NCBI GenBank assembly: GCA_964469935.1
Contig: CAYXZQ010000002.1
Span: 319 to 64,318, forward strand
Direction of reading: 5' to 3'
From: an uncultured Methanosarcinales archaeon
GTDB taxonomy: Archaea > Nanobdellota > Nanobdellia > Woesearchaeales > DSVV01
DNA length: 64,000 nucleotides
A program made the translations under genes and the position numbers. The notes beneath the pieces were generated by a model. That model ran no database searches. It worked only from the letters and a program-made list of their open reading frames with translations, and was not told where the DNA came from. Shown piece by piece: positions 1 to 64,000 of the stretch (position 1 is its first letter; each line of letters opens with the position of its first letter).

Positions 1-2
1 TG

Positions 3-1940
3 ATGAAAAAGCCGTTATGGAAGATGGCGCTCGACAGGCCTGACCTGACAAGACAGGTATTGGACTTCGCCAAGAGCTCAGGCGTGAAAAAGACAATGGA
101 CGTGGTCAAGAGCAGGCTCGATGTCTGGCACCTCTTAGGCTACAGCTCGGCAGGGACAGTGGTGAAAGCCGGAAAAAACGCAGCAGGCTTCGGAGTCGGA
201 GACAGGGTCGCATGCATAGGCTCTGGCTTTGCAAACCACGCAGAATACGTCGCAGTGCCGAAGACCTTGGCAGCAAAGATACCCAAAGGCCTGAAATTCG
301 ATGATGCAGCATTCTCAGGCATAGGATGCATAGCGCTCCAGTCAATTAGACAACTCCAGCCAGAACTCGGCGAAAACATAGTTGTCATAGGCCTCGGGCT
401 CATAGGACAGATGGTGGCCCAGCTTCTGAGAACGAACGGCTGCAGGGTCATAGGAATAGACATTGACAGGGAGAAGACAGGAAAGTCGTACATCGACGTG
501 GGAATAACCAGAAACACGATAAAGAACGTCATGAATGCAACAGACGGAGCAGGCGCAGACGGCGTCATAATAGCGGCATCCTCGAAAAAGAACCTTGTCA
601 ATGACGCATTCGACATGTGCAGGAAAAAAGGCAGGGTTGTCCTGTTAGGGATATGCAATCTTGATATAGACAGGCAGAAGATGTTCGAAAAAGAGCTGGA
701 CTTCAAAATATCCACTGCATTCGGCGCAGGCTCCCTGGACCAGATCTACGAGCAGGGAAAGGATTACCCTATAGAATACGCAAGATGGACATCCGGCAGG
801 AACCTAAAAGCAGTGCTTGAACTCCTCTCCACAAAGAAGCTCGACATAAGCGAGATGAAAAAAGATGTATTCGACATCAGCGACGCAAAGACAGCCTACA
901 GCGGACTCGAGCAGGGCAAGATGATGACTGCGCTCTTGAGGTACAACCCCAAAGACGAAGCGCAGACAATTGTCGCAGATGAAAAATTCAAAAAGACCGG
1001 AAAGATAAATGTCGCAATAATCGGCGCTGGCCAGTTCGTCAAAGGCTTCATACTGCCGGCGATAAAGAACATAAAGGAATTCTCACTATATGCAATAGCG
1101 ACAAAGAGCGGGCCGAATGCAAAGAAGCTCGCAAGAGAGCACGGGGCGAAGATCGCGAGCACGAGCTATGCAGACATCATAAACGACAAGAATGTCGACC
1201 TGGTGATTATAGGGACCAGGCACGACAGCCATGCAGAGATTGCAGCAGAGGCCCTAAAAAAGGGAAAGCACGTGTTCTCTGAGAAGCCCATGGCGATCGA
1301 TGAGAAATCCTTCCAGTCCCTGGCAAAAGAGATAAGGAAAACCGCCAGGACCTATGCATGCGGGTTCAACAGGAGGTACTCGCCTGTATTCAAAAAGATC
1401 AAATCAATGCTCTCAGACAAGTCTCCGATGATGGTAAATTACGTATTCAACAATACCTTCCTGCCTGCAGACCACTGGGTCAACCAGCCTGATGTGGGCG
1501 GGGGCAGAGTCATAGGCGAGGCATGCCATATCTTAGATATCTTCAATTTCCTCACAGGATCGAAGCCCGTGACAGTCCAGGCAAGCAAGCTCTCTTCAGC
1601 AGGCGGGAATGACGACAACAACATATCAGCTGTCATAAAATACCAGGACGGGAGCGTCTGCACTCTCACATACTCATGCATAGGAAGCTCGGGCGCTGAC
1701 AGGGAATCCTGCACCATAATCCAGGACGCAAACACAATCGAGATGAGCAGCCTCTCGAAGATAAGGCTCAATGGCAAGCCAGTCTACACAGGAAAGGCAG
1801 ACGAGGGCCACGCGCAGGAGATGAGGGAGCTTGCAGCACACCTCACAGGAAAAGAGAACTCGCTCGTGACAGCAGAGGAATGCATAACAGCCACAGAGAC
1901 GACATTCGGCATAGTGAAGTCTGCCAAGGGCAGCAGATAA
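3..1940 (+). CDS. Fused oxidoreductase with an N-terminal MDR/zinc-ADH-like Rossmann domain and a C-terminal Gfo/Idh/MocA domain. Probably a sugar-nucleotide dehydrogenase. The ORF abuts the window start, so the 5' end may be truncated.
   Basis: The first half has 'VVIGLGLIGQMVAQLL' (GxGxxG) and 'GDRVACIGSGFANHAEYVAV', typical of MDR dehydrogenases. The second half has 'KINVAIIGAGQF' and the 'SEKPMA' (EKP) motif of Gfo/Idh/MocA. The ADH GroES-like N-terminus looks shortened. The ORF begins at nt 3. Confidence 0.6.
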   Translation: MKKPLWKMALDRPDLTRQVLDFAKSSGVKKTMDVVKSRLDVWHLLGYSSAGTVVKAGKNAAGFGVGDRVACIGSGFANHAEYVAVPKTLAAKIPKGLKFDDAAFSGIGCIALQSIRQLQPELGENIVVIGLGLIGQMVAQLLRTNGCRVIGIDIDREKTGKSYIDVGITRNTIKNVMNATDGAGADGVIIAASSKKNLVNDAFDMCRKKGRVVLLGICNLDIDRQKMFEKELDFKISTAFGAGSLDQIYEQGKDYPIEYARWTSGRNLKAVLELLSTKKLDISEMKKDVFDISDAKTAYSGLEQGKMMTALLRYNPKDEAQTIVADEKFKKTGKINVAIIGAGQFVKGFILPAIKNIKEFSLYAIATKSGPNAKKLAREHGAKIASTSYADIINDKNVDLVIIGTRHDSHAEIAAEALKKGKHVFSEKPMAIDEKSFQSLAKEIRKTARTYACGFNRRYSPVFKKIKSMLSDKSPMMVNYVFNNTFLPADHWVNQPDVGGGRVIGEACHILDIFNFLTGSKPVTVQASKLSSAGGNDDNNISAVIKYQDGSVCTLTYSCIGSSGADRESCTIIQDANTIEMSSLSKIRLNGKPVYTGKADEGHAQEMRELAAHLTGKENSLVTAEECITATETTFGIVKSAKGSR

Positions 1941-1969
1941 GATATCGCCCCGGGCCATACATACAGAAA

Positions 1970-3124
1970 ATGAAGATACTGAGAACAATCGAGTCATTCT
2001 ACCCGTTCATGTCAGGCCCTGCGAACCAGGCATACATGATAAGCAAAAAGCTCAAAGAAAAAAACATCACTTCCAGCATCTTCACTACAGACTACATGGC
2101 AGAAGAGAGCCCTTCTGAAGAGGATTACAAGGGCATCCCTGTAAGGAGATTCAAAGTCAAAGGGAAGTATCTCAAATACCTCTACACGCCCCAGATGAAG
2201 AAGGAGTTCATCAGATTCCGCCCGGACCTCATCCACGCACACAACTACAGGAGCTACCAGTCGGAAATTGCATACAAGGCTGCAAAGAAGCTGAATATAC
2301 CGTTCATCATCAACACCCACGGAGGGCTGCATGGATATAAGAAAATAACCAAGGGCATAAATAAAGCCCCGTACTGGTCCTACGACCTGTTAGGCGGAAA
2401 AAAGCACATAAAAAGATCAGATGCAGTCATCGTCTCATCGAACCAGGAATATGGCGAGGCGCTTGATTTCGGCGTGAAAAAACAGAAGCTGCACATAGTC
2501 CCCATGGGAATCGATGTCAATGACTACAGGCAAAGCATGAGAAAAAGAGACGACGACAAGATAGTGCTTCTGTTCGTCGGGAGGATCACAAAGGACAGGA
2601 ACCTCATGCCCATGCTCGATGCATTGAAGGATATCGACGACAGAAGAATCAGCCTGAGGATTGTCGGCGGTGAGGCGAGGAGGACTGACACGGACAGGCT
2701 CGGGTATCTTGACCTGCTCAGGCACACAGCTGCAAAATACAGCATAAATTCCGTTTTCACAGGCCCGAAATACGGAAAAGACCTGATAAACGAATACATG
2801 AACGCAGACATCTTCATATACACCTCTGTCTGGGAGAACTTCGGCCAGACATTGCTCGAAGCAGGAGCAGCAGGGCTGCCGATAATATCGACAAGAGTAG
2901 GCATTGCAGAAGACATCGTGAAGGACGAAAAGACAGGCTATCTAGTCAGCCACAACAGCACAAAAGAGATTGAAAAGGCAGTACGCAACCTGATGGACAA
3001 GAAAAAAAGGGAATCATTCGGGAAGAGCATCCACACTCTCGTCAAAAAAGGCTTTGCCTGGGACAGAATCACTGAAAAATATGCAGGGATATACGAACAG
3101 GCACTCAAAAACAAAAAGAGATGA
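1970..3124 (+). CDS. Glycosyltransferase family 4 (GT-B, retaining).
   Basis: The C-terminal motif 'EAGAAGLPIISTRVGIAEDIVKDEKTGYLV' is the typical GT4 E-x7-E region. The likely start is MKILRT at 1970. The upstream ATG at 1880 would overlap the previous gene. Confidence 0.75.
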   Translation: MKILRTIESFYPFMSGPANQAYMISKKLKEKNITSSIFTTDYMAEESPSEEDYKGIPVRRFKVKGKYLKYLYTPQMKKEFIRFRPDLIHAHNYRSYQSEIAYKAAKKLNIPFIINTHGGLHGYKKITKGINKAPYWSYDLLGGKKHIKRSDAVIVSSNQEYGEALDFGVKKQKLHIVPMGIDVNDYRQSMRKRDDDKIVLLFVGRITKDRNLMPMLDALKDIDDRRISLRIVGGEARRTDTDRLGYLDLLRHTAAKYSINSVFTGPKYGKDLINEYMNADIFIYTSVWENFGQTLLEAGAAGLPIISTRVGIAEDIVKDEKTGYLVSHNSTKEIEKAVRNLMDKKKRESFGKSIHTLVKKGFAWDRITEKYAGIYEQALKNKKR

Positions 3125-3131
3125 GTCAGGT

Positions 3132-3926
3132 TCAATCTGAGAGCAGCCTTCTCAGCTTCTTCAGGTTCTCCAGGTCCTCTGAAAGATTCAGAAAATCTGT
3201 CTTGGGAGTCTCGAGCGAAAGATAAGCACCCTCAGGTATCTGCCTGACAAGATCCCTCAGGGGCAGGTCTCCATCGCCCAGGTGCAGATGCTCGTCTACT
3301 TCTTTATCCTTACGGCTGTCGCTGAGATGGAACATATAAGGTCCTAAACCCAGAAAATCCCTGACAAAACCCATCATCTTCCTACCATGCGTATTCGATG
3401 CTGCAATCGCGTGGCCGATGTCAAGGCAGAATCTGCAGCCGGTCTTGTCCAGCACTTCCCTGTATTCTTCAGGCCTGGATATGACCAGAGGGATATTGTT
3501 CTCATAGCCGACCGCAGGCACGTTCTCAAGTATGATGTCAAGCTCAGGCATAAGCCCTTTTATGTTCATGACAAGGCTCTGGACTGTGTCCCTTTTTTTG
3601 TCCAGCACATAGCCGGGGTGGAAGATTATCTTATTTTTGCCGAAAAACTCGGTGAATCTTCTGATTGTCTTGATTGATTCATGATAAGTCATGTCCTTGT
3701 TCGTGATGCTGAAGCCGTGGTTGTAGTTCGGGGCGTGGAATATGACAGGAACATCCTTAAGGATCTCAAGCTTAACGCCGTCGAACGTGCCGGGCACGAT
3801 GTAGAGCTCGACATAATCTATCAGCCCATCACTTAAGAATTCGGCAAGCTTCGTAAAGGACTCCTGGTTGATTGACCATATCTTGAGCCCCAGCCTGACC
3901 CTTTTTTCCCCCATTTGCAGGCCCAT
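3132..3926 (-). CDS. Sugar phosphate isomerase/epimerase, xylose-isomerase-like TIM-barrel family.
   Basis: Length and motifs ('IIFHPGY', 'CLDIGHA', a His/Asp/Glu metal-ligand pattern) fit the AP-endonuclease-2 / xylose-isomerase-like TIM fold. The likely start is MGLQMGEK (alternative starts at 3950 or 3914). Confidence 0.55.
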   Translation of the reverse strand: MGLQMGEKRVRLGLKIWSINQESFTKLAEFLSDGLIDYVELYIVPGTFDGVKLEILKDVPVIFHAPNYNHGFSITNKDMTYHESIKTIRRFTEFFGKNKIIFHPGYVLDKKRDTVQSLVMNIKGLMPELDIILENVPAVGYENNIPLVISRPEEYREVLDKTGCRFCLDIGHAIAASNTHGRKMMGFVRDFLGLGPYMFHLSDSRKDKEVDEHLHLGDGDLPLRDLVRQIPEGAYLSLETPKTDFLNLSEDLENLKKLRRLLSD

Positions 3927-4606
3927 TATCCTATTTCTCTGACCAGGCACAGCGCTTCTGCCAGTTCCAGCCCTGATTCCAGCCCCCTGAACTGCGCCAG
4001 TATCCTTATGCCTTCAAGAGACCTGGGATGGGGATATTTCCGAAGCTCGCTCCTGTACGCCTTCATCGCCTTAAGCTTGTCATCCATCACTCCTGAGATA
4101 TCATAGTAGACATTCGGCCTGAAGACACCCTCGCCCTTCGACTGCCATTCTGTAGACGACAAAGTCTCGAAAGCATATATCTTTTTCACGCAATCCTTTC
4201 CGATCGGCCTAGCCGCTGTCATAGCAGCCTGGAAGCAGATCCTGTGGTCGACATTGAGGTCGTTCTCGTGATGGGTATAGATTATGTCGGGCTTCAGCCT
4301 GTCCATGACCTTCTCGAACCCCTTGACAACATCCAGCAACGGCACTGAATCCATTGCATTGTCAGGGAAGTCGAGGAAGAAGACCTCTTTGAATCCCAGT
4401 ATGTCAGCTGCATTGAGGCTCTCCTTTCGCAGTCTCTTGACATCTGCATCAGTTTTCTTCCCCTTCGCGAGCCGTGAAGTCACGCCCTCGGCAGCGATTA
4501 AGCAGTAGACATCATCACCCGACCTGGCATGCCTCAGGACTGTCCCGCCTATGCCCAATACCTCGTCATCCGGATGGGCAGCTATGACAAGAACCTTATT
4601 CTTCAT
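3926..4606 (-). CDS. PIG-L/LmbE-family N-acetyl-sugar deacetylase.
   Basis: The N-terminus 'VLVIAAHPDDEVLGIGGT' carries the HPDDE zinc-binding signature of the PIG-L family. There is also a conserved 'HxxH'-like region 'YTHHENDLNVDH'. Confidence 0.8.
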   Translation of the reverse strand: MKNKVLVIAAHPDDEVLGIGGTVLRHARSGDDVYCLIAAEGVTSRLAKGKKTDADVKRLRKESLNAADILGFKEVFFLDFPDNAMDSVPLLDVVKGFEKVMDRLKPDIIYTHHENDLNVDHRICFQAAMTAARPIGKDCVKKIYAFETLSSTEWQSKGEGVFRPNVYYDISGVMDDKLKAMKAYRSELRKYPHPRSLEGIRILAQFRGLESGLELAEALCLVREIG

Positions 4607-5321
4607 CTTCCATCACCCTGATCGTCACATGAGCCCTGACTTTCCCGTCCGAAAGCCTGGATCTGGTGAACTCCAGCCTGAGCCTGCCTGATTCGATGAA
4701 CGCAGGCGGATAGCCCTCTCCGTCGAGCATCCTTATCCAGTCATGGACCTTCGATATTGCTGCGTCGTCAGGAATCCTGCTCTCTTCCGGTGTCCTCCTC
4801 TTGAACTCCACTACCTCGCCCTCCTGCTTTTTCGGGGCTGGTCTGTCCCTGATGATCTCTGCCATCATCCGAAATATGATGTCAGAGGCTTTCCTGAATA
4901 TCTCTTCAGCGCTGCCGCTCGAAAGGTCGAGGTCCCTCTTCATGTATATGTCGCCTGCATCAAGCCCCTTCACGACCCTTATCGCCGATATCTTTGTCCT
5001 GTATATCCCTCTTGAGATGAGGTTCTGCAGCGGGCTTCCCCCTCTTCCGAACGGAAGGTCTGTCATGTGGAAGACCACGCACTCGAAATCCTCGTAGACA
5101 TCTTTCGGGATTATCCATGACCAGTGCGGGAAGAACACGTACGCGGGGTTCAGCTCCCTGAGCCTCTCGGATGTCAGGTCTTCCTTCTTGTCTATCAGTG
5201 TCCAGCTGAAGCTGTCGAGCTCCTTCTCGATCTTGTTGAAATTGCCGACATTCCATGACTTGATCGTCACGACTACCATGTTCTTCTTGTCGTCTGTCAT
5301 TGTCTCATTTGCCATGCTCAT
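4596..5321 (-). CDS. Formyltransferase-fold protein (Fmt/ArnA N-domain-like). Putative sugar N-formyl or N-acyl transferase.
   Basis: 'VVFHMTDLPFGRGGSPLQNLISRGIYRTKISAIRVVKGLDAGDIYMK' aligns with the formyl_trans_N core 'H.SLLP..RG..P......G....G.T.H.....D.GDI'. The usual Asn two residues before the catalytic His is Val/Phe here. Confidence 0.6.
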   Translation of the reverse strand: MSMANETMTDDKKNMVVVTIKSWNVGNFNKIEKELDSFSWTLIDKKEDLTSERLRELNPAYVFFPHWSWIIPKDVYEDFECVVFHMTDLPFGRGGSPLQNLISRGIYRTKISAIRVVKGLDAGDIYMKRDLDLSSGSAEEIFRKASDIIFRMMAEIIRDRPAPKKQEGEVVEFKRRTPEESRIPDDAAISKVHDWIRMLDGEGYPPAFIESGRLRLEFTRSRLSDGKVRAHVTIRVMEDEE

Positions 5322-5782
5322 CTTGCATACCTCAACTCGACAAATTCCCCGTGGTCCTTGTGCAGCTTGTATCCGCTCTTCTCGAACGCCCTTACAGATG
5401 CTATGTTCTCGTGCTTGATATTGGCGATGATGTACTGCACGTCGAAATTGTCAAGGTAGAACCTGGCGGATTCTTTCAGCACCCTGGTACCTATGCCCCT
5501 GCTCCTGGACTCCGGGGCGATTGCGATGTCTATCTCTGCATGCCTTCCCTCCCTGTCGAACCTCACCTGGCCGAGCTTGCTGCCTTTACTGTCAGTGACG
5601 ATGAACAAGTTCCTCTTCGGGTTTGAAAGCGAGCTGCCGAACCACTTTACATGGTCTTTCTTCTGCACCTTCTTGGTATTGAATGAGTACTTCCTCGTGA
5701 CCGGGTCGTTTCTCCATCTTAGAAGGTCTTCGGAATCCTCCGGCCCGGCGAACCTGAAATATATCTCGTCAGTCATCGGCAT
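5318..5782 (-). CDS. GNAT-family N-acetyltransferase (PseH-like role).
   Basis: It is 154 aa. 'RSRGIGTRVL' is the acetyl-CoA binding motif (R/Q-x-x-G-x-G/A). It is wedged between NeuB and formyltransferase-like genes with 4-14 nt overlaps. Confidence 0.7.
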   Translation of the reverse strand: MPMTDEIYFRFAGPEDSEDLLRWRNDPVTRKYSFNTKKVQKKDHVKWFGSSLSNPKRNLFIVTDSKGSKLGQVRFDREGRHAEIDIAIAPESRSRGIGTRVLKESARFYLDNFDVQYIIANIKHENIASVRAFEKSGYKLHKDHGEFVELRYAR

Positions 5783-6845
5783 CCCCCTCTCTTATCGGCT
5801 CCTGCAGGCCGATGTCCCTTGATGCTGTCTTGCCGAGAAGATCTTCATAACGGTCGGGCTCAAGCCCTTGCTCTTTTTTTCCCGGCCTGAGCACGCCGAT
5901 GTTCTCCTTCGTGAACCTATCCCCCTTCTTAATTGGCTTGATAGAATATATGAAATGCCTGGCAAAGCTGTGCAGCTCTTTTTCAGCATCGCCCACATGT
6001 TTTTCCCCTGAACCCAGCGCCTGCTCCAGCTTATGGATGCCCGAAACAAGCTCCTTAAGTTCATCAGGCAGTATCGCAAACCCGTGGTCCGGTCCCGGCA
6101 GGCTGTTGTCTGTTGTGAAATGCTTCTCGATTACAGATGCGCCGAGGGCTACTGCTCCAAGAGGGGCGATCAGCGGCTCCCTCGAGTGGTCAGACAGGCC
6201 GACAGGGCATCCGAATTCCTTCATCATCTCCGGTATGACGCTGAGGTTCATGGCTGACATGGGCGCAGGGTATTTTGCCGTGCACTGCAGAAGGATTATA
6301 TCTTCATTGCCGCATTTCCTTATGTAATCCGCTGCTTTTCTTACATCATCCATGTCCGATGCCCCTGTAGAGATTATCATAGGCTTGCCTTTCCCGGCTA
6401 CATGCTTGAGCAGCGGGAAGTCTGTTATGGAGTATGACGCGAGCTTGTAGGCCTCAATCCCCGCTTTCTCCAGCTCGTCGGCAGATGCATTGTCAAACGG
6501 CGTCGCAAGGAACATGATGCCCTTGTCGTCGCAATGCCCCTTCAGCTTCGGCAGCCATTCATAAGGAAGCTCCATCTCCCTGATTATGTCGTATATCTTC
6601 TTTTTCTTGCCTATGTAATCCGCGTGGCCAGCGTCCTTTACATACAGCTTCTCTGCGCGGTAGACCTGGAATTTAACAGCATCTGCCCCGGCTTCAGCAG
6701 CGATGTCGATCAATCTCAATGCCTGCTCATAATTCTTGACCGGGTCGTCGGATATCCTGAAATTCGCGCCAGCCTCGGCTATAAAGTAGCATGGCTCGCC
6801 TTTCCCAACAATTTTTTTCCCGATTCTTGTCTTGGTGTCGACCAT
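5769..6845 (-). CDS. NeuB-family nonulosonic acid synthase (N-acylneuraminate, pseudaminate or legionaminate synthase), copy 1, with a C-terminal SAF domain.
   Basis: The N-terminus 'GKGEPCYFIAEAGANF...AGADAVKFQV' matches the NeuB/PseI/LegI signature. The C-terminus 'RSLVAIKDI'-like SAF region is 'RHFIYSIKPIKKGDRFTKENIGVLRPG'. Confidence 0.8.
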   Translation of the reverse strand: MVDTKTRIGKKIVGKGEPCYFIAEAGANFRISDDPVKNYEQALRLIDIAAEAGADAVKFQVYRAEKLYVKDAGHADYIGKKKKIYDIIREMELPYEWLPKLKGHCDDKGIMFLATPFDNASADELEKAGIEAYKLASYSITDFPLLKHVAGKGKPMIISTGASDMDDVRKAADYIRKCGNEDIILLQCTAKYPAPMSAMNLSVIPEMMKEFGCPVGLSDHSREPLIAPLGAVALGASVIEKHFTTDNSLPGPDHGFAILPDELKELVSGIHKLEQALGSGEKHVGDAEKELHSFARHFIYSIKPIKKGDRFTKENIGVLRPGKKEQGLEPDRYEDLLGKTASRDIGLQEPIREGDADD

Positions 6846-6859
6846 ATGCCATCATCGCC

Positions 6860-7903
6860 TTATACAAACATGCCTTCTTCTAAAAATACGTCTTTTTTGA
6901 CATCAGTCCTGAGTCTCCTGCCAAGGAATTCCTCGTACCTGTCAGCTGTTATGCCTGTGCCCGGCCTCCTGAAATCCAGGTCCTCCAGTTTCAAGACTGC
7001 TCCTTTTTTGAGGTCCTTGATAGCCACAAGGCTCCTCCTTCCCGCAAGCCCGGGCCTGAGCGCGAACACGTCCTCCGGCTTTCCTACAGCCCTCTCTATC
7101 TTGCGGACATTCTCGACAAAACCCTTGAGCTCATGAGGCTCGAGAGACATGTAATGCTCGGCGCTCCTCGTGGTCTTGTCAAGGGTTATTGTCTTCTCGA
7201 TGCAGTCGGCTCCGAAGCCCATGCATGCGTAATCCATCAGGGCGTCGACCGAATGGTCGGAGAACCCGACAGGGCAGTCGAACCTGTCCTTGAGAAATTG
7301 GAGCACAGAGAAGTTTATCTCCTCGTCCCTGCAGGGGTAGCCCGGCGGGCAGTGCATTATCATGATATTGTCGTTCCCATTGCCCCTGCAGACGCTGACA
7401 GCCCTTTCCAGCTCTTCGAGGGTCCCCCTCGCGTCAAGTATGACAGGAAGGCCTGATTTTGCCGCATACCTGATGAGGAAGGTATGGTTTATGTCCGCTG
7501 CTGCAATCTTGATTGCGCATGAGCCGATCTCCTTCAGGAGCTCCACCTCTTCGGGGAAGAACGCGGTGGAGAAGAACAGGATGCCCAGCTCGTCGCAGTA
7601 CTCCTTTAGCTCCTTCCACTGCGCGACAGGAAGCTCCCTCCTCTTGAGTATGTCATATAATCTCTCTGTCACGTCGCCGTCAGCTGTCCCGTATGTGAAA
7701 TCCACGGACTTGTCGCCCATGAGCCTGTCGACGTCCATTATCTGGAACTTGACAGCATCCGCCCCTGAATCGGCAGCTGCCTTGCAGAGCCTCTTTCCGG
7801 ACTCGAGGTCGTATATGGTAGGTCCTGCCTCAAGCACGATGAAGCATGGCTCGCCTTCTCCGACTGTCCTGTTTCCTATCCTCAATTTCCTGGCTTTCTT
7901 CAT
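6860..7903 (-). CDS. NeuB-family nonulosonic acid synthase, copy 2 (paralog).
   Basis: 'GEGEPCFIVLEAGPT...SGADAVKFQI' and a C-terminal SAF-like 'RRSLVAIKDLKKGAVLKLEDLDFRRPG'. It is a distinct paralog, only partly alignable to copy 1. Confidence 0.8.
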   Translation of the reverse strand: MKKARKLRIGNRTVGEGEPCFIVLEAGPTIYDLESGKRLCKAAADSGADAVKFQIMDVDRLMGDKSVDFTYGTADGDVTERLYDILKRRELPVAQWKELKEYCDELGILFFSTAFFPEEVELLKEIGSCAIKIAAADINHTFLIRYAAKSGLPVILDARGTLEELERAVSVCRGNGNDNIMIMHCPPGYPCRDEEINFSVLQFLKDRFDCPVGFSDHSVDALMDYACMGFGADCIEKTITLDKTTRSAEHYMSLEPHELKGFVENVRKIERAVGKPEDVFALRPGLAGRRSLVAIKDLKKGAVLKLEDLDFRRPGTGITADRYEEFLGRRLRTDVKKDVFLEEGMFV

Positions 7904-8580
7904 TTTACTCTCCTGATTAGATATTCTGCCAGCTCGAGGTCGAAAGGCTCGTTTATGTCGACAGTCCTCTTCGGGGGTATGTAGTATCCCACTATCCTCT
8001 CGCCGTAGTATGTCCTGTCCTTCCTGAGCTGGGCTGCTCTTGCGAAAATTATGGAGCCGTCGTGGACAAAGACCTCGGGATTCTTCTGGTCCTGTGTCAG
8101 GTATTCCCTGCCGTAAAGCGGATTGAGAAACCCGTCGCCTCCCTTCTTGAGCGCCCTGAATGGTGAATACCTGTAGTCTGTTACGGACATGAGATAGTCA
8201 GCTCCTGAGGATTCGAACAGCTCGAATGCTTTCCTGATGTCATCACCGGCCCTCAGGGGGCTTGTCGGCAGCAGTATGCAGATTGCCTCTACGGCGAAGC
8301 CCTTCTTTTCATACTTTGATATGGCATCTATGCATACCTGCGGCACAGTCGCGTCGTCGCTTCCGAGCGCGACATCTCTAATAAGCACTTCAGCCCCTAG
8401 TCCTTCGGCGATACCTGCTATCTCTTCATCGTCTGTCGATACGACGATCCTGTCGAATATCGCTGCCTTTTCTGCAGCTTCCACTGCGTATTGGAGCAAT
8501 GGCTTCTTATCCAGAAGAGCTATGTTCTTCCTCGGGAACCTCTTCGAGCCTCCTCTTGCAGGGATTATTGCCATCAGCAT
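7900..8580 (-). CDS. CMP-nonulosonic acid synthetase (acylneuraminate cytidylyltransferase, NeuA/PseF/LegF family).
   Basis: 'AIIPARGGSKRFPRKNI' is the canonical CMP-NeuAc synthetase N-terminal motif. It is 226 aa. Confidence 0.85.
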   Translation of the reverse strand: MLMAIIPARGGSKRFPRKNIALLDKKPLLQYAVEAAEKAAIFDRIVVSTDDEEIAGIAEGLGAEVLIRDVALGSDDATVPQVCIDAISKYEKKGFAVEAICILLPTSPLRAGDDIRKAFELFESSGADYLMSVTDYRYSPFRALKKGGDGFLNPLYGREYLTQDQKNPEVFVHDGSIIFARAAQLRKDRTYYGERIVGYYIPPKRTVDINEPFDLELAEYLIRRVK

Positions 8581-8687
8581 GGCGCAGAGTATTGGATAAG
8601 CATTTAAATAAGTTATGAATTGCAGACTTTAACAGACATTAATAAAATATTTAAATGTTGATTATCAGGTCAAGTGAGGGTGATATA
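8581..8687. promoter_or_regulatory. Divergent promoter region between the CMP-sugar synthetase operon (-) and the amidotransferase operon (+). It has two TATA-like boxes and an SD-like GGTGA before the + start.
   Basis: The AT-rich block reads 'gcatttaaataagttatgaa' and 'aaaatatttaaatgttg'. 'gagggtgatataATG' sits ahead of MRYCARC. Archaeal TATA consensus is TTTAWATA. Confidence 0.45.
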
Positions 8688-9953
8688 ATGAGATATTGTG
8701 CAAGGTGCGTATATCCTGAGAATGCAAAGCCAGCTATAATCTTCGACGAAGAGGGTGTCTGCAGCGGATGCAGGCTTCACGAGTCGAGGCCAAAGATTGA
8801 CTGGGACAAGCAGATGGAAAAGCTCAAGGAGATCCTGAAGGAGTACAGCAAGAAAGCGAGGGCGAACGGGTCGAAATACGACTGCATCATTCCTGTCAGC
8901 GGAGGCAAGGACAGCCATTTCCAGACCTATGTGATAAAGAAGCTGCTCGGGTACAATCCGCTGCTCGTCTGCTATAACCACGGCTTCAATACAAAGAGGG
9001 GAATCAGGAATCTCACTAACATGACAACGCAGTTCGGTACTGACATCCTCAGGTTCACTACCAATCCCGAGAGCGCGAGAAAGCTATCGACGTTCATGGT
9101 AAAGAAGGTGGGCGACCTGACCTGGCATTACCATGCAGGCATAACCACCTTTCCCATCAAGGCCGCGGTGATGTACAGGATCCCACTAATCATCTGGGGC
9201 GAGCACGGGTTTTCCGACATGCTCGGCATGTACAACCAGGAAGACATGCTGGAGTTCTCAAAGAAGGACAGGAGGGACCACAGCATGAGGGGCTTTGAGC
9301 CCGACGACATACTGGAGGACCCGGAAAACCCGGGAATAACCGAAGACGACCTTGACCCCTTCTATTATCCCAGCAACGAGGATATCGAAAAGGTGGGCGT
9401 GAGGGGTATCTTCCTTGCGAATTTCGTCCCCTGGGATGCAAGGAAGCACACTAAGCTGATGATCGACAAGTTCAATTTCGAGACAGCCCAAAAGCGCGAG
9501 AGGACATTCCACCTCTATGACAAGCTGGACGACATCCATGCCAACGGAACGCATGATTACCTGAAGTACCTCAAGTTCGGGTACGGCAGGGCGACAGACG
9601 ATGCGTCCATGGAGATACGCCACGGAAGGATGACAAGGGAGGAGGGCATCGAGATGGTAAAAAAATACGACCACGTGAGGCCGAGCGACCTTGACATCTG
9701 GCTGAAGTTCGTGGGCTGGGACGAGAAGAAGTTCTTGGACATGATAGAGCCAATGCGTGACAGCTCGATATGGGAGAAGAAGAACGGTGTCTGGGTAGCA
9801 AAGGACAGCGTGGCAAATCATGTCCATGACAAGGGCGTTGAAAAGGCAAGGCTCAAGCTCAAAGAGGACAGGAAGCCCATCGCGCCTACGAAAAGCCCGT
9901 ATTACTCCCGGGACGACCATGTCGAGGAGGACAAGGAATACATCTGGTTATGA
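8688..9953 (+). CDS. N-acetyl-sugar amidotransferase (PP-loop ATPase, WbuX/AglX/PseA-like). Acetamidino group formation.
   Basis: N-terminal zinc ribbon 'MRYCARCVYP...CSGC'. PP-loop 'IIPVSGGKDSHFQ' (SGGxDS). Immediately followed by HisH- and HisF-like genes with overlapping stop/start. Confidence 0.75.
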   Translation: MRYCARCVYPENAKPAIIFDEEGVCSGCRLHESRPKIDWDKQMEKLKEILKEYSKKARANGSKYDCIIPVSGGKDSHFQTYVIKKLLGYNPLLVCYNHGFNTKRGIRNLTNMTTQFGTDILRFTTNPESARKLSTFMVKKVGDLTWHYHAGITTFPIKAAVMYRIPLIIWGEHGFSDMLGMYNQEDMLEFSKKDRRDHSMRGFEPDDILEDPENPGITEDDLDPFYYPSNEDIEKVGVRGIFLANFVPWDARKHTKLMIDKFNFETAQKRERTFHLYDKLDDIHANGTHDYLKYLKFGYGRATDDASMEIRHGRMTREEGIEMVKKYDHVRPSDLDIWLKFVGWDEKKFLDMIEPMRDSSIWEKKNGVWVAKDSVANHVHDKGVEKARLKLKEDRKPIAPTKSPYYSRDDHVEEDKEYIWL

Positions 9954-10573
9954 TGATAGCCATCATCGACTACGGGGCGAGCAACCTCAGGTCGGTCGCC
10001 AATGCCCTGGAGGCACTTGGCACTGAATTTTTCATATGCTCTGACCCTTCAGACCTGCCGAAGGCTGACGGCATGATCCTGCCCGGGGTGGGCGCGTTTG
10101 CCGACGGCATGGGCAAGCTTGAGAGGATGGGGATGAAGGATGCCCTGGAATCCGAGGTATTGGAAAAGAAGAAGCCTTATCTCGGGATATGCCTCGGCAT
10201 GCAGTTCCTCGGGGAAGAGAGCGAGGAGCACGGTCTTTGCAGGGGATTCGGCTGGATGAAGGGCCGGGTGAGGAAGATTAAGCACGTGGACGGCTTCAAG
10301 ATCCCTCACATGGGCTGGAACGACACCGAGCTCAGGGAGGACGTGCCGATATTTTCCGGCCTCGGTAAAAGCGGGGTATTCTATTATGTCCACAGCTATT
10401 TCTTTGATGCCGAGGAGAAAGATACGATAATCGCCACCACGTTCCATGCAGAGAAGCTGATCGCCGGGGTGCAGAAGGGCAACATCATAGGGGTCCAGTT
10501 CCACCCGGAAAAGAGCCAGGGCGCAGGGTTGATGCTCCTGAAGAATTTCGTAAGGTTCGTGAAAGATGGTTAA
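9950..10573 (+). CDS. Glutamine amidotransferase subunit, HisH-like (WbuY/AglY-like).
   Basis: 'MIAIIDYGASNLRSV', 'LPGVGAF', catalytic Cys in 'GICLGMQ' and 'VQFHPEKS' make the class-I GATase triad, as in imidazole glycerol phosphate synthase HisH. Confidence 0.8.
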   Translation: MMIAIIDYGASNLRSVANALEALGTEFFICSDPSDLPKADGMILPGVGAFADGMGKLERMGMKDALESEVLEKKKPYLGICLGMQFLGEESEEHGLCRGFGWMKGRVRKIKHVDGFKIPHMGWNDTELREDVPIFSGLGKSGVFYYVHSYFFDAEEKDTIIATTFHAEKLIAGVQKGNIIGVQFHPEKSQGAGLMLLKNFVRFVKDG

Positions 10574-11351
10574 GAACAGGCTCATAGCGTGCCTTCTCTG
10601 GAAGGACGGAATACTCGTGCAGAGCAGGAATTTCAGGCATACCAATGCAGTGGGCAACGCTTTTGTCGCTGTCGAGTTCTTCAACAACTGGGCGATCGAC
10701 GAGATAGTCATACTCAACGTGACCAGGGGGGGCCCGGAAAAGGAGAAGTTCGTGGATTCCATAAATGAGATCTCCAAGAGATGCTTTGTTCCGCTAAGCG
10801 TAGGCGGGTTCATAGATTCAGTCAAGGATATCAGGCTGCTTCTCGCATCAGGGGCGGACAAGGTGGTCATCAACACCATGGCATTCAGGAACAACAGCCT
10901 GGTGACCGAAGGGGCGAAAATGTTCGGGAGCCAGTGTATAGTCGTCTCCATCGATGCAAAGGGTGACGAGGTGTATGTTGCACAGGGATCAGAGGCTACA
11001 GGGCTGAAACCTGCCGCCTGGGCAAAGAGATGCGAGGAGCTCGGCGCAGGCGAGATATTCCTCACTTCTATCGAGCAGGACGGGCAGGGGAAGGGATATG
11101 ATCTTAAATTGATAGGCGAGGTTGCGGAAGCGGTCAGCATCCCTGTAATCGCATCAGGCGGAGTGGGGGAATGGAAGCATTTTGTCGAAGGCATAAAGGC
11201 CGGAGCTGATGCTGTGTCTGCAGCGAACATCTTCCATTATTCAGATCAGAGCACGAAGAAGGCAAAGAATTACATGAAGGAAGCGGGAATAGACGTGAGA
11301 GAGCCTGTATTCTATGACATAAAGACCCCGAGGCGCCCCAGGTATTTCTGA
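10566..11351 (+). CDS. Cyclase subunit, HisF-like (WbuZ/AglZ-like).
   Basis: 'RLIACLLWKDGILVQS', 'VPLSVGGFI', 'GADKVVINT' and 'IPVIASGGVG' form the HisF (beta/alpha)8 signature. It overlaps the HisH-like gene by 8 nt. Confidence 0.8.
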   Translation: MVKNRLIACLLWKDGILVQSRNFRHTNAVGNAFVAVEFFNNWAIDEIVILNVTRGGPEKEKFVDSINEISKRCFVPLSVGGFIDSVKDIRLLLASGADKVVINTMAFRNNSLVTEGAKMFGSQCIVVSIDAKGDEVYVAQGSEATGLKPAAWAKRCEELGAGEIFLTSIEQDGQGKGYDLKLIGEVAEAVSIPVIASGGVGEWKHFVEGIKAGADAVSAANIFHYSDQSTKKAKNYMKEAGIDVREPVFYDIKTPRRPRYF

Positions 11352-11385
11352 TATTGCTAAGTCAGAGTCCGTTTTCTGTCCCGCT

Positions 11386-12513
11386 TCAGAAGAATTCCTT
11401 TATACTGGTGATTATCGTATCAGTTTCCTCATCTGTGAGCCCCGGATAGATGGGTATGCTCAGTATCCTGCCGTAGAATTCCTCTGCTCTCGGGCAGAGC
11501 CCCCTTTCGTAACCGAGTCCCTGGTACAAAGGATGGAGGTACACGGGGATGTAGTGCACCTGGCAGTTTATACCGCTTTTCGACAGGTGCTCGAAAAGGC
11601 CGAGCCTCTTTTTTGGTGTGTCAAGCATTATGATGAATAGATGATATGCATGGGTCCGGTCATTCGGAACTCCGATGAGCTCTATCTCCCTGACCGGTCC
11701 GAGCTCTTTTTGATACTTCCCGGCAATCTTTTGCCTGTCCCTGATGAACCTTTCTGCCTTGGTCAGCTGTCCCAGGCCGAGCGCGCACTGGATGTCAGTC
11801 AGTCTGTAGTTGTACCCGAGCTCCTGGATCTCATGATACCATGGGCCGTCGGGCCTGCCCACAAATTCTTTCGGCTCCTTTGTGATGCCGTGGTTCCTGA
11901 GCTTTTTCAGCCTCTTGTAAATCTTTTCCGAATTGGTCGTTATCATGCCGCCTTCCCCGGTTGTCATGAGCTTGACAGGATGGAAGCTGAATGTGCACAT
12001 GTCAGAGTGCCTGCAATCCCCTATCCTTGAGCCTTTGTACTCTGCCCCTAGCGCGTGGGAGCAGTCCTCTATGACTGTGAGGCCGTGCTTTTTAGCGATA
12101 GCTGAGATTTGCTCCATGTTGCACGGAAGTCCTGCAAGATGCACGGGTATGAGAGCCCTGGTCTTCTTGGTTACAGATTTTTCGACCTCTTCAGGGTTTA
12201 TCAGGCCGTGCTTGTCGATATCGGCGAACACCGGCCTTGCCCCGCAGTAAAGCGCGCAGTTTGCGCTGGCGGCAAATGTTATCGGCGATGTTATGACCTC
12301 CCCTCCCTTCACGCCCGCCGCCAGGCAGGCCAGGTGCAGGGCTGCGGTGCCGTTGCTGACAGCGACTGCGAACCTGGCTCCGACAAACTCCGCGAACCTC
12401 TTCTCGAACCTGTCCACAAGCGGTCCTGTTGTCAAAAAATCGCTCCTGAGCACGTCTGATACTGCCTTTATGTCATCTTCGCCGATTGTCTGCCTGCCAT
12501 AGTTGATCGCCAT
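11386..12513 (-). CDS. DegT/DnrJ/EryC1/StrS-family PLP-dependent sugar aminotransferase (PseC/LegC-like).
   Basis: 'NGTAALHLACLAAG' and 'CTFSFHPVKLMTTGEGGMITT' (PLP-lysine motif SFHxxK) in a 375-aa protein. Confidence 0.85.
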   Translation of the reverse strand: MAINYGRQTIGEDDIKAVSDVLRSDFLTTGPLVDRFEKRFAEFVGARFAVAVSNGTAALHLACLAAGVKGGEVITSPITFAASANCALYCGARPVFADIDKHGLINPEEVEKSVTKKTRALIPVHLAGLPCNMEQISAIAKKHGLTVIEDCSHALGAEYKGSRIGDCRHSDMCTFSFHPVKLMTTGEGGMITTNSEKIYKRLKKLRNHGITKEPKEFVGRPDGPWYHEIQELGYNYRLTDIQCALGLGQLTKAERFIRDRQKIAGKYQKELGPVREIELIGVPNDRTHAYHLFIIMLDTPKKRLGLFEHLSKSGINCQVHYIPVYLHPLYQGLGYERGLCPRAEEFYGRILSIPIYPGLTDEETDTIITSIKEFF

Positions 12514-13812
12514 TCATACAACACCCTTGGACTTTGCGAAATCGCCTATCATCTTCTGGTAATGCCCCTTGTTCTCAAGGACCTTTGGAAAAGTTCTGTA
12601 GCGTGACCTGAAAAAATCGTATTTCCTGATGAAAGGCAGGTACAGTATCATGTAATGGACCATGTTGAATATCACAGTGTTGAGATACAGTCCAGGAGAA
12701 AAGCGCCTCTTCTTAGGCTTGTTCTTCTTCAGGAAACTGTCTATCTTCCGGGCTGTCCGAAACCCGTTCAGACCGTCCAGGTATTCCGATTTCATGCGGA
12801 CGAACCCTTTCCTGAACCCCGACCTGTCGTCGAATGCCTTGATATGTCCATACCTGTAGAATTCGTCGATGTAGGACTGAAGCTCCCCGATGCTGCCTGC
12901 GATGACATTCCCCTCGTGCATCCTGCTATACCATTTGCTGTAGTCCTCTGCCTCGGGGACGACCTGGATGACGGGCTTGCCGAGTATCCACGACTCGACA
13001 GATGTTGTGCTGTCATACACCAGCCAGATGTCTGAGACGTTTATGAGGTCGTAGATGTTCTCCTCGTACTGCATGACGATTGCGTTGTCCAGCTCCGACC
13101 ATTCGTCCAGGATCTCGAGGACCCCTGGCAGGAGGCCCGGATGCTTCTTGAAGATGAACAGGATGTCGGGATTGTCGGCCAGGGCCCTTCCGAGAACGTC
13201 CCTGACGAACTCCAGGTCGAGCTTCCTGCGCTCGACCTCCTCATCTGAATATTCAAAGGGATTCGTCTCCCTTCTTTTCTCGTCGACGAAATAGCTGAAG
13301 TTCCAGCCGGCATAGGTCAAGACCTTGCTGAATCTCGTCTTGCCGTATTTTTTCAGGAGCGTCTTCTTGTCCTTGTATTTCATCCACCTGTACTTGTCAA
13401 AGCCCACTGCCCCTGACACGTCTATCACTCCCTTGTAATCCGGGCAGTCGGCAAGGACGTCTTCTTTTATCTTCCTGTTCCAGACAAACCTCAGGTCGAC
13501 GTTCATCTCCCTCCTGGTGTTGTAGCCCCAGAATGTGTCGAGGACCTGGGACTCGTGGTTGGACTCTGCGCTCAGCGAGACCGTGGTCATTCCGAGTCTC
13601 TTTGCGTACCTGGCGAACATGACCGCGTAAAAATCCCCGTTCGCGTCGGTGAGAAGGAGATATTTCGGCCTGTGCCTGAAGAGGGCGTGCAGGTCGAAAT
13701 GAGGGACGACCTTGACAGAATAACCCCCTCTCTCGAGATAGTACATCACGTTGTACAGGACAAGGGTGTCCCGCTCGACGTATCCCACCTGCGGAACGAG
13801 GATGTCCACCAT
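12514..13812 (-). CDS. TagF/TagB-like CDP-alcohol (glycerol/ribitol-phosphate) phosphotransferase family protein. It may instead be a related GT-B capsule/nonulosonic-acid transferase.
   Basis: 'IFKKHPGLLPG' (KxHP motif) and 'IYDLINVSDIWLVYDSTTSVESWILGKPVIQV' resemble the Glyphos_transf catalytic core ('D...LITDYSS...E...KP.I'). Confidence 0.45.
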   Translation of the reverse strand: MVDILVPQVGYVERDTLVLYNVMYYLERGGYSVKVVPHFDLHALFRHRPKYLLLTDANGDFYAVMFARYAKRLGMTTVSLSAESNHESQVLDTFWGYNTRREMNVDLRFVWNRKIKEDVLADCPDYKGVIDVSGAVGFDKYRWMKYKDKKTLLKKYGKTRFSKVLTYAGWNFSYFVDEKRRETNPFEYSDEEVERRKLDLEFVRDVLGRALADNPDILFIFKKHPGLLPGVLEILDEWSELDNAIVMQYEENIYDLINVSDIWLVYDSTTSVESWILGKPVIQVVPEAEDYSKWYSRMHEGNVIAGSIGELQSYIDEFYRYGHIKAFDDRSGFRKGFVRMKSEYLDGLNGFRTARKIDSFLKKNKPKKRRFSPGLYLNTVIFNMVHYMILYLPFIRKYDFFRSRYRTFPKVLENKGHYQKMIGDFAKSKGVV

Positions 13813-13813
13813 T

Positions 13814-14863
13814 TTACAAGAGTCCCTGGCTCCGGAAGAAATCCTCGGCCTCGTCCCTGCTGATGAGATTGTCCTTCGAGCTGTATTCGTCCATGTCCTT
13901 CTCTGTCATCTTCCTGCCCTTGAAATAAGCAGGCTTCCTGTCGTCTATATACTTCTCTATCTGCGATACTATGATGTAGTTTCCCTTGTATTCGTACGTC
14001 CTGGGCACTTCGCTGGAGTTGATCATCACCTCATGGAGCTTCTCGCCGGGTCTTATGCCGATTACCTCCACGCTGTTTTTGCTCCTGTTCTTGGATTTGA
14101 GTATGTCGATAAGGTCTATTATCCTGAAGGAAGGCAGTCTCGGGACAAAGACCTCCCCTCCTCGGCCTGTCTCGAATGCGTCGAATATGAGCTTGACAGC
14201 CTGCTCAGGGGTGATGATGAAGCGCGTCATGCGCTCGTCGGTCAGGGGTATCTTGTCCCCGTTCCTTATCTTCTCCTCGAAGAACGGGATGACAGAGCCG
14301 GTGCTCTCAAGCACGTTGCCGTACCTCACGCAAAGGAACCTGGTCGGGCACGTGCCCTTGTTGTAATTGCTCTCGATGAATATCCTCTCGCCGACGAACT
14401 TTGATGCCCCGTAGGTATTCACGGGAGAGCATGCCTTGTCAGTCGAGACGAAGACGGCTTTCTCGACCCTGTTTGCGAGGCATGCATTGACCACGTTGAG
14501 CGTGCCGAGGATGTTTGTCTTGATCGATTCCTCCACATTGTACTCGATCATGTCCAGCCTCTTCAGGGCTGCGGCATGGATGACGATGTCTGCGTCCCGC
14601 ATGGCCTTGTGCAGCCTCTCATAATCCCTCACGTCTCCTATCAGGTTCCTGAGCCTCGGGTCATTGCCGAAAAGCTCCTGGGTTCTGTGATGCTTGACCT
14701 CGTCCCTGGAAAAGAGCCTGATGCTCTGGGGCTTTTGCTTGAGCAGCTCTTTTGTCAGGGCGATCCCGAGATATCCCGTGCCCCCTGTTATCAGTATGGT
14801 CTTGTCCTTGAAAATCTTGCTCGCCTCCGGCCGGATATGTATGGAAACAGTGCCCGTCTCCAC
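13814..14863 (-). CDS. UDP-N-acetylglucosamine 4,6-dehydratase (CapD/PseB/LegB family SDR).
   Basis: 'ILITGGTGYLG' Rossmann motif. 'STDKACSPVNTYGASK' matches the CapD/FlaA1 catalytic S-Y-K region. It is 349 aa. Confidence 0.85.
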   Translation of the reverse strand: METGTVSIHIRPEASKIFKDKTILITGGTGYLGIALTKELLKQKPQSIRLFSRDEVKHHRTQELFGNDPRLRNLIGDVRDYERLHKAMRDADIVIHAAALKRLDMIEYNVEESIKTNILGTLNVVNACLANRVEKAVFVSTDKACSPVNTYGASKFVGERIFIESNYNKGTCPTRFLCVRYGNVLESTGSVIPFFEEKIRNGDKIPLTDERMTRFIITPEQAVKLIFDAFETGRGGEVFVPRLPSFRIIDLIDILKSKNRSKNSVEVIGIRPGEKLHEVMINSSEVPRTYEYKGNYIIVSQIEKYIDDRKPAYFKGRKMTEKDMDEYSSKDNLISRDEAEDFFRSQGLL

Positions 14864-14940
14864 GCCAATATGATGCTATGAACCCTGGATGACTTATAAA
14901 TTTTATGCACATCAGGTAAAGCCCGCCCTGCCTTTTGCCT

Positions 14941-16473
14941 TCATGTCCTGAATATGAGGCCCGGGTCGAGCCTGGAAATGTTTGTCCAGATGTCCCTTAC
15001 AAAGATCTTGTACAGCATCGAGATGACCTTTGTCTTCCTGTCGACATAAAAGAGGAGCGGGATGTTCAGTATGCAGAATATCACGTATTTCACAGCCGGC
15101 ACGACGAACGATGCGAGGCCTTCGCCTGCGGAATAGTCGAAGAGGCCGAGCACGTAGAAGAGCAGCGCCATGTAGGCGAAAGGGAAAACGTACATGCCTG
15201 TGGATTTGAGAATGTCCGGGACATTGAATCTCAGCGTCTTCAGGGTGTAGAAGCAGAAAATGAAGAACTCGATGAGATAGGCGATAAGCGTAGCGAGCGC
15301 GACGCCCAGGAGGCCGTAGCCCTGGCTGATGTATATTATGTTGAGGACCAGCACGAAAGCGATCATCATGGTCCTTATGGCGATGATGTTCCATTCGAAG
15401 TTTATCGAGATCAGAAAATTCGTTATCGGGATCTTGGCTGATGCGAAGAAGGCGGCAAACATAAGGATGTACACTATAGGGATCGCGGGTATGTATTTTG
15501 GGACAAAAAAGTTCACGAACGGGTTCAGGAAGAAGAATGCGCCTGCGATGATGAAGGGAATGGAGTAGGCTATGACCGTTGTGGGCACCAGTATGTAGTT
15601 CTTCATCTTCGAGTATGAGTTCCACCTGCCGTACGCCTCGATCTGTCTCGGGAACATGACGCCACCTATGGCCTGCGGTATGTAGCCGACTATCTCGATG
15701 ATGAACACCGCAAAGCCGTAGTATCCCAGCAGGGTCGTTGTGTAGAACCTTATCACCATCCATTTGTCGACTGTCAGGAAGGCTGTGGATATTATGTATA
15801 CCAGGGCAGGGAGGATGCCTGATTTTATCATGAGTGTCAGCGCCTTTTTTCTCATGTTCTTCGGGCTGAAGCTGAATTTATAAGGGGCGATGACGAGTCC
15901 TGTAACCGTTGTTATGATGTATGATATTATGAATGCCGCAAGGACGCCGTCGAGCCCGTATGGTCCGGCCAAAAGCAGCACGAGGATGAGCTTGCTTGCC
16001 GAGAGGACGACATTGAGGATGCCCGCTGCCCAGAATTTCTTGTCGATCCTGAGGAAATTGAGCTGGAAGAAGTTGAAGTGCTGGAAGAGGATGATTGCGG
16101 AGAGCAGCCTCAGCCCTGTCAGGGTCTCATGGCTGTAGTTGAGGATGAATGAGCTGATGAAGGCTCCGACAGCTATCAGGAGCATGATGTAGAACGTCGG
16201 GCCGAAAGTGAGGTCCCTGACCTCCTGGATCTCCTTGTCGCTCCTGCCCCTTCCCCTTATGAAGGGTATCCTCTTGTAGCTTGCGGAGTACAGCGGAAGG
16301 AACGCGAACCTGGTGTATTCGAGCACCAGCATGAGCGCCGAGTACAGCCCGAACAGCGAGACAGAAAGCTGCTTTAGGAGATAGGTCGTGGTGATCACGA
16401 CAAGAAAGAACGACGTGTACTTGCATACAGAGAACACGACCGTATCCTTGATTATCGAATGTTCCTCGCCCAT
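14941..16473 (-). CDS. Wzx-like oligosaccharide/polysaccharide flippase (MOP superfamily).
   Basis: 510 aa, roughly 12-14 predicted hydrophobic helices, no soluble domain. A TATA-like 'tttttata' lies about 30 nt upstream of the ATG. Confidence 0.65.
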   Translation of the reverse strand: MGEEHSIIKDTVVFSVCKYTSFFLVVITTTYLLKQLSVSLFGLYSALMLVLEYTRFAFLPLYSASYKRIPFIRGRGRSDKEIQEVRDLTFGPTFYIMLLIAVGAFISSFILNYSHETLTGLRLLSAIILFQHFNFFQLNFLRIDKKFWAAGILNVVLSASKLILVLLLAGPYGLDGVLAAFIISYIITTVTGLVIAPYKFSFSPKNMRKKALTLMIKSGILPALVYIISTAFLTVDKWMVIRFYTTTLLGYYGFAVFIIEIVGYIPQAIGGVMFPRQIEAYGRWNSYSKMKNYILVPTTVIAYSIPFIIAGAFFFLNPFVNFFVPKYIPAIPIVYILMFAAFFASAKIPITNFLISINFEWNIIAIRTMMIAFVLVLNIIYISQGYGLLGVALATLIAYLIEFFIFCFYTLKTLRFNVPDILKSTGMYVFPFAYMALLFYVLGLFDYSAGEGLASFVVPAVKYVIFCILNIPLLFYVDRKTKVISMLYKIFVRDIWTNISRLDPGLIFRT

Positions 16474-16569
16474 GAGTGCAGAGATTGGGCGTGCAGTATA
16501 AAAATTTTATGAACAGGCGGATTAATCGATGTCATAGGCTGTGTTCTTCAGCGACAGGCTCGATTCAAG

Positions 16570-17517
16570 TTAATTTAGGTTTTTGTATTGTTCCAGACCT
16601 GTTGTTATGGACGAATATCCCTGTTCGAAGAAGGCTTCGTCCTGTTCAAGGAGGCTAATGTATCTTTCCGCGTACTCAGAGGCCTTGGAATTGCCGTTGG
16701 TCACATAGGCATGCAGTGCCTTGACGCTTTCACAGAAACCTGCAGGTATTAGCGAATCAAGGACACTTAATATCGCCATTCCGAATCCCACCTCGTTCAG
16801 CACTGTCTTGTCAGGGTTTTGGATCTCATACAGGTCCCTGTCAATAAGGTTGTCTGTCGCATCAGCCAGGAGCGCTATCGCATGCGCAGGGTCGCCATAC
16901 CTGCTGATATTGTAAATCCTTGAGCTCCGCTTGTACCTCTTGATGGTACATTCATCCAGGATGGCTGCTATGTCGGGATCATCCAGCCTCTTCATGATAT
17001 TCAGGGGCGTCGTATGGATAAGGGCGGACTCGTGAGCGAGCCTGCTATCCTGTGTCGTGCCGTTCTCCCGGAGATGTGTCAGCAGGAGGATGTAATTGTT
17101 GCCGAAGCCCTCGTCCAAGAAATCATGGTTTATCACCGACGTCATCGAACTGTCATAGATCGGATCGTCATGGTCGAGCAGTTCGCCGAGGATCATGCTG
17201 GACCTGTACGGATGTATCGAGTAAGGCCGTTTCAATCCGTATTTGTCAGGATAGTCCCTTTTCGTCTTGCTGAGGCACTGGATATTGGTTATCAGGTCCT
17301 CTATGTGATGGGCAGAGAATATCCTTTCTTTGCCTGAATTTGATATTTTTGCCAGCCACCCCTTCATGGCTTTCTCATATTTCAGAAAACGCTCATGGTG
17401 TGACGGCACTTTCAGGCCATTGTTGAGCATCAGGTCATAATGATACAGGACCGCCAGGAAGTTCTCTTCCTGTATCCTGAGCCAGTCGATAAAATCAGCC
17501 GCTTCCATCCTTATCAA
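16570..17517 (-). CDS. Hypothetical protein (315 aa). No recognisable motif. It sits inside the glycan operon between the flippase and GT4.
   Basis: Soluble, Asp/Glu/His-rich. No Rossmann, P-loop, GT or sulfotransferase PSB signature was recognisable by eye. Position implies a glycan-modifying role. Confidence 0.4.
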   Translation of the reverse strand: MIRMEAADFIDWLRIQEENFLAVLYHYDLMLNNGLKVPSHHERFLKYEKAMKGWLAKISNSGKERIFSAHHIEDLITNIQCLSKTKRDYPDKYGLKRPYSIHPYRSSMILGELLDHDDPIYDSSMTSVINHDFLDEGFGNNYILLLTHLRENGTTQDSRLAHESALIHTTPLNIMKRLDDPDIAAILDECTIKRYKRSSRIYNISRYGDPAHAIALLADATDNLIDRDLYEIQNPDKTVLNEVGFGMAILSVLDSLIPAGFCESVKALHAYVTNGNSKASEYAERYISLLEQDEAFFEQGYSSITTGLEQYKNLN

Positions 17518-17581
17518 ATCAATCTACCAGAACCTCTTTGAATCCAGGGAAAACAGGATATTTATAAAATTAACCGAACAG

Positions 17582-18721
17582 TCATCTGCTGTTTTTCTCA
17601 AGGACACGTTCCATGTCCTCGCAGATCTTCTTCCAGTTGAAATTGTCCTGGACAAACTGCCTTCCCTGCTTGCCGAGCATGTCCCTGAGTATCTGGTCAT
17701 GGTAGAGTGCGCTTATCTGCTTCTCCCATTCCCTCACTGTCGACGCGTAGAGGACCCTGTCGCCGAGCATCGACCTTATCTCGTTCAGCTTCGAGCAGAT
17801 CGCGGGCTTCTCGCAGGAGAGGTATTCGAGGAGCTTGAGCGGGCAAGTGCCGTCAGTAACCCTGTTCTTCCTGAAAGGCACCGTCGTTATGTCCATCCTG
17901 TTGATATAGCGGGGGACATCGGAATAAGGGATATTGCCTGTAAATGTCACGATGCTCTCCATCCTCTCCTTTTTGACGAACTCCTTGTATCTCGGCAGGT
18001 CCTCTTCCCCGCCCACGACAAGGATATTTATCCTGTAGCCCTTGAGGTTCTTCACTGCAAGCAGCATCGGCCTGAGATCGACCCATTCACGCAGGGCGCC
18101 GAGATAACCGACGACAACTCCTTTGTGCTTTGCCTGCAGGGGACGGAACCTCCTCAGGTCCACTCCGTTCGGGATGTAAAGATGCCTAAACCTCTCTAGG
18201 TCGAGATTGCCTATGAGCTCTCTTGCAGACACTGTCACGATTGCTGCTTTGTTGAGGTTCTTCTCAAGCATGATGCTACCGAAATACCCTGCGAACGGCC
18301 GAAGGAATGCTGGTATCTGCGTGCTGCTCCTGAGCATGTCAGGCATGTCGTCTGCAAGGTCGTAGACTGTCTTTATGCCGTGCTTTTTCAGCCTCTTCGA
18401 TATCAGGTAGCTCAGTATAAGGCTGTTGTAAGCGAGATGGACATCCACTTTTTCGAGGTTGATTCCCTTCAGAAGCCTGCTTATGGAGAAATATGCCTTG
18501 CCCTTCTGGAGTATTGGGCTCAGCTCCCTGTCAGTGATATATCGGATCTTGATCTTTTTTATGAGCGCCTGGTTCTGCCTGACCCCCCTGTGCTTCCAGG
18601 AGTCCCTGAGGCTTATCACGATAACCTTGTGGCCTTTTGCAAGAAGATGCTCTATGAAATGATGAAGCCTGGAGTAGGAAGTCTTCTCGAGGTCTATTAT
18701 GGATGTTATCAAAATGTTCAT
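17582..18721 (-). CDS. Glycosyltransferase family 4.
   Basis: C-terminal 'EYLSCEKPAICSKLNEIRSMLGDRVLYAS' and 'VVGGEED' are GT4-like. The likely true start is MNILITS (18721). The ORF-track start at 18829 would overlap the 2-epimerase. Confidence 0.7.
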   Translation of the reverse strand: MNILITSIIDLEKTSYSRLHHFIEHLLAKGHKVIVISLRDSWKHRGVRQNQALIKKIKIRYITDRELSPILQKGKAYFSISRLLKGINLEKVDVHLAYNSLILSYLISKRLKKHGIKTVYDLADDMPDMLRSSTQIPAFLRPFAGYFGSIMLEKNLNKAAIVTVSARELIGNLDLERFRHLYIPNGVDLRRFRPLQAKHKGVVVGYLGALREWVDLRPMLLAVKNLKGYRINILVVGGEEDLPRYKEFVKKERMESIVTFTGNIPYSDVPRYINRMDITTVPFRKNRVTDGTCPLKLLEYLSCEKPAICSKLNEIRSMLGDRVLYASTVREWEKQISALYHDQILRDMLGKQGRQFVQDNFNWKKICEDMERVLEKNSR

Positions 18722-18767
18722 GCAGAAAGGGATTTTTGGTCTATTTAATAATCTTTTGGGGTTTTTT

Positions 18768-19880
18768 TTATTTCTTTTCAGTAGATTCTTTGAGCCAGAT
18801 ATCGATGATCTTCTCGCCTGCCCTGCCATCGCCGAACGGGTTTGACCAGTCTTTTCCGACCTTTAGCATGTGCCTTGCTGACTCGAGTATCCTTTTCGGC
18901 TCAGTCCCTGCAAGGATGTTTATCCCTGCATCGACCGTCTCGGGCCGCTCGGTATTGTCCCTGACTGTCACGCACGGCACTTTCAGTATGCACGCCTCCT
19001 CCTGGAGTCCGCCAGAATCAGTTATTATCAGCTTTGCATTCGCCTCGAGCTGGAGGAACTCGAGGTAGCCCAGGGGCTCGATGAGCCTGACCCCTTCAGG
19101 AGCCTTCAGCCCGAATCTCTTTATGTTGCTTGCGGTCCTCGGGTGCGCAGGGAAGATTACAGGAACCTTAGAGTGCTGCTGGACAAGCATCAGGCCGTCA
19201 AGTATCCCTCTCAGCCGCTTCTCGATATCGACGTTCTCTGCCCTGTGCGCAGTGACGACGATGTAGCCTTTCTTCTTCAGGCCGAGCTCTCCAAGGATAT
19301 CGACCTTGCTTTCAGCGATTTTCAGGTTCTGCTCGACTGCATCCACCACTGTGTTACCTGTCAGGAACACCTTGTTGTCGTTCAATCCTTCATCCTTGAG
19401 GTTCTTGAGCGCCGCCTTTGTCGGCGCGAAGAGGAAGTCGGAAATGTGATCCGTGATTATCCTGTTGGTCTCCTCGAGCATGGTCAGGTCATGGCTCCTG
19501 AGTCCGGCTTCGTGGTGCCCTACGGCTATCTTCAGCTTGTTTGCCGCAAGCGCGCCGGCAAGCACGCTGTTCGTGTCGCCCTGCACGAAGACTATATCCG
19601 GCTTTTCCTTCTCCAGGACAGCCATTATCTCCCTTATCATCATGCCGACCTGCTTCCTGTACTCCTGGCCGCCGACATTGAGGTTGTATCTCGGCTTTTT
19701 GAGCTCAAGCTCCTCGAAGAACTTTTTGTCCATGCCGTAGCTGTAATGCTGGCCCGTATGGAGGATGAAATAATCAAGCTTCTTTTTCTCGCACGCCCTG
19801 ATGAGCGGGGACATCTTTATTATCTCTGGCCGCGTGCCTATGATTATGCATATTTTCATCTTGGTATATCCCTGGCTCAT
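18768..19880 (-). CDS. UDP-N-acetylglucosamine 2-epimerase family (WecB/NeuC/LegG-like). Whether it is hydrolysing or not cannot be decided from sequence.
   Basis: 'MKICIIIGTRPEIIKMSPLIRA' is the canonical epimerase_2 N-terminus. 'HTGQHY' is present. The alternative start MKIC is at 19859. Confidence 0.8.
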   Translation of the reverse strand: MSQGYTKMKICIIIGTRPEIIKMSPLIRACEKKKLDYFILHTGQHYSYGMDKKFFEELELKKPRYNLNVGGQEYRKQVGMMIREIMAVLEKEKPDIVFVQGDTNSVLAGALAANKLKIAVGHHEAGLRSHDLTMLEETNRIITDHISDFLFAPTKAALKNLKDEGLNDNKVFLTGNTVVDAVEQNLKIAESKVDILGELGLKKKGYIVVTAHRAENVDIEKRLRGILDGLMLVQQHSKVPVIFPAHPRTASNIKRFGLKAPEGVRLIEPLGYLEFLQLEANAKLIITDSGGLQEEACILKVPCVTVRDNTERPETVDAGINILAGTEPKRILESARHMLKVGKDWSNPFGDGRAGEKIIDIWLKESTEKK

Positions 19881-20209
19881 TTCTTCTTCTCCTGCCTCAG
19901 TGCGATCTCCCTGGTAAGCTTTGTCATGTCCTGCTCAAGCTTCTCGATCTTGGAATATATCCTGTATACCGAGTAAATCAAAAACACGATGCTCAGGTAC
20001 ACGAGGACGTCCACCCCCCTGCCGATGCCGAATATCTGGGCAGGGATGGCGGTGATCCTCGGGACAAGCACCACGACGACAACCGACACCCACACCACTA
20101 TCCAGAGCAAAAATTCCAGGAGCGATTCCGTGTTCTTCCTGTACCTGAGATACGATCTGCTCAGCGCGAATGCCGCAAACAAAATGATTATTACCTGCAA
20201 CAACATCAT
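19877..20209 (-). CDS. DUF2304-like small membrane protein that partners with a GT2.
   Basis: Two TM helices plus a C-terminal coiled-coil 'IEKLEQDMTKLTREIALRQEKKK'. The start MMLLQV lies 11 nt after the GT2 stop. The long ORF-track N-terminus overlapping the GT2 is rejected. Confidence 0.5.
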   Translation of the reverse strand: MMLLQVIIILFAAFALSRSYLRYRKNTESLLEFLLWIVVWVSVVVVVLVPRITAIPAQIFGIGRGVDVLVYLSIVFLIYSVYRIYSKIEKLEQDMTKLTREIALRQEKKK

Positions 20210-20220
20210 TATCACCTTTC

Positions 20221-20898
20221 TTATTTCATCAACCTTTTCAATATAAGTTTTGCGACTATCCTTATCGCATTGATGCTGCTCTGGCCGTGCCTGAGCGAAT
20301 AGTCCGTGTATATCGCCTTTACCGGCACTTCCCTGAATCTCAGCCTGTTCCTCCCTATCTCCCTTATTATCTCCGAGCTGACCTCCATCCTGTTCGTCCT
20401 GATGTTGATCTTCGCTGCCGCCTCCTTTGAGAACGCCCGAAAGCCTGATTGTGAGTCGGTCGTCCATACGCCGAATAGGAAGTATGTTATGATGTTGAGG
20501 CCGAAATTCCCAGCCCTTCTCAGGAGGGGCATGCCTTTTGGGTTTATCAGCCTTGATCCTATCACCACGTCAGCCCTGCCTTTCAATATCGGCGCTATGG
20601 TCCTGCCAATGTCTTTGGGGTTGTGCTGGCCGTCGGAGTCGAATGTCACGATTATGTCCGCACCATGTCCGAGTGCAGCTGCGATCCCGGTCCCGAGGGC
20701 TCCTCCGAGCCCCCTGTTTATCGCGTGCCTGTAGAGGATTGCACCTTTCTTTTCGACGATAGAGGATGTCCTGTCCTCGCTTCCGTCATCGACGACGATG
20801 ATGTTTGTGTAGCCTTCGTCCATCACGCTGTCTATGACGCGGCCGATCACTTTCTCCTCGTTGAACGCAGGCATCACGATGAATATCTTTTTTTCCAT
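20221..20898 (-). CDS. GT2 polyprenyl-phosphate glycosyltransferase (DPM1/GtrB/AglK-like, soluble catalytic domain only).
   Basis: 'IFIVMPAFNEEKVIG', 'IIVVDDGSEDRT', 'FDSDGQH' and 'DSQSGFRAF' match DxD and the catalytic region of dolichyl-phosphate hexosyltransferases. Confidence 0.8.
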   Translation of the reverse strand: MEKKIFIVMPAFNEEKVIGRVIDSVMDEGYTNIIVVDDGSEDRTSSIVEKKGAILYRHAINRGLGGALGTGIAAALGHGADIIVTFDSDGQHNPKDIGRTIAPILKGRADVVIGSRLINPKGMPLLRRAGNFGLNIITYFLFGVWTTDSQSGFRAFSKEAAAKINIRTNRMEVSSEIIREIGRNRLRFREVPVKAIYTDYSLRHGQSSINAIRIVAKLILKRLMK

Positions 20899-20910
20899 TT
20901 GGATCGCATC

Positions 20911-21765
20911 TCAAATCAGGTACATGAGCACGAAAAGTGCCAGCCCCCACAATATCACAGACACGGAAAGGCCGGGGTCGGCGAATAGCCTTTCAGGCAG
21001 CCTGGGAATGCTTGAGCCCGCGGATATGAGGTAATGGTACCTGTACAGGCCGTAGAGCACTATGGGAAGGGTGTAGATGAGGTTATCCCCTCCTTTAAGG
21101 AATGTATAGAGAGTGTAGGATATCACGAGGATCGCCATTGTGGCTGACAGCTGGCTGTCGAGAAGCGTCACCGAGTATTTTCCCAGCACTTTCCTGTGGC
21201 CTGCTGCGCTCCTGCCCAAAAATACCAGCTCCGACCTCCTCTTTCCGAGAACCATGAACTGGGAGAGGAAGAACGCGCATACAAGAAGCCATGGTGATAT
21301 GTCCACCTTGATTATGAATGCGCCTGAAATCGCCCTGATAACGAAGTTGACGCTGATGATTATCATGTCAAGGTACATGACATCCTTTAATAAAAGAGTA
21401 TATGCGGTGCTCAAAACGAGCAATGCGATGACAGCAAGCATGAAATACAGTGAGAGGACAGAGGCGATGTAGACTGAGATGCATACAAGGAAGAGGCCTG
21501 TCAATCCCGCGGCATGGACAGGAATCCTGCCTGATGCCACCGGCCTGTCCTTCTTCTCAGGATGCAGCCTGTCGCCTCTCCTGTCTGCAATGTCATTGAA
21601 TATGTAGTTTGCCGATGATATGAGGCATAGGGAGACGAATCCTAGAAAGGTAAGCCATAGCTCTCCTGGCATGAAGAGGCCGCTTGTGAAGAATATTGCG
21701 ATGAAGATGATTATGTTCTTGTACCACTGCCTTACCCTCAGGAGCCTGGCAATATCCCTTATCAT
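20911..21765 (-). CDS. UbiA-superfamily prenyltransferase, resembling polyprenyl-phosphate phosphoribosyltransferase (DPPR synthase) type.
   Basis: 'NDIADRRGDRLHPEKKDRPVASGRI' carries NDxxDxxxD plus RPxxSG. It has 8-9 TM helices. It lies next to the GT2 and DUF2304 genes. Confidence 0.6.
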   Translation of the reverse strand: MIRDIARLLRVRQWYKNIIIFIAIFFTSGLFMPGELWLTFLGFVSLCLISSANYIFNDIADRRGDRLHPEKKDRPVASGRIPVHAAGLTGLFLVCISVYIASVLSLYFMLAVIALLVLSTAYTLLLKDVMYLDMIIISVNFVIRAISGAFIIKVDISPWLLVCAFFLSQFMVLGKRRSELVFLGRSAAGHRKVLGKYSVTLLDSQLSATMAILVISYTLYTFLKGGDNLIYTLPIVLYGLYRYHYLISAGSSIPRLPERLFADPGLSVSVILWGLALFVLMYLI

Positions 21766-21884
21766 GGATCAGGGAGGGGTGGGGCTTTTTTTAAATATTG
21801 TGAATCAGACGCCGTATCAGCAGGCAGGCTCAATTGGGTTCCCAAATAGCAATCTTTAAATCTTCCGCCTGAATTACAGCATCC

Positions 21885-22829
21885 ATGGGCAAAGGGATGA
21901 TCAATGCGGTGGTCCTGGAAAAGCCGGGTGTGGGAAAGATCAGGCTTCCAGGCCTGGACTGCAGAAAAGCCACTGGTGAGATTGTAGACGGGATAGCGAA
22001 ATACCTCCTGTCGACCGATGCGGACGGGATCGTCGTCGGCCTGTCCGGGGGTGTCGACTCGTCCCTTACGACCGTGCTGTGCAAAAAGGCAGTCGATGAG
22101 ATAGCCGGAAGGTTCCATGCCCTCATCATGCCGTCGGAAGAGAATTCGCCCAAGGATGCTGAGCATGCTGAAAAGCTTGCAAAAAAGCTGGGGCTTCCGA
22201 AGAAGGAAAAGAGTGTCCTGTCCAAATTTGCCTCAGGATATTCTATAGTTCCCATAGACGGAATCAAGCTGGCTGTGGAAGACGCTCTGGGGCTGGAGGG
22301 TGTTGCCCATGAGAACATGCAGAGCAGGATACGGATGCTCCTCCTGTATGGGATAAAGGAATCCGCTCCGCATTCTAGGGTGGCGGGAACCGGCAACAGG
22401 GACGAGGACTACGGGCTGGGATATTTCACGAAATACGGGGACGGCGGGGTCGACTTCTCGCCGATTGCGATGCTGTCAAAGCGCCTCGTGAGAGCCATGG
22501 CAAGATACAACGGCGTGCCTGATGAGATAGTCGATAAGAGGCCGACTGCAGGGCTGAGGAAAGGCCAGACAGACGCAGACGACCTCGGATGCAGCTATCT
22601 CCAGGCAGAGGTCATCGTCGCAGGGAAAGACCAGGGGCTTGAGAGCAGGAAGATAATTGAGATCAGCAGGTATTCTGCCCAAGACAGCAAGGGGCTGGAT
22701 GAGACCTTCAAAGAACAGTTATCGGGCATCACAGAGGGCATGATAAGGAATGTCCTGTTCCGCCATGAGAATCTCGCACCCCACAAGCTGGAAGCCCCGC
22801 CGGTCATCCGGACGACAGCCTTCAGATGA
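21885..22829 (+). CDS. nadE: NH3-dependent NAD+ synthetase.
   Basis: 'IVVGLSGGVDSSLTTVLC' is the PP-loop SGGxDS. Length and C-terminal region fit NadE. Confidence 0.75.
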   Translation: MGKGMINAVVLEKPGVGKIRLPGLDCRKATGEIVDGIAKYLLSTDADGIVVGLSGGVDSSLTTVLCKKAVDEIAGRFHALIMPSEENSPKDAEHAEKLAKKLGLPKKEKSVLSKFASGYSIVPIDGIKLAVEDALGLEGVAHENMQSRIRMLLLYGIKESAPHSRVAGTGNRDEDYGLGYFTKYGDGGVDFSPIAMLSKRLVRAMARYNGVPDEIVDKRPTAGLRKGQTDADDLGCSYLQAEVIVAGKDQGLESRKIIEISRYSAQDSKGLDETFKEQLSGITEGMIRNVLFRHENLAPHKLEAPPVIRTTAFR

Positions 22830-23664
22830 TGTCTGTCTTCATGCTGAGGTCAAGCGACTTGTAGGAATGGGTCAGCGCGCCAACGGAGATGTAATCCACG
22901 CCTGTTGATGCTGCTTCAGCGATATTGTCTGCCGTTATCCCGCCTGATGCCTCTGTCATCTTCTTCCTGTTTATCAGCTTGACAGCCTTTTTCATGGTCT
23001 GCACATCCATGTTGTCGAGCATTATCCAGTCGCAGCCAGTCGCAATCGCCTCATTGACCTCGTCAAGGGTTGCGCATTCGACTTCGATCTTGACGCCCTT
23101 TCCTGCATTTTTTTCCGCCTCTGCGACCGCTCCTGTTATCGAGCCGTTGACCTTGATATGGTTGTCTTTTATCAGGACCATGTCAAAGAGTCCCATCCTG
23201 TGGTTCTCTCCCCCTCCTGTCTTGACAGAGTATTTCTGCAGGTACCTCATGCCGGGAGTGGTCTTCCTGGTGTCGAGAAGCTTGGTATTCGTATGTCCGA
23301 TCAGTTTCACGTACCTTCCTGTCGTCGTTGCCACGCCGCTGAGGTTCTGCAGGAAATTCAGGAGCGTCCTTTCGACCGACAATATCGGTCTTGCCTGGCC
23401 ATCTATCTCAGCTATGGCATCACCGGGCGAGACAGTGTCGCCGTCTTTCTTCCATAGCCTGACCTTCACGCTGCTGTCCACGATTCGGAACATGAACCCA
23501 ATCAGCTCAAGCCCGCAGATGATTCCCCCGGCTTTTGCGATGATCCTTGCCCTGGCTTTCCTGCCCTCCGGAATGCAGGAAATTGTCGTGATGTCGCCTG
23601 CCCCTATGTCCTCAGAAAGGGCGAGCCGGATTATATTCTCGACCTTTTCGAATTCAAGCCCCAT
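22822..23664 (-). CDS. nadC: Nicotinate-nucleotide (quinolinate) phosphoribosyltransferase.
   Basis: 'LALSEDIGAGDITT', 'VLIKDNHI' and 'IEVECATLDEVNEA...IMLDNM' are NadC signatures. The start is taken at MGLEFEK. The 60-aa upstream extension is rejected. It converges on nadE with an 8-nt overlap. Confidence 0.8.
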   Translation of the reverse strand: MGLEFEKVENIIRLALSEDIGAGDITTISCIPEGRKARARIIAKAGGIICGLELIGFMFRIVDSSVKVRLWKKDGDTVSPGDAIAEIDGQARPILSVERTLLNFLQNLSGVATTTGRYVKLIGHTNTKLLDTRKTTPGMRYLQKYSVKTGGGENHRMGLFDMVLIKDNHIKVNGSITGAVAEAEKNAGKGVKIEVECATLDEVNEAIATGCDWIMLDNMDVQTMKKAVKLINRKKMTEASGGITADNIAEAASTGVDYISVGALTHSYKSLDLSMKTDII

Positions 23665-23773
23665 GCGGAATCGGATGAGGGCGTCATATTTAAATCTATT
23701 TGAAGCATCCGCCCTAAACCTGCTCCCCGATGAGCGATAATTTATTAAATCATGATAGAAATCACCAGATAGG

Positions 23774-24331
23774 ATGGTGTTGATTGATCCGTATGCAATA
23801 GAGGCCTGGGCGCATGGCAGCCGTCTGAAGAAGAAGATAGACAAGCATGAGAGGAATCATGATCTTGATGTTTTCTTCAAGGCATCATACATGATAAGGC
23901 ATTACGGCATCCAGGACCATGTGTCAATCAATTCCATCATTGTCGCCGGGTTCATGCATGACACGCAGAGAAAGGACCATCTCCAGGACCTGGGTCACGG
24001 CTACAGGGCGGCGGTGAAGTTCAGGGAGATCGTCCCGGAGGCCTGGGTCGAGAAAAAGCTGTTATCCGTCGATTCGATAGTATTCGCGCTTGAAAATCAT
24101 GATCTGGATACCTCTCCCGGCAGGGACTGGAACATCGTAAGCAACTATACCATCCCGGCGAGCATCAGACCAGAGGTACCAGCCATAGTATGGGATGCAG
24201 ACAGACTCTGCCTCTACAGGGTCCCTTTCATCAGGAATGTCAGGAACATCCAGCTTAACACCTCGTTCGGCCGGGAGTACGTCAACAGCCGTCAGAACAA
24301 GCTGCACTACAGCAGATTTGACCTTCTCTAG
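23774..24331 (+). CDS. Hypothetical protein with HD-like motifs. Possible metal-dependent phosphohydrolase.
   Basis: 'HYGIQDH...VAGFMHDTQR' and a second 'ENHDLD'. It is 185 aa. Confidence 0.35.
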   Translation: MVLIDPYAIEAWAHGSRLKKKIDKHERNHDLDVFFKASYMIRHYGIQDHVSINSIIVAGFMHDTQRKDHLQDLGHGYRAAVKFREIVPEAWVEKKLLSVDSIVFALENHDLDTSPGRDWNIVSNYTIPASIRPEVPAIVWDADRLCLYRVPFIRNVRNIQLNTSFGREYVNSRQNKLHYSRFDLL

Positions 24332-24408
24332 GGATGAATATTTAGGATATTCCTTTTTAACAGAAAGAAAATTTTAAATATGCTACCTCGCTCCTCTGCA
24401 TTCGGAAA

Positions 24409-25470
24409 GTGGCAAAAAAGGCTTTGATAACAGGAGTGACCGGCCAGGACGGCTCATACCTTTCGGAGTTCCTTCTTGAGAAGGGCTACGAAGTCTACGG
24501 CATGGTCAGGAGAAACTCGATCATAAAGCGCGAGAGGATAGACCATCTTAGGGGAAATAAGAGATTCAGGCTCATGTACGGCGACCTGTGCGATTCGAGC
24601 TCAATCAACAACATCATGCAGAATGTCATGCCTGACGAGGTATACAACCTGGCTGCCCAGAGCCATGTCGCAATAAGCTTCGAGATACCTGAATACACCG
24701 GTGATGCGACCGGCCTTGGCACGACCCGCATCCTTGACGCCCTCAGGATGATAGCCCAGACCTCTGGCAAGAAGATAAGGTTCTACCAGGCATCGACCTC
24801 AGAGCTCTACGGCAAGGTGGTCGAGACTCCCCAGAATGAGAACACACCGTTCTATCCGAGGAGCCCGTACGGATGCGCCAAGCTTTACGCATTCTGGACA
24901 GTCAAGAATTACAGGGAGAGCTACGGCATGTTTGCTGTCAACGGCATACTCTTCAACCATGAGAGCCCGAGGAGGGGCGAGAATTTCGTCACGCGCAAGA
25001 TAACCAAGGGCGTCGCGAGGATCAAGATGGGGGTTGGCAGCTGCCTGGAGCTCGGGAATCTCGACGCAAGGAGGGACTGGGGTCATGCAAGGGACTTCAT
25101 AAAGGGCATGTGGCTCATGCTCCAGCAGGACAGGCCTGATGACTATGTCCTTGCTACCGGAGAGAACCATTCTGTAAGGGAATTTATCGAGGCAGCCTTC
25201 AGCGCGGCTGGGATGAGCGTCAGGAGCAACGGCAGGAAGGGCATAAAGGAGGAATACGTTAGTACTGACACGGGAAAGCCCGTGGTAAGGATAAATCCGA
25301 AATATTTCAGGCCTTCAGAGGTGGACGTACTTCTTGGAGATTCATCGAAGGCAAAAAAAGAGCTCGGGTGGAAGCCAAGGATAGTGTTCAGTGACCTTGT
25401 CAAGGAGATGGTCGGGGCCGATCTTGAGGATGTCGAGAAAGAGCTCTATGGCTGCAACGGAAAAAAATGA
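24409..25470 (+). CDS. gmd: GDP-mannose 4,6-dehydratase.
   Basis: '[35 protein letters not shown]' is near-canonical Gmd. 'YGCAKLYA' is present. Confidence 0.9.
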
Positions 25471-26333
25471 GAAAGGCGCTGGTCACAGGCATCTCAGGTT
25501 TTGTCGGGCCGTATCTCAAGAGAGAGCTCGAGGATAATGGCTACGAGGTGCTTGGTCTTGATCGTCATGGCGGGGGCCAGGGTGTCCTTGTGTGCGATAT
25601 AACTGACTATGCGTCAGTATTCAAGGCTGTTGAAATGACAAAGCCTGACCTTGTTCTCCATCTTGCGGGTTTTAGCTCAGTCTCAAGGAGCTTTGAGGAG
25701 CCTGAGATGTGCCGCAGGATAAATGTCACCGGGACCAAGAATCTCCTGGATGCCATTTCCGGTCTGGGACTGAAGCCGAAAATCCTGGTAATATCCTCGG
25801 CAGATGTTTACGGCGAGCCCGAGCATCTTCCCATTGACGAGAAGCATCCCCTCAATCCGGTCTCCCCCTATGGGAAGTCTAGGGCAGAGCAGGAGAAGCT
25901 CGCCCTATCGTATGAGCTTCCCGTCACCATATCGAGAAGCTTCAACCACACCGGCAGGGACCAGCCAGATTCTTTTGTGATACCCAGCTTCAGGAAGCAG
26001 GTGGAAGAGGCAGAGGACGGCGGCACGATAAGAGTAGGGAACCTTGACATAGTGAGAGACTTCTCTGATGTCAGGGACGTGGTCAGGGCTTATCGCCTCC
26101 TGCTTGAGAAAGGAAAGGCAGGGGAGATATACAATGTCGGCTCAGGCACCGGCCACAGCCTGCGGGATATCCTGGATATGTTCATAAGAGAAACAAAAAA
26201 GAGGCTTGTTGTAAAAGTGGATGATGCAAGGCTCAGGAAAGACGACATCTCCAGGCAGGTCGCAGGGACAGCAAAGATAAGCAGTCTGGGTATCAGCCTA
26301 AGGGACTATTTCTCAGGGCTCAGTACTTCCTGA
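25467..26333 (+). CDS. GDP-4-dehydro-6-deoxy-D-mannose reductase-like SDR (Rmd-like). Would produce GDP-D-rhamnose or a related 6-deoxyhexose.
   Basis: '[17 protein letters not shown]' Rossmann motif. '[10 protein letters not shown]' (YxxxK). It is 288 aa and translationally coupled to gmd by a 4-nt overlap. The N-terminus is unlike Fcl. Confidence 0.6.
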
Positions 26334-27390
26334 ACAGCCTTCCCCATTCGGTCTTTTTGAATTTCCGTATCCTGCTCTTGCCGACTGCCGGGTACCAGAG
26401 GTAGTCATGGTAGAATGCCGAGCCGAAGATGGCGAGCCTGAAGAGTCCTGTGTGGAAGAGCAGGGGCTCAAGGAACGACAATGCCCCCTTCCTGAAGACC
26501 TGATCCCAGAATATGACAGGGCTCCTGCCTGTCTTGAATCCGAAATTGACTTTTGATATGTCTTCCCCTACGATATCGAGCTGCGATACGTCGCCGCAGC
26601 CCGTCCCCCTGTCATGCGACATCTTGATGAACTTGATCTTCATGGGATCGAACCCCATGAGCTTTGCAGACACAGCGTCGATTGCCACCTGGTCGGACGA
26701 GGCCAGTATGTAGTTCTTGACGACCGGATGCATCGTCCTCGGCCCGTTACCGTCCCCGCAGACCGTCCCGTCCATGACAGCGAATATTCCCGGGTGGATC
26801 TCCTTCTGTATCGACATGAGGTCGGCAAGCACCTCGTGTATCATCTTGTGGCTGTGATGCCTCCGCTCAGTTATCAGCCCCCCGAAGGAGTTCTTGATGG
26901 CCCCTGTCATGGTGGTGTGGCCGTGGGTCTTGATTGTCGGCATGTGTATGATGTCCTTGCCGATGAACATCTTCGGTATCATGTGGCCGTCGGGAAAAAG
27001 CCTGTCTAATGCAGGCACGCTTGCTTTTGGGACATATTTGACCCACTCGGTTTCTGTGAGCGGTTCGTAACTTAGATTGTACCTTTTGAGAACGCCGAGC
27101 CACCTGTTTCCCCTTGCCCCTTTCCAGACATCGGTTACTACTGTCTTGTTCTCGACAGGATGGAGCTTTTTGTACCCGTCTTCGGTTAGGGTCCTGACAA
27201 CGCCCTCAAGCTGCCAGGGCTCAGTGGAACAGGCCGGAAAATAAAGGGACCACGAGAGATTCAGCTTTAGCACTGTCTCTCTCTGCTTTGAGATGCTCTC
27301 CCGGTACCCTGCCATGTGCATCAGCCTGGAATAATCCTCCAGGACACTGGAAGGGGAGGTCTTCAGCACCGCGACTTTCGGCTGTGTCAT
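26320..27390 (-). CDS. DUF362-like protein. Cys-pair motifs suggest possible metal or Fe-S binding.
   Basis: About 356 aa from MTQPKVAVLK. Motifs 'CGDGNGP' and 'DRGTGCGD'. The family call is from memory and not verifiable here. Confidence 0.35.
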   Translation of the reverse strand: MTQPKVAVLKTSPSSVLEDYSRLMHMAGYRESISKQRETVLKLNLSWSLYFPACSTEPWQLEGVVRTLTEDGYKKLHPVENKTVVTDVWKGARGNRWLGVLKRYNLSYEPLTETEWVKYVPKASVPALDRLFPDGHMIPKMFIGKDIIHMPTIKTHGHTTMTGAIKNSFGGLITERRHHSHKMIHEVLADLMSIQKEIHPGIFAVMDGTVCGDGNGPRTMHPVVKNYILASSDQVAIDAVSAKLMGFDPMKIKFIKMSHDRGTGCGDVSQLDIVGEDISKVNFGFKTGRSPVIFWDQVFRKGALSFLEPLLFHTGLFRLAIFGSAFYHDYLWYPAVGKSRIRKFKKTEWGRLFRKY

Positions 27391-27391
27391 T

Positions 27392-27781
27392 TTACCTGAA
27401 CGTGAATGCCCTGTGCATGTTGAAGCTGTAGAAGAGGACAAGGAATACAGCTATCGCCTTTGCATAGAGATAAAGGAGGCCGAAATACTCGACCAGGATG
27501 TACATTATCGTCAGGGTTATGCAAAGCCCAACGAAATTCACCATGACATATGTCATCACCTGGTTGATGAGCCTCTTTTCATGCCTCTTGAAGTTGAAAT
27601 ACTTGTTGAGCAAAAAATGCGTCGCCGCACCGCATGGGTACGCAACGATCGTGGAATATATGTAATAGACCCCTAGAATGCTCGTGAACGTAAAGAGGAC
27701 TGAGAAGTCGATGGTGGCGGATATTCCGCCTATGAGGACGTATATGATGAACTGCCTCCTGACCCCTCTGTCGAGGAGCAT
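27392..27781 (-). CDS. GtrA-family membrane protein (polyprenyl-phosphate-sugar translocation).
   Basis: 4 TM helices, about 130 aa, with a 'FNFKRH' motif. Divergently paired with a GT2 in classic GtrA-GtrB arrangement. The start is taken at MLLDRG. Confidence 0.6.
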   Translation of the reverse strand: MLLDRGVRRQFIIYVLIGGISATIDFSVLFTFTSILGVYYIYSTIVAYPCGAATHFLLNKYFNFKRHEKRLINQVMTYVMVNFVGLCITLTIMYILVEYFGLLYLYAKAIAVFLVLFYSFNMHRAFTFR

Positions 27782-27942
27782 CGCCTTGAAAAAATCGACC
27801 GCTTCCACAGGAGCGTGAAAAAAAAATTTGATTATATAAATCTTTTTAAAAATCATCTGGCGGTGCATAGGGAACTGCCTCGGTCAGGCGGTTTTTTCTA
27901 TAGAAGCTTTTATAAATACCGTGCATTTCATTTGGGCTGTCA

Positions 27943-28620
27943 ATGAAAAAAAAGGAAAAGACGACAGTCGTGATACCTGCCTTTAACGAGGAGAAGACCA
28001 TCAGGTCCATGATAAAGAAGGTCAAAAAGCATTGCGATGAGGTCCTCATCGTCCTGTCCAAAAAATCAAAGGACAGGACCCGTTCAATAGTGAAGGAGAT
28101 GGGCGTCCCTTATATCGTCGACCATGGGAAAGGCAAGGGCGAGGCCATCAGGTGTGCGATAAGGTACGTGAAGGAGGGCATCATCGTCTTCATTGATGCT
28201 GACGGCTCGCACAGCCCGGATGATATCCCGCGGCTGACAGGCCATCTGATAGAGAACCGCTATGACATGGTCATCGGCTCGAGGATGACCGGCGGGAGCG
28301 ACGAGTTCAACGGCACCCTGGATGAGTTCTTCCGGCTGATGTTCGGAAGCATCATCACCCTTGTCATCAACATGAGGTTCGGCTCGAGGATATCGGACCA
28401 CCTCAACGGTTTTCGGGCGATAAGGTCAGATGTCGCAAAGAAGCTCGGGCTCAGGGAGAACATAGCGACGATCGAGCAGGAGATGGGCATCAAGTGCCTC
28501 AAGAAAGGATTCAGGATATCAGAGGTGCCCTGCCATGAATATTTCGGCGGCAGATCCACGATCAACATCTGGAGGGACGGCCCAAGGTTCTTCTGGCAGA
28601 TTCTCAGGGACATCTGGTAG
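27943..28620 (+). CDS. GT2 polyprenyl-phosphate glycosyltransferase (DPM1/GtrB-like catalytic domain).
   Basis: 'TVVIPAFNEEKTI', 'IVFIDADGSH' and 'NGFRAIR' are present. Confidence 0.75.
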   Translation: MKKKEKTTVVIPAFNEEKTIRSMIKKVKKHCDEVLIVLSKKSKDRTRSIVKEMGVPYIVDHGKGKGEAIRCAIRYVKEGIIVFIDADGSHSPDDIPRLTGHLIENRYDMVIGSRMTGGSDEFNGTLDEFFRLMFGSIITLVINMRFGSRISDHLNGFRAIRSDVAKKLGLRENIATIEQEMGIKCLKKGFRISEVPCHEYFGGRSTINIWRDGPRFFWQILRDIW

Positions 28621-28640
28621 ATTTCTGAGTAGGGCAGGCA

Positions 28641-29279
28641 TCATTTCCTGCAGACAAATACCAGGTTCATCGACAGGAGCGCCCAATACCTGCCCCTGAC
28701 ATAGGTGCTTGCACCGCCCGGAAGGACGATTTCGCCGAAGAATTCTATCTTGCTGAAACCAGCATCTTCAAAGATCCGGCGCCACTCGGCAGGCTTCAGG
28801 GTTGAGCAGTGGGTCCTGTCCAGGAAGTTGACAAAACCTGTAAAGGCCCTTCCTATAAGCCAGGACTTGTTGGGGAATGAGCCGATGAATATCCCGCCCG
28901 ACCTGAGGGATGCATATACCTTCGATACCACGCTTCGAAAGTCCCTGATATGCTCGAGGATGTTGAAACCTGCAATGACGTCATAATGATCTGCCTTAAG
29001 CCTGACTTTAGAGATGTCCCCTTCCGACACCCTGCCCTTGAACCGCTTTTTTGCATCTTCTACAGCATATCCGGATATGTCGATGCCAGAAACCTCGAAA
29101 TGCTCGCTTGCAACGTCTAGAAACCCTCCCACTCCGCAGCCTATCTCGAAGAGCCTTCCGCCCCTGGTGTATCTGAGTATCTCGCCCAGCCTCTTTTTGT
29201 TCCTCTTCGACCCCTTCCCCTTGCCGACAATTTTGTTGTTGTAGTAATTGCGGTCGTAATATTTCCTGATTATGCTCAT
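28641..29279 (-). CDS. Class I SAM-dependent methyltransferase.
   Basis: 'LFEIGCGVGGF' (motif I) and 'DVIAGFNILEHI' (methyltransferase type 11/12 pattern). Confidence 0.75.
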   Translation of the reverse strand: MSIIRKYYDRNYYNNKIVGKGKGSKRNKKRLGEILRYTRGGRLFEIGCGVGGFLDVASEHFEVSGIDISGYAVEDAKKRFKGRVSEGDISKVRLKADHYDVIAGFNILEHIRDFRSVVSKVYASLRSGGIFIGSFPNKSWLIGRAFTGFVNFLDRTHCSTLKPAEWRRIFEDAGFSKIEFFGEIVLPGGASTYVRGRYWALLSMNLVFVCRK

Positions 29280-29303
29280 CAGAATTGGTGTTCAGCCTCT
29301 CAT

Positions 29304-31187
29304 TTAAATAGGTTGCGTGCTTGGCAGGTTTATCCTGTATATCCTTGCAGCCTCGAGACCCTGGTAATAGAAAGACTTCTCAAGCACCAGGTACTTGTCC
29401 AGCTGGTCGGACCAGGGATGCGTTATGTTGAGCTCCGGCTTGACCAGTAGCGCGTCATACTGCCTGTACTGGTCGCCCCTCAACGCGGGGTCCAGCCATG
29501 TGTGGACCTTCTGGAAGCTGACATTGTATTTCTGAAGGGTCTTCTCGTAGCCGTCCTTGTCGATTATGAGGATAGGGTCGGACAAGCCCACAATCTGCCC
29601 GTTGCCATCGAACTGGTACACGTTGCTCAGCCACCTGAAATGCCAGAACAGGTATCTGACATTGTCCTTCTTCAGAAGCTCAACCCTCTTGCTGTCGTCG
29701 TCACCATGCAGTATCAGGGCCGCGTCCATGTACCTCGAGTCGACGTCCACAAACATGCCGAAATGTGCCCTTCGCGAGGCGAGGAGCTTCCTTCCCGTGA
29801 GGGCATTGAGCATGAACCCGTCCTCGTTGTCTGTCAGGAACACGTCATCGACATTGGTGTTCTGGTCGACCCAGTTAGTTATGTCCTGTAGATATTGGGG
29901 CAGAGGCTGCTCTGCGCTCTGGAAGAACTGGGACTTTGTCTTTGACGCAGTGTACCCAAGGGCTCCTGCCGAGAGGACTATTATGAATATGAGGATGAAT
30001 GCATGCTCGCCGTATCTCTTTATCCGGGCGGACCTTGCCGACAGGGTGTTGTAGAGTATTATCAGCCCGAAGAACGGGACCACGAGCGAGAGGACTGTGA
30101 TAGGGGTGCCTCCCACTGCAGGAGTCAGCTCGGTCTTGAAGAGCGGTTCTGTGACTAGGATATGCGCATATCCTATGACTGCGGCTATGAATAGGAACAG
30201 CATGTATCTTATCTCCTCAGACCTTTTCCTGATGAGGATCATCCCGATGAATCCCACGTCGAACAACATGACGAATATCCCCGTGAGGACATTGCTGAAA
30301 TTTGGGATGAAGAGGTATGCGATGGACGAGTAGATAGATTTGATCTGGAGGAAGAACGTGTCTGCGATCGGGTAGTTGAAATCCTGGAGCCTATTCAGGA
30401 CATGAAGGTGCAGGACGAATATCGGGACGAACCAGTAGATTAGACCTATGCAAAAGCCGATGCAGAACACAGTGAGGAAATAGGAGAGATTTCTTCCAAG
30501 GTTCTTTTTGATTCCTGCTATGTCGATTTTTTTTCTGCCGATGTACTGTATGAATGTCTTGTATACGGCATACATCGCCAGGAGGAACGAAGCCCCGATG
30601 CCGGCAGCTGTGTGGGACAGCATCACAAGGCCGTAGGAGATTCCTGCGAATATGCTGTATTTAAGCTCCTTCTTATGATAGGCGTAGAAGAGGAGCATGA
30701 CGAAGAGCATCGATGTCATGGTCCTTGCTGCATGGTAATGGAAATAGAGGGAGTTGACATAAAGGCTGTAGGCTGCAAGGGTCAGGGCAAGTGTCCTCCT
30801 TTTGAGAAATACGATTCCAAGTAGATAGGACAGCACGCCTATTATGGGTGTCCACAGGATGTTCGAGTAGAAGATGCCCTTGATGAGGCTTATGTCGAAT
30901 ATCCTTGAGAATCCGATGACGATTAGGTGGTACAGCGGCGGAACCCATGGGTATGCGCCTGCTGCCTGGGAATTCTCCCAGATGGATCCCCCGTCGTTGA
31001 TGTGGTTCATCATGCCCAGGTGATAATAGTAGTCCCCGCCGTAAAGCGGGCTCGGGAGCTGTTTCAGCTGGTCCAATATCCCTATCTGGAGGGCCAAAAA
31101 AATCAATATGACGGCGACAAGCACCTTGTCCTGCCAGTTGCCTTTCAGAAAACGCCGGAACCTCTGTCCTTTGGCACTGTCTTTCAT
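29304..31187 (-). CDS. Polytopic GT-C-like membrane protein (627 aa).
   Basis: About 12 TM helices plus a C-terminal soluble domain. Its early loop 'YGGDYYYHLGMM' resembles the STT3 EL1 'DPYxYY' loop, but no WWDYG motif was found. Confidence 0.4.
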   Translation of the reverse strand: MKDSAKGQRFRRFLKGNWQDKVLVAVILIFLALQIGILDQLKQLPSPLYGGDYYYHLGMMNHINDGGSIWENSQAAGAYPWVPPLYHLIVIGFSRIFDISLIKGIFYSNILWTPIIGVLSYLLGIVFLKRRTLALTLAAYSLYVNSLYFHYHAARTMTSMLFVMLLFYAYHKKELKYSIFAGISYGLVMLSHTAAGIGASFLLAMYAVYKTFIQYIGRKKIDIAGIKKNLGRNLSYFLTVFCIGFCIGLIYWFVPIFVLHLHVLNRLQDFNYPIADTFFLQIKSIYSSIAYLFIPNFSNVLTGIFVMLFDVGFIGMILIRKRSEEIRYMLFLFIAAVIGYAHILVTEPLFKTELTPAVGGTPITVLSLVVPFFGLIILYNTLSARSARIKRYGEHAFILIFIIVLSAGALGYTASKTKSQFFQSAEQPLPQYLQDITNWVDQNTNVDDVFLTDNEDGFMLNALTGRKLLASRRAHFGMFVDVDSRYMDAALILHGDDDSKRVELLKKDNVRYLFWHFRWLSNVYQFDGNGQIVGLSDPILIIDKDGYEKTLQKYNVSFQKVHTWLDPALRGDQYRQYDALLVKPELNITHPWSDQLDKYLVLEKSFYYQGLEAARIYRINLPSTQPI

Positions 31188-31191
31188 TTTG

Positions 31192-34100
31192 TTATTTAGC
31201 GTCGATGAGCTTGACTATCTCGTAGCCGTAGGCGGTCTGAAACGGCTTTGAAACGTCTCCTACCTGCAGGCTGAAGACCTGGTCCTCGAATGCCTTCGGC
31301 ATGACCCCCCTTCCGAACCATCCCAGGTTGCACCTGACTGTCTCGTCGCTGCATTCTGAATACTGCTGAGCCAGCTCATCGAAATTGTCAGGGGTTATCA
31401 TGCCGTATATCTTGTCTGCAAGGGCCGATGCCTGCTCATCCGTCCTGTTTGAAGTGCTTATGAGTATATGTTCCACCTTTGCAAGGGTCTTCTCCTGGAT
31501 AGGGTCCTGTGTCGTGTTGCCGGGGGAAACTGCCTGCGAAGTGTCCGTGGTTGCCTGCTCTGTCTGCGATGAGGCAGTGTCGACAGCTGGGGCCTGGCTG
31601 ACGCTTGCATTCCTTCCTGCCCAGTCGACCTTCCACGTGATAATCTTCGCTCCGGTGATGTCCCTTACATTGTTGAAGGAGTCGAAATGGGTGAGTCCCG
31701 CACCCTCGAAATAGAACAGCCTCGTGAACATGCTTCCCGCAAGGTCAGCGTCCATCAGGACCGACTGGTAGGTCCCGCCGGACTCCACGATGGCTGCACC
31801 TAGCGGCCTTCCGTCCTGGGACGTGATGTAGTTGCCTGCGTACTGCTTGACCCTGAACTGCCCGTACTTGTCAATGAATGATATTGCCCTGACATTGAGC
31901 GACGTCCCCTGTACTGACGCCTCTTCGGTCGAGAGGTCGAACTGGAGGCCGTTGCTGCACGAGACTGTGTTATCGCTCACCGTGCACGCTGTGAGATCTC
32001 CTGCATAGCTCGGCCACGGCGCGATCCACTGGTCCGGGTCCGTGGTCTTTATTTGGTTGTAGATGCTGAGGGCTGCAGTGCTGTTCAGGCCAAAATTGTC
32101 CTCAAGGTATGAGACTCCGTCTATCTGGTTCTTGTTGTACACCTTGTTGTACTGCTCGGCTCTCGTGAAATTCCATGCGCCGAAATGCGCCCATACCCCC
32201 GACTTGCCGACCATGTCTTCGCTGGTTATGAAATAGTCTTCGGGCGGGCTGCAGTGGGTGTACTGCAACACGTCCTCTGCCTGCGCGTCTGTAAGGCCTT
32301 TTGAGAGCAGGACGCTCTTTGCAGATGCCCTGTCGAGCACGATTATCTGGTATATCGTATCTATTGTCTTCAGTGAGTCGTTGTCCATGTACGGGAGCAG
32401 TGTGTCGAAGCCCGTGTTGGAGCCGCAGTCGAGGTATCTCAGTATCCCCACTGATTCAGTCTCGTTCCATGTGAGCATGAGCTTGCCCAGCCAGTGGGCT
32501 GCGGGGTTGTTCTGCCTCCCTCCGTCAAGGGTCACCCTCCTGTCTCCGATGGCTGCGAACCAATGGCCGAAGTCCCACCATGAATTGATGATGGCGTCAG
32601 GCTTGGACTGGTCCTTTATCTTGGTCAGCGAGGAATACCAGCTGTCGTCCATCGTTGGCACCTCGTTGAGGGCCGTGGTCTTTGCAGCCGATACAATGTT
32701 GATGGGAAAGAACATGAGCGCGCAGAAGATGGCGATGATTGCGCCGTAGGCGAATATCTTGTTCACCGTAAGCTCCTTTGATATCCATTCCGAGACCTCG
32801 GTGGTGACGATACCGGCTGTTATCCCGCAGGCGATAGAATATGCCGGGACCAGGAGAAGGATGAACCTGACTCCTTTTGAGCTTGCATATATCGTCGAGG
32901 CGAACCAGATGGCAAGTATCAATGAATATCTTATGTCCAGCTCTGTTCCCACGACCATTGTGTACAGGATGTATCCAGCGATAGGCAGAAATATTAGCAC
33001 TGCATAAAGCAGCTGGCTCTTGACCGCGCCCTGTATTATTATTATGAACAGGTACCAAACAGCGCTTATGGCGAGGAAATAGAGGCTGTCCTTCTTTTCG
33101 GATTTGAGATTGCCGAGAGGGAGCACAAGGCCTATGAGAGCGATGAAGTACCATATCTTGCTCCCGAGGCTGATCTGGCTGATCGTCGAGTTGAGCGTGG
33201 CAGGATTCAGCTCGGCCACTGTCGTGTACACGTTCGGCCATATCTTCTGGACTCCCACCTGCTTGAGCTGGGTGAATCCTATGGTGCCCTGGAAGAAGTT
33301 TATGAAATCCCCCCATGATTTGATGAGGGTCACGAACAACGCTGACAGGATGAAGAATGCGGCTGTTATGAGGAGCGCGTTCTTAAGCCTCTCGATCGAA
33401 AGCATTTTTTTCGGATTTTTGAAGATTGCCTTGCGGTTCATTATCCCGTGGTATGCTATGATGCCGAGGAGCATCACGATTACGAAATCAAAGATGAAGT
33501 ACCACGCGGTCCACGCGAAGCTGAACAGCCCCACGCAGAAGGCCGCAAGCCCTGCAAGTATGATGGTCTTTGTCCTGCTCCTGCTGTTGAGGGCCTCGAG
33601 AAGGAGCCATGTTATCATTAGAGGGAAGAAGACGTTGTAGGCGTCGGTGTCTGAGAACCCGCCTATGGTCCTTGAAAGCAATGCAGGGTGGATGGCTATC
33701 AGGACACCTGCGATGAACCCGCCGAAATCACCGGCTATCCTTCTCGTTATGAAAAATGCCGGGATGATTATCAGAGTCCCGAAGATGAGCGGCGTGAAGA
33801 ACACCACGTACATGAGGTCGACGTTGGGATTGAATAGTGCTGCAATCCTGTACATGACATATTGCACCAGGACATGGAAGTGCACGATTCTCTTGTCAGT
33901 GCCCTTGCCCATCGGCTGGCCTGCGAGGACCTTCGTGTCATGATAATACCCGTCAGGGCTCTGGTAGTCCCCTTCAAAGCCGTGGTCGATGACGTCCTCT
34001 GTCATCCTGTAATAATAGTACGGGTCTATGGCAAGAAGATACGTGTGGCCGTAATCATTCTGGAACCTCGACCTGAAATATTCCGAGTTCTGGCTTATGA

Positions 34101-34452
34101 CCTGGGAGATATCTACGTTCTGGCCCTGGATGTTGATCTGTCCTGTCTGGAGTATCTGGCTGAACTGGTCATTGACTATCTGGTTCTTGTTGGTGTCGGG
34201 GAGATTAGGATACTGTGTGGAGACCTGGCTCTTTATTGTCGACTTGATATTGTTGTAGATGGTGTTCTGGGCCCACTGGTCCGTTATCGGCAGGTAAACC
34301 GGCATGGCCCTCAGGTAAATGCTCAGGATGATGGGGATCAGGATCAGTATTACTGTTATGGATTTCTTCATCAGGGCCTTGTTTGAGAAAAACCCTTTCA
34401 GCTTCTTCAGATCAAGGCTCAGTTCCTCTTCCTTCTCCTTACCCTTGGACAA
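31192..34452 (-). CDS. aglB: STT3/AglB-family oligosaccharyltransferase fused to a C-terminal parvulin-type peptidyl-prolyl isomerase domain (1086 aa).
   Basis: EL1 motif 'AIDPYYYYR' and 'SWWDFGHW' (WWDYG variant). A Ser/Thr/Gln-rich linker follows. The C-terminus 'EHILIS...LGWFGRGVMPKAFEDQVFSLQVGDVSKPFQTAYGYEIVKL' aligns with PpiC/parvulin. Confidence 0.8.
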   Translation of the reverse strand: MSKGKEKEEELSLDLKKLKGFFSNKALMKKSITVILILIPIILSIYLRAMPVYLPITDQWAQNTIYNNIKSTIKSQVSTQYPNLPDTNKNQIVNDQFSQILQTGQINIQGQNVDISQVISQNSEYFRSRFQNDYGHTYLLAIDPYYYYRMTEDVIDHGFEGDYQSPDGYYHDTKVLAGQPMGKGTDKRIVHFHVLVQYVMYRIAALFNPNVDLMYVVFFTPLIFGTLIIIPAFFITRRIAGDFGGFIAGVLIAIHPALLSRTIGGFSDTDAYNVFFPLMITWLLLEALNSRSRTKTIILAGLAAFCVGLFSFAWTAWYFIFDFVIVMLLGIIAYHGIMNRKAIFKNPKKMLSIERLKNALLITAAFFILSALFVTLIKSWGDFINFFQGTIGFTQLKQVGVQKIWPNVYTTVAELNPATLNSTISQISLGSKIWYFIALIGLVLPLGNLKSEKKDSLYFLAISAVWYLFIIIIQGAVKSQLLYAVLIFLPIAGYILYTMVVGTELDIRYSLILAIWFASTIYASSKGVRFILLLVPAYSIACGITAGIVTTEVSEWISKELTVNKIFAYGAIIAIFCALMFFPINIVSAAKTTALNEVPTMDDSWYSSLTKIKDQSKPDAIINSWWDFGHWFAAIGDRRVTLDGGRQNNPAAHWLGKLMLTWNETESVGILRYLDCGSNTGFDTLLPYMDNDSLKTIDTIYQIIVLDRASAKSVLLSKGLTDAQAEDVLQYTHCSPPEDYFITSEDMVGKSGVWAHFGAWNFTRAEQYNKVYNKNQIDGVSYLEDNFGLNSTAALSIYNQIKTTDPDQWIAPWPSYAGDLTACTVSDNTVSCSNGLQFDLSTEEASVQGTSLNVRAISFIDKYGQFRVKQYAGNYITSQDGRPLGAAIVESGGTYQSVLMDADLAGSMFTRLFYFEGAGLTHFDSFNNVRDITGAKIITWKVDWAGRNASVSQAPAVDTASSQTEQATTDTSQAVSPGNTTQDPIQEKTLAKVEHILISTSNRTDEQASALADKIYGMITPDNFDELAQQYSECSDETVRCNLGWFGRGVMPKAFEDQVFSLQVGDVSKPFQTAYGYEIVKLIDAK

Positions 34453-34635
34453 ACTATCTTCCCCCGATTTCGGATTTTAAAAAATTACAGGTTGTATATA
34501 AAGATTATGATTGGAGGTGGCAGTAGGATTTTTATCACGGGCTTCGCCGCCGTTTCTTCTCTATGGATGATATGAGAAAGATTTAAATATGATTTCAAGT
34601 TTGCCTCAACCAGCAGTTATGGTAATGACAGTTTA

Positions 34636-36411
34636 TTGCTGACTGAAACGAGCAAAGGGGTGACCATCTTGGTGAAGCATAAGAAGAAGAAGCATTCTGC
34701 CGGTAGATCAGCCTCAGAGAACACTGAGGGGCATGCAAATGCAAAAGAACATGCAAATGTTCATCCGGACAAAAGCCCGCACACCCACAGTGTGCACAAA
34801 AAAGAGCCTAAAAAAGCTCCAAACCCTTGGATATGGGTCGCAGCCGCTGTAGTCCTGATTCTCGCTGTATATGCGATATACAACATTGGTTCCGGGGAGA
34901 TAAAAGAGGACAATACAGGCAACACCGTCGCAACAGGGGCAGTGAATTTTGACCTCTATGTCATGAGCCAGTGCCCCTATGGCACACAGGTTGAGGATTC
35001 ACTCGCACCAGTCCTCAAGACGCTCGGAAACAACGTCGATTTAAGCCTGAACTACATTGCAAATGACAACGGTGACGGTTCTTTCACCAGCCTCCACGGG
35101 AATAATGAAGTGCTGGGCGACATAGTCCAGCTCTGTGCGCAGAAATACAATCCGGACAAGTACATGGATATGATTATATGCCAGAACAAGGACGCGAGTT
35201 CCATTCCTGGGAACTGGGAATCCTGCGCAACGGACAACGGGCTTGACGTCGACAAGATCAAGTCCTGCTACAAGGGAGATGAAGGCAAGCAGCTGCTGAG
35301 TGCAAGCATCAAGGAATCAGAGGACATCGGTGCTACAGGCAGCCCCACTATCTACATCAATAACAACAGCTATTCCGGTGCGAGGGGGCAGAACGATTTC
35401 ATGAGGGCGATATGCAACGCATACACGGGTACGAAGCCCTCGGCATGCGATGACATACCTGCTCCTGCTGAGGTCGACGTCATTGTCATAAATGACAAGC
35501 GGTGTTCAGAATGCGAAACCGGCATGACACAGCTTCTCGCCCAGCTCAAGAGCGTGTTCCCCGGCCTTAAAGTGACATCCTACGACTACAGCCAGCCCGA
35601 GGCAAAGACCCTCATGGCGCAGACAAATGTCAAGCTTCTGCCGGCCGTGCTGTTTGACGACAGCGTCACGAAGGACGAGAATTACGCCAATGTCGAGCAG
35701 TACTTGGTGCCCGCAGGCGATTACACTTCGCTCAGGATAGGTGCTGATTTCGACCCGTCAGCAGAGATATGCGACAATGGCATCGATGACACAGGCAACG
35801 GCCTCATCGATTGCCTGGATCCTGAATGCAACGGGACCATTGTCTGCAGGCAGGAGATTAAAGACGACCTGCAACTCTTCATAATGAGCGACTGCCCGTA
35901 CGGCAAGCAGGCTGTAATCGCCTTGAAGGATGTGATCGGAAATTTCGGAAGCGCTCTGAAATACGACATCCATTACATAGCAAGCGAGACGTCAAGCGGC
36001 TTTTCGAGCCTGCACGGCACCTATGAGGCTGACGAGGATATTGTCCAACTCTGCACAAAGAAGCATTCGCCGGACGTGTGGTTCGACTATGTCTACTGCA
36101 GGAGCGAGGAAGGCATCAAGGGGAATGACTGGCACAACTGCGCAGAGCAGACAGGCGTTGACATAGACGCAGTCGAGGCATGTATCAACGGCACCGAAGG
36201 TCCCTCTCTGCTGAGTCAGGACATAAAGATAGCTCAGGGGCTCTCGATCAGCGCTTCGCCCACATGGCTTGCGAACAACAAGTACATATTCAGCGGAATA
36301 GCTGCAGAGGCAGTCAAGTCGAGCTTCTGCAAGTACAACCCTGACCTCACAGGCTGCAACAACACGCTGTCATCGGCTTCAGGGACAGTTGCTTCAGGCG
36401 CGTGTGGCTAG
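34636..36411 (+). CDS. Membrane-anchored extracytoplasmic protein with a tandem-duplicated Cys-rich domain. Possibly a thiol-oxidoreductase-like fold.
   Basis: A His/Lys-rich N-terminus is followed by one TM helix. Two ~240-aa repeats each carry 'MS[QD]CPYG[TK]Q', 'SLHG...IVQLC' and 'W..C....G.D.D....C' motifs. The linker 'CDNGIDDTGNGLIDCLDPEC' looks like a Ca-binding DxDxDG motif. Confidence 0.5.
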   Translation: MLTETSKGVTILVKHKKKKHSAGRSASENTEGHANAKEHANVHPDKSPHTHSVHKKEPKKAPNPWIWVAAAVVLILAVYAIYNIGSGEIKEDNTGNTVATGAVNFDLYVMSQCPYGTQVEDSLAPVLKTLGNNVDLSLNYIANDNGDGSFTSLHGNNEVLGDIVQLCAQKYNPDKYMDMIICQNKDASSIPGNWESCATDNGLDVDKIKSCYKGDEGKQLLSASIKESEDIGATGSPTIYINNNSYSGARGQNDFMRAICNAYTGTKPSACDDIPAPAEVDVIVINDKRCSECETGMTQLLAQLKSVFPGLKVTSYDYSQPEAKTLMAQTNVKLLPAVLFDDSVTKDENYANVEQYLVPAGDYTSLRIGADFDPSAEICDNGIDDTGNGLIDCLDPECNGTIVCRQEIKDDLQLFIMSDCPYGKQAVIALKDVIGNFGSALKYDIHYIASETSSGFSSLHGTYEADEDIVQLCTKKHSPDVWFDYVYCRSEEGIKGNDWHNCAEQTGVDIDAVEACINGTEGPSLLSQDIKIAQGLSISASPTWLANNKYIFSGIAAEAVKSSFCKYNPDLTGCNNTLSSASGTVASGACG

Positions 36412-36440
36412 AGACTTTTTTTTTTATTTACCTATTTTCT
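36412..36440 (+). terminator. Oligo-T stretch, archaeal-type terminator, between convergent genes.
   Basis: 'gagactttttttttttatttacctatttt' sits immediately after the stop at 36411. Confidence 0.4.
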
Positions 36441-36485
36441 AAACTATTTTCTTTATGTAAGCTAAAACATTGCAGAAAGCGGCGA

Positions 36486-37472
36486 TTATTCTCTCCAGCT
36501 GACCTCGACCTCGTCAGTCCTCTCGTAAGGCCTTATCGCCAGGTCTTTGTCTGATTTCCCTTTCATGCATTTGTGCTTCAGGAGTCCCAGCCATGCAATC
36601 ATCGCGCCATTGTCGACAAGGAACTCATTTTTTGGGACAAGGCATTTCGCACCCCTGTCTTTGCACATTAGCTTAGCCATCTCCTGGAGGCGGATGTTGC
36701 ATGCCACACCTCCGCCCAGGAGGAGCTCCTTTTTGCCCGTATGCGCCATGGCCCTCTCGGAAACCTCGATAAGCATGGCAAAGACGGTCTCCTGGGCAGA
36801 ATAAGCCAGGTCTTCCTTCCTGAACCTCCCTGAACTTATCTTCTGTTTGAGGTTTGTCAGAAGCCCGCCGAACGAGGTATCCATGCCCTTGACAACGTAC
36901 GGCAGCTCGACGTACCTTTTCCCTTTGAGCCCGAGCTCGTATATCTTCGGCCCGCCGGGAAACCCGAGGCCGAGCTCCCTGGCAAATGAGTCAAGGAAAT
37001 TGCCGATCCCGATGTCCAGGGTCTCGCCGAATATCCTGTACCTCCTCCCTTCATATGCGATGACCTGGGTGTTTGCCCCTGAGACATAGAGAAGGACCGG
37101 GTCTTTTGCAGGGAAAAGCATGTTGCCTATCTCAAGATGGGCGATGCAGTGGTTGACCCCTACTATGGGCTTTTTGTGTATCGCATGGATCGACCTTGCT
37201 GCCATGGCGCCAATGCGGAGGGCATGTCCAAGCCCGGGCCCCTGGGAGAAAGATACCAGGTCGATGTCTGAGATTTTCATTCCTGCATCGGAAAGCGCAT
37301 CCTTTATGACGATATTGAATACATCCACATGGTGCTCTGAAACCCTGTTCGGTATCATGCCGCCTTTCTTGGTGGTATAGCTGTCCGTGACATTGGCAAG
37401 GACTTTCCCTTCGTCATCCACGATGCCTGCACCGAATGTGTGGGCTGTGGACTCGATCCCGAGGCAAATCAT
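36486..37472 (-). CDS. kae1: tRNA N6-adenosine threonylcarbamoyltransferase, archaeal Kae1 type.
   Basis: 'MICLGIESTAHTFGAGIV' is the archaeal Kae1 N-terminus with two His. 'SFSQGPGLGHALRIGA' is present. The start is taken at MICLG. The 64-aa upstream extension is rejected. Confidence 0.8.
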   Translation of the reverse strand: MICLGIESTAHTFGAGIVDDEGKVLANVTDSYTTKKGGMIPNRVSEHHVDVFNIVIKDALSDAGMKISDIDLVSFSQGPGLGHALRIGAMAARSIHAIHKKPIVGVNHCIAHLEIGNMLFPAKDPVLLYVSGANTQVIAYEGRRYRIFGETLDIGIGNFLDSFARELGLGFPGGPKIYELGLKGKRYVELPYVVKGMDTSFGGLLTNLKQKISSGRFRKEDLAYSAQETVFAMLIEVSERAMAHTGKKELLLGGGVACNIRLQEMAKLMCKDRGAKCLVPKNEFLVDNGAMIAWLGLLKHKCMKGKSDKDLAIRPYERTDEVEVSWRE

Positions 37473-37556
37473 TGTCGACTGGAAAAAACCGGAATTAAAA
37501 ACATTTTCGATGCACCATCCACAACCTTTATTAACTGTACAAGGATTACTGGACTT

Positions 37557-39473
37557 ATGGCAGACCCCGAGCTTGAGAACCTCAAAAAACAGATACTCGA
37601 ATATAACCCGAAGGCCGACATTGCGCTTGTCGAGAAGGCGTACAAGTACGCGAAGATAGCCCACGAGGGCCAGGTGAGGGAGTCAGGCGAGCCTTATTTC
37701 AACCATCCCATCGGGATTGCTAGGATACTCATAGGGCTCAAGGTTCAGTCGACGACGATATGCGGCGCGCTTCTCCATGACGTCGTCGAGGAATCGAAGG
37801 TCAGCCTCAAGAAGGTGAAGGACGAATTCGGCCCCGAGATAGCCTCTCTCGTTGAGGGCGTCACGAAGATAGACAAGGTCCATTTCGAGAGCAAGCAGGA
37901 CTACACAGCAGAGAATCTCAGGAAGGTGCTGCTCGCGACTGCAAAGGACATAAGGATAATGCTCATAAAGCTTGCCGACAGGCTGCACAACATGCGGACC
38001 CTTAAATCCCTGAGGGAGGACAAGCAGAAGAGGATTGCAGAGGAGACCCTGAACATATATGCGCCCATAGCCCATAAGCTTGGCGTCTGGCACATAAAAG
38101 GAGAGCTTGAGGACCTCTCGCTCCGGTACCTTGACCCCGAGGCGTACCAGATGCTCAGGGACAGGATAAACGAGAAGCGCGAAGAGCGCGAAAAGAAGAC
38201 AAAGGAGTTCATAAGGACCATAAAGAAGAAGCTCAGGGCCCATGACATCGAGGCAGAGGTCAACGGCAGGGCCAAGTACTTCTACAGCATATACAAGAAG
38301 ATGAAGAAGAAGAACGTGGACTTCAGCGAGATATACGACCTGATTGCCATAAGGATAATAACAAAGAGCATCCCTGACTGCTATGCCGCCCTGGGCATAC
38401 TCCACGACACCTGGAAGCCCATTCCCAAGAAATTCAAGGACTACATAGCCACCCCCAAGGCGAACGGCTACCAGAGCCTGCACACAGCGCTTGTCGGGAG
38501 CCACGGCAAGATACTCGAGGTGCAGATAAGGACAGAGGAGATGCACCAGATCGCAGAGGATGGAATCGCGGCTCACTGGAGGTACAAGGGCACAGAGAGG
38601 GACAAGCAGTTCGACAGGAAGATATCATGGATAAAGCAGGTGCTCGACTGGAGGCAGTCGGCAAAGGATGCAGAGGATTTCATGGAGACCCTCAAGATTG
38701 ACCTCTTCGAGAAGGAGATAATAGTATTCACGCCCAAGGGCGACCCGATATCCCTGCCGGAGCACTCGACTCCCGTGGATTTCGCATATGAGATTCATAC
38801 GAACATCGGCAACCACTGCTCAAAGGCGCTGGTGAACGAGAAGCTGGTCACGCTTGACACAGAGCTCATGCCAGGCGATGTCATCGAGATAGTTACGATG
38901 AAGAATGCAAAGCCATCGAGGCAGTGGCTCAAGTTCGTCAAGACCAGCAAGGCCAAGGGCAAGATAAGGGCCATACTGAACATCGAGAAGGAGCATGACC
39001 CGAAGACCAGGAAGGAGGAGGAGCTCCCTGAAAATCGGGCGAAGATGATAGATATCATCGGCAAGGACGTGCCGATAAAGATATCCAAATGCTGCGATCC
39101 CAGGCCGTATGATTATATCGAGGGATTTTATACAAAAGACGGGAAGATAACTGTCCACAAGAAAGGCTGTCCCAATGTCCATTCCCTTGACCAGAACAAG
39201 AAGGCTGTCGTTCACTGGAAAAAGGAATCAGGGGACAGGTTCAAGGAATTCAAGATCATTGCTCAGGATAGGGTGGGGATGATAGCTGAAATACTCAACT
39301 TCCTCGTCGCCTTAAAGCTCAATGTGGAGAAGCTCAACACCAGCACGACAAAGCATGGCAGGTTCATGCTGAACCTGGGAGTCTCTTTGGATAAGGAAGA
39401 GACAGTTGCCGAACTCATAGCAAAGCTCAAGGAGATAAAGGGCGTCTTCGATGTCATGGAGTTCAAGGGCTAG
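37557..39473 (+). CDS. Full-length RelA/SpoT homolog with HD hydrolase, (p)ppGpp synthetase, TGS and ACT domains.
   Basis: HD domain: 'HEGQVRESGEPYFNHPIGIA...LLHDVVE'. Synthetase: 'FYSIYKKM...DLIAIRII...DCYAALGILHDTWKPIPKKFKDYIATPKANGYQSLHT...EVQIRTEEMH...AAHWRYK'. TGS: 'IIVFTPKGDPISLPEHSTPVDFAYEIHT'. There is a C-terminal ACT-like 'IIAQDRVGMIAEI'. Start MADPELENL. Confidence 0.8.
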   Translation: MADPELENLKKQILEYNPKADIALVEKAYKYAKIAHEGQVRESGEPYFNHPIGIARILIGLKVQSTTICGALLHDVVEESKVSLKKVKDEFGPEIASLVEGVTKIDKVHFESKQDYTAENLRKVLLATAKDIRIMLIKLADRLHNMRTLKSLREDKQKRIAEETLNIYAPIAHKLGVWHIKGELEDLSLRYLDPEAYQMLRDRINEKREEREKKTKEFIRTIKKKLRAHDIEAEVNGRAKYFYSIYKKMKKKNVDFSEIYDLIAIRIITKSIPDCYAALGILHDTWKPIPKKFKDYIATPKANGYQSLHTALVGSHGKILEVQIRTEEMHQIAEDGIAAHWRYKGTERDKQFDRKISWIKQVLDWRQSAKDAEDFMETLKIDLFEKEIIVFTPKGDPISLPEHSTPVDFAYEIHTNIGNHCSKALVNEKLVTLDTELMPGDVIEIVTMKNAKPSRQWLKFVKTSKAKGKIRAILNIEKEHDPKTRKEEELPENRAKMIDIIGKDVPIKISKCCDPRPYDYIEGFYTKDGKITVHKKGCPNVHSLDQNKKAVVHWKKESGDRFKEFKIIAQDRVGMIAEILNFLVALKLNVEKLNTSTTKHGRFMLNLGVSLDKEETVAELIAKLKEIKGVFDVMEFKG

Positions 39474-40504
39474 ATAAGCCTTCTTGCAAGCAGGAGCAGG
39501 CTAGGGTGCCTCAGGACAAGCCTTGGCAGGAGCTTTGCAGCCTCATCCCTGCCGTACCTGGAAAAAGCTGTCTTCTCGTCCTTGAGGACCCTTACAAGCC
39601 TGTCATAATCCTTGTCGCTGAACCTGCTGAGCACCTTTCTTATCAGGAGATGCGCGTGCAGCTCTTTGCCTGCTGCCCTGCGCCATCGCTTCTCGTAGTC
39701 CTGCCTGCTGATTATCGAGCCTGCAAGGGCGTGGGCGCATGCTAGGCCCGGGACGATTCCGCCGCCTGTCGATGCCTTTACCTGTCCTGCAGCATCCCCT
39801 ACTATGTAGATGTTTCCCTTCTGTGTCGTCAGTTTCGGGTCATATAGAGGTATCATCCCGGCCTGATAGCCTTCGATCTTCCTGATTTTTAGTCTTTTGA
39901 CGAGTTTCTGAAAAAGAGGCCCGGTATTCCTGTACGATGCGCATCCTATCCTTGCAGTGCTGCTGTCCTCCGGCACTACCCAGGCGAAGAAATCCGGTGC
40001 AACGCTTCCGACATACGCCTTGAAAACCCCTGGCTCGAACTCGCCTCTTACAGTAGCCTGCTTGCCTACCAGAAACGCGGTCTTTTTCCCCGGGTTGAGC
40101 ATGACCCTGACGAAGCTGCCCGGGCCGTCTGCGCCGATGGTTATGCTTCTCGGGTCTATCCTGCTGACCCTCCTGCCGAGAAATATCCTAGCACCCGCAT
40201 CCCTTGCCAAGTCAGCCAGGCTCCTGTCAAAGGCCGCACGGTCGATCACTATGTCATCCACAGGGAGCACGGCTCTCTCATTCGCTGAAATTATCTCGGC
40301 CTTCCTTATCCTGTTCACTGCCACACCTTTTTTTAAGCCAGCATATCTCGTGATGCCTGATGTGACTATGCCTGTGCACTGCACAGGAGACCCTATCTCC
40401 CTATGCTCCTCGTACACCCTGACCCTCTTTCCTGCCTTTGCGAGGGCTTCAGCAGCATAGAGCCCTGCAGGACCGGCGCCTATTATGTTTATCATAGTAA
40501 TCAT
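39470..40504 (-). CDS. Geranylgeranyl reductase family FAD-dependent oxidoreductase.
   Basis: 'IIGAGPAGLYAAEALAKAGKRVRVYEE' (FAD GxGxxG). 'CTGIVTS' matches the GGR family. It is 344 aa. Confidence 0.65.
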   Translation of the reverse strand: MITMINIIGAGPAGLYAAEALAKAGKRVRVYEEHREIGSPVQCTGIVTSGITRYAGLKKGVAVNRIRKAEIISANERAVLPVDDIVIDRAAFDRSLADLARDAGARIFLGRRVSRIDPRSITIGADGPGSFVRVMLNPGKKTAFLVGKQATVRGEFEPGVFKAYVGSVAPDFFAWVVPEDSSTARIGCASYRNTGPLFQKLVKRLKIRKIEGYQAGMIPLYDPKLTTQKGNIYIVGDAAGQVKASTGGGIVPGLACAHALAGSIISRQDYEKRWRRAAGKELHAHLLIRKVLSRFSDKDYDRLVRVLKDEKTAFSRYGRDEAAKLLPRLVLRHPSLLLLARRLI

Positions 40505-40694
40505 GAGGAAACTTGAAATTTATAAAATATGATGCATTTTCTGCATTATTGTCCGCCACCTCCAACCCTTTTGAGAATGGAGAATAAGTAACTACTGCAA
40601 AACAGTAACTAAATCGAAAGATTTATATATGTAATGTACTTACTTTTGATGATTTTGGTGTATAATCTTAAAAATATCAGGGGGTAAATGGAAA

Positions 40695-42005
40695 ATGAAG
40701 TATGTGAAACTGATAATCGTGATGGCACTGGTATTCACTTTGACAGCAGTGAGCCTGGCAAGCGCTTTGCCGGTTACTATTGACAAGGTCAAGATCGACG
40801 GCGATACAATACTGCCGACCAGCGCTGATTTCACCAGGTCTCTTGACAGGGACAATTCTTTCGACATCAAGGTCGAGGTGACGGCCCAGCAGGATGTGAA
40901 GGATGCCCAGATAGAGGTCTATCTCAGGGGCTACGACCATCCGGACCTGATCCAGGACATATCGGATGTATTCAATATGAAGGCCAACAGGACATATGTC
41001 AAGACCTTCACGCTGACATTCCCATACAAGCTGGACAAGGACCAGTACAAGCTGAGGGTAAGGGTCGAGAACCGCGACGGCGACTCTACTGAGCAGAATT
41101 ACGAGCTCGGCATAGAATCCGAGAGGCATGACATGATAATCAAGGACGTCCTGTTCTCACCATCCGATTCTGTCGAGGCAGGCAGGTCTCTTCTGACATC
41201 GATAAGGCTTGAGAACACTGGCATGACTGACCCAGAAGAGGGTGTGAAAGTCATGATAAAAATCCCGTCTCTGGGCATCTCAGCAGCCGACTACATCGAC
41301 AAGATAGATGAGGATGAGTCGACGACCTCTGAAGAGCTCTATCTCAGGATTCCCGAGTGCACAAAACCAGGGACCTATGACGCTGTCATAACTGCGACAT
41401 ACCATGATGGGGACAAGACCGCTTCAGTGGATAAGCAGGTGAAGATTACAGACGGCGATCTCTGCACTTCGGGCCAGCAGCCCACGACTGAGCCTGCAAC
41501 GCCCAAGACCATAATCACGGTCGGGCCGACAGCCCAGGATGTAACCCAGGGCCAGGGCGGAGTCATATACCCGCTTACGATATCCAATGCAGGGACAGCA
41601 GCAAAGACCTATGTGATAACCGCTGAGGGCTATGCTGACTGGGCTGACGTGAGCATGAACCCGGCAAACATCGTCGTGCTTCAGCCGGGAGAGGCAAAAG
41701 TGCTATATGTCTACCTCTCCGCGCATCAGGATGCTTCAGTAGGCCAGCATATGTTCATGATAAGTGTCGCTTCAGGCACAGAGACCCTCAAGCAGTTCTC
41801 GCTGACAGCAAATGTTGTACAGGGACAGCAGCAGACTACGACGACCACGACAGATCTCGGCGGCATCAAGAAGGTGCTTGAGATAGGTCTCGTGGTGCTT
41901 GTTGTGCTTCTGGTCATACTGGGACTGATAATCGGTTTCAGCAGGCTCAGGGGAAGCGACGAGGACATTGAGGACGACGAAGGCAAAAGTGAGACATATT
42001 ATTGA
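40695..42005 (+). CDS. Secreted surface protein with a signal peptide, CARDB/Ig-like repeats, a Thr-rich stalk and a C-terminal TM anchor.
   Basis: N-terminal 'MKYVKLIIVMALVFTLTAVSLASA'. Thr-run 'QQQTTTTTTD'. C-terminal hydrophobic 'VLEIGLVVLVVLLVILGLIIGF' followed by an acidic tail. Confidence 0.55.
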   Translation: MKYVKLIIVMALVFTLTAVSLASALPVTIDKVKIDGDTILPTSADFTRSLDRDNSFDIKVEVTAQQDVKDAQIEVYLRGYDHPDLIQDISDVFNMKANRTYVKTFTLTFPYKLDKDQYKLRVRVENRDGDSTEQNYELGIESERHDMIIKDVLFSPSDSVEAGRSLLTSIRLENTGMTDPEEGVKVMIKIPSLGISAADYIDKIDEDESTTSEELYLRIPECTKPGTYDAVITATYHDGDKTASVDKQVKITDGDLCTSGQQPTTEPATPKTIITVGPTAQDVTQGQGGVIYPLTISNAGTAAKTYVITAEGYADWADVSMNPANIVVLQPGEAKVLYVYLSAHQDASVGQHMFMISVASGTETLKQFSLTANVVQGQQQTTTTTTDLGGIKKVLEIGLVVLVVLLVILGLIIGFSRLRGSDEDIEDDEGKSETYY

Positions 42006-44218
42006 TTTTTTTCATTTACTTTCTCTTTGTCTTTAGTTTCTTGTACTGGAGCCCGGTGTCGCAGATGAGCCTTAAGAAAAGATACGCCTCGTTGATATTC
42101 TCATTGATATTGATTCTTGTATTCTTCTCAGCAGTTTCAGTTGCGACAGCTGGGGACTTCACCGCTTCGTCGAACCATGGGAGAATCACGCTCTGCAGGG
42201 GCGACATGTACCAGGACACTGTCACTGTCACCAGCACGGACCAGGCACCTGGGGCTTTTTCAGTATCGCCCTCCGAGAATTGGGCGCAGGTCGTCCCCCA
42301 GGGTTTCATCCTCGGGCCGGCAGGTGCGCAGGATGTTGTAGATTTCATCAGGCCCCCTCTGCAGGCAGGAACATATGAGCTCAGGACGACCATATCGTCC
42401 GGGACAGTAACAAAGGTCCTGACGCAGACAATAGAGGTCAGGGACTGCGAGAACACGAAGGTCCAGGTATTCCAGCAGGAAGCCACGATCTGCCCGTGCA
42501 CTCCCGCGCTGTACATATTCAACATAACCAATACAGGGACCTTCACCGATACCTATGACCTGGGCATCGATGCTGAACCGACATTCTACACCCTGAGCGA
42601 GAATCCGGTCGTCGTCAGACCCGGCAGGTCCAGGGCGGTCTATGCGTATTTCAACTTTCCCTGCAGCCAGTACGGCAGGGCGAGCATGCATTTCATCACA
42701 GAGGCAAGGCTTTCGGGCGAGAGGACAGAGACCGGCTTTAATATCGACATCAGTAGGGGATGTTACGATTACAGCCTGGATGCAGGGGATGCGTTAAATC
42801 TCAGCACAAACAAGACTTCGGCCAAGTTCGTCCCCTCTGCAAATGCAAAGTACAGCCTCTGTTACGGGACTGATTACGAGATACCTGTCAGGGTCAGGAA
42901 CACCGCGAATGTTAGCAACATATTCAGGTTGTCATCAGACCTCACGATCGACGGGAATAAAATGGAGATGCCTTCAGGGACGACTGCATACACGTATGTC
43001 CTTGTCCAGGGCATGGAGCCCGGATTCTATAACCGTATGATTAATTCAGTGTCCCTCAGGGGCAATATCGTCAAGAGCCTGCCCTTGGCGATAAACATAA
43101 GCCCGTGCGGGAATGCCAGCCTGTTGCAAGGACCCTCTGCGCAGTTCAGCGGGCTGAGAATAGCACTCTTTGTGCTTCTTGCTGTTTTGATTGTGCTTAT
43201 TGTCCTGTTTGCATTGATCTTCCCCAGGGCGAAGAGATGGCTCTGGAAAAGGGAGCAGAAAAGGCTGGCAGATGAAGGGTTGCAAGGCAGGGCAAGAAAG
43301 TTCCTTGCCGTGCATAAGAGACCGGTGACCGCCGTCATTGTCATACTGCTCCTTGTCCTTGTCACGATCGCTTCATATTACCTGCTGAGAAACCTGGGAA
43401 TAGACATGGTCGGGCTGGAATGGGGCATTCTAGGATCGATGTTCGCATTCGCTTCGCAGCATATGCTGTATGTGATTCTTGATATCGTGCTCCTTGCGAT
43501 AATCATCGCCTGCATCCTCTGGTTGCCGAAGCTGCTTGCCATGATGCAGAGAAGATGGAAGGAGAAGAGAGAAAGGGCGGACATCGTCCTTGAGAAGTAT
43601 CCGAAGGAGAGAAGCAGCAGCATGTGGATGTTTGTCGTTGTAATTGTCGTTGTGGTCTTCTTCCTATTGTCCTCGCTATGCTTCTTCACGACAGTCTGCA
43701 AAAATGCCGGCCTGAACATAGAGATAACGCATCCCGCGAACACGACCAACCAGACCCAGCTCAATGAGACTGCTGGTTATATCGTCGAGAATTCCACTGT
43801 CTACATATGGAACAAGAATACTGTAAAGGAGATTGACCTGTCAAGATACATAATCAACCAGGACAATGTTACGCTCCAGTACATATTCACCCCTGTAGAG
43901 AACATGACCGTGCAGATATCCGATCAGGGAATCGTGACACTTACTCCCGACAGGGGCTGGTTCGGCCACAGGGTGATGAACTTCATAATCGACGACGGAA
44001 GGGGGAACAGGGTGATAAGCCCTGATATAGACCTGTACGTTCTCGACGTCAATAGGACCTTTGCAGACCGGCTCACTGATTTCCTCGCTGTATATGTCAA
44101 TTACATCATAATCGGGCTCCTTTTCATTGTCATCGTCGTCATACTTCTGATATTGTTCACCAAGAAGCCGGGCAGGAAGAAAAGGATCCTCGTCAGGCGA
44201 AAGGGCCGGGACAGCTGA
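42002..44218 (+). CDS. Large polytopic surface/membrane protein (738 aa) with Cys-containing extracellular segments and many N-x-S/T sequons.
   Basis: N-terminal TM, then a roughly 330-aa extracellular region, then several TM helices, a second sequon-dense extracellular region ('NTTNQTQLNETAGYIVENSTVY') and a final TM. It overlaps the previous gene by 4 nt. Confidence 0.45.
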   Translation: MIFFIYFLFVFSFLYWSPVSQMSLKKRYASLIFSLILILVFFSAVSVATAGDFTASSNHGRITLCRGDMYQDTVTVTSTDQAPGAFSVSPSENWAQVVPQGFILGPAGAQDVVDFIRPPLQAGTYELRTTISSGTVTKVLTQTIEVRDCENTKVQVFQQEATICPCTPALYIFNITNTGTFTDTYDLGIDAEPTFYTLSENPVVVRPGRSRAVYAYFNFPCSQYGRASMHFITEARLSGERTETGFNIDISRGCYDYSLDAGDALNLSTNKTSAKFVPSANAKYSLCYGTDYEIPVRVRNTANVSNIFRLSSDLTIDGNKMEMPSGTTAYTYVLVQGMEPGFYNRMINSVSLRGNIVKSLPLAINISPCGNASLLQGPSAQFSGLRIALFVLLAVLIVLIVLFALIFPRAKRWLWKREQKRLADEGLQGRARKFLAVHKRPVTAVIVILLLVLVTIASYYLLRNLGIDMVGLEWGILGSMFAFASQHMLYVILDIVLLAIIIACILWLPKLLAMMQRRWKEKRERADIVLEKYPKERSSSMWMFVVVIVVVVFFLLSSLCFFTTVCKNAGLNIEITHPANTTNQTQLNETAGYIVENSTVYIWNKNTVKEIDLSRYIINQDNVTLQYIFTPVENMTVQISDQGIVTLTPDRGWFGHRVMNFIIDDGRGNRVISPDIDLYVLDVNRTFADRLTDFLAVYVNYIIIGLLFIVIVVILLILFTKKPGRKKRILVRRKGRDS

Positions 44219-44277
44219 AAAGCTTAAAGGGAAAAATTAATAAGGAGACAGCCAGTTCTGGATTTTTAGCCGTTTTT

Positions 44278-44427
44278 GGGGGCGTAGTTTAACCTGGCTA
44301 GAATAACTGGCTCCAGTGCTCTGGAGCGATGAGGGGAAGCGATTTCCCGATGACTTTAGGTCTGGTATGGCTCTTTTTTAAGGGCGAGAGATACCAGTTG
44401 ATCTGGGTTCAAATCCCAGCGTCCCCA
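44278..44427 (+). tRNA. tRNA-Trp (anticodon CCA) interrupted by a ~76-nt intron at the canonical 37/38 position (about 44317-44392).
   Basis: Acceptor GGGGGCG pairs with CGUCCCC (one G-U pair). U8 is present. D-arm GUUU/AACCUGGCUA/GAAU. Anticodon stem ACUGG/CCAGU. The anticodon loop C-U-C-C-A-G|intron|A is the canonical tRNA-Trp loop CUCCAGA. The T-arm is CUGGG-UUCAAAU-CCCAG and the discriminator is A. Confidence 0.6.
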
Positions 44428-44510
44428 TTTCACTTCGTTCAATGGGTCCCCGGGATTTGAAATACTCAAAAATCAAAGATTTTTGGCACCGCTCGAGCAA
44501 GCTCTCGTGG

Positions 44511-44526
44511 AATCCCAGCGTCCCCA
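44511..44526 (+). repeat. Exact 16-nt direct repeat of the tRNA-Trp 3' end ('aatcccagcgtcccca'), 84 nt downstream of the gene. Between the two copies lies an inverted tRNA-3'-like fragment at 44444-44461. Possible att-site remnant.
   Basis: 44412-44427 and 44511-44526 are identical. 44444-44461 'gggtccccgggatttgaa' is the reverse complement of a T-loop/acceptor-like 'ttcaaatcccggggaccc'. Confidence 0.5.
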
Positions 44527-44576
44527 CTCATTTCATTCTATCTATAAAATGCATATCCAATAATTTTCAAATAATT

Positions 44577-46508
44577 CTAGAATCCGGGCGGTGAGTTGCC
44601 GTCGTCGCGTTTTTGAGGGGCCTGGGGCATCCTTTGCTGGAGTTTCCTGTGTATCCTGCTGGTTATGACCAGGTTGGAGATGTTGACGACGATGAGGAAC
44701 AGTATGACTGCAAGGTATATTATCTCGTTCGAATGGCTTCTTATGCCCGATATTATGGTTATGATGGGCGATGTGAATGCGCCGTCGACCTTGAGCGGGT
44801 CTAAACCCACGATGTATAGGTCAGTGACCCTGTATGGGCCTGTGCCGTTGACCTTGTACGAGAGGTCCCAGCTGTAGTTTGCAGGCGCTGTGGCGTCAGG
44901 CCCGAACTTCGGCCCGAGGGACGAGTTCATGGTCCCTTTCCATTGTATGTCCCACCTGTAGGACATGCCGTAATAGTCGCTTCCCGGGCTCCCGACCGAA
45001 AGGTTCGAGCAGCCGCTCCCTCCAAGTGCGCACGAGTAGTAAGATGGTGACATGTTCCAGATTCCGAAGTCGTTCGGGACAAAGTCGTACACAGTCACCT
45101 TCTCGAACTGCGGGGTCCAGCCGTTTCCGATATTCTCGACGTGTATCTTGACCTGGTACTGGTCCTCTCCTATGTTGGTTATGTTCTTGGCGATCTGGAG
45201 CCAGTAGCCGTGGACGACGTAGATGTACTTGAGGTATGTGTCATTGCCGCTGACGCTCATTGTGTAGTTTACGATCTGGCCGGACATGTCGGAAATCAGG
45301 TATTCCGGTTTCATCCAGACGATGGGCGGCGGATACGCCGAGCTTGAGCCGTCTGTGTAGTTGAATGTCCATACGTAGCTGGAGTTCCCCCATGGCTTTG
45401 TTATGTTTATCTCCTGGAGCGGCGAGCCTGTGAAATTTTTTCCCAAGAGCCCCCATAGGGTCCCGGCAGTCGTGTTTGTCGGGTCCTGGTTCTGCGTGAC
45501 CCATAGCGAAACCTTGTTGAGATTATAGGATATGTTCACGGGGACTGTCACCCTCGGCGTGATCTCCCAGGTCACATTATGGTTCTGCTCGTTGTCGCTC
45601 GGCTTGATTATCCGCTTGTCGAAGTCGAAATCGACCTGGGAGCTGGCGTTTATGTCGTCTATCGTCAGGTTCGAGAGCAGGGTGTTGACCACCAGGAATT
45701 CAACCCTCTCTTTGAGGGCAAGGTATGTGGCAGTGAACGGGACGCTCAGCGGAGCGGTCATATTGTACCTGATGCTTGTGTTCCTGTGCCATGCAATCGT
45801 CCCGCCGCTGGGTGCCCACCACCAGGAGACATTGGATGTCCCGTTCCCATGGACATTGGCAAAATCCTTGTATGGATACAGGTTATTGAGATAGAAGCTG
45901 AACTGTGTCGAATTCCATACCACGTCTGCGGCAGTCATCGAGATGTTTATGTTCGTTACGCTTACGTTTATCTGGTTGTCGTTTCTCACAGTCTGGTTGA
46001 TTGTCCATTCATGGCCTGAAAGCACCTTCCTGTCGAAACCGTGCTCGAAATTATAGTAGTTAGTTATGACGTTCACAGGCGGGTCGACGCCCATGCACGA
46101 TATATTGTACCTGAATAATGAATTATCGCCCTGTCTCAGTTCAGGTACAAACAGTATTATCTCTGTTCCTGGCTGGCCTGATGTCTGGTTGCCGAACTTT
46201 GTAGTGTTGTCCCAGGTGAAGTTTGTCGAAAGTCCGCCTGTGTTCCTGAATGACACATGTATGTCATAAATTGTCTCATTGTTCGGGTTTGTGATGTTCA
46301 CTGTTCCAAGGCTGTAGCACGATTTCTGCCATTCAGTGAGCGTGAAGTTCTCTGCAAAGCTTGTCTGCTGGAAGACCTGTTCTGTGATGGAGACATTGAT
46401 GTGAGTGCCGAAATCCGCGCTCACGTTGAAGAAGCACATGATGAAGAAGAGTATGGAGCAAAAGAATAGAACGAGCCTGCCCTTATTCCTCTTTTTTAGG
46501 GGATTCAT
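44577..46508 (-). CDS. S-layer-like surface glycoprotein candidate with a signal peptide, about 34 N-glycosylation sequons and a C-terminal TM anchor with a basic tail.
   Basis: N-terminal 'LVLFFCSILFFIMCFFNVSA'. N-x-S/T motifs counted by eye, for example 'NFTWDNTTKFGNQTSG' and 'NVSVTNINISMT'. C-terminal 'IIYLAVILFLIVVNISNLVI' followed by 'RIHRKLQQR'. A TATA-rich region lies upstream at 46509-46594. Confidence 0.6.
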   Translation of the reverse strand: MNPLKKRNKGRLVLFFCSILFFIMCFFNVSADFGTHINVSITEQVFQQTSFAENFTLTEWQKSCYSLGTVNITNPNNETIYDIHVSFRNTGGLSTNFTWDNTTKFGNQTSGQPGTEIILFVPELRQGDNSLFRYNISCMGVDPPVNVITNYYNFEHGFDRKVLSGHEWTINQTVRNDNQINVSVTNINISMTAADVVWNSTQFSFYLNNLYPYKDFANVHGNGTSNVSWWWAPSGGTIAWHRNTSIRYNMTAPLSVPFTATYLALKERVEFLVVNTLLSNLTIDDINASSQVDFDFDKRIIKPSDNEQNHNVTWEITPRVTVPVNISYNLNKVSLWVTQNQDPTNTTAGTLWGLLGKNFTGSPLQEINITKPWGNSSYVWTFNYTDGSSSAYPPPIVWMKPEYLISDMSGQIVNYTMSVSGNDTYLKYIYVVHGYWLQIAKNITNIGEDQYQVKIHVENIGNGWTPQFEKVTVYDFVPNDFGIWNMSPSYYSCALGGSGCSNLSVGSPGSDYYGMSYRWDIQWKGTMNSSLGPKFGPDATAPANYSWDLSYKVNGTGPYRVTDLYIVGLDPLKVDGAFTSPIITIISGIRSHSNEIIYLAVILFLIVVNISNLVITSRIHRKLQQRMPQAPQKRDDGNSPPGF

Positions 46509-46594
46509 GTTGTCTCTACCAATTTAATATATATATTAATATACTAGGATAACATATATTGTCTAATACCTAGTATATAAATGTTTTGTTTTTT

Positions 46595-46936
46595 TCAGCT
46601 GATTCCAACCAAATCCCCTGTTTTCGATTTGGAACCTGATATTACGCCCTTTCTGGCTTCGATTACGTATTTTGCCTTGTTTTTCGACGTGTAGAAAGTA
46701 AACGGCAGGAAATTCTCCTTTAAGTCGACTATCTTCTTATCCCTGTCCAGGAAGATGACATCGATGGGAAAGAACACGAAGAACATGTGAAGGGATATTC
46801 TCCTCTCCTTCTCGAATATGAACAGGAGGCTCTTTTTGGGCGAGAACATGAGCCCCCTTGCCTTCTCGGGAACGCTCCTGCATTCGGTGAATTCCCCTGC
46901 GATGAGCTTTCCGCTTGTCAGATTCATTATCGCCAT
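46595..46936 (-). CDS. DUF192-family small protein.
   Basis: 113 aa. 'GLMF...LLFIF......ISLHM.FV.FPIDVIFLDRDKKIV' matches the COG1430/DUF192 pattern. Confidence 0.5.
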   Translation of the reverse strand: MAIMNLTSGKLIAGEFTECRSVPEKARGLMFSPKKSLLFIFEKERRISLHMFFVFFPIDVIFLDRDKKIVDLKENFLPFTFYTSKNKAKYVIEARKGVISGSKSKTGDLVGIS

Positions 46937-49383
46937 TTTACCAGGTAGGCGACTGTCCTCAGGGTCTCAGGTCGCGAATTGTCGGCGATGAGCCTGAAAT
47001 CATCAAGGCCATAGCCGTCGAGGACCATCAGCCTTATGTACGTGCTGTCAGCGATGTTCTTGTCGACCACGATCGCGTTGTATTTGTCGCTTCTTGGATA
47101 GATAACCATCGTGTATTCTGACTTGCTGTCATAGCTGAACCTGGTCAGGTTCCCGTCGATGAAGAACCAGAGCCCTGCCAGGTCGACATTGTTATGTCCC
47201 GTCCTAGAGTTGGCAGTGACTTGCGTGCTCCCGACACTGCATGTGAACGTATCATTATCCCTGCTGCAGTCGTAGGCTGTGAAGGCCTTGTAGGTCTTCT
47301 GCTCGTCGCTCGGCAGGTCGAAATCCCAGTATGCGTACTCCTGAACAGTATGGAAGCGGGTGAACATGTCGTCTGTCAGCGCGATATAGGTGACAGGGGC
47401 ATCACAGTGGGTGTATCTGGTGATCCGCCTGTCCTGATTGTTCTGGGCCAGGTATTCGTCAGCCTCTGTCTTGTTGAGCTTCAGGATGCTGTCAAGTACG
47501 CCAATCTTCCCGTTCATCGAGAGGTTGCCCTTCACAAGGCTGAGCGCCTTCTTCTCGCCGTTGCATGAAAGCATCCGGATGATGCCTGCGGAAAGGTTCT
47601 CGTCCGGTGTCATCAGGGCCTTGGCCATCCAGTAGGTCCTTGGCATGCTCGGAGCTGCCTTGAGAAGGACGTCCCTGTCAGACAATGCATAGAAGAAATG
47701 GCCTTTGTCCCACCAGGTGAATATCTTGGCATCAGGAGGGCTTACCTCCCCTATCTTCACGGCAGTGTTGTACAATGAGTCGTCCATCCTGGGCTTGATG
47801 CTCCTGACCGAGCTGTAGTCGGCCATGAACTGGCTCCCGATTATGAAGAGCAGAAGGGCTATGACCAGCACATAGGCAAGCGACCTGATGATGGTGTCCT
47901 TCTGGTCTATCCAATGGATGAATCTCGGTATCGAGTCAATTATCAAAAAAAGGCCGAACCCGAAAAGTATGCATATGTATGGGATGGAGAAAGGGAATAT
48001 CCTTATCGCCTTGAAAGCGGCGGGTATCATGATTGCTGCCGCTGTCAGTGCGAGCAATGGGCCGAAGGGTATGTCCTCCGAATCCGCAGCCCTCCAGAAT
48101 GTATAGGCAGCAGCCAGGAGCACTATCGCCAAAAATACCGGCCCTCCGAGCCTCGGGACCATGTCGCTGAAAGGGAGAGGCTGGAGCTCTGAGATTGATG
48201 AATAGCTGTCCGGCCATACCCCCTGCAGGCTGCCAGAGCCAAGATAAAGCTGTATCTTGGCAGGCATGAAGCCTATGAGAAACTTGAGTCCCAGCAGCAC
48301 TGCGATGACGATTATCAGGCAGACCAACACAAGATAAGCGATGCGCCCATTCGTTGTCTTGTCGGCTGTCAGCTTATTGAAGAGCCAGAGGCCGAGATAG
48401 ACAGCTGAGATGGCAGCAAGCAGGCCTATGACTATGTAATACCCTGTCCACGTGAACCTGAAGAGGAGAAGGAGCAGGACCAGTGATGCCCCTGCTATAA
48501 TCCTGTTCCTCAGCTTTTTCTGGAGAATCAGTTCAAGGAACACCCACGATATCGCGAGCATGAAGAATATGTTGATGGTATTGGTATCGCTCATCCCTGC
48601 AAGGCTGTACTTGAGGAATTCAGGGTGTATGGCAAAGGTTGCGGATGCGATTAAGCCTGCCAGGTCTCCTGCAATCCTCCTTGCAATGAAATATATAGGG
48701 AACATGGTCAATGCCACGAATATCAGCGGGATGTAGAAGCTTGTCGTCATCATTGACACGGTTTTGTTGAAAAGGGAGATGAAATTATGGAAGTAATACT
48801 CGAAGAAAGACAGGAAATCCTCGAGTTTCCCGTCCTTTGCGTTCTTGTAGTAGCTGTAGGGGTCTATGCCGTAGAGGTATATCTGCCCCTGCGGATCCCT
48901 GAAGCTGTCCCTGAGGCTTTCGGCCTTCTGGGCGATCTGCGCCTGGTACTGGTCTATCTTTTCCTTGACCTGCTGGTCTATGAGCTTGGTCTTCTGGTCA
49001 TCGCTGTAATAGGGGTACATCTGGTTGACGTCCTGTGTTATCTGCGGCCTGAATGTGGCGTCGGCAGACATCCTAGCCCAGTCATCCATGAGCGGGAGGC
49101 CTGCGTAATGCAGCCTTACGCCTACTGAGAGGATGATGGACAGGATGATGAAGATGACAGGGGCATATCTCCTGAACCAGGCAGGTGTCTTGAAGGCCTT
49201 GTGGTCTTCCCTTGCCTTCTTCTTTTTTGGACTGCGGGAATGTCTCTTCTTCACCTTCGGCTTTGGCTTCGGCTTATTCATCGCCTTTGACGCAATCTCC
49301 TGCTGCTTCTTCCTTATCATGTCTGCGCGCAGCTCGTTGCTGATGTCTGTGTCCCCTATGTTGTCCATGGGAAATGAAATCAT
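46927..49383 (-). CDS. aglB: Second STT3/AglB-family oligosaccharyltransferase paralog (818 aa) with a Lys/Pro-rich cytoplasmic N-terminus.
   Basis: EL1 'YGIDPYSYYK'. 'TWWDKGHFF' is a WWDYG variant. 13 or more TM helices plus a C-terminal soluble domain. The N-terminus reads 'KPKPKPKVKKRHSRSPKKKKARED'. Confidence 0.75.
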   Translation of the reverse strand: MISFPMDNIGDTDISNELRADMIRKKQQEIASKAMNKPKPKPKVKKRHSRSPKKKKAREDHKAFKTPAWFRRYAPVIFIILSIILSVGVRLHYAGLPLMDDWARMSADATFRPQITQDVNQMYPYYSDDQKTKLIDQQVKEKIDQYQAQIAQKAESLRDSFRDPQGQIYLYGIDPYSYYKNAKDGKLEDFLSFFEYYFHNFISLFNKTVSMMTTSFYIPLIFVALTMFPIYFIARRIAGDLAGLIASATFAIHPEFLKYSLAGMSDTNTINIFFMLAISWVFLELILQKKLRNRIIAGASLVLLLLLFRFTWTGYYIVIGLLAAISAVYLGLWLFNKLTADKTTNGRIAYLVLVCLIIVIAVLLGLKFLIGFMPAKIQLYLGSGSLQGVWPDSYSSISELQPLPFSDMVPRLGGPVFLAIVLLAAAYTFWRAADSEDIPFGPLLALTAAAIMIPAAFKAIRIFPFSIPYICILFGFGLFLIIDSIPRFIHWIDQKDTIIRSLAYVLVIALLLFIIGSQFMADYSSVRSIKPRMDDSLYNTAVKIGEVSPPDAKIFTWWDKGHFFYALSDRDVLLKAAPSMPRTYWMAKALMTPDENLSAGIIRMLSCNGEKKALSLVKGNLSMNGKIGVLDSILKLNKTEADEYLAQNNQDRRITRYTHCDAPVTYIALTDDMFTRFHTVQEYAYWDFDLPSDEQKTYKAFTAYDCSRDNDTFTCSVGSTQVTANSRTGHNNVDLAGLWFFIDGNLTRFSYDSKSEYTMVIYPRSDKYNAIVVDKNIADSTYIRLMVLDGYGLDDFRLIADNSRPETLRTVAYLVKWR

Positions 49384-49474
49384 GCAGGGTTATATATAAT
49401 TTTTGCTGGAAAACTTCTCGATTTCCCTCAATAATTCCAAAATATATTTAAATGATGCTTGAGCCCCGGGCATC

Positions 49475-50107
49475 ATGGATGCAATAATAATCGCAGGCGG
49501 CAAGGGGACGAGGCTCGGCGGCAATATCCCCAAAGCCCTTGTGGAGGTCAAAGGAAAGCCCCTGGTGGCCCACCAGATAGATTACCTCCTGCAGTCCGGG
49601 ATTGTCGACAGGTTCATCCTGGCTCTCGGACATAAGTCAGAGATTGTAATGGAATTTGTCAAGAAAAGATATCCAGATGAAAAAATAATTTTTTCAGTCG
49701 AGGAGCAGCCTCTTGGTACAGGTGGAGGGGTAAAAAAGGCGATGAAGCTGGCCAGATCAGATTATGTCATTGCCCTCAATTGTGACGACGTGACCGATAT
49801 CGACGTAAAAAAGCTCGCTGCCATGGGTGAGAACACCATATGCGTCGCACACCCCAGGCTCATATTCGGCCTCGTGATAGAGAAGGACGGATATGCCATA
49901 TTTAACGAGAAGCCCGAGATCAAGGACTGGGTGAACTGCGGATGGTATCTCCTTGACAGGGTTGAGATGCTCAGGATCCTCCCGGACAAGGGAAGCCTGG
50001 AGATTGATGTGTTTCCGAACATCAGGATGAGGGTCTTCAGGCACGAGGGTTTCTGGAAGACCGTGAATACCCAGAAGGACATCGACGAGTTCGACAAAAC
50101 TATCTGA
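49475..50107 (+). CDS. Sugar-1-phosphate nucleotidylyltransferase (NDP-sugar pyrophosphorylase, short form).
   Basis: 'AIIIAGGKGTRLG' is the G-x-G-T-R nucleotidyltransferase motif. It is 210 aa. A TATA-like 'atatatttaaatg' lies upstream. Confidence 0.7.
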   Translation: MDAIIIAGGKGTRLGGNIPKALVEVKGKPLVAHQIDYLLQSGIVDRFILALGHKSEIVMEFVKKRYPDEKIIFSVEEQPLGTGGGVKKAMKLARSDYVIALNCDDVTDIDVKKLAAMGENTICVAHPRLIFGLVIEKDGYAIFNEKPEIKDWVNCGWYLLDRVEMLRILPDKGSLEIDVFPNIRMRVFRHEGFWKTVNTQKDIDEFDKTI

Positions 50108-50698
50108 TCAGCCGAGTTTCAGGCTTTCCAGAAGGTGTCTAGCGCATGTCTCAGCGTCGTCCTTGCCTGAATCAAGGATCATTTCTGGACTCTTGGGTTC
50201 CTCATAAGGTGCGCTGACCCCTGTGAAATCCTTGATCTTTCCTTGTTTTGCCTTCTTGTACATCCCTTTAGAATCCCTCTTCTCGCATTCCTCTACAGGG
50301 CATCTAACATAAATCTCGATAAAGTCATCCCCAATAAGCCCTCTTGCTTTCAGTCGGTCTCTTTCATACGGGCTTATGAAGCAGACCAGCACGAAAATGC
50401 CTGCATCATGAAGAATCCTCGCGACCTCCCCTATCCTCCTTATGTTCTCTTCCCTGTCTTTTGGACTGAACCCGAGTTCCGAATTGAGGCCATGCCTGAT
50501 GTTGTCGCCGTCAAGTATGTAGGTTGGAAGGGCGGCATCATGCATCTTCTTCTCAGCCAGGGCTGCAATCGTGGACTTGCCTGAGCCAGAGAGGCCTGTG
50601 AACCACAGGACCTTGTTTTTCCTTCCGCCGAGAAGCCTTGTCCTGTCCTCTCTTGAGACGAGTCCTCTGTGCCATACAATATTTTTTGATGCCATCAT
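50108..50698 (-). CDS. cysC: Adenylyl-sulfate (APS) kinase.
   Basis: 'VLWFTGLSGSGKSTIA' (P-loop) and 'LDGDNIRHGLN', 'FISPY' are canonical APS kinase motifs. Confidence 0.9.
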   Translation of the reverse strand: MMASKNIVWHRGLVSREDRTRLLGGRKNKVLWFTGLSGSGKSTIAALAEKKMHDAALPTYILDGDNIRHGLNSELGFSPKDREENIRRIGEVARILHDAGIFVLVCFISPYERDRLKARGLIGDDFIEIYVRCPVEECEKRDSKGMYKKAKQGKIKDFTGVSAPYEEPKSPEMILDSGKDDAETCARHLLESLKLG

Positions 50699-50776
50699 GT
50701 CAAGGGTTCACGGAACCTATAGGGTTTATCCGTGCATTTCCGGAACTGCGAGAGCTGTACTGCTGATATCGATCTT

Positions 50777-51571
50777 TTAGCCATTTTTTATTATCTCCAG
50801 GAGCTCATTATGATTCCTGTTGTTGGATGCCAGAAATCCGCTCTTCTTCAATGGGTTTTCCTGGTTGTATATCAATTCTTTTCCATCAAGGTCAGTCATC
50901 CTGCCCCCTGCCTCCTTTATGATGATGTCCATCGCGCATATGTCCCATTCATTGACAGGCCCGAGCCTTGGGTAGAGGTCTGCCTCCCCTTTTGCGACCA
51001 GGCATCCCTTGACAGAGCTTCCTGTCACAACTGCCTCCCTGAACCTTTTCATTAGTTTCCTGAGCTTTTCCGATTGATGTGACCTGCTCACGGCTATCTC
51101 CATGTATTTCGGGTCTGAGGTCGACGATACCTTTATTCCCTGGTCCTGGTAGAATGAGCCTTTTCCCTCAGTAGCATAATAAAGCTCGTCTGTCACCGGG
51201 ACATAGATGACTCCGATGATTGGTCTTCCGTCCTGGACAAGCGCGATGTTGACTGTGAACTCGCCGTTCTTCTTGATGAATTCCTTGGTGCCGTCGAGCG
51301 GGTCGATGATCCACACCATGCTGCTATCCTGCCTCTTCTTGTCATCCTTGCCTTCTTCGGTGAGGATGGGGATGTCCGGGAAACTTTCCTTGAGACCTAT
51401 GACAATCACACTGTTGGCAGCCAGGTCAGCCCTTGTCAGCGGGCTTGTGTTCCCTTCCTGGTCCTTTTTCTCAGTGATGTCGAAATCTTCTGAGTTGTAG
51501 ATTTCGAGAATCTTTTCCCCGGCCATGATGACAAGCTCTTTTGCATTCTCCAGCATTGATGAGATGTCCAT
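50777..51571 (-). CDS. cysQ: 3'(2'),5'-bisphosphate nucleotidase / inositol monophosphatase family (CysQ-like PAP phosphatase).
   Basis: 'WIIDPLDGTKEF' (DPxDGT), 'EEGK' and 'GGRMTDLDG' are IMPase-fold metal-site motifs. Confidence 0.75.
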   Translation of the reverse strand: MDISSMLENAKELVIMAGEKILEIYNSEDFDITEKKDQEGNTSPLTRADLAANSVIVIGLKESFPDIPILTEEGKDDKKRQDSSMVWIIDPLDGTKEFIKKNGEFTVNIALVQDGRPIIGVIYVPVTDELYYATEGKGSFYQDQGIKVSSTSDPKYMEIAVSRSHQSEKLRKLMKRFREAVVTGSSVKGCLVAKGEADLYPRLGPVNEWDICAMDIIIKEAGGRMTDLDGKELIYNQENPLKKSGFLASNNRNHNELLEIIKNG

Positions 51572-51899
51572 ATTCCCATAGATTGCAGGGGATTTTATAT
51601 AATTAATGATTGTCCAGCCTATAGGATATCAAAGGCGACGGGAATTTCCAGGTAGGTCATCTTGCGCCTCAGTAATCAGCCTTTTCCGTTCTTGCCGATT
51701 TTCCAGATTTAACTTTGTCATATAGCACGGAACAACACATTTTAAATATTAGTTCTACACCCTCTGCCTTATTTTAGAGTCACTGCATAGTAAAGAAAAT
51801 GTTCTGGACAGGTGACGCATAGTATAGATTCCGACTTGAGAACCTAATTTAATAATAACATTTATATATTAATATATTAATTACTATAAAGGTATCAAA

Positions 51900-54485
51900 A
51901 TGTCTATTGACGAAGAAGTGAACAGAGAGATTGGAATACTCAGGAAGCTTAAAGATAGGCTTGCGAATACAAAAACAGGAAAAGTCCTTTCAGCGCTCTC
52001 TGTTTTCTGGGCAACTTACACTTTTTCGCCCGGAAGTGTCCAGGAGCTCGTTTCAGTCCTCAATAACAGGATAAACATCACGGACTTTATAGGTTTCATG
52101 CCGGCTGCCAGGGCGCAGGACTTCAGCTTTGCCTGCGACCCAAACAATGAGCCTGACCTGTGGGGCTATAAGATATTCTATGGCAACCACAATGGAGGAC
52201 CATATGATGGGGCAGGAGGTTCAGAGAGCGATTCGCCTGTAGAATTTCCGCTGTCCGGTCTGCCTGACCCGAATAATCCGACATTCCAGATCCACGGACT
52301 TTCAAGCACAAAGAACTGGTATTTTGTCGCAGTTGCGCGTGACATATACGGCAATATAAGCAATTTTTCGAACCAGCTGCAGTGGCTGGGTGGTTCTGCG
52401 GACACGACTCCACCTGTAGTATCAGCCGATGCATTCTCAAGATACGTATCGGGCTCAGTCTTCAGGCGGACAGGGGACATCACGGACGATGTGGAGCTCG
52501 ATGACCCCGAGACACTGGAATTCTGGCTGCAGAAAGATGATGAAGCTGCTTTGGACATCACTGACCAGGTGAATGTGACTGTCGTGAATAACAGCCATTA
52601 TGCTTTCGACACAGGAAATATCACTGTGGGCGAAGGTGATTTTACTCTCACGATCAAGGCCTGGGACTATGAGGGGAACCAGGCTGTATACAGCGATTCC
52701 CAGACCCTCATCGAGAACCCGCCGGTTATCCTTTCAGATGACATGACCGGCGGTTTTTCAGGAGGGACGCTGAATCTTGATATCCCGTTTGAAGGTGTAG
52801 GTGTCTCAGAGGGTCACGCGGTTGTCGGAGGAAGGACTCTGGACCTGGTAATGGGAGACGGAGTCCTGCAGTTCGCAAATCCCATGCTGGTGTCTGATAT
52901 TGCAGAACATTACGGCGCATTGGATATCTCTCTTCACCTGACAAACGGGCTGGGCTCAGAGTTCACCAAGCACGGAGAGATCATCTTCGAATCCGAGACA
53001 GGCTCTCTCAGGCAGTCGCTCCAGAATCCCGTATCCCTGGATTCGATGGACAATTACCTGCTGTGGAACAACAATTATCCGCAGCTTTTCGGCGTCTCGC
53101 AGGACACGGCTGATTTCGTGGAAGGCAGTTCCAGCATGAAGGTGGATTATGCTTACGATCCATCTTACAGCAAAAGATATCTCTGGCGCTGGGTTGACAG
53201 CGGGAAGAGGGACTGGTCGGCAAAGAATGTAATGGACGTCTGGATAAGATCTGACAAGGATGCACGCATCGGCCTTATGGCCAGGAACTCCGGCTCATAC
53301 ACATCTATCAAGTGGATCGACGTTTCCGTAGGCTCCGGGGATTATGCAGTCGACATAAGCGACTGGAGCAGGGAGGACGTGGACAAGCTATATATCAAGT
53401 TCGACGGCCGTGAAGGTTATGACTACCAGATGAGCATCGACGACATCGTGCTGGCCGATGCTATTGTAAATCAATCCTCTGCCCAGAATATCCTAAACAA
53501 GGTCCAGCTGGATTCGATGGACAATTACCTGCTGTGGAACAACATATATCCCCAGCTTTTCGGGGTCTCGTTGGACACGGCTGAATTCGTGGAAGGCAGC
53601 TCCAGCATGAAGGTGGATTATACATACGACCCCTCGTACAACCAGAGATACCTCTGGCGCTGGATAGACAGCGGGAAGAGGGACTGGTCGGCAAAGAATG
53701 TCATGAGCATGTGGGTGAATTCCGACAGGGATGCGCGCATCGGCCTGATGGCCAGGAACTCCGGCTCATACACCTCGATCAGGTGGATCGATGTCAAGAG
53801 CGGCTCAGGCAGATATGTCGTCGACATAAGCGACTGGAGCAGGGCGGATGTGGACAAGCTCTACCTGAAGTTCGACGGCCGTGAAGGATATGACTACCAG
53901 ATGAGCATCGACGACATCTCCCTTGGTGACGGGTTACACGAGACAGGAGGAGGGCTTTTCGACTGGAAGACTCTGGACTCGATGGACAGTCTCCTGGCCT
54001 ATCTGAACAGATACCCTGAATTGTTCCAGCTTTCTGTTGATACTGCGAACAAGGTAGAGGGCTCAGGCAGCCTGAAAGTGGACTTCAGCTACAATCCTTC
54101 ATATTCTCCTGAGAGATACATCCACCGGCCTGTCGATTCAGGGGACCAGGACGAGTCGCAGTACAATGTAATGAGGCTTTGGACAATGGGGACGTTCGCC
54201 CAAGCAGGCCAGGCAGCGCAGATAGGGATAATGGCTCGGAATGCCGGGTCTTATACAGGAATACAGTGGTTTGACGTGGCCTCAGGCAAAAAATGGCAGA
54301 CCATGGACATAAGTCAGATGCCGAGGGACCTTTGGCAGTACCTTTATTTCAAGTTCAAGGGCGATGAAGGCTACGATTACCAGGTGAATCTCGACAGCCT
54401 GCAGCTGGTCGACACCAAAGGGGAGAAGAACGTGTACTTTTCTGATTCCAAGAATTCTGCACTTGTCATCAGATGGGATGACTGA
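51900..54485 (+). CDS. Large secreted or surface protein (861 aa) with an FN3-like N-terminal region and three tandem ~145-aa beta-sandwich/CBM-like repeats.
   Basis: The repeat unit reads 'LDSMDNYLLWNN.YPQLFGVS.DTA.FVEGSSSMKVDY.YDPSY..RYLWRW.DSGKRDWSAKNVM..W..SD.DARIGLMARNSGSYTSI.WIDV..GSG.Y.VDISDWSR.DVDKLY.KFDGREGYDYQMSIDDI'. It occurs three times. Confidence 0.5.
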   Translation: MSIDEEVNREIGILRKLKDRLANTKTGKVLSALSVFWATYTFSPGSVQELVSVLNNRINITDFIGFMPAARAQDFSFACDPNNEPDLWGYKIFYGNHNGGPYDGAGGSESDSPVEFPLSGLPDPNNPTFQIHGLSSTKNWYFVAVARDIYGNISNFSNQLQWLGGSADTTPPVVSADAFSRYVSGSVFRRTGDITDDVELDDPETLEFWLQKDDEAALDITDQVNVTVVNNSHYAFDTGNITVGEGDFTLTIKAWDYEGNQAVYSDSQTLIENPPVILSDDMTGGFSGGTLNLDIPFEGVGVSEGHAVVGGRTLDLVMGDGVLQFANPMLVSDIAEHYGALDISLHLTNGLGSEFTKHGEIIFESETGSLRQSLQNPVSLDSMDNYLLWNNNYPQLFGVSQDTADFVEGSSSMKVDYAYDPSYSKRYLWRWVDSGKRDWSAKNVMDVWIRSDKDARIGLMARNSGSYTSIKWIDVSVGSGDYAVDISDWSREDVDKLYIKFDGREGYDYQMSIDDIVLADAIVNQSSAQNILNKVQLDSMDNYLLWNNIYPQLFGVSLDTAEFVEGSSSMKVDYTYDPSYNQRYLWRWIDSGKRDWSAKNVMSMWVNSDRDARIGLMARNSGSYTSIRWIDVKSGSGRYVVDISDWSRADVDKLYLKFDGREGYDYQMSIDDISLGDGLHETGGGLFDWKTLDSMDSLLAYLNRYPELFQLSVDTANKVEGSGSLKVDFSYNPSYSPERYIHRPVDSGDQDESQYNVMRLWTMGTFAQAGQAAQIGIMARNAGSYTGIQWFDVASGKKWQTMDISQMPRDLWQYLYFKFKGDEGYDYQVNLDSLQLVDTKGEKNVYFSDSKNSALVIRWDD
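53020..54420 (+). repeat. Three in-frame tandem repeats of about 430-470 nt inside the CDS. Copies 1 and 2 are far more alike at the nucleotide level than either is to copy 3.
   Basis: For example, 'ctggattcgatggacaattacctgctgtggaacaac' occurs at 53038 and 53511. Long identical runs are seen through 'gactggtcggcaaagaatgt' and 'gcgactggagcagggcggatgtggacaagct'. Confidence 0.7.
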
Positions 54486-54546
54486 ACACCTGTCTCAGCG
54501 TGCATTTATAATAAAATTTAAATAAAAACCGGTTTCTCGGGTAGTT

Positions 54547-55476
54547 ATGGAATATTCAGTGATTATAGCCACGTACAATGAAGAGCAGAATGTCGAGCCG
54601 CTTTACAGAGAAGTAAAGACCGTCATGGACAAGATTACCGACGATTATGAGATTATCTTCGTCGATGACGGAAGCAATGACAGCACGTTCAGCCGGCTTG
54701 AAAAGCTGAATGCGAGGGACGCCAAAGTCAGGGTCCTGCAGTTCCGCAAGAATTTCGGCCAGTCAGCTGCATGGGATGCGGGCATAAATTTCGCCTCAGG
54801 GAACATTCTGATAACTCTTGACGGCGACCTGCAGAATGATCCTGCCGACATCCCCAAACTGCTCAAAAAGCTGGATGAGGGATATGATGCTGTCTCAGGA
54901 TGGAGATGGAAGAGGAAGGATGGCTTCTCGAAAAGGCTGTTCTCCCGCTTCTCGAAGCATATGCGGCGGCTGATAATCGATGACAAGCTCCATGATTCAG
55001 GATGCTCCCTCAAGGCATACAAGAAGGAGTGTTTCGAGGATTTCCATCTCTACGGCGAACTCCACAGGTATATCGCAGAGATGCTTGCGCTCAACGGGTT
55101 CAGGATAGGCGAGGTCAAGGTGAATCACAGGCCGAGAACCAAGGGCAGGACCAAGTATGGGTTGAAGCGCATATATAAGGGACTTCTGGATCTTTTTCTC
55201 ATCTGGTTCTGGAGAAAGTATTCAGGCAGGCCCCTTCACCTCTTCGGCGGTTTGGGTCTGCTGACTTCATTTATCGGCGCGATATGTTTTTGTTATGTGA
55301 TCTTTCTCAAGATTTTTTCGGACAGAGACCTCTCCAACAATTTCCTGTCCGTGCTGTCCGTATTCCTGGTAATTGTCGGCGTCCAGTTCTTTGTTTCCGG
55401 GATAATGAGCGACCTTCTCATCAAGAACCATTACAGGGATAAGAAGATATACAAGATAGGAAAGATCTTAAAATGA
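54547..55476 (+). CDS. GT2 polyprenyl-phosphate glycosyltransferase with a C-terminal TM pair (GtrB/ArnC/AglK-like).
   Basis: 'YSVIIATYNEEQNV', 'IIFVDDGSNDST', 'LDGDLQNDP' and two C-terminal hydrophobic helices. Confidence 0.8.
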   Translation: MEYSVIIATYNEEQNVEPLYREVKTVMDKITDDYEIIFVDDGSNDSTFSRLEKLNARDAKVRVLQFRKNFGQSAAWDAGINFASGNILITLDGDLQNDPADIPKLLKKLDEGYDAVSGWRWKRKDGFSKRLFSRFSKHMRRLIIDDKLHDSGCSLKAYKKECFEDFHLYGELHRYIAEMLALNGFRIGEVKVNHRPRTKGRTKYGLKRIYKGLLDLFLIWFWRKYSGRPLHLFGGLGLLTSFIGAICFCYVIFLKIFSDRDLSNNFLSVLSVFLVIVGVQFFVSGIMSDLLIKNHYRDKKIYKIGKILK

Positions 55477-56657
55477 GGATATTGGAGATTGCGCCGGAGC
55501 CTGTCTTTGAATCAAGGGGTACGCCATTCAGCGTGTATCACAGGACCCTTGCGCTGAGCAGGCTGGGCCACAGGATCGACCTTGTCTGCTATCACATAGG
55601 AAATGATGTCCGGATAAGGAACACAAGGGTGTTTAGGACCCTGAGGATCCCGTTCATAAGAGAGGTCCCGATTGGCCCGTCCTTCAGGAAGATTTTCCTT
55701 GATATCTTCATATTTTCAAGATCCCTCAGGCTGCTCCTGGCAAACAGGTATGACTATATCCATACCCATGAGGAGGCCGGCCTGTTCGGGGTCATATTCA
55801 GGGGACTTTTCAAAAAAAAGCTGGTCTATGACATGCATTCAAGCATGCCCCAGCAGCTGACGAATTTCAATTTCTCGAAAAGCAAGCCGCTCATCAGGCT
55901 CTTTTCGCGCATCGAGAGGTTCGTCCTGGACCATGCAGACGCCGTGATTGTCATCTGCCCCCATCTGGGTGACACGGTAAGAAAGATAAGCCCGAAAAAG
56001 AAGAGGTTCCTTATCGAGAACACGCCCATGGCCAAGGATGTTAAGTCAGTACCGAAGAAAGATGTCGAGAGGCTGAGAAAAGAGCTGAAGATAAAAGATG
56101 AGAAGGTGATCCTGTACACGGGGACTCTTGAGCCCTACCAGGGCATCGACATGCTCCTCGAATCCATACCTTATGCAATTGCCGGGGAAAAGAATCTGCG
56201 GTATCTCATCGTCGGAGGGAAAAAGGTGCAGGTCGAACATTTCAGATCCCTGGCAAGAAAGCTCGGCGTGGATGCGCACGTGACCTTCACCGGGCAGAGG
56301 CCGATTGAGGAGATGGACGCTTTCATGGGCCTTTCAGACGTACTTGTCTCGCCGAGGTACAAGGGGACGAACACTCCGCTTAAGATTTATTCCTATCTCA
56401 AGTCAGGAATACCGATAATGGCAACAGACATCCTGACGCATACACAGGTCCTGGACAGTTCGGTCGCTGTCCTTGCAAAACCGAGTCCGGAGGATTTCGG
56501 AAAGATGACACTGGAGCTCATCCGGGACAAGTCCCTGCAGGTAAGGCTCGGCAAAAATGCAAAAAGGCTTGCAGAGACCAAGTACAGCTATGAGCAGTTC
56601 CTTGAGAAGACAAAAAACTTGTGCGATTATATCGAAAAGACATCTATACGAGGATAA
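55473..56657 (+). CDS. Glycosyltransferase family 4.
   Basis: 'MRILEIAPEP'. The C-terminal GT4 region is 'FMGLSDVLVSPRYKGTNTPLKIYSYLKSGIPIMATD'. It overlaps the upstream GT2 by 4 nt. Confidence 0.75.
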   Translation: MRILEIAPEPVFESRGTPFSVYHRTLALSRLGHRIDLVCYHIGNDVRIRNTRVFRTLRIPFIREVPIGPSFRKIFLDIFIFSRSLRLLLANRYDYIHTHEEAGLFGVIFRGLFKKKLVYDMHSSMPQQLTNFNFSKSKPLIRLFSRIERFVLDHADAVIVICPHLGDTVRKISPKKKRFLIENTPMAKDVKSVPKKDVERLRKELKIKDEKVILYTGTLEPYQGIDMLLESIPYAIAGEKNLRYLIVGGKKVQVEHFRSLARKLGVDAHVTFTGQRPIEEMDAFMGLSDVLVSPRYKGTNTPLKIYSYLKSGIPIMATDILTHTQVLDSSVAVLAKPSPEDFGKMTLELIRDKSLQVRLGKNAKRLAETKYSYEQFLEKTKNLCDYIEKTSIRG

Positions 56658-56658
56658 A

Positions 56659-58527
56659 GTGTGCGGCATTTGCGGGATATATTCAGGGGAAGGCGGACCG
56701 TCCCATGATCTTGTCAGGTCAATGACAAGGGAGCTCTCCCATCGCGGCCCTGACCAGGACGGGTTCTATTTCGACGACCGCCTTGGCATGGGCATGAGGA
56801 GGCTCTCCATCATCGACCTCAGGACAGGGAAACAGCCCATCTCGAATGAGGAAGGCACAGTATCCGTGGTCTACAACGGGGAGATATACAACTTCCCTGA
56901 GCTCAGGCTTCTGCTGGAGAAGAAAGGGCACCGGTTCGCAACCGACACTGACACAGAGGTCATTGTCCATGCTTATGAGGAATACGGGTTTGAGTGCCTT
57001 AAGCGCTTCAACGGCATGTTCGCATTCTCACTCTGGGATTCCGAAAAGAAGATCCTGTTCATCGCCCGCGACAGGCTGGGTATCAAACCCCTCTATTATC
57101 ATCATGGCCCGCAGCGGTTCGCATTCGCATCAGAGATCAAGTCCATCATCAAGATAGGGGATATCAAGAGGACGATTAATCGCAGGGCACTCTACCATTA
57201 CCTTGGCTATGAGTTCGTGCCTGCGCCGGACTCCATATTCGAGGGGATAAGGAAGCTGCCACAGGGTCATTACCTTGTCTTCGACAGCAGACAAAATTCC
57301 GTCAGGGTGAAAAAGTACTGGGACTGCTCATTCAGGGCCAAAAGATACAGCGAGGACCAGCTTGCAGGGCAACTTCTCGAGAACCTGAAGAGGGCAGTCG
57401 AGAGGAGGCTCATAAGCGACGTGCCGCTCGGAGCATTCCTTTCAGGAGGCATCGATTCGAGCGCAATCGTCGGCCTGATGTCCGGCCTGAAGGAGGACCC
57501 TGTCAGGACCTTCTCTATAGGCTTTGAGGATGCGTCATACAACGAGCTTGCCCACGCGAGAAAGGTTGCCGAGTGTTTCGGGACGGACCACACCGAGAAG
57601 ATGATAACTCCTGACGCGGTCAATCTTACAGGAGAGATAGTGAAATATTTTGACGAGCCCTTTGCAGACATATCCGCAATCCCGACATTTCTTGTCTCTG
57701 AGCTTGCCAGGACAAAGGTCAAGGTGGTCCTGTCAGGGGACGGCGGGGACGAGCTGTTCGCAGGATACGAGAGGTATGTCGCGAGCAGGATTGCAGGGAC
57801 GCTCCCTATTCCGAGGCCTGTCGGCAGGATTGCCGGCAGCCTATTCAAACCCAGGGAGAAGAAGAAAGGGCTCGCGAACATGTTCCAGAGATACAGCGAG
57901 GGCCTGCAATTGCCGGATGACGCAAGGCACATGCGCTGGCAGTATTTCCTGAACAAGAACCTGGAGGACGGCCTGTTCCAGAAAGATTTAAGGGCCCTGG
58001 CTGACAGGACGGATGCATTCGGTCCTCTGAACACCTTCTATGGCAAGAGCGGGCTCAAGGGGAGGCTTGACAGGGAGCAGTACGCAGACATCAAGCTGTA
58101 TCTTGCGGACGACATCCTTGTGAAGGTCGACAGGATGAGCATGGCCCATTCCCTCGAGGCCAGGGTGCCGTTCCTGGACCATACTCTCGTGGAGTTTGCG
58201 ATGACGATCCCCCCCGGACTTAGGCTGAGGAGCCTAAGGACTAAGCACATCCTGAAAAAGGCTGTCAGCGGCCTTCTTCCAAGGGATATCATAAACAGGA
58301 AGAAAGAGGGTTTCAGCATCCCCATCAAGAACTGGCTCAGGACCGATCTCAGGGACCTGATGAAAGAGAAGCTGGAGAGGCCGGCATTTTCACGTGAGAG
58401 ACTCTTCAACCAAAGGTTTATTAATAAACTCATGAAACTCCACATCAGGGGGGATAAGAACTACAGCCACCAGCTATGGGCATTGATGATGTTCGGGATG
58501 TGGTACGAAAGATACATGACAAAATGA
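56659..58527 (+). CDS. Asparagine synthetase B-family glutamine-dependent amidotransferase. Likely a glycan amidotransferase in this context.
   Basis: GTG start giving 'MCGICGI' (Ntn Cys2). 'SGGIDSS' PP-loop. It starts 2 nt after the GT4 stop. Confidence 0.75.
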   Translation: MCGICGIYSGEGGPSHDLVRSMTRELSHRGPDQDGFYFDDRLGMGMRRLSIIDLRTGKQPISNEEGTVSVVYNGEIYNFPELRLLLEKKGHRFATDTDTEVIVHAYEEYGFECLKRFNGMFAFSLWDSEKKILFIARDRLGIKPLYYHHGPQRFAFASEIKSIIKIGDIKRTINRRALYHYLGYEFVPAPDSIFEGIRKLPQGHYLVFDSRQNSVRVKKYWDCSFRAKRYSEDQLAGQLLENLKRAVERRLISDVPLGAFLSGGIDSSAIVGLMSGLKEDPVRTFSIGFEDASYNELAHARKVAECFGTDHTEKMITPDAVNLTGEIVKYFDEPFADISAIPTFLVSELARTKVKVVLSGDGGDELFAGYERYVASRIAGTLPIPRPVGRIAGSLFKPREKKKGLANMFQRYSEGLQLPDDARHMRWQYFLNKNLEDGLFQKDLRALADRTDAFGPLNTFYGKSGLKGRLDREQYADIKLYLADDILVKVDRMSMAHSLEARVPFLDHTLVEFAMTIPPGLRLRSLRTKHILKKAVSGLLPRDIINRKKEGFSIPIKNWLRTDLRDLMKEKLERPAFSRERLFNQRFINKLMKLHIRGDKNYSHQLWALMMFGMWYERYMTK

Positions 58528-59690
58528 GAAAGAAATTACTGGAACTGCTCGCTTGCCCAAGATGCAGGTCCGGGCTCAGGCTCGACATCTTTGAGGAAGG
58601 AGACCAGGTCGAGAGCGGGCTTCTGACTTGCAGCTGCGGTGAATGGTTTCCTGTCATAAAAGGTGTGCCGCGCATCCTCATCGGCGACATGCGGGGGGAT
58701 TACTCGGGCTTCATCTCCGGGTTCAGGAAACATTTTCCAGAGGGAGTCCTGAAGAAGTCACATGCGGGCAAGGGCAGGACCCGACTGAAGAAGAGGACAA
58801 GCAACAGCTTCGGCCTGGAGTGGAAGAAGTACAGCAGGTACGGCTGGCTCGGGAGGGGAAAAGGAGAGAAGCTGGACATCTCTGATTACAGGTCCGCGCA
58901 TCTGGAGCACACCTGGGCCCACACTGTAGAGACTTTCTGGAGAAAGACTTTGCTGGAACCGGGAGAGGTCCGTGGAAAGCTTGTCCTTGACGTCGGCGTG
59001 GGAAACGGGAGATACGCACAGGCTTGCACGGACGCAGGGGCAGAGGTAGTGGGCATCGACCTGAGCGAAGCAGTCGATGTGGCATACGCAAACACGAAAG
59101 GAAAGGTCAACACGGTCCAGTGCGACATATTCAATCTTCCGTTCAAGGAAGGATGCTTTGATGTCATATACAGCATAGGAGTCCTTCATCACACGCCGGA
59201 TACGAAGGCTGCATTTGAATCAGTGCAGAAGCTTGTGAAAAAAAACGGCATAGTTTCCATACACCTGTATCACAAGGGAAATCCCATCTACGAATTCAAC
59301 GATCGACTTATAAGGCTCGTGACGACAAGGCTGTCCCTGGGCCTGCTTTGGTACCTCTGCTATGTCCCTGCTTTCCTGGGAAGGATGGCGTCAGTCTCGA
59401 GGTTCCTGTATGCCGGAGCCAACTCCCTCGTCGTCATCAGGAGCGACCATCACTTCAATTTCGACTGGTACTCGGCTCCGGTTGCTTACCACCACACGGA
59501 AACCGAGGTTGCCGGTTGGTTCAGGGGGCTTGGGTTCAGGAAGATAAGGGGCGATGATCCCTGCAGGTATGCGGGCTCTTATTTTGCAAAGATCTATCCT
59601 GGATTCACGAAGAATGCCGACGGTACGGTTAAGAGGTGGGCTGCGGGCCTGGTCCCGAGATGGGCCCTGACAGTAAGGGGAATAAGATGA
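58524..59690 (+). CDS. Trm112-like zinc-ribbon domain fused to a class I SAM methyltransferase.
   Basis: 'LLACPRCRSGL...LTCSCGEWFPVIKGVPRIL' (Trm112/DUF343-like). 'VLDVGVGNGRYA' is SAM motif I. ATGA overlap with asnB-like stop. Confidence 0.65.
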   Translation: MRKKLLELLACPRCRSGLRLDIFEEGDQVESGLLTCSCGEWFPVIKGVPRILIGDMRGDYSGFISGFRKHFPEGVLKKSHAGKGRTRLKKRTSNSFGLEWKKYSRYGWLGRGKGEKLDISDYRSAHLEHTWAHTVETFWRKTLLEPGEVRGKLVLDVGVGNGRYAQACTDAGAEVVGIDLSEAVDVAYANTKGKVNTVQCDIFNLPFKEGCFDVIYSIGVLHHTPDTKAAFESVQKLVKKNGIVSIHLYHKGNPIYEFNDRLIRLVTTRLSLGLLWYLCYVPAFLGRMASVSRFLYAGANSLVVIRSDHHFNFDWYSAPVAYHHTETEVAGWFRGLGFRKIRGDDPCRYAGSYFAKIYPGFTKNADGTVKRWAAGLVPRWALTVRGIR

Positions 59691-60412
59691 CCAGTTCCCA
59701 GGACAAGAAGAAAGAGAGGCAGGTCTTCGACAGGCTGAGCGAGGATGAATACAGCGAGGCGCATGAGGCGGATTACCAACGCCTGTATGCCAGGTTCTTT
59801 GATGGGTTTGAGGTCAGAAACAAGGAGCTGCTGGATATCGGCTGCGGTCCCGGTATAAATTCTGTCAGGCTTGCGAAGCTAGGCCTTAAGGTCACGGGCA
59901 TGGATCTGTCAGACAGGGCAGTCATCAAGGCCAGGGTATTGTCAAAAAAGGCCGGGGTTGATGTAAGGTTTATCGTAGGTGACGCAGAAAAGACGCACTT
60001 CAGGGACGATTCGTTTGATTTCGTGTTCTGCGGGGCTGTCCTGCATCACTTTCCGAATCTGAAAAAGATATCAAGGGAGATATACAGGGTCACAAAGCCG
60101 GGTGGTATGGTTTTGTCGTACGACCCAAACGCCCACCATCCCTATGGCTTGATAGTGCACAACGTGCTGAACAGGTTCATCAGGCTGAAATATTTCTCTC
60201 CGAATGAGAGGGCCCTCAGGGACAGGGACCTTTTTGTCCCGTTCTCAGAGGCAGGATTCAAAAACTTCAGGTTCTCGTCAATAACCATGCAGACTAAAAA
60301 GAAAGGCCTTGTCAGGAGATGCATCAGGAAGACAGCATATCGTGTCTCTGAGCTGCTTCTTCAGGGCCTTCATAAGAGGCCTTTTTTGGTGATGATCTGT
60401 GAAAAAGAATAA
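59687..60412 (+). CDS. Class I SAM-dependent methyltransferase.
   Basis: 'LLDIGCGPGINS' is motif I. 'FDFVFCGAVLHH'. ATGA overlap with the upstream gene. Confidence 0.75.
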   Translation: MTSSQDKKKERQVFDRLSEDEYSEAHEADYQRLYARFFDGFEVRNKELLDIGCGPGINSVRLAKLGLKVTGMDLSDRAVIKARVLSKKAGVDVRFIVGDAEKTHFRDDSFDFVFCGAVLHHFPNLKKISREIYRVTKPGGMVLSYDPNAHHPYGLIVHNVLNRFIRLKYFSPNERALRDRDLFVPFSEAGFKNFRFSSITMQTKKKGLVRRCIRKTAYRVSELLLQGLHKRPFLVMICEKE

Positions 60413-61358
60413 TAGGACGGCCTACCTGAAATTATTCCTCCGCCTTCTGTTTGCAATCATACTTGTAGCCATCCTGGTGGCCAATCTTGATGTCAGGCAG
60501 ATATATGATATCATAATCAAGATCAACAGCCTGGTTTTCTTGACACTGATAACTATCATAATAGGCACATTGGCGAGTGCACTGAGGCTCAAGGATCTCC
60601 TCAAGCCACATGATGTCAGCCTGTCCCTTCGCAATTCCGTAGACATTTACTTCATCGGGAAATTTTTCAGTGCATTTCTGCCCAGTACAGTCGGCGGTGA
60701 CATTTACAGATTCATGTGGCTGTCGAAGGATAACAGAAAGAGGCTGGGCTCATTCCTCGCTCTGCTGTTCGATAGGGCAAGCGGGGTGTTTGCCGCGTTG
60801 TTGATATCGGTCCTGTCAATGATATTCATCGGTTATTATAAGATAGTGGAATTGAATGCCTCCATAATGAGCGTCCTGATGCTTTTTCTGGCAGTGTTCG
60901 TGGTGTTGACTATCCTCGGGTTCAACCATAGGTTCACTGCGCTCGTTTCAGGGCTTCTCTTACGGATGAGATTGAGATACCTGTCAGAGAAGGCCGGCAT
61001 GGTAATGAAATCATTCCAGACATATAGGGATCACCCGAAAATACTGATGAGCTCGATAATCTATTCCATCATCTTCTATGTTTCGTCAATATTTCAGGTA
61101 TACATTATCTCACGAGCCTTGGGAATACGCCTTGACCTTGTTTTTTTCTTCCTGTTCATCCCGATAATCACCATCATATCCATGATTCCCGTGTCAATAA
61201 ATGCCCTGGGTATAAGGGAAGGTGCTTTCATCTACCTCTTCGGACAGGTTGGCGTCTCCCTGGAAGCTGCCTTTTCGATATCTATCATGACTTTCCTAAT
61301 TTCGCTCATCATCAGCGGATTCGGTGGCATCGTGTTCATTGCCAAGAAGAGGAGATGA
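60399..61358 (+). CDS. Flippase-like integral membrane protein of the lysylphosphatidylglycerol-synthase-TM/UPF0104 family. These are often GT2-associated.
   Basis: About 8 TM helices, 319 aa, no soluble domain. It is the last gene of a coupled GT2-GT4-asnB-MT-MT operon. Confidence 0.45.
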   Translation: MKKNNRTAYLKLFLRLLFAIILVAILVANLDVRQIYDIIIKINSLVFLTLITIIIGTLASALRLKDLLKPHDVSLSLRNSVDIYFIGKFFSAFLPSTVGGDIYRFMWLSKDNRKRLGSFLALLFDRASGVFAALLISVLSMIFIGYYKIVELNASIMSVLMLFLAVFVVLTILGFNHRFTALVSGLLLRMRLRYLSEKAGMVMKSFQTYRDHPKILMSSIIYSIIFYVSSIFQVYIISRALGIRLDLVFFFLFIPIITIISMIPVSINALGIREGAFIYLFGQVGVSLEAAFSISIMTFLISLIISGFGGIVFIAKKRR

Positions 61359-61407
61359 CTGCCGGGCATTGAGTTTCAGGAACAGAGATGGTATCTTGAT
61401 TAAGGGT

Positions 61408-62532
61408 TCACAATCCCGGGCACTCTCTGCATACTTTCGGGGCGTTCGTAAGCAGCCGCTTCCTGAATCTCTTCAGTTTTTTTCCGTTCCATACCTCCTG
61501 GAAGGGCTGCTTGAGGATGTTGCCGTAGGAATATCCTTCACCTTCGTGGGAAAAGTCGCAGTGGCTCGAGACATTGCCGACCCAGTCTTCCCTGGGTAAC
61601 TTGTCGTTCGGAAGGTTTATCATCAGCTTCCACCACATTGTCGAGCAGTTGACCCTCTTCCTTCCTTTCGGCGGGAACCTGGGAGGGAAGACCCTCAGGC
61701 CGAGGGATCTCCCATATGCTACGGCCTCGTCAATCGACTTTATCAGCTCATGGTCCGTCTCCTGTATCACGTTGTCCTTTGAGCATATGGGGTGGTCTAC
61801 GAAATCTACAGGCACAAGGTATGAGAATATGACGTCGTCAGCCCCTATCTCCTTGCACGTGTCCATCAGGTCCTTGTACGTGTGGACATTGGACCTCATC
61901 GCTATGCAGTATATCCCTATCTTGAATCTTCTCTTGTACTTCTTGCGTAGCACGCTAAGCTTCTTGATGTTTCCGATTATCGTCTCCCATTTAGCGCCCC
62001 TGCGTATCTCTTCGAACTCTTTCGGGTCGCCGCTGTCAAGGTTCGTGTTCAGCCTGTTTATGCCGCTCTTTGCGAGGTGCTCCAGATTTTTCGTGACCTG
62101 CCGGTTCATGTTTGTCATGATCGAGCAGGTCATTTTGCTTTTCCTGACGTACTCTATCATGTCGAATATGTCCTTGTTGAGGAGAGGGTCCCCTGTCCCG
62201 CAGAGATGGACATGGGCGATCTTGGTCTTCTTCAGTTCGTCCAAGATCCTTTCAAAATCAGCCAGGGACAGCCTCATGGGCCAGTACGGCCTCTCTGTGA
62301 ATGGAGAATGCCAGAGGCAGTAGATGCATTTCTGCGTACACACGCTCTCAGTCACTATCGTTACGTATGTCGGGTCCCAGGGCACCTGGGTTATGTTCCT
62401 GTTTCTCATGAGCATGTATTTGACAGCGTTTGCGACCTGGCCTAAAGAATGCTCCCTGATGAATTTGATTCCTTCCTGGACGACATAGACATCCGTGTGT
62501 ATGGATGATTTGATATTGAACAGCCTAACCAT
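61408..62532 (-). CDS. Radical SAM enzyme with a C-terminal Cys-rich (SPASM/twitch-like) region.
   Basis: 'CTQKCIYC' (Cx3Cx2C). 'HLCGTGDPLL'. The C-terminus has additional Cys: 'RVNCSTMWW...SSHCDF...KVCRECPG'. Confidence 0.7.
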   Translation of the reverse strand: MVRLFNIKSSIHTDVYVVQEGIKFIREHSLGQVANAVKYMLMRNRNITQVPWDPTYVTIVTESVCTQKCIYCLWHSPFTERPYWPMRLSLADFERILDELKKTKIAHVHLCGTGDPLLNKDIFDMIEYVRKSKMTCSIMTNMNRQVTKNLEHLAKSGINRLNTNLDSGDPKEFEEIRRGAKWETIIGNIKKLSVLRKKYKRRFKIGIYCIAMRSNVHTYKDLMDTCKEIGADDVIFSYLVPVDFVDHPICSKDNVIQETDHELIKSIDEAVAYGRSLGLRVFPPRFPPKGRKRVNCSTMWWKLMINLPNDKLPREDWVGNVSSHCDFSHEGEGYSYGNILKQPFQEVWNGKKLKRFRKRLLTNAPKVCRECPGL

Positions 62533-62582
62533 TCAACCGGTCAAATCATGGAAATTTAATAAAGGTTTCGTTTCTACTTTCG

Positions 62583-64000
62583 CTAACAGAAATAGACATA
62601 GCTGCTCCCGTCCTTATAAGAATATCTCAACTGGCATTCGCTGTCTATGACAGCGATGGTGTCGCAGTTGAACCTGGATGGATATCTATGGTCGAGTATG
62701 AGCCAGATGTTCCCGCTCTTTTGTATCAAGTCCCTGAGTTCGGTGGAATTGATCCATGGCGTCCCTATCTGCTTGTCGGTGCCGGCCTCTTCATCCTCAG
62801 GGTTCTCCTGGTAGAGCTTGAAGCCTATCTCCATGATGTAATAATCGGGCTTCCTGAAGTAATAATCGGTCGCGGCTGGAGAATTCGTGATTATGGTATC
62901 ATTGCTGCTGTAATTGTTCTTTACGAAGTCGTTAATACCCCTATAATCCATCACCCTCATGATTGTCGCCTTATCGTAATATGTGCCTGAAATGTCTCCG
63001 AATGCGAAGGAATTCACGAAAAAAGAGGACATGACCACAAAGAGCAATATGAAAGACGCCAGGTACGTATTTCTGAAAAAGATGTTGTTTCTGAGCATCT
63101 GGTACGTGAAATACAGGCCTGCTGCAGCAGATATAAGGATCAACGGAAGCAGGTTTATTATGTACCTGTCTGATTTCGACCTAACGATGAATGTGAAAAG
63201 AAGAAAGCTCAGGACAAACACCGAATTTATGAAATTCAGCTCTTTTTTCCCGGAGATGATGCCGATGCCGACTGATACGGCGACAAGAAGCAGTATCAGG
63301 ACAGACACCTCTGAGAACAGGAACAGGAACGGCGCCTCGATGTTTGTTATCGCGAATATCTGGCTGCTCGCATCCTGGATGAATGTCGTCTTGGAAAATG
63401 CCTGGAACAGCACGAAGGCGAGCCCAAGGACGAAACAGCTTATCAGGTAAGGCAGGTCGCTTATGAATCTAGCTATGCTGCCCCTGTTCATGAAAGCATA
63501 ATAAAGGAAGCATGACAGCACAAGGAATACGCCTATGGAATGGCTTAGCAGGGTGAGCACCATGATGATGGGATAAGCCAGCTTGAATATTTTTTTCCCG
63601 TTTATAAACCCCTCATAGAATACATACACCGAGAGGATGCTCATCATCATGAAGAGGGAGTACATCCTTGCCTGCCTTGACCACGTGATGGCCCATGACG
63701 AGAACGCGATAAGGGCTGCCGAAAGTATGGCGACGTTCCTGTTGAACCATCTGCCAGCAATGAAGCATACGATCAGGATTGCGGCTGCTCCGAAAATCAC
63801 GCTCGGAATTCTTGCTGTGAGCTCTGATATCCCGAACAGGGAGAAAAACCCTGCGAGTAAATATGAATGCAGCAGTCCGCGAGCGTAGAACAGTCCGCTC
63901 TCGAAGACCGGCAGTCCGTGCTGGAGGATGCCTTTTGCTGCAAGAACGCTTATGAGCTCATCCCCTAGGAAGCCATAGAGGTTCAGCTTAAATGCCCTGA
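62583..64000 (-). CDS. GT-C-fold membrane glycosyltransferase (ArnT/PMT-like, GT83/GT39-type). The N-terminus runs off the window end.
   Basis: The reading frame stays open upstream of the track's GTG 'start' at 63800 all the way to nt 64000. It translates as '...GLPVFESGLFYARGLLHSYLLAGFFSLFGISELTARIPSVIFGAAAILIVCF', typical of the ArnT-like N-terminus. At least 10 TM helices. Confidence 0.6.
   Translation of the reverse strand, partial: RAFKLNLYGFLGDELISVLAAKGILQHGLPVFESGLFYARGLLHSYLLAGFFSLFGISELTARIPSVIFGAAAILIVCFIAGRWFNRNVAILSAALIAFSSWAITWSRQARMYSLFMMMSILSVYVFYEGFINGKKIFKLAYPIIMVLTLLSHSIGVFLVLSCFLYYAFMNRGSIARFISDLPYLISCFVLGLAFVLFQAFSKTTFIQDASSQIFAITNIEAPFLFLFSEVSVLILLLVAVSVGIGIISGKKELNFINSVFVLSFLLFTFIVRSKSDRYIINLLPLILISAAAGLYFTYQMLRNNIFFRNTYLASFILLFVVMSSFFVNSFAFGDISGTYYDKATIMRVMDYRGINDFVKNNYSSNDTIITNSPAATDYYFRKPDYYIMEIGFKLYQENPEDEEAGTDKQIGTPWINSTELRDLIQKSGNIWLILDHRYPSRFNCDTIAVIDSECQLRYSYKDGSSYVYFC

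Follow-up and report, generated by a model that had tools for sequence, protein, structure and literature searches.

A cysC–cysQ pair beside aglB-2 in an uncultured archaeon: a putative PAPS-supplying and PAP-removing core for glycoconjugate sulfation

In bacteria, genes for PAPS supply are clustered with sulfotransferase genes that act on glycoconjugates, as in nodPQ–nodH of Rhizobium, raxPQ–raxST of Xanthomonas and cysDNC–stf0 of Mycobacterium. Sulfate activation and APS phosphorylation may also be combined in one polypeptide, with bifunctional PAPS synthases occurring in the order Sat–APSK (Aquifex, Thiobacillus) or APSK–Sat (animals), and with fungal ATP sulfurylase carrying a regulatory APSK-like domain. 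Among archaea, Methanothermococcus thermolithotrophicus uses a PAP phosphatase other than CysQ. To our knowledge, sulfated N-glycans are known in a few cultivated archaea, and neither the route of donor supply nor its genetic link to the oligosaccharyltransferase has been laid out. In Halobacterium salinarum, N-glycans are sulfated at the lipid-linked stage, before their transfer to surface glycoproteins, and the aglB cluster encodes Agl30 (VNG1056C) and Agl31 (VNG1057C), which have a sulfatase/alkaline-phosphatase fold (PMC11980604).

Here we describe a cysC–cysQ pair on a 64,000-nucleotide stretch of archaeal DNA (hereafter the window), which accounts for almost the whole of a 64.5-kb contig and represents the only ∼64 kb of this genome seen here. 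As in the bacterial clusters, genes for sulfate activation and for an APS kinase lie together with a PAPS-dependent sulfotransferase gene and glycan genes in the DPANN-like module to which the pair appears to belong, and the activating enzyme bears a degenerate APS-kinase-like domain as a fusion (compare the CysN–APSK proteins of the related loci L001 and L065). The module differs from those clusters in being archaeal, in its linkage to aglB and to the gene for a surface protein rich in sequons, and in including cysQ; the window differs further in having neither activating enzyme nor sulfotransferase. The clustering of PAPS-supply genes with glycan genes is a known arrangement, found here in an archaeal, aglB-linked setting. 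With H. salinarum the locus shares the placement of sulfation genes in an aglB-anchored cluster; no PAPS-synthesis genes are described in the cluster of that organism, however (PMC11980604), whereas the relatives of the window use P-loop-type enzymes (Sulfotransfer_1/3) together with an explicit PAPS module. M. thermolithotrophicus likewise has a stand-alone archaeal APS kinase (PDB 8a8h; E-value 3e-32 against the window CysC), but its pathway runs on to PAPS reductase and sulfite reductase, whereas in the window CysQ is present, the reductases are absent and the setting is one of glycosylation.

Both genes lie on the minus strand, cysC at 50108–50698 (196 aa) and cysQ at 50777–51571 (264 aa), and the products of both pass curated NCBIfam cut-offs, so that the pair named in the preliminary description of this DNA, a cysC and a gene of the CysQ/IMPase family, stands as described. 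CysC matched Pfam APS_kinase (PF01583; E-value 1.7e-63, 213.6 bits), scored 255 bits on NF003013 (cut-off 163) and 238 bits on TIGR00455 (cut-off 138.7), and could be aligned along its whole length with the APS-kinase domain of human PAPSS1 (E-value 4.5e-53). The family motifs checked were the GxxGxGKS/T P-loop, LDGDNxR, DRxENxRR, FISP and the KGxYKKA..G.I..FTG lid, all of which are present; in the alignment to PAPSS1 they appear as GLSGSGKST (the canonical P-loop that had been claimed), LDGDNIRHGLN, DREENIRR, FISPY and the lid KGMYKKAKQGKIKDFTGV. CysQ matched Pfam Inositol_P (E-value 2.3e-62) and reached 243 bits on the TIGR01331 bisphos_cysQ equivalog (cut-off 228.8), with HisN (152.7 bits), FBPase/IMPase (114 bits) and SuhB (91 bits) models each far under their own cut-offs. 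Its top PDB match was the CysQ structure 3b8b (E-value 3.7e-47), inositol monophosphatases following at 1e-29 or weaker, and its metal-binding motifs (DPxDGT and WD) are intact relative to 3b8b as DPLDGTKEF and EWD, within the aligned segments WIIDPLDGTKEF and NEWDICAMD. We predict that the first gene specifies a bona fide APS kinase and the second a bona fide CysQ, i.e. a 3'(2'),5'-bisphosphate nucleotidase (PAP phosphatase). The nearest homologues of both proteins were found in Woesearchaeota and Pacearchaeota MAGs and in metagenome contigs (56–69 % identity), amongst them stand-alone CysC proteins of Woesearchaeota MAGs at 62–66 % identity to that of the window.

The two genes are separated by a 78-nt spacer without any gene (50699–50776), and the intergenic region upstream of cysQ (51572–51899) contains a TATA-like element, TTATATAAAA, some 20–30 nt before the ATG. 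Adjacent to the pair is a glycan context comprising AglB-2, a nucleotidyltransferase, GT2 and GT4 genes, and a sequon-rich surface protein. Convergent with cysC, on the plus strand at 49475–50107, lies a gene for a 210-aa sugar-1-phosphate nucleotidyltransferase of the GlmU/RmlA type (Pfam NTP_transf_3 and NTP_transferase; best NCBIfam match HddC, under cut-off). This gene, situated between cysC and aglB-2, goes unmentioned in the preliminary description. It is followed on the minus strand by the AglB-2 oligosaccharyltransferase (46927–49383; Pfam STT3, E-value 6.4e-16; WWDKG at residue 557), by a DUF192 gene that overlaps the aglB-2 stop (46595–46936; E-value 5.2e-17) and is a conserved aglB partner in relatives, and by a gene for a membrane-anchored surface protein of 643 aa (44577–46508; AF2028_C family by homology). 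The latter contains 35 N-x-S/T sequons, a density of 5.4 per 100 aa as against a window median of 0.43, and is the likely acceptor of AglB-2; given these sequons and the WWDKG motif of the transferase, it would therefore be the most likely final acceptor.

Over a stretch of nine genes, the closest relative found, a JGI contig (L068), shows the gene order of the window, and it contains two genes that the window does not have. There, a DUF4330 gene is followed by a minus-strand Sulfotransfer_1 gene (184 aa) that is divergent from cysQ, and cysQ is followed on the plus strand by a gene for a 304-aa fusion protein and by cysC; beyond cysC come a nucleotidyltransferase gene (210 aa, minus strand), plus-strand genes for STT3, DUF192 and an AF2028_C surface protein, and a gene for a 722-aa protein. 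Identities between the window and this contig were 69 % for cysQ, 63 % for cysC, 66 % for the nucleotidyltransferase, 50 % for STT3, 63 % for DUF192 and 73 % for the 643-aa surface protein, and 40 % between the 738-aa protein of the window and its 722-aa homologue. As the nucleotidyltransferase co-occurs in L068 with the fusion gene, at the same position and at the identity given, we rejected it as a replacement sulfate activator; it is a member of the ancestral block and not a sulfurylase substitute. Two further JGI contigs have the order cysQ–fusion–cysC–STT3–DUF192–AF2028_C, L003 has STT3–x–Sulfotransfer_1–cysQ–fusion–cysC, and L001 and L065 have cysQ–cysD–cysN/APSK*–cysC within glycan clusters that contain Sulfotransfer_1/3 genes. 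Altogether, cysQ stands first in a cysQ–X–cysC operon in L001, L003, L005, L006, L007, L065, L068, L069, L070 and L072, the slot between the two genes being taken by either the 304-aa fusion or cysD plus cysN–APSK. In a further locus (L066), no sulfurylase lies within 10 kb of cysC, yet the glycan cluster around this gene includes a sulfotransferase.

The neighbours of cysCQ in these relatives are always glycan, oligosaccharyltransferase or sulfotransferase genes, which bears directly on a reading in which PAPS is passed to CysH and sulfite reductase for assimilation. In bacteria, CysC and CysQ count among the classic members of the cys regulon, and it was a nearby cysH or cysIJ that the preliminary description had set against its proposal of glycan sulfation. 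Neither the window nor the annotated flanking regions of nine related loci contain cysH, sir or cysIJ; the only PAPS_reduct matches in those flanks are to CysD, the gene for which directly precedes that of CysN. An assimilatory role is thus extremely improbable, and the conserved order with aglB and sulfotransferase genes, taken with the lack of cysH and sulfite reductase, therefore points to a sulfation module rather than an assimilation operon. Of the earlier proposal that PAPS serves to sulfate a glycan or envelope component, the sulfation itself is supported by this conserved synteny, in which relatives carry sulfotransferases of canonical type; the accompanying suggestion of a novel sulfotransferase within the window did not survive, as set out below.

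The window was searched for the missing partners by several methods. A Pfam scan of all 54 plausible window genes, supplemented for many of them by NCBIfam, revealed no sulfotransferase, Sat, CysD/N, CysH or sulfatase among these genes, and neither BLASTP nor tblastn produced a match in the window when DPANN sulfotransferases, CysD, CysN and the fusion protein served as queries. An HMM built from five DPANN sulfotransferases returned a best E-value of 6.9 over the 599 ORFs of the window, whilst in related loci it recognized seven additional ORFs that resemble sulfotransferases; a motif search placed the 5'-PSB loop in no real window gene. Similarly, no ORF of the window matched an ATP sulfurylase, be it Sat, CysDN or an equivalent. 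As the preliminary description had stated, neither a sulfotransferase nor an ATP sulfurylase can be recognized here. The window is gene-dense, with unassigned gaps of at most 358 nt. Neither the sulfotransferase nor the fusion gene of L068 left a trace detectable by tblastn, the N-terminal domain of the fusion being absent also from the cysQ–cysC spacer, and no remnants of lost genes could be detected in the 78-nt and 328-nt intergenic regions by tblastn or by reading the sequence. On the upstream side of cysQ, where L068 and L003 have the divergent Sulfotransfer_1 gene, the window contains instead a gene for an 861-aa repeat protein.

These absences could mean that the locus is a decaying remnant, in which sulfotransferase and activator have been lost altogether, cysC and cysQ persist as undegraded leftovers or serve in PAP housekeeping, and no sulfation takes place. 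Incomplete pathways are common in DPANN genomes; here it is exactly the two partner genes of the closest relative that are missing, without a tblastn trace, and a rearrangement breakpoint lies directly upstream of cysQ. Moreover, the related large contig L067 (1.84 Mb; ENA ERZ25039495, contig_49020), which has a colinear locus, contributed no protein to the best 120 CysC or CysQ matches listed, and may therefore lack the module, suggesting that it is dispensable. Against decay, cysC and cysQ are full length, with every catalytic motif intact and HMM scores above curated cut-offs; the TATA-like element at cysQ has been kept; and the absence of the partners is established within 64 kb rather than genome-wide. 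We consider decay unlikely, albeit the main rival to the reading favoured below; the pathway may be broken in this genome.

A different explanation for the missing transferase is that a protein of the window acts as a novel, non-canonical sulfotransferase, and the preliminary description had put forward two candidates, the product of 16570–17517 and a DUF362-like protein. The absence of a canonical enzyme from the window accords with this, as does the existence of non-canonical sulfotransferases for archaeal N-glycans, namely Agl30 and Agl31 with their sulfatase fold (PMC11980604). The minus-strand gene 16570–17517, however, is predicted to specify an HD phosphohydrolase resembling Mesh1 and the small alarmone hydrolases (SAH). 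Its product has two close homologues only, and an exhaustive search extended these to 18 relatives, in which R87, H102 and H131 are invariant and D222 is nearly so. A profile of the protein matched, with 92 % probability, the SpoT hydrolase domain of the RelA/SpoT protein that the window itself encodes, and an AF2 model based on the 18 relatives confidently predicted the SAH/Mesh1 fold. With that predicted HD-hydrolase fold and a complete metal site (H102, H131–D132 and D222), and with nothing resembling a P-loop-like fold with 5'-PSB and 3'-PB elements, it was rejected as a sulfotransferase. The gene is part of a cluster of the pseudaminic/legionaminic (nonulosonic-acid) type 33 kb from cysCQ, and is conserved in L067.

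The DUF362 protein (26320–27441, minus strand; Pfam DUF362, E-value 5.5e-26) fared no better, hhalign giving a probability of 0.07 % against a sulfotransferase profile; its gene is conserved beside GtrA and GT2 genes in L067 and shows no link to cysCQ. A 185-aa HD-like protein (23774–24331) was also discarded (hhalign probability < 0.2 %). Profiling across homologous loci, which had been recommended as a check, revealed that none of these candidate genes accompanies cysCQ in any relative. The relatives use recognizable Sulfotransfer_1/3 enzymes, the sulfatase/alkaline-phosphatase domain of the Agl30/Agl31 type is absent from the window genes as judged by Pfam, and the remaining unassigned proteins of the window are membrane or extracellular proteins, away from PAPS. 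As such, a novel sulfotransferase in the window, whether one of these or another hypothetical protein, is very unlikely. Separately, the radical SAM/SPASM protein at 61408–62532 was considered as an anaerobic sulfatase-maturating enzyme and rejected, as it produced only sub-threshold matches to generic SPASM maturases, the best NCBIfam match being a tungsten-cofactor oxidoreductase maturase, under cut-off. A sulfatase-maturating enzyme at this position would have hinted at a transferase of the sulfatase fold.

The Mesh1-like hydrolase raises another possibility, namely that PAPS and PAP serve a sulfated lipid or small molecule, or a 3'-phosphonucleotide circuit in which this hydrolase takes part. 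Human MESH1 has recently been reported as a PAPS phosphatase, in work cited in PMC12934728, and PDB 9chy was among the entries retrieved for 16570–17517; a link between this protein and PAPS is therefore conceivable. The hydrolase gene lies on the same island as cysCQ, and the acceptor proposed for the sulfate group is a putative one. Nevertheless, the hydrolase gene lies far from the pair, in the nonulosonic-acid cluster, and is retained in L067, which gave no protein among the best 120 CysC and CysQ matches. The window also encodes a long RelA/SpoT, making (p)ppGpp the more obvious substrate of the hydrolase, and the tight synteny of cysCQ with aglB favours a glycoprotein target. We regard a use of PAPS or PAP outside glycans as distinctly unlikely. 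Only a little less doubtful is the broader proposition that PAPS chemistry is run or regulated here without a canonical activator or sulfotransferase, be it through APS taken from a host, an unrecognized transferase or the action of the Mesh1-like hydrolase on PAPS.

The genes found only in relatives deserve description in their own right. The sulfotransferase of L068 and L003 is a protein of 184–186 aa, encoded divergently from cysQ, which matches both Sulfotransfer_1 and Sulfotransfer_3 and has the motifs GCPRSGTS and RD..E...S. Sulfotransferases of another family, PF03567, have been remarked upon as uncharacterized in Woesearchaeota and Pacearchaeota (PMC11625862). The 304-aa fusion comprises an N-terminal domain of ∼130 residues, with the motifs GRxxPFHxGH and ISATEIR, that resembles archaeal NMN adenylyltransferase (PDB 1ej2, E-value 1.5e-4; NCBIfam NMNAT models), and a C-terminal APS-kinase-like domain. 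In close copies of the fusion, LDGDN of the kinase domain is replaced by LD[GS][SK]x, and the fusion gene precedes a genuine cysC. A metagenome scan returned ∼40 fusions, the distant ones of which keep GLSGSGKST and LDGD and have no separate cysC nearby; four show the reverse domain order. Since the fusion fills the slot taken elsewhere by cysD plus cysN–APSK, we infer from gene order that its small NMNAT-like domain is a candidate non-canonical ATP sulfurylase. Like the PAPS synthases, the fusion joins an adenylyltransferase-type and an APS-kinase domain, occurs in both domain orders and, where its kinase domain is likely inactive, precedes a real cysC; it differs in that its putative sulfurylase is an NMNAT/PPAT-like nucleotidyltransferase of ∼130 residues rather than a canonical Sat, and in lying outside the window. 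A literature search on NMNAT-like/APS-kinase fusions and on DPANN sulfation found nothing specific; the family, seen in relatives and not in the window, is apparently undescribed and would form a minimal, hitherto unrecognized class of ATP sulfurylase or PAPS synthase. Its novelty is better supported than is PAPS chemistry without canonical enzymes.

Taken together, the reading we favour, with moderate confidence, is that cysC and cysQ are the core of a module for glycoconjugate sulfation, in which they provide PAPS and clear PAP, respectively, and which this Woesearchaeota-like lineage maintains beside aglB-2; the sulfotransferase and activator of the module would be encoded on other contigs. 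In the intact module, sulfate would be converted to APS by CysDN or by the NMNAT-like adenylyltransferase fused to an APS-kinase-like domain, and APS to PAPS by CysC. On the cytoplasmic side, a small, soluble, PAPS-dependent sulfotransferase would then add sulfate to a sugar, most probably while the glycan is still linked to its lipid. Since PAPS is a cytoplasmic compound and the sulfotransferases of relatives are small and soluble, sulfation would precede flipping, in line with the account given for H. salinarum (PMC11980604). The inhibitory PAP would be cleared by CysQ, and after flipping AglB-2 would move the glycan onto the surface protein rich in sequons whose gene lies immediately downstream. 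Here, the locus would have lost the genes for sulfotransferase and activator, and both functions would have to come from elsewhere in the genome. We infer off-locus copies of the two, for which L066, with its cysC lacking a nearby sulfurylase, may offer a precedent as regards the activator. The cytoplasmic site and the acceptor proposed here follow from gene context, and adjacency to aglB is no proof of an N-glycan acceptor, as a lipid or other polysaccharide would fit equally well.

What the window presents is a natural variant that has neither sulfotransferase nor activator. That no sulfotransferase lies nearby probably reflects a change in gene order rather than a new family of enzymes; two components of glycan sulfation would here be encoded elsewhere or have been lost. 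What is more novel, namely the minimal sulfotransferase and the NMNAT-like/APS-kinase fusion, resides in the relatives, outside the window, and offers two testable enzymes: a sulfotransferase of 184 aa and a candidate ATP sulfurylase domain of ∼130 residues. The locus and its relatives jointly describe a compact, portable module of cysQ, activator, cysC, small sulfotransferase, aglB, DUF192 and surface glycoprotein. The surfaces of DPANN archaea mediate attachment to their hosts, and the module predicts that uncultivated members of this group carry sulfated surface glycans.

Immediately 5' of cysQ, the gene for the PAP phosphatase, the window carries a gene for an 861 aa protein (51900-54485, + strand) that is anchored at its N-terminus and includes three ∼140 aa internal repeats with the pattern LDSMDNYLLWNN.YPQLFGVS...MARNSGSYTSI.WIDV; no match to the protein was found in Pfam or NCBIfam. 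This gene occupies the position taken in the closest relatives by the small sulfotransferase gene, and marks a rearrangement breakpoint at this site.

On the minus strand downstream of aglB-2, which encodes one of the two STT3 oligosaccharyltransferases, lies a gene for a membrane-anchored protein of 643 aa (44577-46508) containing 35 N-x-S/T sequons, a density exceeding the median of the window more than 12-fold. Relatives encode an AF2028_C-family protein after aglB and DUF192, to which the 643 aa protein is 73 % identical; the family itself was not recognized by the copy of Pfam searched. The DUF192 (COG1430) gene (46595-46936, - strand) and aglB-2 overlap by 10 nt at the stop codon of the latter. 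The aglB–DUF192 pair is conserved in three related contigs, which suggests that the DUF192 protein is a functional partner of the oligosaccharyltransferase. The second STT3 protein, AglB-1 (31192-34452, - strand; WWDFG at residue 625), ends in a PPIC/parvulin-type peptidyl-prolyl isomerase domain (residues ∼987-1085), and is thus an oligosaccharyltransferase–foldase fusion. Adjoining it is a gene for a 591 aa protein (34636-36411, + strand) with two GILT/DsbA-type thioredoxin-like domains, which may be an extracytoplasmic thiol-disulfide oxidoreductase.

Archaea seldom encode long RSH proteins. A full-length long RelA/SpoT homologue with HD_4, RelA_SpoT, TGS and ACT domains (37440-39473, + strand; 704 bits with TIGR00691, cut-off 499) is nevertheless encoded on this contig, which is otherwise of DPANN archaeal appearance. 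Its start as called overlaps the opposite-strand Kae1/TsaD gene, and therefore the actual start probably lies downstream.

Outside the window, a related 1.84 Mb and possibly complete contig (L067; ENA ERZ25039495 contig_49020) is colinear with the Pse/Leg-type glycan cluster at ∼7000-29300 of the window; a single protein was compared, the homologue of 16570-17517, and is ∼62 % identical. As no L067 protein was among the best 120 matches listed for either CysC or CysQ, this relative may lack the PAPS module.

Several relatives encode a family of ∼300 aa proteins, absent from the window, in which an NMNAT/PPAT-like nucleotidyltransferase domain (HxGH...ISxTxxR) is joined, in either of two domain orders, to an APS kinase domain (L068:4025-4939; L003:9062-9976; L005:9093-10004; L006:3919-4833; L007:2892-3806; also L069-L108). 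Our literature search found nothing on such fusions. Those with an intact kinase domain stand alone, whilst those whose kinase is likely inactive lie between cysQ and a genuine cysC, the position of cysDN in sister operons. The family is a candidate for a minimal, non-canonical type of ATP sulfurylase or PAPS synthase.
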